Shown here piece after piece: positions 1 through 35,743 of a stretch of 35,743 nucleotides of DNA (positions are counted from its first letter, which is position 1; each line of letters begins with the position of its first letter). Source of the stretch: Thermoanaerobaculia bacterium (GTDB taxonomy: Bacteria; Acidobacteriota; Thermoanaerobaculia; Multivoradales; UBA5704); contig DASUNJ010000528.1 in the NCBI GenBank assembly GCA_036277235.1, forward strand, positions 1 through 35,743, written 5' to 3'. The notes under the pieces were generated by a model. That model worked only from the letters and a program-made list of their open reading frames with translations, was not told the origin of the DNA and ran no database searches. The position numbers were made by a program, and so were the translations under genes.

Positions 1-625
1 GCCGCGCCGCCGGCTCGCCGACCTTGGCAATCAGGTGGGCGCGCACGATCTCGAAGCTGTGGTTGAGACTCAGGTTGAGAGCCATCAGCTTGCCCCAGGC
101 CAGCGAATCGACGGGCGTCCACGGACGGGGCTCGATCCCGAGGATCGTGAGCTCGACCGGCAGCCGGCCGCGGTGGGCCGAGATGTAGGCGTTCACCCCG
201 TCGGCGTAGGCGGTGAGCAGGGCGCGGGTGGCAGGAGAGAGCGCCTGCCAGTCCCGCTCGGCGGCCTGCACGACGCCGAAGGTGCGCATGATCTTGTCGA
301 TTTCGAGGGCGCCTGCGCCGAAGACCGCGGAGAGCTCCCCGCGGCCGGCGTAGGCATTGAGCTGCATCTGCCAGAGCCGGTCCTGGGCGTGCACGTACCC
401 CTGGGCGAAGAAGAGGTCATGGGCGCTTTGCGCGTAGATGTGGGGGATGCCAGGCTCGACCCGCACGATCTCGACCGGCGCCTCGAGGCCGGGAACCGTG
501 AGGCGGCCTTCGACCTCAGGATAAGCGCGGCGCACGAGCCAGAAGAAGACCAGGCCGAGGATCACGATCAACCCCACCAGGACGACGGCAGTCCAGCGCA
601 GAAGCTTCCACAGGCGGGATTTCAT
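1..625 (-). CDS. Penicillin acylase / N-acyl-homoserine-lactone acylase family (Ntn hydrolase, PvdQ-like) protein. Only the N-terminal ~208 codons are present; the 3' end lies beyond the window start.
   Basis: Not in the ORF track because no stop codon falls in the window. My translation of the minus strand from the ATG at 625-623 gives MKSRLWKLLRWTAVVLVGLIVILGLVFFWLVRRAYPEVEGRLTVPGLEAPVEIVRVEPGIPHIYAQSAHDLFFAQGYVHAQDRLWQMQLNAYAGRGELSAVFG... It has an N-terminal hydrophobic signal/anchor followed by the GIPHIYA...DLFFAQGYVHAQDRLWQM block I recognise as typical of the penicillin-amidase (S45) family. The ATG overlaps the TGA of the upstream NRPS (ATGA at 622-625), which implies translational coupling. 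Confidence 0.8.
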   Translation of the reverse strand, partial: MKSRLWKLLRWTAVVLVGLIVILGLVFFWLVRRAYPEVEGRLTVPGLEAPVEIVRVEPGIPHIYAQSAHDLFFAQGYVHAQDRLWQMQLNAYAGRGELSAVFGAGALEIDKIMRTFGVVQAAERDWQALSPATRALLTAYADGVNAYISAHRGRLPVELTILGIEPRPWTPVDSLAWGKLMALNLSLNHSFEIVRAHLIAKVGEPAAR

Positions 626-3600
626 TTCGAACGAGTCTCCTTGGCGAGCTCCAGGGTCAAGGACCGGTCGATGCAGAGGCGCAGCCGTTCGGCCAGAGCC
701 TGTACGTGCGGCTCGGCGAGGGCGCTGACATGATCGCCCGGAACGGTCTCGATATCGACCGGCCAGGGCGAGAGCGCCCCCCAGCCGTGCGTGGGGTCGT
801 CGGCGGTGTCGGTCTCGGCGGGCAGGAAGAGGGTGATCTTCCCCGGGTAGAGACCCGGCCGGTAGCGCCGGAAGGCGCGCACGTTGGTCTTGAACACGGC
901 GAGGAGCCGGCGGAGCGACTCGGGGCCGGCTTTCGCGCCGAACGGGGTGTCCTTCAGCCCGGAGAGCAGGCGGAGCGCCTGTTCCTCGGACGAAAGCCCG
1001 CGGAGGTTCTCGGCGGTGAGGCCGAGATCGAGGTTCCAGAGACGTTCCAGGTAGTCGGCGATTTCCAACAGCCAGGGAGTGTCGTCGCCGCCCGTGCTCT
1101 CATTCTCCTCGTTCTGGTCCGCCGCCGGCCGGGGCCATGGTCCGGGGGTGGAGTCGACGATCGCCAGGAGCGCCACCTCGCGGTCCTCGGCGGCGAGCTG
1201 CCGCGCGACCTCGAAGGCCACCGCGCCGCCCAGCGACCAGCCGCCGATGTGGTAGGGACCGGCGCTGGCCGCGGTGATCTCGGCGCGGTAGCGCGCCGCC
1301 ATCTCCTCGATGCTGTTGAACGGCACCTCTCCGGGCCCGAGCCCGCGCGACTGGAGGCCGTAGAAAGGCTGGTCCGGCCCCAGGTGACGGGAGAGGGCCT
1401 GGAAGGCGAGGACGTCGCCGCCCGCCGGGTGGACGCAGAAAAACGGCGGGCGGGAGCCGGCCGGCTGGAGCGCCACCAGCGAAGCCGTGGCCGGAGGGGG
1501 CGACTCGCCCCGCGGGGCGCCGCGCGCACGCAGACGCTGCTCCAGCAGCGCCCGCTCCTCGGCCGAGAGCCCGGCGCGGCGCGCGGCCAGCCGGGCTCCG
1601 CGGTCAGCAGGTGCGGATGGTTTGTTCGAAGTGTCCACGGGCTGGGTCTCCACGAGCTTCGGCGGTCCGATCTCGGCCGGCAGCGCGGAGAGCCGGACCT
1701 CCGGATCCGCCGCCACCGCCTCGAGAAGCCGGGTGAGGTGCTGGAGCATCCGGCCTACCGTCGCTCCCTCGAACAGCTCGGTGCTGTATTCCGCTTGCAG
1801 GGTGAGGCCTTGCGGCACGTCGACGATCCCGAGGGTGAAATCGAACTGCGAGGTGGCGGAGTGCACCTCGACCGGTTCGACGGCGAGACCGGCAAAGCGG
1901 AGCGGCTCACCGGAAAGGTTCTGGACCGAGAGCATGACCTGGACCAGCGGGGTGCGGCTCTTGTCCCGCGCCAGACCGAGATCCTCCACCAGACGCTCGA
2001 AGGGGAGGTCCTGGTGGGCGTAGGCGCCGAGGGCGGAGTCGCGAGCCCGCTGCAGAAGCTCCCGGAAGGTGGGATCGCCGGAGAGATCGAGCCGGAAGGG
2101 CAGGACGCCGACGAAGAAGCCGAAGATCCCCTCGGTCCCCGGAACGTGCCGGTTGGCGGCCGGCGAGCCGAGGACCAGGTCCGTCCGGCCCGTGTAGCGG
2201 CCGAGGAGGGCGGCGAAGGCGGCGAGGGCGGTCATGAAGAGCGTGCTCCCCTCGCGCCGTCCCAGCTCCTTGGTCTGCGCCGCGACCTCCGGCGGCAGCG
2301 GCAGGTAGCGGGCGGCTCCCCGGAAGGTCGGGCGCAGGGGGCGCGGCCGATCGGCGGGGAGGTCGAGCACCGGCGGTGCTCCGGCGAGCTGGCGGCGCCA
2401 GTAGTCGAGCTGCGGTGCGAGCCGCTCGTCGGTGAGCTCGCGGCGCTGCCAGACGGCGAAGTCCGCGTACTGGAGCTCCGGCTCCGGGAGAGCCGAAGGA
2501 AGGGCGTGGGTGAACGCAGGGTAGAGGACGCTCAGCTCGCGTTCGAGAAGGTCGACCGACCAGCCGTCGACGATGATGTGGTGGAAGGTGAGGAGCAGCC
2601 GGTGCTCCTCCTTCTCCAGGCGGAGCAGGCGAGCCCGCCAGAGCGGCCCCGCCGCGAGGTCGAAAGGCTCCCGCGCCTCCGCCTCCGTCGCGCGCCGGGC
2701 CTCGTCCTCGCGGCGCGCCGGCGGCAGGGCGCTCAGGTCGGCCAGGGGGAGCGCGAGGTCCGAGGGCTGCGCGATCCGCTGCCGGAGCCCCTCCGGGCCG
2801 TTGAAGAAGGTGGTGCGCAGAGAGGCGTGGCGGCGCGCGATCTCGGAAAGCGACCGGGCGAGCGCTGCCGGCCGCAGCGGGCCGCGCAGCCGGAGGGGGT
2901 TCGGGACGTTGAGGACCGAGCCGCTGCGGTCGAGCTGGTGGAAGTACCAGAGCCGCTCCTGGGCGGCGGCGGCCGGGGCGTCGGCCCCCGTTCCTTCCGG
3001 CCTGGCAGGTTCGACGGGGGGGAGCGGCTGGGCTCCAGGAACCCGCAGCATGCGCTCGATCTCCGCTGCCAGCGTGGCCACGGTCGGATTGGCGAAGATA
3101 ACGCGCAGCGGGAAGTCGACTCCGGTCACGGCCCGCAGGCGGGCCAGCACGCGGATGGCGAGCAGGGAATACCCGCCGAGGGTGAAGAAGTGGTCGTGCA
3201 GGCCGATCGTGCTGCGGCCCAGAGCCTCGGCCCACAGCCCGGCTACCAGCTCCTCGAGCGGGGAGCGCGGCGGCTCCGCGGCTGTCTGAGAGGGGGCGGC
3301 GGCCGGTGGGGGGAGGGCACGGTGGTCCAGCTTTCCGTTCGGGGTCAGCGGGAGGGCGGGGAGCACGACGATGGCCGCGGGGACCATGAAGTCCGGCAGC
3401 TTCTCCCCAAGCCAGGAGAGCAGGGCCCCGGTCTCCAACCCCTCCGCGGCGAGCACCACCCAGGCGACCAGGCGGACGTCCCCTGGACCGTAGGCGTGCG
3501 TGGCGACGACTGCCTGCTCGACCGCGGGGTGCGAGGCCAGGGCGGTCTCGACCTCGCCCAGCTCGATGCGGAACCCGCGCAGCTTGATCTGTGCATCGCT

Positions 3601-6600
3601 GCGGCCGAGGTACTCGGTCTCGCCGTCCCGCCGGCAGCGCGCCAGGTCGCCGGTCCGGTACAGCCGGCCGCCCGGCTCGGCCGTGAAGGGATCGGGGACG
3701 AATCGCTCCGCCGTGAGGCCGGGGCGCCGGTGATAGCCCCGGGCGAGACCGCGGCCGGTGACGTACAGCTCCCCTGCGACTCCCAGGGGCACCGGCTCCC
3801 CATGCCCGTCCAGGATGTAGACCCGTGTGTTGTCGATCGGCCTGCCAAGGGCGGGGAGAGCCTCGCCCTGCCGCTCCGCCGGCGGCACCTCCGCTACGGT
3901 GGTCACCACGCTGTACTCCGAGGGGCCGTAGTGATTCATCAAGCGGAACGGCGCGCCGGCCGCGGGCCGCCGGTGCAGCCGGTCGCCACCGGTGATCAAA
4001 GCCCTGACGCGGAGATCGAGGCCGGGTGGGAGCGTCTCTACCAGGACCTCCTCGGCCAGGGGTGTCATCAGGAAGGTGAGGGTGATCCCCTGTTCGGCCC
4101 ACCAACGGACCGTCCGGACAGGAGAGAGCCGAGTCTCCTCGTCGGGGATGTGCAGGCTCGCTCCGGCCGCCAGGTAGGGCCAGAGCTCCCACACGGAAGC
4201 ATCGAACGCCGGGCTGGCGACCAGGGTGGCTCGATCCTCGGGGACCACTCCATAGAGGCTCTGGTGCCAGCGCACCAGGTTCATCAGGCCGGCGTGCGGG
4301 ATCTCGACGGCCTTGGGCAGTCCGGTCGAACCGGAGGTGTAGATCATGTAGGCCAGGTTGCCGGGGAGCAGCGCCGGGACCGTCAAGTCCCCGGTCGCTG
4401 CTTCAAGATTCCCCTCGTCCTCGTGCGGGAACAGGCAATGGATCCCCCGCTGTGCGGCATGATCGGCCGCGGGTCCGCGGTGCGCGAGGAGCACCGTCAC
4501 TTGCGCATCCTCCAACTGGTACGCCAGCCGCTCCGCGGGATGAGCGGGATCGAGGGGCACGAAGGCGCCGCCGGCCTTGAGCGCGGCGAGGGCTGCAATG
4601 GCGAGCTCCGGGGAGCGCTGGAGACAGATGCCAACCCGGACCTCCGGTCCGCAGCCCAGGGCGCGCAGGGCATGGGCGAGCCGGACCGCCCGCCGGTCGA
4701 GCTCGCTGTAGCTCAGCCTCCGCCCGCCGGCGGCCACCGCCAGCGCCTCCGGTGCCCGCCGGGCGTGCTCCGACACGAGCTCGTGGACGAACAGCCCGGA
4801 CGCGGGCCATGCACGGCGGTCGTTCCACTCCCGTACCAACTGGTGCCGTTCCGCCGCGGAGAACAGGTCGATCTCCGGCAGGGGGACGTCCGGGCGGGCG
4901 GCCACCGAGGTGAGCAGGTGGGTGAAGTGAGCGGCCCAACGCTCCACCGTGGAGCGATCGAACAGGTCGGTGCGGAATTCGAAATCGGCGACCAGCGTGT
5001 CGCCCCGGAGATCGAGCCCGAGCGTCAGATCGAATTTGGCCGTATGGTTCTCGACCGGCAGGGGGGTGTACGACAGCCCCGGTGCCAGCTCGCGGGCGGT
5101 CTCATCCACGCCGAGGACGAAGGAGACCTGGAAAAGCGGGCTGCGGGCCAGGCTGCGCTCCGGCTGCAGCTCCTCGACCAGGCGCTCGAAAGGCACGTCC
5201 TGGTGCGCGTAGGCGGCGAGCGCGGTCTCTCTCACGCGGGAGATCAGGGCGCTGAAGGCTGGGGCGCCGGCGAGGTCCACGCGCAGGACCAGGGTGTTGA
5301 CGAAGAAGCCGGCGAGCCCTTCGCTCTCGGCGCGTCCGCGGCCGGCGACCGGCGAGCCGAGCAGGAGGTCCTTCTCGCCCGTGATCCGCTCCAGCAGGGC
5401 CGCGAACCCCGAGAGCAGGACCATGAACAGCGTCGCCCCCTGGTGCTGGGAGAGGGCGCGGACCCCGGCCGTCACGGCCGCCGGCAGCGAGGTCAGGAAA
5501 TGGGCGCCGCGCGAGGTCTCGACCGGCGGGCGCGGCCGGTCGGTCGGCAGGTCGAGGGCCTCGGGAGCGCCGGCGAGCTGCTGGCGCCAGTATGCGAGCT
5601 GCTCTTCCAAGACGGGACCGTCGAGCCAGCGCCGCTGCCAGGCGGCGAAGTCGGCGTACTGGGTCGCCGGCTCCTGCAGAGGCGACGGCAGGCCGGCCGC
5701 GAAGGCCTGGTAGAGGGCGGACAGCTCGCCCAGGAGGAGGTTGATCGACCAGCCGTCCCCGGCGACGTGGTGCACCGTCATCAGAAGGTGGTGCGCCTCG
5801 GCTCCGAGGGTCAGCAGCCGGGCGCGGAAGAGCGGACCCGTCGCGAGGTCGAACGGGCTCGCGGCGTCCTCGTCGGCCAGCCTGCCGGCCTCCGCCTCTC
5901 CGGCTTGCGGAGGGAGGGTGGAGAGGTCGATCCGGGGGAGGAAGAAGCCGCCCGGCGGCGCGACGGTCAACCGCGGCTCTCCGCTCTCCGCATCCACCGC
6001 GAAGGTGGTGCGCAGGACCTCGTGCCGGCGCTCCACCTCGCCCAGGGCGCGCTCCAGGAAGGCCGCGGCAAGGGGGCCGCGGATCAAGCGGGGGAACGGC
6101 AGGTTGTAGACCGGCGAGCCGGGTTCGAGGCGGTCGAGGAGCCAGAGCCGCTGCTGGGCGAAGGAGAGGGGACGGTTCTCCCGGTCCGCCAGGGGCTCGA
6201 TCGGGGCCGGCGGAAGGGCCTCCGCAGGCAGGTGCCCCAGGGCCGAAAGGGCCGCCGCCAGGGCCGAGACGGTCGGCGCGGCGAAGAGCGTGCGCAGAGG
6301 CACCTCGATGCCGAGCGCCACCCGTATCCTCGACACCACCCGAGTAGCGAGAAGGGAGTGGCCGCCCAGCTCGAAGAAGTTGTCGTGCGGGCCGGGCAGC
6401 TCGTCGCGCCTCAGTACCTCGGCCCAGATGCCGGCGAGGAGCTCCACGAAAGGCGCGGCGGCGCCCAGGGGTATCGCCGACGTGGCCGATGCGGGGGGCT
6501 CCGCCGGTCCGCTTTCGGGGACGGGCAGGGCCTTGCGGTCCACCTTCCCGTTGGGCGTCAGCGGCATTGCGTCGAGCAGGGTGAAGGAGGACGGCACCAT

Positions 6601-9600
6601 GAACTCGGCGAGCCGGACGCGCAGGTGCTCGCACAGCTCGCCGGGCGTCGGGGCCGGCTGGCCGGCGGGCACGACGTAGGCCGCGAGAAAGCGGTCGCCG
6701 CCCGGCTCGCCGCGCGCCACCACCACCGCCTCGCGCACTTGCGGGTGCGCCTCCAGGGCGGTCTCGATTTCCCCCAGCTCGATCCGGAAGCCGCGCACCT
6801 TCACCTGATTGTCGAGCCGGCCCATGTACTCGATCCGGCCGTCGGGGAGAAGGCGCCCGAGGTCGCCGGTGCGATACAGGCGGGCTCCCGGCTCCAGGGG
6901 GTCCGGCACGAAGCGCTCGGCCGTCAGCTCGGGCCGGCCGAGATAACCCCGCGCCAGGCCGGCGCCGCCCAGGTAGATCTCCCCCGGCACCCCGACGGGC
7001 ACCAGCTCCAGGTGCCGGTCGAGCAGGCGAGCCCAGGTGCCGGCGATCGGCCGCCCGATCGTCGGCTCGCGCCGGCTCCCGCGCTCCACGGTCTCGAAGG
7101 TCGAGTAGGTGGTGTCCTCCGAAGGGCCGTACAGGTTCCGCACCCGTTCGGCGCCGATCGCATAGAGGGCCTGGGCCAGGGAGCCCTTGAGCGGCTCGCC
7201 CGCCAGGTTCACCGTCCGCACCCTGTCCGGGAGCGTCTGCACCAGCTCCAGCAGGGCGGAGACCGCCGAGGGCACGGAGTTGATCAGGGTGACCTCCCCG
7301 GCCGCGGGCAGCTCCGGCAGCTCCAGGACGTTGCCGGCGAGGACCACCTGCCCCCCGCACGCCAGGGGCACGAACAGCTCGAAGACCGAGAGGTCGAAGG
7401 AGATCGAGGTCGAGGCCAGGACCGCCGCCAGCTCCGCCGGGGTGAACACCTCGTGCGCCCAATGGATGAAGGCCACGGCGCTGCGGTGCTCGATCGCCAC
7501 CGCCTTGGGACGGCCGGTCGAGCCCGAGGTGTAGATCAGATAGGCGAGGTTGCCGGGGAGGGCCAGGATGGGCTCAGCTTCCTCCTCCATCCTGTCCGGC
7601 TCGCCGTCGAGCACCAGCACCCGCGCCCGTGAGGTTGGCAGGCGCGAAGCGAGGGCCGTCTCGGTGATCAGGACGGCGGCGTCGGCGTCCTCCAGCATGA
7701 ATCCCAGCCGCTCGCGCGGGTAGTTGGGGTCGAGCGGCACATAGGCGCCGCCGGATTTGAGGATGCCCAGGAGGGAGACCACGAGAGACGGCGACCGTGA
7801 CAGGCAGACTCCGACCCGGACCTCCGGCCCGACCCCGAGCGCGGCCAGTCTCCGGGCCAGCTCGCCGGCGCGCAGGTCCAGATCCCGGTAGGTGAGCCGC
7901 TCGCGGCCGGCGACCAGGGCGGTCGCCTCGGGCGTGCGCGCGGCCTGGGCGGCCACGAGGTCGTGCATGCACGCTGCTATTGGAGCCAGCGGAGCCGGCG
8001 GACCCGGCTCGTGCCACTCTCCGCGGATCTGCCAGCTCTCCCCGGCCCCCAGAAGCGGCAGTCGGGACACCGGCCTCCCGGTTCCCTCCGCCACCAGGCT
8101 GGACAGCAGGGCGAGGAAGGAGCGCCCGAGCCGTGCCACCGTGGGCGCGTCGAAAAGGTCGGTCGAGTACTCCAGGAGAGCGGTCAGGCTCTCCCCCTGG
8201 CCATTGACGAAGAGCGAGAGGTCGAACTTGGACGTTCCGGTGTCGATGCGCAGCAGGTCGCAGTTCAGGCCCTGGGCGAGCTCGCCGTCTTGCAGGGGAT
8301 CGAGCGAGAACATCACCTGGAAGAGCGGGCTTCGCGACAGGTCGCGCGCCGGCTGCAGCTCCTCGACCAGGCGCTCGAAGGGAAGCTCCTGATGGGCGTA
8401 GGCCGCGAGCGCCGACTCGCGCACCTGGGCCGCGAGGGCGCGGAAGGGCGGGTCGCCCGCCAGGTCGGCGCGCAAAGCGAGGGTGTTGACGAAGAAGCCG
8501 AGCAGGCCTTCGCTTCCCGCCTCCCTGCGGTTGGCGACCGGCGAGCCCACCACCAGGTCCGTCTGGCCGCTGAAGCGGCCGAGGAGCGCGTAGAAGGCCG
8601 CCAGGGTGGTCATGAACAGGGTCGAGCCTTCGCTCCGGGCGAGGCTGCGCAGCCCGGCGGCGAGCTCGGCCGGGAAGGCGAGCGGAAGCACGGCGCCGCG
8701 GAAGCTCTGCACCGGCGGCCGCAGCCGGTCGGCCGGCAGCTCGAGGGCGGCGGGCGCTCCGGCCAGGCGCTGCCGCCAGTAGGCGAGCTGCGCCGCCATG
8801 AATTCCTCGGACAGCCGGTACCGCTGCCAGACGGCAAGGTCGGCGTACTGGACCGCCAGCTCGGGGAGAGGCGACGGCCGCCCGGCGCGGAAGGCGCCAT
8901 AGAGCGCGCCCAGCTCGCGCCGCAGGACGCTGACCGACCAGCCGTCGAAGGCGGCGTGGTGGCAGGAGAAGACCAGCAGGTGCTCCTGCTCGTCCAGCTG
9001 CAGGAGGGCGGCCCGCGCCACGGGGCCGCGGACGAGGTCGAACGGGCGTCGCGCCTCCCGCGCGATCTGCCGGTCCGCCTCGGCTGCGGCGGTCGCGGAG
9101 GGCAGGCCGGAGAGGTCGACCCGGGGCAGCCCGGGGGCGTGAAACGGCGCCACGACCTGGAGCGGCTCATCATCCTGCCCCTCGGCGAAAGTGGTGCGCA
9201 GGACCTCGTGCCTCCGGAAGACCTCGTCCAGGCTGCGCTCGAGGAGCCCCAGGTCGAGCGGGCCGGTGAGGCGGAACGCCAGGGGCAGGTTGTAGACCGG
9301 CGAGACCGGATCCAGGCGGTGGAGGAACCAGAGCCGTTCCTGGCCGAAGGAGAGGGGCAGCGCCCGGTCCCGCGGGACCGGCACCAGCGGAGCCGGCTCG
9401 GGGCCGCCGGCCACGGCGAGCCGCGCTTCCTTGATGCGCCGCGCCAGCGCAGACAGGATGCGGGTCTCGAAGGCGGCCCGCACCGGGAGATCCACCCCGA
9501 AGGCGGAGCGCACCCGCGCCAGCACCTGGCCGACGAGCAGCGAGTGCCCGCCGAGATCGAAGAAATCGTCGCCGGTGCCGATCTCCGTCCGGCCGAGGAC

Positions 9601-12600
9601 CTCACCCCAGATCCCAGCCAGCAGCTCCTCGGCCGGGGTGCTGGGGACCGCGGAGTCCACCGGGCCGGTCGCCGCCGCCGGCTCCTCCGCGGTGGGCGGA
9701 GGGAGGGCGCGCCGGTCGACCTTGCCGCCCGGGGTCAGCGGCAGGGCCGGCAGGAAAGTGAAGAAGGAGGGGACCATGTGCTCGGGGAGCCGCGCGCGCA
9801 GGAAGGCGCGGAGCTCCTGGACCGAGGGTGCGGCCGGTCCAGCCACGTAGGCGGCGAGCCGGAGGTCCTGGGGCGTGGCCTCGTAAGGCACGACGACGGC
9901 CTCGCGCACGCCCGGATGGTCGAGGATCTGCGCCTCGACCTCCCCCGGCTCGATGCGGAAGCCGCGCACCTTGACCTGCCGGTCGGCGCGGCCGAGGAAT
10001 TCGAGCTGGCCGTCGGGCCGGAAGCGGGCGAGGTCCCCGGTGCGATAGAGGCGCTGGCCGGCAACTTCGCCCGTGGAGCCCGTGGGATCGGGGACGAAGG
10101 CGGCGGCCGTGAGGTCGGGCCTGCCGAGGTAGCCGCGGGCGAGCCCCCTGCCGCCGATGTGGAGCTCCCCGGGGACCCCCTGGGGGACGACCTCGCCGTG
10201 CGGTCCGAGCACCAGGAGACGGCTGTCGGCGACCGGCCGTCCTATCGGGGTCTGGCCGTCCTCGCCGAGCCGCGCCATGGAAACGCAGATGCTCGCCTCG
10301 GTCGGCCCGTAGGCGTTCCACAGCCGGCGCCCGGCGGCCCAGCGGGTCACCAGGGCGGGGGGGAAGGCCTCTCCTCCCACCACAAGTCCGCGCAGGCCGG
10401 AGAGCTCCTGGCTCGCCTCCTCCGGCATCGCCGCGAGCGCGCTCGGCGTGAGGAAGACGTTGGTGATGCCGCGCCGGAGCAGGGTGGTGAGCAGGGCCTG
10501 CCCGGGGAGGAGGTCCTCGGCGCGGGCGAAGACGAGGGTCGCGCCGCGGACCAGCGTGCTCCAGATTTCCCACACCGAGGCGTCGAAGCTCGCGGAGGCG
10601 AACTGCAGCACGCGGCTCCCCGGTTCCACCCCCGAGCGCTCGGCGAGCGCCTCGACCGCCCAGAGGAATCCGCGGTGCTGGATGAGCACCCCCTTGGGGC
10701 GGCCGGTCGAGCCCGAGGTGTAGATGACGTAGGCGAGATCCTCGGGAGCTGCTTCCTCCAGAGGCTCTTCCAGAGGAAACGGGAACGCCACGATCTTCGC
10801 TTCGAGCGGCACGAGCTCGGCCTCTCCCGTCGGCAGGGTGGCGGCGAGGGCGGTCCGCGCGAGGAGCACCGGAACGCGGGCGTCCTCCAGGGTCCGGGCG
10901 AGCCGCTCGGCGGGATGGGCCGGATCGAGCGGCAGGAACGCTCCGCCGGCCATGAGCACGGCGAGCATGCCGACCAGCGTCTCCGGCGAGCGCTCGGCAT
11001 AGACGCCGACCCGCACGTCGAGCCCCACGCCGCGGGAGCGCAGGTGGCGGGCGAGCCGCCGCGCCCGCTGCACCAGCTCGCGGTAGGTCAGCCCGCGCGC
11101 TCCGGGATCGGCCGGCAGCACCGCCATCGCTTCGGGAGTCGCGTCCGCCCAAGCCGCGATGCGCGCCGGCACCGAGCCGTCCCAGGCCGGCGGGCTGGGG
11201 GAGCGGCTCCATTCGACGAGGAGCGCGTGGCTCTCCGCCGCGCCGACCAGGGCGAGGTCCGAGAGCGGCGCCTCCGGCCGCGCCAGGGCGTCGGCGAGGA
11301 GCGCCAGCCAGCCCCGCGCCATCCGGCCGGCGGTCGCCGAGGTGAAGAGGTCGGCGCTGGCGACCAGCCGTCCGGCGATCTCCTCCCCCTTCTCCTCCAG
11401 GTCGAGGAGGAGATCGAACTGCGCCGCGCCGTGATCTTCCTCACTCCAGGCCAGGGTCAGCCCGGGCGCCAGCTCCCGCGGACCGGCGTTGCCGCGATAG
11501 GCGAAGAAGGCCTGGAAGAGCGGGTCCGCGCTGGAGGCCCGTTGGGGCCGCAGCACCTCGGCCAGGGTTTCGAGCGGCAGGTCCTGGTGAGCGAAGACGC
11601 CGAGCGCCCGGCCACGCACGGTGGCGAGCAGGTCGCCGAAAGCGGGATCGCCGGGGCGCTCGACCCGCAGCGGGAGGGTGTTGGCGAAATAGCCGATCAT
11701 CCCCTCCAGCTCGGGCCGGCCGCGATGGGCGAACACCGTGCCGACGACGAGGTCGTCCTGCCCCGTGATCCGGCGGAGCAGCGCCACCCAGGCGGCGAGG
11801 AGGACCATGTACCTCGTCGCACCACGCCGCCGGGCAAACTCGCGCACTTCGCGGGAGATGGCGGGAGGGATATCCAGCGTCCGGCTCACCCCGCGCCAGC
11901 TCCGCGCCGCCGGCCGCGCCTGGCCGGCCGGCAGGTCCGCTGGCAGGTAAAGCCCCCTCGGAGTCCCCTCGAGATGCTCCCGGAAGAAGGCGGCGTGGGG
12001 AGCCAGAACCTCCGCGCTCAGCTCTTCGCGCTCCCAGGCGGCAACGTCCGCCGGCTGCACCGCAGGCGGCGGGAGCGGCGACGGCCTCCCCTGGAGGAAG
12101 GCGGGGTAGAGCGCCTCCAGCTCGCGCTCGAACACCAGGATCGAGGAGCCGTCGGCGATGACGTGGTGGAGGGTGAGGAGCAGGTCGTGCCCGGTTTCCT
12201 CCGCGCGGAGCAGGCTGAGACGCCAGAGCGCGCCCCGATCGGGATCGAGCGGCTGGCGGGCCTCCGCCCGCGCCAGCCGCTCGCGCTCAGCCGACCGCCG
12301 CAGGAGAGGGAGCCCGGAGAGGTCGACGAGCGGCAACCGTACGGGCGACGGGTGGGCGACGAGCTGGAGCGGCTCACCGTCCGGGCCGGGCTCGATCGTG
12401 GTCCGCAGGGCCTGGTGGCGGGCGGCGATCTCCGTCAGGCAGCGTTCGAGGACGGCGGGCGCCAGGGGACCCTCCAGCCGCATCACCACCGGAATGTTGT
12501 TCACCGGCACCCCTGGGACGAGCCGTTCGACGAACCAGAGCTGCCGCTGCGCCGAGGAGAGCGGCTCGCCCCCGGGATCCCGCGGCCGCGGTTGGATCGG

Positions 12601-14364
12601 CGCGAGGCGCGATGGCTGCGACGGCCGATCGGCGAGAGCGCGCTCCACCTGCTCCGCCAGGGCGGCGACGGTGCTCGCCTCGAACACCGCCGAGGGCGGC
12701 AGGCCGACTTCGAGCGCCGCCTGCACCCGCGCCTGGATCTGGGCTGCGAGCAGCGAATCGCCGCCCAGGTCGAGGAAGCTCTCGTCGATCCCCACCCGCC
12801 CGCGCCCGAGCGTTTCTTCCCAGATTCCGGCCAACAGCTCCTCGGTCGGATTGCGCGGAGCCTGCGCGTCCCCGTCGGCGCTTCCCATCGGCCCCGGCGG
12901 GAGCGCGCGCTGGGCGAGGGCCTGGCGATCCACCTTGCGGTTGGGGGTCAAGGGGAGCGCGGGGAGCTCCAGGAAGAGGGCCGGTACCATGTGCGCGGGC
13001 AGCCGCGAGCGCAGGAAGGCCCGCAGCCCGGCGCCGGAGGCCTCTCCCACAAACCAGGCCACCAGGCGCTTCTCGCCCGTGCCGTCTCCCCGCGCCACCA
13101 CCACCGCCTCGCGCACGCCTGGATGGGCGGCGAGGGCCACCTCGATCTCCCCCAGCTCGACGCGAAAGCCGCGCACCTTCACCTGGTGGTCGAGCCGGCC
13201 CAGGTATTCGATCCGGCCGTCGGGCAGGGCGCGCCCGACGTCGCCGGTGCGGTAAAGGCGCGCGCCGGGCGTCTCCGCCCCCGGGTCGGGCACGAAGCGC
13301 TCCGCCGTCAGCTCGGGCCGGCCGAGGTAGCCGCGGGCCAGGCCGGCGCCGCCGAGGCAGATCTCCCCGTCGAGGAGACGGACCCAGGTGCCGGCGACCG
13401 GCTTGCCGATGGTCGGCTCGCGCGGGCTCCCGCGCTCCACCACCTCGAAGGTCGAGTAGGTCGTGTCCTCCGACGGGCCGTAGAGGTTCAGCACCCGCTC
13501 CACCTGCTCGGCACCGGTCGCGTAGACCGCCTGGGCCAGGGAGCCCTTGAGCGGCTCACCCGCGAGATTGACCGTCCGCACCCCGGCCGGGAGGGTCCCG
13601 GCGCGCACCAGCTCGGTCATGGCCGAAGGGACGGTATTGACCAGGGTGACCTCCCCGGCCGCCGGGAGCTGGGGCAGCTCCAGGACGTCGCGGGCGAGGA
13701 CCACCCGGCCGCCGCAGGCCAGGGGCACGAACAGCTCGAAGATCGAGAGGTCGAAGGAGATCGAGGTCGAGGCCAGGACCGCCGCCAGCTCCGCCGGGGT
13801 GAACACCTCGTGCGCCCAATGGACGAAGGCCACGGCGCTGCGGTGCTCGATCGCCACGGCCTTGGGGCGGCCGGTGGAGCCCGAGGTGTAGATCAGGTAG
13901 GCGAGGTTGCCGGAGAGGGCGCGGACGGGCTCAGCTTCCTCCTCCGTCTCATCCGGCTCGGCATCGAGCAGCAGCACCCGCGCGTTGGAAGCAGGCAGGA
14001 GCGCGGCGAGAGCCGGCTCGGTGACCAGGACCGCGATGCCGGCGTCCTCCAGCATGTAGCCGAGGCGCTCCTGCGGATAGTCGGGATCGAGCGGCACGTA
14101 GGCGCCGCCCGCTTCGAGGATGCCCAGGAGGGTCGTCACCAGCGCCGGCGACCGGCGCAGAAAGACCCCGACCCGCACCTCCGGCCCGACGCCGAGCGCG
14201 GCCAGCCGCCGGGCCAGCCGGCCGGCTTCGAGGGCCACCTCGCGATAGGTGAGGCGTCTGTCGCCGGCCACCAGGGCCACGGCCGCCGGGGTCCGCGCGG
14301 TCTGAGCGGCCACGAGATCGTGCAGGCACGCCGCCGCCTCCCGGGCGTCAGGCCGGCTGGGCAA
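622..14364 (-). CDS. Non-ribosomal peptide synthetase with four modules plus an extra terminal C domain and a thioesterase: A-T-C-A-T-C-A-T-C-A-T-C-TE
   Basis: 4580-codon ORF. Motifs read from the translation:
- Four A domains: [60 protein letters not shown]; GFR(I/V)E(L/P)GE(I/V)E; (G/R)KVDR or GKLDH.
- Four carrier domains: LGGDSL, LGGHSL, LGGHSL, LGGYSL.
- Four C domains: [36 protein letters not shown].
- C-terminal thioesterase: GGWSLGG ... GDH.
Module length leaves no room for E or MT domains. The putative TTG start at 14364 is preceded by GAGAGGA and overlaps the upstream stop by 17 nt; the exact start codon is uncertain. By-eye Stachelhaus positions for A1 and A3 give D-L-F-N-N-A-L-T-Y-K, which I recall as an Ala code (tentative). 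A4 looks Leu-like (DAW..G.VVK) and A2 looks hydrophobic or aromatic (very tentative). Confidence 0.97.
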   Translation of the reverse strand: [4580 protein letters not shown]

Positions 14365-17300
14365 CGGAATCCTCTCGCAATTCGCAGGCGGCCCGCTCGC
14401 GCTCGATCTGCTCCATCAGGAGATCCTCTACCGTCATGGCGAGGTCGGCCACGGTGGTGTGCTCGATCAGGTCGAGCAGGGGAACCTCGACGTCGAAGTC
14501 CCTCTGCAACCGGCTCATCACCTGCGGCAGGAGCAGGGAGTGGCCGCCCAGCTCGAAGAAATCGTCGTTCGCCCCCACCCGGTCGACGCCGAGAACCTCG
14601 CACCAGATCGCCGCCACCCCCTCCTCGGCCGGCGAGGCGGGGGCCTCGTACTCGGCGGCGAGAGCCGGACGGGAAGCGTCCGGGGCGGGGAGGGCCCGGC
14701 GGTCGACCTTGCCGCTGCCGTTGATCGGCAGGGCGGGAAGGGTCAGGTAGAGGGCGGGCACCATGTGGTCGGGGAGGCGCTCCTTGAGGAAGGGGCGCAG
14801 GTCGCCGACCTCCGTTTCCCGGCCCGAGTGGGGCACGGCGTAGGCCACCAGGCGCAGCTCGCCCGGCCGGTCCTCGCGCGCCACGACCGCGACCTCGCGC
14901 AGCGCGGGGTGCAGCGCCAGCGCGGCCTCGATCTCTCCCAGCTCCACCCGGAAGCCGCGGATCTTCACCTGGCGGTCGGTGCGGCCCAGGAACTCCAGAT
15001 CGCCGGAAGGGAGCCAGCGCACCAGGTCGCCGGTGCGATAGAGGCGCGCGCCGGAAACGCCCGCCGCCGCGGCCCAGGGATCGGGGAGAAAGCGCTCGGC
15101 GGTCAGGTCGGGGCGGCCCAGATAGCCGCGCGCCACGCCCGCTCCACCCAGGCAGAGCTCGCCGGGCACGCCGACCGGCACCGGCTCCTGCCGCAGGTCG
15201 AGGACGTAGGCCCGGTAGCCTGCGAACGGCCGCCCGAGGGGCGCCTCGCGCATGCCGTCCGTGGAGCCGAGCCAGGGCGCGAGGTCGCCGATCGTGGCTC
15301 CGATGGTGCACTCGGTCGGGCCGTAGGTGTTCCACAAGTGCACCCGCGTGCCGAGATGCCGGCGCCAGGCCTCCAGCCGCTCCGGCAGGGGCCGCTCGCC
15401 GCCGATGATGACCCGCCGCAGGGCGGGGGGCCAGTCGATGTCCTCCGTCAGATCGGCCGCCAGCACGTGCCAGTAGGCGGTGGGCAGGGTGAGGAGGGTG
15501 ATCCCCCGCGCCCGGCAGGCGGCGAGGAAGTCGGCGCTCGACCGCATCATCGCGTCGCTGCGCAGCACCAGCGTGCCGCCCGTGGACAGGACCGGGTAGA
15601 TCTCCTCGGCGCTGTTGTCGAAGCTGATCGAGGCGAACTGCAGGACGCGGTCGGCGGGGCCGATGGCGTACTCCAGGCAATCGCCCGCGATGTAGCTCGC
15701 GAGCGATCCGTGCGACACCATCACGCCCTTGGGCTTGCCCGTCGAGCCGGAGGTGTAGATGACGTAGGCGAGCCTCTCGAAGTCGGGATCATCCGCCAGC
15801 GGGCCGTCGGGGCAGGCGGCGATCCGGTCGCGGTCCGCTTCCAGGCAGACGACGCGCACGCCGGAGAGCGCCTCCTCGCCGAAGGCGCCGAGCAGGCGCT
15901 GCTCGGTGACCAGGACCGGGACTCCGGAGTCGGCCACCAGGAAATCCAGGCGCTCGCGGGGGAGGGCGGGATCCATCGGCACGTAGGCGCCGCCCGCCTT
16001 GAGGATGGCGAAGAGGGCGGCGATCATCGCGGGCGAGCGCTCGAGGCTGAGGGCCACCGGCATCTCCGGCCTCACCCCCAGACGGCGCAGGTGGTGGGCG
16101 AGCCGGTTGGCCCGGCGGTCGAGCTCCTCGTAGGTGATCTCCTGCTCGCCCTGCTCTCCCGCCACCAGGGCCACGGCGCCGGGGGTCGTCCGGGCCTGCC
16201 GCGCGAAGGCGAGGTGGACCGGAAGCTCCGGGGTGACGGACTTTTCCGTCGACCACGAGAGCACCTGCGCGGCCGCCGCCGGGTCGGCGAGCGGCAGCTC
16301 GTCCAGGGTGCGTTCGGGCGCCGCGGCCACGCCGCCGAGCAGGACCTCGAGCTGGCCGAGCAGGCGCTCGATCGTCGCCTCCTCGAACAGCCGGGCGTTG
16401 TAGATCATGAGCGCCGCGATCCCTTCGTCTCCCGGCTCCAGGACCAGGCAGAGGTCGAAGATCTCCGTCGCCAGCTGGCTGTTGAGGCCGGCGCGCGAGG
16501 CCCGCAGGGTGAGGCCGGAGAACTCCAGCTGCGGCTCCGGCAGGTTCTGGACCTGGAACATCACCGAGAAGGGTTGCTGCCCGTGGCCCGGGTTCGTGGC
16601 CTGGAGCACGGTTTCGAGCGGCAGGTCCTGGTGGGCGTAGGCGCCGTTCGCCACCTCCCGCACCTGGCCCAGGAGCTCGCGGAACTCGCGGTCGCCAGCG
16701 GCCTGCGTGCGCAGCACCAGGGTGTTGAGGAAGAAACCGATCAGCCCTTCGATCTCGCTGTGGGTGCGGTTGGCGATGGGGACGCCGACCAGCAGGTCCT
16801 CTTCCCCGCTGTAGCGGTAGAGCAGGGTCTTCCAGGCGGCGAGAAGGAGCATGAAGAGAGTCGCCCCCTCGCGGTCGGCGAGGGCCTTGAGGTCCGCGGC
16901 GAGGGCGGCGGGCAGGAGGCGGGTGGCCCCGCCGGCGAGGAATCCCTGTCCGGACGACCGCGGCCGGTCGGTCGGGAGACGCAGGGGCGGCGGCGCTCCG
17001 GCGAGCTGCCCGCGCCAGTAGCCGAGCTCGTTCTCCAGCGTCGCGCCCTGGAGGTGCTCGCGCTGCCAGGCGGTGAAGTCGGCGTACTGGATGGGGAGCT
17101 CGGGCAGCGGCGAGGGGCGGCCGGCCGCGAACGCCTGGTAGAGGGCGGCGATCTCGCGCACCAGCACCACCCACGACCAGCCGTCGCCGATGGTGTGGTG
17201 CATGTTGAACAGGCCCACGTGCTCCCGCGGCCCGGCGACGAGCAGCGTCGCGCGGAAGATCGGCCCGCGCGCCAGATCGAACGGGCGATTGTGCGCCGCC

Positions 17301-20300
17301 GCCTCCAGCCGTGCCATTTCCGCCTGGCGCGCCGCGGCGGGCAACCCCGCCAGGTCGACGACGGGGAAGGGGAAGGGGGCGGGCGGCAGGATGCGCTGCT
17401 GCGGCATCCCCATCTCGGCCACGAACACGGTGCGCAGCGCTTCGTGGCGGCGCACGAGCTCGTCCAGGCAGCGGCCGAGGACCGGGATCGAGAGCGGGCC
17501 GCTCACTTCGACGCGGTTGAACAGGTTGTAGATCGGGGTCCCCGGGTCGAGCTGGTCGAGGAACCACATCCGCTCCTGGGAGAAGGAGAGCGGCGCGCGG
17601 TCCGCGGCCCCGTCCCGCCGCGGGATCCGTTGGCGGGGCTCCTCGTCGGCTGTTCCAGGAATCGCCCCGCTGGCGAGGGTCTCCCTGACGACCGTGGCCG
17701 CCTGGGCCAGCGTGACCGCCCCGAGGAGCGGCTGGAGCGGCAGCTCGGCCCGGAAGGTGTCGCGCAGCCGCGAGGCGACCTGGGTGGCGAGCAGCGAGTG
17801 GCCGCCCAACTCGTAGAAGTTGTCGTCCGCCCCCACTTCGGCCACGCCCAGCACGTCCTGCCAGACGTAGGCGATCTCCCGCTCATAGAGGTCGCGGGGA
17901 GCGACGTAACCGGTGCGCAGGGCGGGCCTTGCCTTGCGCGCAGGGGCCGCCGGCTGGCTGGTTGAGACGACCGCGGTGGCCCCGGGCGCATCGATCCAGT
18001 GGCGCCGGCGCTCGAAGGGATAGGTCGGCAGCGGCACCCGGCGGCGCCCCTGGCCGGCGTAGAAGCCCTGCCAGTCGATGCGCGCGCCGGAGACCCAGAG
18101 GCGGCCGAGCGCGCCGAGCAGGGCCGCCAGGTCGGAGCTGGTGTCCTTGGGCTGGCGCATGGCGGCGGCGACCGGGCGCTCTCCGGGGGAGGCCAGGTGC
18201 CAGCGGATCAGAGGGGAAAGGCCGGCGCCGGGGCCGACCTCCAGGAGGGCCATGCCGGGCTCGGCGCGCAGCGCCTCGACCCCGTCCGAGAAGCGCACCG
18301 GCTGGCGCATGTGGCGCGCCCAGTAGCCGGGATCGGTGACCTCCCCGGCGCCGATCCAGGTGCCGGTGGTGCTCGACACGAAGGGGATCTCGGGGGCCTT
18401 GGGCCCGACCGCCGCGACCCGCTCCTGGAAGGGCGCCATGGCCGGCTCGGTGCGCGGCGAATGGCCGGCGAAGGCGACCTGGAGGGGCATGGCGGCCACT
18501 CCCTCGCCGGCGAGGCGGGACGCAAGCTCCGCGAGCTCCGCGGCCGGGCCGGCGATGCTCACCAGCGAGGGCGCGTTGAGCGCCGCAAGATGGACCTCGC
18601 CGCTCAGGAAGGGGGTGATCTCCGACTCGGAGAGCGGCACTGCAAGCATGGTGCCCTCGCTGCCGATCTGCTCGATCAGGCGCCCGCGCTCGGCCACGAG
18701 CTCCAGGGCGGCCTCGAAGGAGAAGACGCCCGCCAGGACGGCCGCCGCGTATTCGCCGAGGCTGTGGCCGAGCATGGCCTTCGGCCGCACGCCCCAGGAG
18801 AGGAGCAGGCGCGCCAGGGCGACCTCGACGGCGAGCAGGGCCGGCTGGGCCACGGAGGTCCGCGCCAGATGGCTCGCGGCCTCGGCTTCGGCCTCGGCGT
18901 TGGCAGCCGGGTAGAGGACGTCGTGGCGCAGGTCGAGCCCCAGGCGCGGAGCGAGCAGGGCCGCGGCGCGGTCGATCTCGTCCCGGAAAGCCGGCTCGGA
19001 CTCGTACAGGTCGCGGCCCATGTTGACGTGCTGGGCCCCCTGGCCGGGGAAGACGAAAGCGACCGGCCGGCCGGACTCCGGCCAGTCCTCGGAGGTTCCG
19101 GTCAGGAGCCGCACCGGGTCGCCCGCGGCGAGGCAGGCCGCGGCGTCCCCCGGGTCGCGGGAGACCAGGGCCTGGCGGGCGCCGAAAGCCTGGCGGCCGG
19201 CGGCCAGGGTGTACGCGGCATCGGCCAGATCGAGCTCCGGTCGGTCGGCCAGGTGACTTGCCAGCCGCTCGCCAGCCGCCGCCAGGGCTTCCGGAGTGCG
19301 GGCCGAGAGGGTCAGGAGCTGCCAGGGCCGGGTGCGGAGAGCCGGCTGAGGGGCCGGGGCCTCTTCGAGGACGACATGGGCATTGGTGCCGCCGAGCCCG
19401 AAGGAGTTCACCCCGGCGCGGCGCGGCGCGTCCCCGGCCTGGTTGGGCCAGGGGGCGAGCGCGGTGTTGACGTAGACCGGGGAGGACGCGAAGTCGATCC
19501 GCGGGTTCGGCTGCTCGTAATGGAGGCTGGGCGGGACCTCGCCGTGCTCCACGGCGAGCACGGTCTTGATCAGCCCGGCCACGCCGGCCGCCACGTCCAG
19601 GTGGCCGACGTTGCTCTTCAGCGAGCCGATGGCGCAGAAGCCCCGGCGGTCGGTGTACTCGCCGAAGGCCCGGGTCACCGCCCGGATCTCGATCGGATCG
19701 CCGAGGGCCGTGCCGGTGCCATGGGCCTCGAGGTAGCCGATCGTCGTCGGATCGACCCCGGACATGGCCAGGGCCTCGCTGATCACCGCCGCCTGCCCCT
19801 CGACTCCCGGGGCCGTGAAGCCGACCTTCACGCTGCCGTCGTTGGTGACCGCCGAGCCCAGGATGACGGCGCGGACCGTGTCGCGGTCGGCGAGCGCATC
19901 CTCCAGGCGCTTGAGGACGACGAGCCCGACGCCGGAGCCGAAGATGCTCCCCTGGGCCGCGGCGTCGAAGGCCCGGCAGTGCCCGTCCGGCGAGACCACC
20001 GACCCCGGCACGTAGCGGTAGCCGAGACCGGCGTTCGCCTGGATCGAGACGCCGCCGGCCAGGGCGAGGTCGCACTCCTCGTTGAGCAGGGACTGGCAGG
20101 CGGTGTGAACGGCGACCAGAGAGGTCGAGCAGGCGCACTGCACGCTGTGGCTCGGCCCGCGCAGGTTGAGCTTGTAGGAGATCCGGGTGGCGAGCGCATC
20201 CGAGGCGTTGCCCAGGACCACCTGCAGAGGATCGGCGCCCGCGGTCAGCGGATTGCCGATCAGGTGGAAGAGGAGATAGGTCGAGAGCGTGGCCCCGGCG

Positions 20301-20680
20301 TAGACCCCGGCCCGTCCGGCGATGCCCTGGGGATCGTAGCCGGCGCTCTCCAGGGCCTCCCAGGCGCATTCGAGGAGCACCCGGTGCTGCGGGTCCATGA
20401 GCTCCGCCTCGCGCGGGTTGAAGCCGAAGAAGAGGTCGTCGAAGGTGTCGTAGCCGTCCATCTGGGAGGCGGCCTTGACCCAGTCCGGATCGGCGAGGCG
20501 CGCCGGGTCGAGGCCGCGCGCCGCGAGCTCCCCGGCGCCGGGGAAGGTTACCGCCTCGACCCCGTCGCGCAGGTTGCGCCAGAGCTCCTCGACGTCGCGG
20601 GCGCCGGGAAACCGCCCGGCCATCCCCACGATGGCGATCTCGGTTCCGGTGAGCCCGCGCGGTGTGTCGTTCTTCGCCAT
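14348..20680 (-). CDS. Hybrid PKS-NRPS: KS-AT-carrier-C-A-T
   Basis: 2110-codon ORF with an ATG start 7 nt downstream of the preceding gene's TAA.
- KS: IAIVGMAGRFPG, VQCACSTSL (Cys present), EAHGTGT, SNVGHL.
- AT: FVFPGQGAQ, GHSLGE; the specificity motif reads FAGH.
- PCP-like carrier: YELGGHSL.
- C domain: MHHTIGDGWS.
- A domain: LAYVIYTSGSTGKPK, SFDNS, NTYGPTE, VKIRGFRVELGEIE, GSGKVDR.
- T domain: FELGGHSL.
There are no reductive domains. Confidence 0.97.
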   Translation of the reverse strand: MAKNDTPRGLTGTEIAIVGMAGRFPGARDVEELWRNLRDGVEAVTFPGAGELAARGLDPARLADPDWVKAASQMDGYDTFDDLFFGFNPREAELMDPQHRVLLECAWEALESAGYDPQGIAGRAGVYAGATLSTYLLFHLIGNPLTAGADPLQVVLGNASDALATRISYKLNLRGPSHSVQCACSTSLVAVHTACQSLLNEECDLALAGGVSIQANAGLGYRYVPGSVVSPDGHCRAFDAAAQGSIFGSGVGLVVLKRLEDALADRDTVRAVILGSAVTNDGSVKVGFTAPGVEGQAAVISEALAMSGVDPTTIGYLEAHGTGTALGDPIEIRAVTRAFGEYTDRRGFCAIGSLKSNVGHLDVAAGVAGLIKTVLAVEHGEVPPSLHYEQPNPRIDFASSPVYVNTALAPWPNQAGDAPRRAGVNSFGLGGTNAHVVLEEAPAPQPALRTRPWQLLTLSARTPEALAAAGERLASHLADRPELDLADAAYTLAAGRQAFGARQALVSRDPGDAAACLAAGDPVRLLTGTSEDWPESGRPVAFVFPGQGAQHVNMGRDLYESEPAFRDEIDRAAALLAPRLGLDLRHDVLYPAANAEAEAEAASHLARTSVAQPALLAVEVALARLLLSWGVRPKAMLGHSLGEYAAAVLAGVFSFEAALELVAERGRLIEQIGSEGTMLAVPLSESEITPFLSGEVHLAALNAPSLVSIAGPAAELAELASRLAGEGVAAMPLQVAFAGHSPRTEPAMAPFQERVAAVGPKAPEIPFVSSTTGTWIGAGEVTDPGYWARHMRQPVRFSDGVEALRAEPGMALLEVGPGAGLSPLIRWHLASPGERPVAAAMRQPKDTSSDLAALLGALGRLWVSGARIDWQGFYAGQGRRRVPLPTYPFERRRHWIDAPGATAVVSTSQPAAPARKARPALRTGYVAPRDLYEREIAYVWQDVLGVAEVGADDNFYELGGHSLLATQVASRLRDTFRAELPLQPLLGAVTLAQAATVVRETLASGAIPGTADEEPRQRIPRRDGAADRAPLSFSQERMWFLDQLDPGTPIYNLFNRVEVSGPLSIPVLGRCLDELVRRHEALRTVFVAEMGMPQQRILPPAPFPFPVVDLAGLPAAARQAEMARLEAAAHNRPFDLARGPIFRATLLVAGPREHVGLFNMHHTIGDGWSWVVLVREIAALYQAFAAGRPSPLPELPIQYADFTAWQREHLQGATLENELGYWRGQLAGAPPPLRLPTDRPRSSGQGFLAGGATRLLPAALAADLKALADREGATLFMLLLAAWKTLLYRYSGEEDLLVGVPIANRTHSEIEGLIGFFLNTLVLRTQAAGDREFRELLGQVREVANGAYAHQDLPLETVLQATNPGHGQQPFSVMFQVQNLPEPQLEFSGLTLRASRAGLNSQLATEIFDLCLVLEPGDEGIAALMIYNARLFEEATIERLLGQLEVLLGGVAAAPERTLDELPLADPAAAAQVLSWSTEKSVTPELPVHLAFARQARTTPGAVALVAGEQGEQEITYEELDRRANRLAHHLRRLGVRPEMPVALSLERSPAMIAALFAILKAGGAYVPMDPALPRERLDFLVADSGVPVLVTEQRLLGAFGEEALSGVRVVCLEADRDRIAACPDGPLADDPDFERLAYVIYTSGSTGKPKGVMVSHGSLASYIAGDCLEYAIGPADRVLQFASISFDNSAEEIYPVLSTGGTLVLRSDAMMRSSADFLAACRARGITLLTLPTAYWHVLAADLTEDIDWPPALRRVIIGGERPLPERLEAWRRHLGTRVHLWNTYGPTECTIGATIGDLAPWLGSTDGMREAPLGRPFAGYRAYVLDLRQEPVPVGVPGELCLGGAGVARGYLGRPDLTAERFLPDPWAAAAGVSGARLYRTGDLVRWLPSGDLEFLGRTDRQVKIRGFRVELGEIEAALALHPALREVAVVAREDRPGELRLVAYAVPHSGRETEVGDLRPFLKERLPDHMVPALYLTLPALPINGSGKVDRRALPAPDASRPALAAEYEAPASPAEEGVAAIWCEVLGVDRVGANDDFFELGGHSLLLPQVMSRLQRDFDVEVPLLDLIEHTTVADLAMTVEDLLMEQIERERAACELREDSVAQPA

Positions 20681-20687
20681 CAGCCCG

Positions 20688-23102
20688 TTAGAGATTGAAA
20701 ACCGTTTTCAGGGAGACCGAGCGTCCGGGAATGCCGAACAGCGGCTGCCGGGGGTTGAAGAAGTCGATCTGGGTGTCGATGTTCTGGTAGACGAAGAAGA
20801 GCTTGGTGCCGTTCTTGAGCTCCCAGGTGACGTCGAACTTCTGGCGCGTGTTCGCGTCCTTCGTCCACTGCCACCAGGCCCGCGCCGCGATCCGGTTCGT
20901 AAAGGCGTAGATGACCTCGCCCAGCACGATGTCCGATTCGAACCGGCCCGCGCTCAGGTTGATCTGCGTGTGCTGGTAGGTGCCGTCGATGATGAGGCCC
21001 GGGATCGGACGGTAGGCGAGGTAGTAGAAGGTCTGGGTGTAGTGGCCGTCGTAGTACTCGCCCCAGGCCACCCGGCCCACCGCGCCCAGCGGCTTCGTGT
21101 AATCGGTCTGGAAGCCGAAGAAGTGGTAGCTGAAATCGTAGTGGCCCGGCTGGATGACGATCCCCTTCTGGATCTCGAACGGCTGTGTGAGGACCTCGGT
21201 CACGATGAAGTACTTGTACGCGAATCCCGACGAGTTCCTGAAGTAGGAGTTGTACTGGATGTGGCTGAACCGGCTCTGGATCTCGTTGGTGGTGCGGTCT
21301 TCGATGTAGTCGTAGTCGTAGGTGAACCAGACCAGCTTGAAGGGGCCCCTCTCCGGCCAGAAGATCCAGAAGTAGTCGGTCCGCAGGCTGCGGATGCCGG
21401 TGCGGCCCATGTAGCCCATCTCGTTGTTGAAGTCTTCGCCGATGTCGATGTACTCGGTGTGCAGACGCAGGTTGCGGGTGTCGTAGTAAAGGTTGGCGGA
21501 GGCCGCGTGATCGGTTCCCTCGAGACCGGGAGTCGAGCTCTGGGCCAGGTAGCCGCCGCCCCGCAGGTTCTTGGCCAGGAGGATGTCCCAGTCCGCGCCG
21601 AAGGTCCGGTTGTGATAGCCGTCGTAGTCCTTCGAAAGCCCGATGAGGCCGAACGTGGAGCCGTTGCCCAGGTCGCGCTTCACCCGCCCGACGGTGAAGT
21701 TCGTCCGCGGCGCTTCGATGAACCCGCCGTAGCCGTCGGCCATCCTGATGTCCTCGGTCTGCACGGCCAGGGCGCCTACGCTGTATTTCCCCACCTGGCC
21801 GGTCAGCTTGGCGCCGCCGAGGATGGGGATCGGTGCCCGGCCGTCGTCGGAGAGGCCGATCCTGCGGCTGAAGAAGAGGTAGTACTCGGAGGCGTGCTCG
21901 GGATCGGGCCGCTGCCCGGCGTAGAAGGAGCTCGCACCCTCGAGGAAGAAGGACCGCTTCTCCGGGAAGAACAGCGGGTTGCGGGTCAGGTTGACCTCCT
22001 GCTGGTCGGCCTCGGTCTCCGAGAAATCGGTCTTGTAGGTCAGGTCGGCCACCAGGTCGGAGGACAGGTTGATCTTCAGGTCGCCGCCGATGTCGGTGAT
22101 GCTGGATGTCGAATCCTTGAAGTCATGCCGCTCGGCGCCGCCGACGACGTAGGGCGCGAAGTGGTAGCGGCTTCCCGGGCGCACGCCTTCCATGCCGACG
22201 AGCGTGCCGGCCTCGGACATCTTCCAGCGCGCGTACCAGGATTTCGTGGGGAGCTTCCAGAAGGTCCGCTCCTGCTTGCGGGCCACCAGCCGCTCGATCA
22301 TGATCCCCCACTCCTGCTCCGGCCTTTCGGGGAAACGCAGGGAGCGCCAGGGGATCTCCATCTCGGTCGACCAGCCGCCGGCGTCCTTGGAGCCGCGCAC
22401 GTTCCAGACCGCGTCCCACTCGAGGCTGATCTGCTCGCCCTCGCTGCGGACCAGGCCGTCGACCTGCACCCCTCCGGAGTTGGTGACGAAGAGATAGGCG
22501 CTGCGCCTGTCGCGGAAGGTGTCGAAGAGGATCTGGACCGTGTCGTCGTAGGTCATGTCGCTGTCGCGCGTCAGCGTCGTGGTGACGATCTTCTTGGGCT
22601 CTGAGTCGTGGCAACGGATGCCGATGTAGAGGTGGTTCTGGTCGTAGCCCAGGAAGACCTCTGTCGCCTCGGTCGCCGGCTTGCCGTCGTACGGCTCGAG
22701 CTGGAGGAAGTCGGTGAGGTGCTCCGCCGTCTTCCAGACCGCGTCGTCCAGGCGGCCGTCGATCACCGGCGCGGTTTCGAACCGGGCCGGCCGGGCGACG
22801 AAGTTGCCCAGCGGCGCAGGGGCGGGCGCGAGGGTAGCACCCTTCTCCGCGGGCGGAGCCGGAGTATCGAGAACCTCTTCCTTGACCGGCGAAGCCGGAG
22901 GGGTGGCACCCTCCTCCTGCTCCGGCGCAACCGTTGGGGCGGCAGCTTCCTCCTGCTCCTGCACGGGCGAAGGAGGTGGAGGTGGAGCCTCCTCCTGCTG
23001 CTGCGCGAACAGGGCCCAGGGCAGGGCCAGGGCGAGAGTGGCCGCCAACCATGGGGCCCGGCGGTGGGCCGGCCTCACGACGGTGGTGTTTTCGGGTCCC
23101 AT
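20688..23102 (-). CDS. Secreted CBM9-like / DUF5916-family protein, a putative outer-membrane beta-barrel
   Basis: 804-codon ORF with AGGAGG 8 nt upstream of the ATG at 23102. Signal-peptide-like N-terminus (RRAPWLAATLALALPWALFAQQQ) followed by a ~75-aa Pro/Glu/Ala-rich linker. Next comes a block (APVIDGRLDDAVWKTAEHLTDFLQLEPYDGKPATEATEVFLGYDQNHLYIGIRCHD) that I recognise as the carbohydrate-binding-family-9-like head of DUF5916 proteins. The remainder is long and Tyr/Phe/Asn/Thr-rich with alternating beta-strand character, ending ...SLKTVFNL. The family assignment is from memory, not a search. Confidence 0.75.
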   Translation of the reverse strand: MGPENTTVVRPAHRRAPWLAATLALALPWALFAQQQEEAPPPPPSPVQEQEEAAAPTVAPEQEEGATPPASPVKEEVLDTPAPPAEKGATLAPAPAPLGNFVARPARFETAPVIDGRLDDAVWKTAEHLTDFLQLEPYDGKPATEATEVFLGYDQNHLYIGIRCHDSEPKKIVTTTLTRDSDMTYDDTVQILFDTFRDRRSAYLFVTNSGGVQVDGLVRSEGEQISLEWDAVWNVRGSKDAGGWSTEMEIPWRSLRFPERPEQEWGIMIERLVARKQERTFWKLPTKSWYARWKMSEAGTLVGMEGVRPGSRYHFAPYVVGGAERHDFKDSTSSITDIGGDLKINLSSDLVADLTYKTDFSETEADQQEVNLTRNPLFFPEKRSFFLEGASSFYAGQRPDPEHASEYYLFFSRRIGLSDDGRAPIPILGGAKLTGQVGKYSVGALAVQTEDIRMADGYGGFIEAPRTNFTVGRVKRDLGNGSTFGLIGLSKDYDGYHNRTFGADWDILLAKNLRGGGYLAQSSTPGLEGTDHAASANLYYDTRNLRLHTEYIDIGEDFNNEMGYMGRTGIRSLRTDYFWIFWPERGPFKLVWFTYDYDYIEDRTTNEIQSRFSHIQYNSYFRNSSGFAYKYFIVTEVLTQPFEIQKGIVIQPGHYDFSYHFFGFQTDYTKPLGAVGRVAWGEYYDGHYTQTFYYLAYRPIPGLIIDGTYQHTQINLSAGRFESDIVLGEVIYAFTNRIAARAWWQWTKDANTRQKFDVTWELKNGTKLFFVYQNIDTQIDFFNPRQPLFGIPGRSVSLKTVFNL

Positions 23103-23205
23103 GGGATCGTTCCTCCTTCTATCAGCTCAGGAGCGTGCAGGATGTTGAAGTGGGTGCGCGGCTTCCTCCGCATGCCGCGCTCGTGGCCGTCTTCGTTCGC
23201 TCGCG

Positions 23206-23655
23206 CTAGTCCGCGGCGCTCGTCACGAGCACCTCGCCATATCGCCGCTGCGCGATCCCCTTGCCGCGGTGGACCAGGACGGCTTCGATGTACTCAGGCC
23301 TGAACCAGTCCTTGATGAATTTCTCCACGTCGGTCCGGTCGAAGTCCTTGCAGGAGTAGACGTCGATGCTGATGAAGCGGTTGTTGGCCGAGGTATGGAT
23401 CTGGATGCCGCTCTCGATGATCGGAACCCAGCCGCTGTAGCCCGGCTTGCCCGGGAACGTCGTTTCGCAAGTCTTGAAAATGTAGGGTTGCGTCTGCTTG
23501 GTCATCTTGAGGTGCACGCAGATCTTATCAAGGAACTCATACCCCTTGTCGAGATCGCAACAGACGTCGGGGGCACAGCCAAAGCAATCGATGATCAGTT
23601 GGAATCCCCAGGCGTCGTCGAGCTTGGTCTGGGAACTCAGTTGCAGGTTCGACAT
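23206..23655 (-). CDS. S-adenosylmethionine decarboxylase-fold (SpeD/SpeH-like) pyruvoyl-dependent decarboxylase proenzyme homologue; substrate unknown
   Basis: The track ORF (23206..23775) starts at a GTG with no RBS. The in-frame ATG at 23655 is preceded by AAGGGAGGA with a 3-nt spacer (ATC), giving a 149-aa product typical of the family. The translation matches the small bacterial AdoMetDC consensus as I remember it:
- WGFQLIIDCFGC....L.D
- GYSGWVPIIESGIQIHT, containing the Glu-Ser self-cleavage site and the His five residues later
- ISIDVYSCKDFD, the catalytic Cys
- VLVHRG. Confidence 0.8.
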   Translation of the reverse strand: MSNLQLSSQTKLDDAWGFQLIIDCFGCAPDVCCDLDKGYEFLDKICVHLKMTKQTQPYIFKTCETTFPGKPGYSGWVPIIESGIQIHTSANNRFISIDVYSCKDFDRTDVEKFIKDWFRPEYIEAVLVHRGKGIAQRRYGEVLVTSAAD

Positions 23656-23782
23656 GATTCCTCCCTTTGATGGCGGATAGTGCAAATAAGAGTCAACCCC
23701 ACCGGACCTCTCGCTGGATTCGCGAGGCCCGGGCCCATCCTTACTAAGTGCTTTGACACAGGGCAGAAGGGACACATGCGCA

Positions 23783-33628
<9,846 letters not shown>

Positions 33629-34420
33629 GCGGAGACCTCCCGGGTACTACTACGCAAAAAAAGAGAAAAGACGCCCCGACAATTTACTCTCGACACAGAT
33701 ATCGCGATTACCCGAAGGACGCTCCCGAACGGGGGGCCGCAGTATAGAGCATCGGCTATTCTGAATGCTAGGTGCGTCTGCGACCCATAAATGGGACACT
33801 GAGGGCGGGAATCGCTGCTCCGGCCCCCCTCCGGGCCCGAAATATCTCCACGGATGTCGCAACGGCAGGGCCGAGTGTCGCGTTGTCATCTCGATATGGC
33901 GCGCAAAAACCTATAGCCGTTACATCGTAGCCGTTCCGCGCCGCACCGGCAGAGCAGCGGGGCTCTCTTGTGTCCCTCATGTCGCACCCAAGCCCTGGGA
34001 CACTCCCCCGATCCCTACGATGTAGCAGAGACGGCGCGGCATGTCTCGCTGCCATCCTGTCATGTCGCCACGTCTGTCCTCTACGTAGCGGAGACGCGGA
34101 TGGATGTCTCAGCTTGATCGCGAGATGTAGCGCTGAGAGGAATCTGTGTCGCGCCGTCTCTGCTTGGTATCGCTTCCTGCGCCCATCATGGCGCATTCTA
34201 TCCCTGCGGCGTAGCGTTATGTGGCCAAAATGGCGCACAATGGGCAAGAGGGAACATCCCGTGTGGACACGCAGTGACCACTTGTAGTAGGGTTGCAGAA
34301 GAATAAGTTGTAGGTGCGACGTCAACGTCTTAGGGTGCGACACTCTGCGCTGCTTCGGAGGCCGGCCAGGACATCGTTGGCGCACATTCGACCCACTCTG
34401 CGCCAAAGGAGGCCTTCGAG
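33629..34420. promoter_or_regulatory. Divergent intergenic/promoter region between the biosynthetic operon (minus) and a 166-aa gene (plus). It is AT-richer than its flanks and dense in short repeats.
   Basis: 792 bp with no convincing ORF. Both flanking genes have good Shine-Dalgarno sequences at its edges: GGGAGG before the GTG at 33628 and AAAGGAGG before the ATG at 34421. Repeated motifs are listed in the findings. I could not assign confident -35/-10 hexamers. Confidence 0.55.
34024..34164. repeat. 15-bp perfect inverted repeat (34024-34038 AGCAGAGACGGCGCG / 34150-34164 CGCGCCGTCTCTGCT) enclosing 111 nt, overlapping the first and enclosing the second of two GAGAC-N10-GTCTC palindromes
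   Basis: Read directly from the sequence. GAGAC(34028-32)...GTCTC(34043-47) and GAGAC(34091-95)...GTCTC(34106-10) are 63 bp apart, each preceded by (A/C)GTAGC. Either a structured RNA or an operator array is possible. Confidence 0.7.
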
Positions 34421-34921
34421 ATGGCTCTGAACCTGTCCATCGCCCAGATGCTCGCGAAGCTGGACGCGAAAGTCGCGCACCACGAGGAGCGCAAGGCGTT
34501 CCACGCGGAGCAGGAGCTGATTCACCGCGACCAGACGGCGGTGCACGCCGCCGAGCTCGAAGCCTCGCTCGCGCACCGCGAGGCTTTCAGGGCCGCTTCG
34601 CACTCGGCGGGCGAGCTGCTGGAGCGCGACGGCTCCCTGGCGAAGCCTTCGGCCGAGCCGGACGCGGAAGGAGACTTCACGGGCAAGAGGTCGCTGAGCC
34701 GGATGGTCGCGAAGGTCGTGGAAGACCTGCCCCCGGACAAGACCTTCGGAGCCCGCGCCGTCACCCGCGAGCTCCAGGAGCGCTGGGGCGCGAAGCTCCG
34801 CCGCCGGCCCGATCCCAGAAGTGTCGCCGCCACCCTGCGCCGTTGGGGAGTGGCGGGGCGCATCCATCAGATCCGGGAGGGGCGGGCGTACAACGAGTCT
34901 CTGTACAGGAAGGTGCCGTAG
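34421..34921 (+). CDS. Hypothetical protein (166 aa) with a helical/coiled-coil-like N-terminal half and a basic C-terminal half
   Basis: ATG at 34421 with AAAGGAGG 8 nt upstream. Codon usage is GC3-rich like the flanking genes, and no competing ORF has a better signal. I recognise no family motif. Confidence 0.65.
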   Translation: MALNLSIAQMLAKLDAKVAHHEERKAFHAEQELIHRDQTAVHAAELEASLAHREAFRAASHSAGELLERDGSLAKPSAEPDAEGDFTGKRSLSRMVAKVVEDLPPDKTFGARAVTRELQERWGAKLRRRPDPRSVAATLRRWGVAGRIHQIREGRAYNESLYRKVP

Positions 34922-34944
34922 CGGAGAGAGGAACCGGAACAGGG

Positions 34945-35743
34945 TCAAGCCTGGATGCAGGTCGACAGCCGGTCGAGCAAGTCATAGAGGACCTGGGGAG
35001 CGACCGGCTTGGTCAGGTGATGGTCGAAGCCTGCCTCGCGCGCGCGGCGCTGGTCCTCCTCCTGCCCGTAGCCGGTCAGGGCGACGAGCAGCGCCTTTGC
35101 GGTTTGCGGCAGCTTGCGGAGCTCGCTGGCGACTTGATAGCCATCCAGCCCGGGCAGGCCGATATCCAGCACGATGACATCGGATTGTGACGAGACGGCC
35201 CTCTCCAGCGCCGTATGGCCGTCGTAAACGGCCTCGACTTCGTGGCCCCGCAGGCGCAGGAGGAGGGCGAGGCTGTCGGCCGAATCCACGTTGTCGTCGA
35301 CCACCAGGATGCGGCACGGCGCCGACGCGCGCGCCGGCCGTGCGTCTGCATTGCGGTGTCGCTCCGCCTCCGCGTCCGCAGGGGGCAGGATGGGCAGGCG
35401 GACCACGAGCTCGCTTCCCAGTCCGTGTCCCGCACTGTGGGCTGCGACGCTGCCGCCGTGCAGCTCGACGAGGCGGCGCGCCAGCGTCAGGCCGATTCCC
35501 AACCCCCCCCGCGACCGATCGAGCGAGCGGTCCGCCTGCATGAACAGGTCGAAGACGCGCGGCAACAGGTCCGGCGCGATGCCCACGCCCGTGTCGCGCA
35601 CGCGGAGGACCACCTCATCGCCCTCGCGGGCCGCGGTCAGCCAGATGTGGCCGGCCCGTTCGGTGTACTTGGCGGCATTGTTGAGCAGGTTGCTCAGCAC
35701 TTGCCCGAGCCGCACGACGTCCGCCTCGATCCGCACTGGTTCG
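34945..35743 (-). CDS. Hybrid sensor histidine kinase, C-terminal part (HATPase_c plus receiver domain); the 5' end lies beyond the window
   Basis: The translation shows:
- N box: VLSNLLNNAAKY
- G1: RDTGVGI
- F box: FDLF
- G2: GGLGIGLTLARRLVELHGG
- REC domain: ILVVDDN ... DVIVLDIGLPGLDG ... LTGYG ... HLTKP
The reading frame stays open to the window edge upstream of the GTG listed in the track. Confidence 0.9.
   Translation of the reverse strand, partial: EPVRIEADVVRLGQVLSNLLNNAAKYTERAGHIWLTAAREGDEVVLRVRDTGVGIAPDLLPRVFDLFMQADRSLDRSRGGLGIGLTLARRLVELHGGSVAAHSAGHGLGSELVVRLPILPPADAEAERHRNADARPARASAPCRILVVDDNVDSADSLALLLRLRGHEVEAVYDGHTALERAVSSQSDVIVLDIGLPGLDGYQVASELRKLPQTAKALLVALTGYGQEEDQRRAREAGFDHHLTKPVAPQVLYDLLDRLSTCIQA

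What the first reader, a model, noticed from the sequence alone, without database searches (positions are those of the whole stretch)
622..2975. Terminal T-C-TE: an intact condensation domain with no downstream A-T, fused through a ~75-aa linker to the thioesterase
After the fourth carrier (FFTLGGYSL) comes a complete C domain (QERLWYFHQL ... FHHIIVDGWS ... roughly 1690-2975). Then comes a Pro/Arg-rich linker containing LSAEERALLEQRLRARG with no GGxS carrier motif, and then the TE (GGWSLGG, Ser codon 1234-1236; GDH). A C domain with no carrier-bound acceptor is the arrangement known for condensation with free amines, as in VibH with norspermidine or the terminal C domains of rhabdopeptide/xenortide-type systems that use decarboxylase-derived amines. 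The operon encodes a decarboxylase-fold enzyme, so an amine-capped product is a coherent hypothesis. The retained TE is then unexplained. Alternatively this C is the one missing from the N-terminus, a permuted module acting in trans.
Basis: partly seen in the sequence, partly recalled or inferred. Interest (0 to 1): 0.7.

Follow-up and report, generated by a model that had tools for sequence, protein, structure and literature searches.

The report
Carrier-less condensation–thioesterase NRPS terminus
The last enzyme of this peptide assembly line really does end carrier – condensation domain – thioesterase with no second carrier, but the "linker" is a docking hairpin belonging to a thioesterase that is a separate protein in most relatives, so this is a gene fusion within a widespread, uncharacterised chain-release design of soil Acidobacteriota.

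Summary
On the minus strand, T4 (3061-3249) is followed by a full-length condensation domain with an intact HHIIVDGWS motif (1684-2979), a 79-aa gap with no carrier, and a type-I thioesterase (682-1446; Ser codon 1234-1236).

The gap is not a degenerate carrier. It is disordered spacer, a ~30-aa helix-turn-helix hairpin, then more spacer. That hairpin is the N-terminal extension of a large family of stand-alone thioesterases. In five split loci the synthetase ends C-hairpin-stop and the TE gene starts with a second hairpin. The window carries the fused form.

The set terminal C + TE + PvdQ-like acylase is conserved in all 9 places examined, the window included, from Thermoanaerobaculia-type Acidobacteriota.

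The catalytic His motif is kept in 14 of 14 terminal C domains, so the domain probably works. With no tethered acceptor, capture of a soluble amine is the best guess. It fits the conserved SAM-decarboxylase-family gene, the neighbouring methionine-salvage genes and the glidonin C-A*-T-TE precedent, which also explains the retained TE.

The "moved N-terminal C" idea is weakened: a relative keeps a decayed C stump at that N-terminus. Trans complementation is not excluded. I rate this a new variant of a known kind; the mechanism is unproven.

The parts
3061..3249 (-). Fourth and last carrier domain (T4) of the 4580-aa synthetase. Phosphopantetheine Ser codon at 3166-3168 (FFTLGGYSL).
   Evidence: Pfam PP-binding, E 4.4e-13. 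Motif positions.
1684..2979 (-). Terminal condensation domain. Full length, LCL-like, with no A or T domain after it.
   Evidence: Pfam Condensation E 7.8e-99, profile positions 5-443 of 456. Best solved-structure matches are Txo2 (4e-90), Txo1 and TycC6. It is 71-74% identical to its orthologues in L085, L002 and L003, the same range as the in-line C domains.
2557..2583 (-). Catalytic motif HHIIVDGWS of the terminal C domain.
   Evidence: Read from the translation. HHxxxDGWS is kept in 14 of 14 terminal C domains of the family.
1612..1683 (-). Disordered Pro/Ala-rich spacer after the C domain.
   Evidence: AlphaFold2 pLDDT 39-50 and no secondary structure. No Pfam hit.
1519..1611 (-). Helix-turn-helix hairpin (PADRGARLAARRAG-LS-AEERALLEQRLRARG). 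This is the docking element of the TE family.
   Evidence: AlphaFold2 predicts helices at 554-567 and 570-584, pLDDT about 50-70. The same motif forms the N-terminus of more than 100 stand-alone TE homologues. A second copy ends the synthetase in the split loci. hhalign against carrier domains gives probability 0.12%.
1480..1518 (-). Second short disordered spacer before the TE.
   Evidence: AlphaFold2 pLDDT about 41.
625..1479 (-). Thioesterase domain of type-I kind. Ser in GGWSLGG (codon 1234-1236), Asp in LLAIVDSTPG (1141-1170), His in VPGDHVS (724-744). Stop codon at 622-624.
   Evidence: Pfam Thioesterase at 682-1446, E 1.7e-29. Solved-structure matches are all integrated TE domains: 7crn, AB3403, NocB, EntF, Vlm2 and Pks13. 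The catalytic residues are conserved in alignment A1.
1..625 (-). 5' part of a membrane-anchored penicillin-amidase (PvdQ-like Ntn acylase) gene. Its ATG (623-625) overlaps the synthetase stop codon. The gene runs off the window.
   Evidence: The translation matches the acylases that follow the TE in L002 and L003. Weak NCBIfam PvdQ hit. Penicil_amidase follows the TE in L001, L002, L003, L164, L165 and L166, and the same acylase N-terminus follows the TE in L085 and L170.
12640..14364 (-). N-terminal A1-T1 of the same synthetase, with no condensation domain in front. The preceding protein (14348-20680) ends in A-T.
   Evidence: Domain maps. Junction DNA read. This is the partner puzzle to the 'extra' terminal C: 6 C domains and 6 amino-acid A domains in total.
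23206..23775 (-). AdoMet_dc-family (pyruvoyl decarboxylase) gene. The true protein is probably about 149 aa. It is a possible source of an amine or of decarboxylated SAM.
   Evidence: Pfam PF02675, E 4.4e-15, but below the NCBIfam cut-off for SAM decarboxylase. A 74%-identical homologue sits next to a P1-like FAAL-NRPS-PKS gene and a DUF5916 gene in L167 and L168.

Best explanation
What it is (shown):
- The region is the end of a hybrid PKS-NRPS assembly line from a Thermoanaerobaculia-type acidobacterium.
- The last carrier, T4, is followed by a catalytically intact LCL-type condensation domain.
- After that come a disordered spacer, a ~30-aa helix-turn-helix hairpin, and a type-I thioesterase.
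- The hairpin is the docking device of a thioesterase that is usually a separate protein. In split relatives the synthetase ends C-hairpin-stop, and the overlapping TE gene starts with a second, homologous hairpin.
- The window carries a fusion that retains one hairpin. It was probably made by recombination between the two hairpin repeats (inferred).
- The set terminal C + docked or fused TE + PvdQ-like acylase is conserved.

How it most likely works (inferred):
- T4 delivers the finished peptide to the donor site of the terminal C domain.
- No acceptor carrier exists in cis, so the acceptor is most likely a soluble amine.
- That amine plausibly comes from the decarboxylated-SAM/polyamine branch that the cluster family encodes.
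- The chain then leaves as a C-terminal amide.
- The TE is kept beside T4 by fusion or docking. It is a second, hydrolytic or cyclising exit that clears chains the C domain does not capture, as shown for glidonin synthetase module 13.
- The exported lipopeptide is later deacylated by the acylase.
For: Architecture and absence of a carrier.

Fusion versus split:
- More than 100 stand-alone TE homologues (47-74% identity) start with the hairpin.
- Stop codons and duplicated hairpins were verified in L002, L003, L085, L164 and L170.
- Fused forms appear.
- The motif LAARRAGLS is shared by the C-terminal and the N-terminal hairpins of close relatives.

The C domain is likely catalytic:
- HHxxxDGWS is kept in 14 of 14 terminal C domains.
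- Orthologue identity of 71-74% equals that of the in-line C domains.
- The domain is full length and LCL-like.

The TE is competent and of type-I kind.

Amine and SAM context:
- The AdoMet_dc gene is syntenic with P1-like and DUF5916 genes in relatives.
- Aldolase_II + ARD + HAD, a methionine-salvage trio, lie beside the set in L002, L165 and L166.

Precedent that explains a retained TE: glidonin C13-A*-T13-TE, where C13 condenses free putrescine and the TE is hydrolytic but dispensable for release (PMC10587159).

The acylase follows the TE in all 9 places examined, the window included.
Against: - No product is known and no amine has been identified.
- No aminopropyl-transferase or other obvious amine-forming partner is visible in the window.
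- The residues that bind putrescine in glidonin C13 (S, D, E) are T, Q, E here. The Q also occurs in about 9% of in-line C domains.
- The TE is conserved and tethered as tightly as a primary release enzyme would be.
- This model does not explain the missing condensation domain at the P2-to-P3 junction.
- The AdoMet_dc homologue also occurs in a RiPP-like cluster, so its role may be unrelated to chain release.
Confidence: 0.4

Rival explanations
1. Trans complementation. The terminal C domain supplies the condensation that is missing at the junction between the preceding protein (which ends A-T) and this synthetase (which starts A-T). It would take the lipo-chain from the upstream carrier as donor and Ala-S-T1 as acceptor. 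The TE then releases from T4.
For: - Exactly one A-T lacks a C domain and exactly one C domain lacks an A-T: 6 C and 6 amino-acid A domains.
- In all 8 family loci examined besides the window, the last synthetase starts with an A domain or with a dead C stump.
- T|A junctions are rare in about 160 background loci: 3, against 53 T|C.
- The catalytic motif is conserved.
Against: - L085 keeps a decayed C remnant at the N-terminus together with the terminal C. The terminal C therefore pre-dates the loss and had a function of its own.
- T4 is fused directly upstream of this C domain and would compete as donor.
- The tail of the upstream protein (LLMEQIERERAACELREDSVAQPA) does not resemble the hairpin partner motif.
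- What precedes the A-starting synthetases is known only for the window and L085.
Confidence: 0.2
2. Non-condensing platform. The terminal C domain no longer forms a bond. It serves as the scaffold that holds the docked TE, and perhaps recruits a tailoring enzyme such as the cluster's P450, next to T4. This is how the X domain of glycopeptide synthetases works. The TE does all the release.
For: - T-(C-like)-TE with no carrier is the glycopeptide A-T-X-TE order (established knowledge).
- The TE is type-I like and is tethered by fusion or docking to the end of the C domain.
- A P450 gene belongs to the family's neighbourhood in L003 and in L167/L168.
- The terminal C domains share departures from in-line domains at otherwise conserved positions: Tyr25 (98% in-line) to Leu or another residue, and Ala30 to Pro in 14 of 14.
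Against: - X domains have lost the catalytic His motif. Here HHxxxDGWS is kept in 14 of 14 over 47-80% identity.
- The X domain structure 4tx2 is a much weaker match (5e-47) than LCL domains (4e-90).
- No P450 lies within the window.
Confidence: 0.2
3. Split termination module or head-to-tail iteration. The acceptor of the terminal C domain is an aminoacyl-carrier delivered in trans. This could be a stand-alone A-T outside the window, or the synthetase's own N-terminal A1-T1 on a second copy. The second case would re-feed the tetrapeptide for another round before the TE releases it.
For: - The C domain has every feature of an elongation domain.
- Subunits split between C and A exist in this lineage, and one (L055) carries the same hairpin after its terminal C domain.
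- A more distant relative, P0008, has C-T-TE without an A domain.
Against: - No orphan carrier or A-T gene lies in the window or in the flanks of the family loci examined.
- The N-terminus of A1 has no docking element.
- The model is purely topological speculation.
Confidence: 0.1
4. Artefact or decay. The fusion would be a sequencing or assembly error, or the cluster a dying pseudogene array.
For: - The window comes from a metagenome-type assembly.
- One module has lost its C domain.
- A1 carries a 10-aa deletion before motif A6.
Against: - The 4580-codon frame is open.
- There is only one hairpin between C and TE, so this is not a simple read-through of the split form, which has two.
- The fused form recurs in independent assemblies.
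- All catalytic motifs are intact.
- Repeats are at most 70% identical at DNA level.
Confidence: 0.03

Closest known systems
Glidonin synthetase GdnB termination module 13 (C13-A*-T13-TE), Schlegelella brevitalea (PMC10587159)
   Same: A terminal, catalytically intact C domain sits in the same module as a retained TE. In glidonin the C domain releases the chain by condensing it with a free amine, and the TE is hydrolytic but not the release catalyst. This is the only experimental precedent that accounts for both domains.
   Different: - Glidonin keeps an A-domain remnant and a T domain between C and TE, and these are needed for folding. Here both are absent and a docking hairpin stands in their place.
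- The putrescine-binding S/D/E residues are not matched (T/Q/E).
- The organisms and clusters are unrelated.
Glycopeptide antibiotic NRPS module 7, A-T-X-TE (X domain, e.g. Tcp12; PDB 4tx2/4tx3)
   Same: It is the only well-known T-(C-fold)-TE order without an intervening carrier. The C-fold domain sits between the last carrier and the TE.
   Different: - The X domain has a degenerate active site and recruits P450s.
- Here HHxxxDGWS is conserved in 14 of 14.
- Sequence similarity is far higher to elongation C domains.
- There is no P450 in the window.
Amine- or alcohol-capturing release C domains: VibH and VibF-C2 (vibriobactin), the terminal C of rhabdopeptide/xenortide synthetases, Bamb_5915 (enacyloxin)
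   Same: These are C domains with no tethered acceptor that off-load a carrier-bound chain onto a soluble nucleophile. The rhabdopeptide systems also use decarboxylase-derived amines. (From my own knowledge and the discussion in PMC10587159.)
   Different: - Those systems have no TE.
- VibH and Bamb_5915 are free-standing.
- VibH is not among the solved-structure matches at E<=1e-10.
Four-alpha-helix-bundle docking domains of trans-AT PKS subunit junctions (review PMC9113145)
   Same: [quoted passage not shown] Here each partner contributes a predicted helix-turn-helix.
   Different: - The known examples join PKS domains. A C-domain-to-TE junction in an NRPS has not been described.
- Here the two hairpins are homologous copies of one another.
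- Bundle formation has not been tested.
PvdQ and the fatty-acyl start of pyoverdine synthetase PvdL
   Same: An assembly line that starts with a fatty-acyl-AMP ligase module and is paired with a penicillin-amidase-family acylase. This implies an N-acyl group that is removed after export.
   Different: - The acylase match to PvdQ is weak (27.9 bits, against a cut-off of 950).
- Pyoverdine synthetases end in a canonical T-TE.

Membership tests
NRPS condensation domain (PF00668), LCL elongation type | Full-length match to the family profile | tested here: met
   E 7.8e-99, profile positions 5-443 of 456. Txo2, Txo1 and TycC6 are the best solved-structure relatives.
NRPS condensation domain (PF00668), LCL elongation type | Catalytic HHxxxDG motif | tested here: met
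   HHIIVDGWS at 2557-2583. Conserved in 14 of 14 terminal C domains of the family.
NRPS condensation domain (PF00668), LCL elongation type | Downstream A-T module that supplies the acceptor in cis | tested here: not met
   No AMP-binding or PP-binding match between the C domain and the TE. hhalign probability 0.12%.
Carrier (PP-binding) domain hidden in the linker | Four-helix carrier fold with a conserved GGxS serine | tested here: not met
   - No Pfam hit at E<=1.
- Profile-profile probability 0.12%.
- Only two helices are predicted.
- The Ser at the turn is replaced by Pro, Gly or Thr in homologues and is not an invariant column.
Type-I (integrated) thioesterase, PF00975 | Ser-Asp-His triad and similarity to integrated TE domains | tested here: met
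   - GWSLGG, LLAIVD and GDH are conserved.
- The best solved-structure relatives are TE domains of NRPS, PKS and FAS.
- A 44%-identical relative, P0229, is a canonical A-T-TE.
Glycopeptide X domain | Degenerate active-site motif (loss of HHxxxDG) | tested here: not met
   The motif is intact in all family members.
Glycopeptide X domain | Position between the last carrier and the TE | tested here: met
   Domain order T4-C-TE.
Glycopeptide X domain | Cluster-encoded P450 partners recruited by the domain | tested here: inconclusive
   No P450 in the window. A P450 gene lies in the neighbourhood in L003 and in L167/L168. Recruitment cannot be tested here.
Free-amine-accepting release C domain (VibH, glidonin C13, rhabdopeptide terminal C) | No tethered acceptor; terminal or free-standing position | tested here: met
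Free-amine-accepting release C domain (VibH, glidonin C13, rhabdopeptide terminal C) | Acceptor-pocket residues suited to an amine (S/D/E in glidonin C13) | tested here: not met
   The equivalent offsets from the catalytic His give T, Q, E. Lys-to-Gln at alignment position 380 is typical of the terminal C domains but is also seen in 9% of in-line C domains. The alignment to glidonin is by offset only, so this is a weak test.
Free-amine-accepting release C domain (VibH, glidonin C13, rhabdopeptide terminal C) | Amide-capped product; C-domain-dependent aminolysis | not testable with these tools
   Needs LC-MS and enzyme assays.
Helical-bundle docking domain pair | [quoted passage not shown] | tested here: met
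   Paired hairpins in L002, L003, L085, L164 and L170. AlphaFold2 predicts a helix-turn-helix.
Helical-bundle docking domain pair | Physical association of the two elements | not testable with these tools
   No multimer prediction or binding assay was available.

The most novel reading that the evidence does not exclude
The terminal C domain works head-to-tail with the C-less N-terminal A1-T1 of the same synthetase, or of a second copy. That would make a functionally circularly permuted module. It would either couple the upstream lipo-chain to Ala-S-T1 in trans, or re-feed the T4-bound tetrapeptide for programmed iteration, with the hairpin-tethered TE deciding when to release. Such condensation-domain-driven, non-colinear or iterative logic has not been described for bacterial NRPSs.
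Probability: 0.15. Interest if true: 0.8.

Novelty: new variant of a known kind. Interest (0 to 1): 0.55.

Why it matters
Textbook NRPS termination is T-TE, T-R or a lone terminal C. Here a catalytically intact C domain and a type-I TE sit together after the last carrier, with no carrier between them. They are joined either by fusion or by a pair of duplicated helical hairpins.

The design recurs in well over a hundred metagenomic sequences from soil Acidobacteriota, a phylum with almost no characterised natural products.

If the C domain caps chains with a soluble amine while the TE proofreads, this would be a minimal, portable "amine-capping" release unit for engineering, smaller than the glidonin module.

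The natural fused and split pairs also offer a ready-made docking hairpin for attaching a TE in trans.

The companion puzzle, a mid-pathway module that has lost its C domain in two lineages yet remains open and intact, makes non-colinear chain transfer directly testable.

Tried and rejected
1. Cryptic carrier in the linker. Rejected by Pfam at E<=1, by hhalign (probability 0.12%), by the two-helix prediction and by the non-conserved Ser.

2. Assembly collapse or misjoin through repeated modules. Rejected: self-BLASTN gives at most 70% identity.

3. Simple read-through of a split gene pair. Rejected: split loci carry two hairpins and the window carries one.

4. Type-II (editing) TE identity. 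Not supported: all strong solved-structure matches are integrated TE domains, and a canonical A-T-TE relative exists.

5. X-domain membership. Rejected on the active-site motif.

6. VibH-like sequence affinity. Not found.

7. Evolutionary transposition of the N-terminal C domain to the C-terminus. Rejected because L085 keeps a C remnant in place.

8. The housekeeping reading of the AdoMet_dc gene. Weakened by synteny with the P1-like gene in L167 and L168. However, a homologue also sits in a RiPP-like cluster.

9. A single ancient clade of terminal C domains. Not resolved: in a neighbour-joining tree only the close relatives group, and monophyly was recovered in 2 of 20 bootstraps.

10. The scan of species-representative genomes with the upstream protein's C-terminus returned only generic NRPS loci at 58% identity or less.

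11. Literature string searches for T-C-TE or PCP-C-TE found nothing relevant.

12. The first attempt at the tree timed out.


Full report
**Layout of the window**

The window is 70-75% G+C. It carries one minus-strand assembly line:
- P1 (23783-33628): FAAL-T-C-A-T-KS-AT-KR-T.
- An AdoMet_dc-family gene (23206-23775).
- A DUF5916/CBM9 gene of lower G+C (20688-23102).
- P2 (14348-20680): KS-AT-T-C-A-T.
- P3 (622-14364, 4580 aa): A-T-C-A-T-C-A-T-C-A-T-C-gap-TE.

A 99%-identical copy of the small decarboxylase is recorded from a Thermoanaerobaculia MAG. The nearest relatives of the C-TE region carry the same label. The source is therefore a Thermoanaerobaculia-type acidobacterium.

Pfam places the domains as follows:
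- PP-binding at nt 3061-3249.
- A full-length Condensation domain at 1684-2979 (E 7.8e-99, profile positions 5-443 of 456).
- Thioesterase at 682-1446.

Nothing matches in the 79-aa gap, even at E<=1.

A profile of the gap region, built from 21 homologues, has 0.12% hhalign probability against a profile of the window's eight carrier domains. AlphaFold2 (mean pLDDT 87.7) predicts disorder, then two short helices joined by a turn, then disorder again. The serine at the turn is replaced by Pro, Gly or Thr in homologues.

Module repeats inside the window are at most 70% identical at DNA level, so a collapsed assembly is unlikely.

**What the 'linker' is**

I searched with the gap plus the TE. About 110 of the best 120 hits were thioesterase-only proteins of 300-380 aa, at 47-74% identity. 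Most begin, a few residues after the start codon, with ...DREARLAERRARLSAEQQALLEQRLR..., followed by SLVAIQPAG..FFCVHPAGGD.

In five loci I read the DNA: L002, L003, L085, L164 and L170.
- The synthetase ends with its terminal C domain, about 25 residues, a hairpin of the same kind (ARRQALLAERRARLAGA..LLESRLRRGK) and a stop codon.
- The TE gene starts beside that stop (overlapping it in L002, L003 and L085) and opens with a second hairpin.

So the split form has two homologous hairpins, one on each partner, and the fused form has one. Fused forms include the window, P0001 at 80%, P0002, P0003, P0005, P0012, P0016, P0022/L001 and L084.

Close relatives differ in state. L170 has an N-terminal hairpin almost identical to the window's, but it is split. 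The string LAARRAGLS occurs in both the C-terminal and the N-terminal copies of close relatives. This suggests that fusion arose by recombination between the two repeats. That step is inferred.

Similar motifs also open several C-starting single-module synthetases, and one follows a terminal C domain at a C|A subunit junction in L055. This fits a general docking role.

The closest described class is the four-helix-bundle docking pair of trans-AT PKS junctions (PMC9113145). That is a resemblance, not a tested membership.

**A conserved set**

The TE is followed by a penicillin-amidase-family gene in L001, L002, L003, L085, L164, L165, L166 and L170, and in the window itself. In the window the acylase ATG at 623-625 overlaps the P3 stop codon, and the gene runs off the window. 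Its N-terminus matches the L002 and L003 acylases and gives a weak PvdQ hit. Together with the FAAL start of P1, this suggests an N-acyl group that is removed after export. That is an inference by analogy with PvdL and PvdQ.

Other conserved neighbours:
- A methionine-salvage-like trio (Aldolase_II, ARD, HAD hydrolase) lies next to the set in L002, L165 and L166.
- The AdoMet_dc gene is syntenic with a P1-like gene, a DUF5916 gene, a P450 and an MFS transporter in L167 and L168.
- The decarboxylase scores below the curated cut-off for true SAM decarboxylase.
- A 77% homologue sits in a RiPP-like cluster. Its substrate is therefore open.

**Is the terminal C domain alive?**

- HHxxxDGWS is kept in all 14 terminal C domains collected, over 47-80% identity.
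- The terminal C domain is 71-74% identical to its orthologues in L085, L002 and L003. The in-line C domains are 65-76% identical across the same loci.
- Its best solved relatives are elongation domains (Txo2 at 4e-90, Txo1, TycC6). The glycopeptide X domain scores 5e-47 and starter or cyclisation domains score far lower. VibH does not appear at E<=1e-10.

Compared with 91 in-line C domains, the terminal ones share a few departures:
- The Tyr of the YN motif (98% of in-line domains) is never Tyr.
- The following Ala is Pro in 14 of 14.
- The Lys of the (A/S)KFD strand is Gln in 86%.

The last position corresponds by offset to one of the putrescine-contacting residues of glidonin C13, but the S/D/E pattern is not reproduced (T/Q/E). 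A neighbour-joining tree did not resolve all terminal C domains as one clade.

The TE has its Ser-Asp-His residues and matches integrated TE domains: 7crn, AB3403, NocB, EntF, Vlm2 and Pks13. A 44% relative is a plain A-T-TE.

**The companion anomaly**

P2 ends A-T and P3 starts with an A domain about 13 residues after its start. No condensation domain lies between them. Counting the whole line gives six C domains and six amino-acid A domains.

In L085, P2 and P3 are clearly orthologous to the window's: P2 C domain 71% and A domain 69%, and the C domains pair off at 66-72%. There the P3 orthologue begins with only the C-terminal half of a condensation domain (Pfam positions 207-283 of 456, no His motif). 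This stump is followed by an intact C-A linker, and the protein still ends in the terminal C domain plus the split TE.

The N-terminal C domain was thus lost in place, and the terminal C domain is older than that loss.

In the window, A1 is a paralogue of A3 (about 70% at DNA level). It has a 10-aa deletion before motif A6 but otherwise intact motifs.

In every other family locus examined, the last synthetase also starts with an A domain. What precedes those is outside the fetched DNA. T|A junctions are rare in the roughly 160 background loci I annotated: 3, against 53 T|C.

**Weighing the mechanisms**

A catalytically conserved C domain with no tethered acceptor needs an acceptor from elsewhere.

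Soluble amine capture is the best-supported option.
- Terminal or free-standing C domains that do this are known.
- The cluster family carries decarboxylase and methionine-salvage genes that point to decarboxylated-SAM or polyamine chemistry.
- Glidonin synthetase shows experimentally that a termination module can contain both an amine-condensing C domain and a TE that stays hydrolytic without being the release catalyst (PMC10587159).
- I give this 0.4, because no amine, no product and no pocket signature support it directly, and because it leaves the P2-to-P3 gap unexplained.

Trans complementation of that gap by the terminal C domain would explain both oddities at once. It is weakened by the L085 stump, by T4 being the cis donor, and by the lack of a matching docking tail on P2. 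I give it 0.2.

An X-domain-like, non-condensing platform that merely holds the TE is contradicted by the conserved His motif. It fits the shared N-lobe substitutions and the P450 in the neighbourhood. I give it 0.2.

A split termination module or head-to-tail iteration gets 0.1. An artefact gets 0.03.

**Verdict**

The architecture is an intact C domain plus a hairpin-docked or fused type-I TE, with no carrier. It is conserved with an acylase across Acidobacteriota. I could not find it described: the literature string searches were empty. I rate it a new variant of a known kind, of moderate to good interest. The mechanism is open and can be tested with a few mutants and LC-MS.

Noticed in passing
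window 14348-14364 (P2 stop and P3 start); L085 2735-3403: The protein upstream of the big synthetase ends A-T and the synthetase starts A-T, with no condensation domain between them. The orthologue in L085 retains only a decayed C-terminal half of a C domain at that spot. Chain transfer across this junction is unexplained.
   Followed up: partly
window 12916-14334 versus 6526-7977: The first A domain of P3 is a paralogue of the third (about 70% DNA identity, same Ala-like specificity residues). It carries a 10-aa deletion just before motif A6 (WVRLLD-GEICLGG, nt 13348-13386). In L085 the first A domain is a different type (53% identity).
   Followed up: partly
window 1-625, minus strand: A membrane-anchored penicillin-amidase (PvdQ-like) gene starts with an ATGA overlap on the synthetase stop codon and runs off the window. 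The same gene follows the TE in every relative examined.
   Followed up: yes
L002 13424-14696; L165 13694-15732; L166 13692-16017: Aldolase_II, ARD and HAD-hydrolase genes, a methionine-salvage-like trio, lie directly after the acylase in three relatives. This hints that the pathway produces methylthioadenosine.
   Followed up: no
window 23206-23775; L167 9084-9533; L169 1899-2351: The AdoMet_dc-family gene is below the curated cut-off for true SAM decarboxylase. It is syntenic with the P1-like gene in relatives, but a 77% homologue sits in a RiPP-like cluster (Lant_dehydr_C plus radical SAM genes). It may be a tailoring decarboxylase shared between cluster types.
   Followed up: partly
window 20688-23102: An 804-aa DUF5916/CBM9 gene of clearly lower G+C (about 65% against 73%) sits between the two PKS-NRPS genes. 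It is also next to the P1-like gene in L167 and L168. Its function is unknown.
   Followed up: no
window 28667-30175 (A domain of P1): This A domain has IAHASFLGE where FDxS is expected. The Asp that binds the alpha-amino group is missing, so it may activate something other than an alpha-amino acid. The starter C domain reads HHIVVDL (Gly replaced by Leu).
   Followed up: no
L055 8777-8960: A Thermoanaerobaculia synthetase subunit that ends in a C domain and is followed by an A-T-C subunit carries the same hairpin motif after its C domain (VAERRSALSDQKRAALQKLLQRKAK). The hairpin may therefore be a general docking device for C-terminal C domains in this lineage.
   Followed up: no
L166 16014-21137: A HAD/FkbH-like gene, 3-hydroxyacyl-CoA dehydrogenase, ACP, acyl-CoA dehydrogenase and a methyltransferase follow the set. 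This looks like a methoxymalonyl-ACP extender-unit set for the PKS modules.
   Followed up: no
window 33768-34948 and 34945-35736, minus strand: Two overlapping ORFs of about 210 aa have no family match. They lie upstream of P1, next to a hybrid histidine-kinase/response-regulator gene. The ORFs may be spurious in this high-G+C DNA.
   Followed up: no

Follow-up and report, generated by a model that had tools for sequence, protein, structure and literature searches.

The speD-like gene and its surroundings

The window, i.e. the whole stretch of 35,743 nucleotides that was analysed, carries three megasynthase genes, a gene for a CBM9_1 + DUF5916 protein, a truncated penicillin-amidase gene and a small speD-like gene, all of which are located on the minus strand (Table 1). 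The speD-like gene extends from an ATG at 23655 to a stop codon at 23208-23206. The coordinates given by the initial annotation hold, with the minus strand as the coding one; the plus strand of 23206-23655 can likewise be translated without a stop but contains none of the motifs described below. Mechanical ORF calling extends the frame 5' to a GTG at 23775, and every homologue begins at the ATG. The AdoMet_dc profile search (PF02675) proposed initially returned 57.3 bits at a cut-off of 25 and covered profile positions 2-107 of 107. Homologues form approximately 217 clusters at 90% identity, and comparison with 12 relatives yielded dN/dS values of 0.08-0.35, hence strong purifying selection acts on the gene, which is confirmed to be real.

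Table 1. Features of the locus (window coordinates; residue numbers refer to the speD-like protein)
Feature	Position	Strand	Basis or remark
Penicillin-amidase (Ntn-hydrolase), N-terminal 208 aa, cut by window end	2..625	-	Pfam PF01804, 2.6e-60
Megasynthase 3, 4580 aa, four C-A-T modules then thioesterase (TE)	622..14364	-	Pfam, motifs
Megasynthase 2, 2110 aa, KS-AT-ACP-C-A-T	14348..20680	-	Pfam, motifs
CBM9_1 + DUF5916 protein, 804 aa	20688..23102	-	Pfam; kept in related clusters
speD-like gene, 149 aa, class-1b AdoMetDC-fold pyruvoyl proenzyme	23206..23655	-	Translation, Pfam, AF2/Foldseek, homologues, dN/dS
Predicted beta chain, residues 1-81			speD-like protein
Predicted alpha chain, residues 82-149			speD-like protein
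Cys102 codon (Ser+20), catalytic residue	23350..23352	-	Invariant 74/74; T. maritima C83 equivalent
His87 codon (Ser+5), processing/catalytic residue	23395..23397	-	Invariant 74/74; T. maritima H68 equivalent
Glu81-Ser82 codons, predicted self-cleavage site, Ser82 to pyruvoyl	23410..23415	-	E81, S82 invariant 74/74; T. maritima S63 equivalent
Cys-rich N-terminal segment: C24, C27, C32, C33, C46, C63	23467..23586	-	Conservation counts
Ribosome-binding site GGGAGG	23660..23665	-	4 nt 5' of ATG; read from sequence
Megasynthase 1, 3281 aa, FAAL-ACP-C-A-T-KS-AT-KR-ACP	23783..33628	-	Pfam, motifs

As annotated initially, the speD-like gene lies among the megasynthase genes and is flanked by genes on its own strand, the gaps being 127 and 103 nt. 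No minus-strand terminator-like site was identified across these gaps and no promoter-like site close to the gene, and Rfam gave no match in the window. The same cluster was found at four further loci (L001, L013, L014 and L015), each of which retains the speD-like gene, while in the cluster of L003, which is rearranged relative to the window type, the gene is likewise retained but repositioned 5' of the first megasynthase gene. Its assignment to a secondary-metabolite operon is thereby borne out, and the gene is probably co-transcribed with the co-oriented FAAL-NRPS-PKS lipopeptide operon. The 804-aa CBM9_1 + DUF5916 gene is kept in L001 and L013-L015 as well, and in L003 is placed after the megasynthase; the N-terminus of its product resembles a signal peptide as judged by eye. 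A carrier-less terminal C domain, which had been considered as acceptor of a free amine, does not exist in the window, as megasynthase 3 is built from four C-A-T modules followed by the TE and the other two end in an ACP or a T domain. The A domain of megasynthase 1 possesses IAHASF in place of FDxS and hence lacks Asp235. This His-for-Asp235 exchange is confined to the window cluster type and absent from the other NRPSs adjoining family members, and a link of the speD-like enzyme to an A domain was therefore rejected. A metagenome scan using the amidase fragment revealed a related locus (L082), in which a toxin-antitoxin pair and genes for an MFS transporter, a P450, a sulfatase and MacB follow beyond the amidase; hydrazine genes were not found there within 10 kb.

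Fold and catalytic residues

The AF2 model of the speD-like protein is of moderate quality (mean pLDDT 71.8, residues 61-69 below 50), and its best five Foldseek matches are the AdoMet decarboxylases (AdoMetDC) of T. maritima and Aquifex (1VR7/2III), with TM-scores of 0.83-0.85 when normalised to the target and 0.67-0.70 when normalised to the query at an rmsd of about 2 A. The protein thus models onto the alpha-beta sandwich of the prokaryotic class-1b AdoMetDC protomer. Within the motifs PIIES82GIQIH87T and DVYSC102K, the processing and catalytic residues that had led to the proposal of an intact 149-aa AdoMetDC-fold proenzyme are all present, namely Ser82, His87 (+5) and Cys102 (+20). Together with Glu81, Ser74 and Asp23 they are invariant in all 74 full-length family copies, whereby Ser74 is the counterpart of the helper serine S55 of Thermotoga maritima AdoMetDC. 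The bond cleaved had initially been placed after the serine of IIES; in the AdoMetDC family it is the one preceding it, here Glu81-Ser82, and it is Ser82 that becomes the pyruvoyl group. The spacing of the three residues is identical to that of T. maritima S63, H68 and C83, which are described as processing and catalytic residues in PMC10407285.

The Cys-rich nature of the N-terminal half, noted already on first inspection, was found to be a genuine family property, all 74 copies retaining C24 and C32, 73 of them C27, 73 C63, 71 C33 and 65 C46. The nearest outgroup clade shares two of these six cysteines, the Cys-rich half hence being partly ancestral.

Relationship to AdoMet, arginine and ornithine decarboxylases

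The speD-like protein is probably not an AdoMet decarboxylase, as its score against the NCBIfam SpeD equivalog TIGR03330 (39.8 bits) falls below the cut-off of 75.65, as HTSANN (including S89, A90 and N91) is found where HTWPE stands, the Pro and the flanking Trp and Glu thus being absent, and as tblastn with a SpeE probe identified no speE/aminopropyltransferase gene in the window or the 74 related loci, the search covering the loci only. A completely conserved Pro of bona fide AdoMetDCs is described in PMC10407285 and was equated with the HTWPE Pro from the text on Fig. 8. In BLASTP, canonical enzymes reached 27-37 bits, and the SpeDA-type protein of Vampirovibrio chlorellavorus and Omnitrophica relatives 64-74 bits.

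The closest relatives, single-domain proteins with 41-47% identity to the speD-like protein, belong to a large clade to which the C-terminal domains of SpeD-SpeDC-type fusions belong as well; these relatives have FPDKxGLSGWVPLxESGIxIHT...F.S.D.YSC in common. Characterised fusions of the SpeD-SpeDC architecture are ornithine decarboxylases where tested. Sequence comparison thus supports that the nearest relatives are found on the ornithine/arginine-decarboxylase side and not on the AdoMet side, in agreement with the repurposing considered initially. Of the clade placement proposed at that stage, this side stands, while the ODC-like clade itself is putative, being anchored by fusion architecture and taxon names alone (DPANN archaea, Omnitrophota). 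As compared to this clade, all family members carry Gly in place of Asp69 (FPDK) and HTSANN in place of HTLSxK, two changes which suggest that specificity has probably moved off plain ornithine. An arginase-family gene adjoins the speD-like gene in L056; across the 75 loci probed, agmatinase/arginase-family matches were obtained in L056 and L063 alone.

Distribution of the family and its link to hydrazine synthetases

Family loci were retrieved with two peptide patterns, MTKQTQPY and GYEFLD[KQ]I, yielding 62 species genomes; at the related loci (72% GC DNA) genes were called with a GC3-filtered ORF caller together with tblastn probes, and the window and 74 related loci constitute the 75 loci probed by tblastn. 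All 62 species genomes belong to Acidobacteriota (Thermoanaerobaculia and Holophagales) and one copy per genome was counted across the 62 assemblies. The family, with its approximately 217 clusters, is small beside its neighbouring clades, one of which counts over 2,300 clusters and another over 7,600. It is a tight, previously undescribed branch that within the scan has so far been found in Acidobacteriota only. Two catalytically dead paralogues are retained, one adjoining a kinase gene (P0243) and one as second copy in a genome (P0245).

At 55 of the 62 loci a gene for a hydrazine synthetase, an N-hydroxylase, a DAO, an NRPS or a kinase is present. A cupin-MetRS hydrazine synthetase lies immediately upstream on the same strand in 37/62 species loci and within 4 kb of the family gene in 40/62, an N-hydroxylase lies within 6 kb in 32 and a DAO within 3 kb in 27, the usual cassette order being hydroxylase, synthetase, speD-like gene, DAO. 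This cassette, which had not been considered in the initial annotation, and not the NRPS, is the family's usual home. The cupin-MetRS protein matches the PyrN-C hydrazine synthetase structures best (126 bits, true MetRS 52 bits), and the N-hydroxylase scores highest with the Lys N6-monooxygenase MbtG (360 bits), followed by the Orn monooxygenase PvdA (302 bits) and the diamine hydroxylases DfoA (135 bits) and FbsI (113 bits). As it is far closer to MbtG/PvdA than to DfoA/FbsI, diamine supply to the adjoining N-hydroxylase in a DesA/DesB-like manner was rejected as main model. A sequence search of the cassette DAO against the PDB gave only a weak glycine-oxidase match. The contexts flanking the cassette vary, NRPS genes being frequent; L053 combines NRPS, MacB, DAO, speD-like gene, hydrazine synthetase and N-hydroxylase. 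Neither a pyruvoyl enzyme nor a decarboxylase is mentioned in the review PMC11705231 or in the primary papers searched, and full-text searches joining such enzymes with hydrazine synthetases likewise returned nothing.

In the window, a Lys/Orn N-hydroxylase, a cupin-MetRS synthetase or a DAO was found neither within the 12 kb upstream nor within the 23 kb downstream of the speD-like gene. In the NJ tree the window copy falls into a derived clade (bootstrap 36/40) without hydrazine-cassette genes, whose members reside in FAAL-NRPS-PKS, P450 or kinase contexts, with four context types in all. A single position, 127 (L vs F), separates this cassette-free clade from the hydrazine-synthetase-linked copies. 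That the same reaction is probably catalysed in all gene contexts, as suggested by the sequences, speaks for the reading preferred below. Intact copies located beside IscS/MnmA, where cassette genes are absent (L017, L019, L028, L042 and L043), are scattered among hydrazine-linked lineages of the same tree. Further housekeeping neighbours of some copies are purA and the thr operon.

Proposed function and alternative explanations

The explanation preferred here, to which a probability of about 0.5 is assigned, is that the speD-like gene encodes a pyruvoyl-dependent amino-acid decarboxylase that adopts the class-1b AdoMetDC fold, processes itself and serves a specialised metabolite pathway and not polyamine housekeeping. 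The proenzyme would cleave itself at Glu81/Ser82, whereby Ser82 would become the N-terminal pyruvoyl group of the 68-residue alpha chain. A free alpha-amino acid is then expected to react through its alpha-amino group with the pyruvoyl carbonyl to give a Schiff base, upon which CO2 would leave and Cys102 and His87 would finish the turnover. The sequence itself does not reveal the substrate, which is probably ornithine/lysine-like; given descent from the SpeDC/SpeDA side, ornithine, lysine or an omega-N-modified relative is the most likely substrate and the product would be a diamine-type building block. In the window, the enzyme may supply or tailor an amine for the FAAL-NRPS-PKS lipopeptide product.

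Against this reading stand the exchanges at Asp69 and HTSANN, the putative nature of the ODC-like clade, the moderate quality of the AF2 model, the sensitivity of pyruvoyl enzymes to hydrazines and the position of the gene between hydrazine synthetase and DAO in most genomes. That position suggests a pathway intermediate as substrate, yet neither of the two genes lies near the window copy. According to a rather unlikely alternative built on it, N6-(carboxyalkylamino)lysine, or N6-amino-lysine or N5-amino-ornithine after Apy10-type cleavage, would be decarboxylated to an amino-alkyl hydrazine, with a hydroxylase, a synthetase and an oxidase encoded elsewhere in the genome feeding the NRPS-PKS. 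The counts of synthetase, N-hydroxylase and DAO genes reported above are in favour of it, as are the matches of the cassette enzymes to PyrN-C and MbtG and the occurrence of the cassette in varied contexts, often with an NRPS as in L053; the exchanges at Asp69 and HTSANN fit a new substrate, and Apy10-type cleavage is known to yield an omega-hydrazino alpha-amino acid, i.e. an ornithine/arginine look-alike. Against it, neither the 35.7-kb window nor the 10 kb past the amidase in L082 contain a cassette gene, the entire derived clade (36/40), in four context types, is devoid of them, and intact cassette-free copies beside IscS/MnmA are interspersed among the linked lineages. Moreover, hydrazines normally inactivate pyruvoyl enzymes, free hydrazines being expected to trap the pyruvoyl group, which renders a role beside hydrazine chemistry awkward. 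A wider version holds that the speD-like clade is an unrecognised fourth cassette component, a descendant of ornithine decarboxylases that decarboxylates omega-N-substituted or omega-hydrazino Lys/Orn to amino-alkyl hydrazines, and that the window copy was co-opted into the FAAL-NRPS-PKS lipopeptide pathway; this is put forward tentatively and considered unlikely as it stands.

A housekeeping pyruvoyl ornithine (or arginine) decarboxylase providing putrescine, for which the position in the cluster would be incidental, would account for the single copy in each of the 62 assemblies, the strong purifying selection, the copies beside IscS/MnmA, purA or the thr operon, the arginase-family neighbour in L056 and the ODC-like nearest clade. 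It is nevertheless judged quite improbable, as the distribution is narrow (approximately 217 clusters versus over 2,300 and over 7,600), as probing of the 75 loci for speE and agmatinase/arginase revealed no speE and agmatinase/arginase-family matches only in L056 and L063, and as the FPDK Asp and the HTLSxK of the ODC-like clade are altered in every member. Incidental placement is furthermore hard to argue in view of the recurrent hydrazine-synthetase linkage and the retention of the gene through NRPS-PKS rearrangement. A bona fide S-adenosylmethionine decarboxylase giving decarboxy-SAM for aminopropylation of the metabolite, as had been envisaged initially, agrees with the Pfam and database names, and the phage enzyme phiN3, which groups with ODC-type homologues and yet is a true AdoMetDC, documents that clade membership is no absolute proof; the TIGR03330 score under the equivalog cut-off, the missing Pro, Trp and Glu of HTWPE and the aminopropyltransferase count of 0/75 loci make this reading very improbable. 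Equally remote is a protein that is not primarily a decarboxylase but acts through its pyruvoyl group or Cys-rich half as a hydrazine trap (self-protection), as a regulator or scaffold, or in reductive C-N chemistry. The retained dead paralogues P0243 and P0245, the strong link of the family to hydrazine chemistry and the six conserved Cys besides the catalytic one would fit such a role, for which, to our knowledge, no precedent exists in the AdoMetDC fold. His87, Cys102, Ser74 and Asp23, however, are invariant in the 74 intact copies and are required for decarboxylation but not for a simple trap, which argues against the latter.

Significance

AdoMetDC-fold pyruvoyl enzymes have so far been associated with the decarboxylation of SAM, arginine or ornithine, always for polyamine synthesis. 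The branch described here resides outside polyamine clusters, in hydrazine-synthetase cassettes, NRPS-PKS operons and kinase/RiPP-like loci. If its activity is confirmed, it would extend the fold to a new substrate or role and provide N-N bond natural-product pathways with a new accessory enzyme, in a phylum of which the chemistry has hardly been explored. Should the family indeed constitute a fourth cassette component, amino-alkyl hydrazines would represent N-N building blocks of a new kind. For genome mining, MTKQTQPY and GYEFLD[KQ]I together provide a simple handle on such Acidobacteriota clusters.

Comparison with known systems

With class-1b AdoMetDC (T. maritima TM0655, PDB 1TLU/1VR7; Aquifex 2III) the speD-like protein shares the fold, the Glu-Ser site, the His at +5 and the Cys at +20, but identity is only about 20%, HTWPE is absent, GxQ replaces GxH and a speE partner is missing. 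Closer is V. chlorellavorus SpeD2, an example of SpeDA, the pyruvoyl-dependent L-arginine decarboxylase (PMC10407285), with 32.5% identity and 70 bits. Both have the motifs MTK.TQPY.F and FSCK.FD and lack the HTWPE Pro; SpeDA, however, possesses ES-His, PEDKG and a Tyr/Phe pair where the speD-like family has ES-Gly, FPGKPG and Phe94/Tyr100, and the V. chlorellavorus protein is grouped with canonical speD, speE and speB, the home of SpeDA being polyamine clusters.

SpeDC, the AdoMetDC-derived pyruvoyl-dependent L-ornithine decarboxylase (Li, Liang, Phillips and Michael, JBC 2023, PMC10407285), has the class-1b fold and the Ser/His/Cys triad with its spacing in common with the speD-like protein, and the SpeDC-fusion clade shares the motifs FP.K.G.SGWVP..ESGI.IHT and F.S.D.YSC with the family. 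Four residues of the central region, Gln, Thr, Phe and Tyr, are given as SpeDC-diagnostic in the text on Fig. 8 of the same work, and Gln54, Thr88, Phe94 and Tyr100, which are invariant in the speD-like family, may match them. At the Gln, Phe and Tyr positions the aligned SpeDA-type and canonical enzymes differ from the family, while Thr88 also occurs in the canonical enzymes. In contrast to SpeDC, the speD-like family carries Gly69, HTSANN and extra conserved Cys, adjoins a hydrazine synthetase, NRPS-PKS or kinase gene, is so far known from Acidobacteriota only and was not found clustered with polyamine genes (none in the window; across the 75 loci no speE, and an arginase-family gene in L056 and L063 only). 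As to the Spb38/Spb40/Spb39-type cassettes, composed of a Lys N6-hydroxylase, a cupin-MetRS synthetase and a DAO-like oxidase (PMC11705231), the window differs in lacking all three genes, whereas the family gene usually resides inside the very same three-gene set.

The speD-like gene and its product

The speD-like gene called in the initial annotation was found to be real and to reside on the minus strand, with a ribosome binding site (GGGAGG) 4 nt 5' of its ATG; the mechanical open reading frame is longer, reaching GTG 23775, and all homologues start at ATG 23655. The PF02675 (AdoMet_dc) profile check that had been proposed gave an end-to-end match (57.3 bits, cut-off 25), and the protein possesses the AdoMetDC fold: the best five PDB matches of its AlphaFold2 model (26 homologues as input, mean pLDDT 71.8) were protomers of AdoMetDC from Thermotoga maritima and Aquifex (TM 0.83-0.85, target-normalised). 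The family motifs named earlier were recovered as PIIES82GIQIH87T and DVYSC102K, whereby the spacing of Ser, His (+5) and Cys (+20) equals that of T. maritima S63/H68/C83, which are processing and catalytic residues (PMC10407285). The cleavage after Ser (IIES|G) assumed at that time is wrong, as the bond cut in the AdoMetDC family is Glu|Ser, and the Cys-rich N-terminal half is conserved across the family, hence being no peculiarity of the window copy. The gene is under selection, with dN/dS values of 0.08-0.35 against 12 relatives.

Features of the window and of related loci
Locus	Feature	Position	Strand	Basis
window	speD-like gene, 149 aa (ATG 23655, stop 23208-23206)	23206-23655	-	translation
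window	megasynthase 1, FAAL-ACP-C-A-T-KS-AT-KR-ACP	23783-33628	-	Pfam, motifs
window	CBM9/DUF5916 protein, 804 aa, between two megasynthases	20688-23102	-	Pfam
window	megasynthase 2, KS-AT-ACP-C-A-T	14348-20680	-	Pfam, motifs
window	megasynthase 3, 4x C-A-T + thioesterase	622-14364	-	Pfam, motifs
window	penicillin-amidase gene, start only	2-625	-	Pfam
window	ORF, Arg-rich	33768-34406	-	
window	ORF, Arg-rich	34322-34948	-	
window	ORF, GC3 0.89	34421-34921	+	
window	partial hybrid histidine kinase (HATPase_c + receiver domain)	34945-35736	-	
L056	arginase-family gene (PF00491, 6.8e-60)	10535-11311	-	
L063	weaker arginase-family match	~14149-14958		
L076	speH_2-speH_1-speE-speB	2516-5294		annotation
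L079/L080	P0243	8001-8453		
L081	P0245, 284 aa	8001-8855		
L082	related cluster (amidase 84% identical)	12508-20623		

Relationship to AdoMet decarboxylases and their derivatives

Against the NCBIfam equivalog TIGR03330 the protein scored 39.8 bits, which is below the cut-off of 75.65, and HTSANN occupies the position of HTWPE, the Pro of which is reported to be fully conserved in bona fide AdoMetDCs and gone in arginine decarboxylase derivatives (Li et al., PMC10407285). BLASTP yielded 27-37 bits to canonical class-1b enzymes and 64-74 bits to a clade bearing the motif MTKITQPYVF. This clade contains a Vampirovibrio chlorellavorus protein encoded next to canonical speD, speE and speB. SpeD2, an arginine decarboxylase that has been characterised, is reported to have this gene neighbourhood, and we infer that the relative is SpeD2, the accession being a strain variant. 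A SpeE probe (tblastn) gave zero matches in the window and 74 related loci, in agreement with the earlier remark that spermidine synthase is absent near the gene. The supply of decarboxy-SAM, as considered previously, is hence unlikely. In a separate observation, one protein of the annotated speH_2-speH_1-speE-speB block of L076 (GenBank MW495066, 'Microcystis phage MaAM05') was 99% identical to V. chlorellavorus WP_303673511, and this part of the record may be bacterial DNA.

Searched exhaustively with phmmer, 1.84 billion representatives yielded just four proteins under 1e-30, followed by a tier of 41-47% identity which has FPDKxGLSGWVPLxESGIxIHT...F.S.D.YSC in common with the speD-like protein. 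With a profile built on this tier, >2,300 proteins were recovered, and where these have names, which is rarely so, they belong to DPANN archaea and Omnitrophota. Sequences of this type also occur as the C-terminal domain in P0253 and P0263, two-domain proteins with a canonical SpeD as their N-terminal half; in such SpeD-SpeDC fusions, AdoMetDC activity locates to the N-terminal and ornithine decarboxylase activity to the C-terminal domain (Li et al., PMC10407285). This fusion architecture suggests an ODC-like ancestry of the speD-like family, and the ODC/ADC link drawn initially stands in that the ancestry lies on the ornithine/arginine decarboxylase side. Compared with the ODC-like clade, the family possesses Gly69 instead of Asp (FPDK), HTSANN instead of HTLSxK and additional conserved Cys residues, differences that we interpret as a probable change in specificity.

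Distribution and genomic context of the family

The family comprises 217 clusters at 90% identity, with names from Acidobacteriota MAGs only. The genome scan, which used one genome per GTDB species and two family-specific peptide patterns and thus would miss more divergent members elsewhere, identified 62 loci (one per assembly), all from Thermoanaerobaculia, Holophagales or unclassified Acidobacteriota. Neighbours were counted by tblastn with probe proteins, the Pfam content of which was taken from gene-context data. A Cupin_2 + MetRS-like gene was found directly upstream on the same strand in 37 of the 62 loci and within 4 kb in 40, a Lys/Orn N-hydroxylase within 6 kb in 32, a DAO-family oxidase within 3 kb in 27, and NRPS domains anywhere in the locus in 20. 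The identity of the probes is well founded: the cupin-MetRS probe best matched the PyrN-C hydrazine synthetase structures 9L8V and 9VQ4 (126 bits; true MetRS, 52 bits) and the hydroxylase probe the Lys N6-monooxygenase MbtG (360 bits). The cassette of hydroxylase, cupin-MetRS synthetase and DAO-like oxidase corresponds to a known hydrazine-forming set, Spb38/Spb40/Spb39. Arginase-family sequences were observed in L056, where the gene adjoins the speD-like gene, and in L063, neither locus having a DAO gene.

In a neighbour-joining tree rooted with a SpeDA-like outgroup, all deep branches are hydrazine-synthetase-linked loci. The window type (FAAL-NRPS-PKS + DUF5916; window, L001, L002, L013, L014, L015), the P450 type (L003-L006; same cluster, speD-like gene ahead of megasynthase 1) and the kinase type (L007, L018, L039, L073; speD-like gene preceded by one for a protein kinase, in some loci accompanied by RiPP-like radical-SAM genes) form one clade in 36/40 bootstrap replicates, apart from which stands a DAO+MacB+NRPS group with a DAO 55% identical to that of the cassette. 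The derived clade differs from the hydrazine-synthetase-linked copies at a single alignment position (127, Leu vs Phe), the catalytic residues are retained in 74/74 full-length copies, and L017, L019, L028, L042 and L043 carry an intact gene beside IscS/MnmA with the cassette genes absent, which together suggests one reaction in all gene contexts. L012 has the order IscS-MnmA-hydroxylase-synthetase-speD-like-DAO. In our reading, the cassette was lost repeatedly while the decarboxylase was kept; less probably, the cassette genes have moved to other places in those genomes.

Two close relatives, P0243 (56% identity) and P0245, have Gly at Ser82 and lost Cys102, and are probably catalytically dead. 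The P0243 gene follows MFS and protein-kinase genes and adjoins radical-SAM/phosphodiesterase genes, whereas the contig (1.78 Mb) that carries P0245 as a second copy also carries the intact, hydrazine-synthetase-linked copy L045. Beyond the amidase, L082 encodes an MNT/HepT toxin-antitoxin pair and then, on the opposite strand, an MFS transporter; next come a P450 sharing 83% identity with the one that neighbours the L003 speD-like gene, a sulfatase and a permease of the MacB type.

The window operon

All genes between 33628 and the window start reside on the minus strand, the gaps on either side of the speD-like gene measure 127 and 103 nt, and no terminator-like site was found in them on this strand. 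The gene belongs to the metabolite cluster, as first noted; the carrier-less terminal C domain proposed as a possible recipient of its amine does not exist according to the synthase domain order, which was derived, like the gene order, from Pfam and motif checks.

In the megasynthase 1 A domain (protein residues ~1350-1460), IAHASF replaces FDxS, so that Asp235 is missing, and NGYGLTE stands in place of NxYGPTE; these variants suggest a substrate other than a standard alpha-amino acid. The IAHASF variant is exclusive to this type of cluster (L003, L004, L013-L015). Among the rough, hand-extracted specificity codes, that of megasynthase 2 is D-N-E-L-I-G-T-I-G-K, in which Glu239 might signal a basic amino acid, and that of megasynthase 3 modules 1 and 3 is DLFNNALTYK, which we take to be an Ala code. 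FDLSxFE/NLYGPSEDTTYS-type A domains, as in these two modules, recur in NRPSs adjoining family members in other loci. The CBM9/DUF5916 protein, kept with the cluster in L013-L015 (77-87% identity), has an N-terminus resembling a signal peptide by eye, and may serve in export, in uptake or at the outer membrane. Upstream (33629-34944), both minus-strand ORFs look spurious, their GC3 not being coding-like, and the plus-strand ORF has coding-like GC3 and zero Pfam matches; ~800 bp 5' of megasynthase 1 appear non-coding and may hold the operon promoter. The histidine kinase at the upstream window edge may regulate the cluster.

Likely function

The data establish the fold, the catalytic apparatus, selection, an ancestry on the Orn/Arg-decarboxylase side and the placement of the family in specialised-metabolite loci. 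With all catalytic residues kept, the protein is predicted to be an active pyruvoyl enzyme, as initially proposed: the proenzyme would cleave itself at Glu81|Ser82 and subsequently decarboxylate a free alpha-amino acid. A non-catalytic role is unlikely because His87 and Cys102 are invariant, and the family's narrow distribution and conserved linkage make a function in housekeeping alone less likely.

For the window, we rank first a generally available ornithine/lysine-type amino acid as substrate, the enzyme serving as a portable amine supplier, which fits its survival without the cassette, the unchanged active site in the window operon and the arginase-family neighbour in L056. Ranked below this is an omega-N-substituted lysine or ornithine delivered by the hydrazine cassette. 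The predominant gene order and the altered pocket residues speak for such a cassette product, but it requires cassette genes elsewhere in the genome, as none locate within 12-23 kb in the window or in L082. It is nevertheless the reading of greatest interest.

The speD-like family is a variant form within a known enzyme class and occurs in a gene context undescribed in the searched literature, a limited look at which revealed no pyruvoyl enzyme or decarboxylase tied to Spb38/Spb40/Spb39. Most deserving of experimental follow-up is the tie to the hydrazine-synthetase cassettes.
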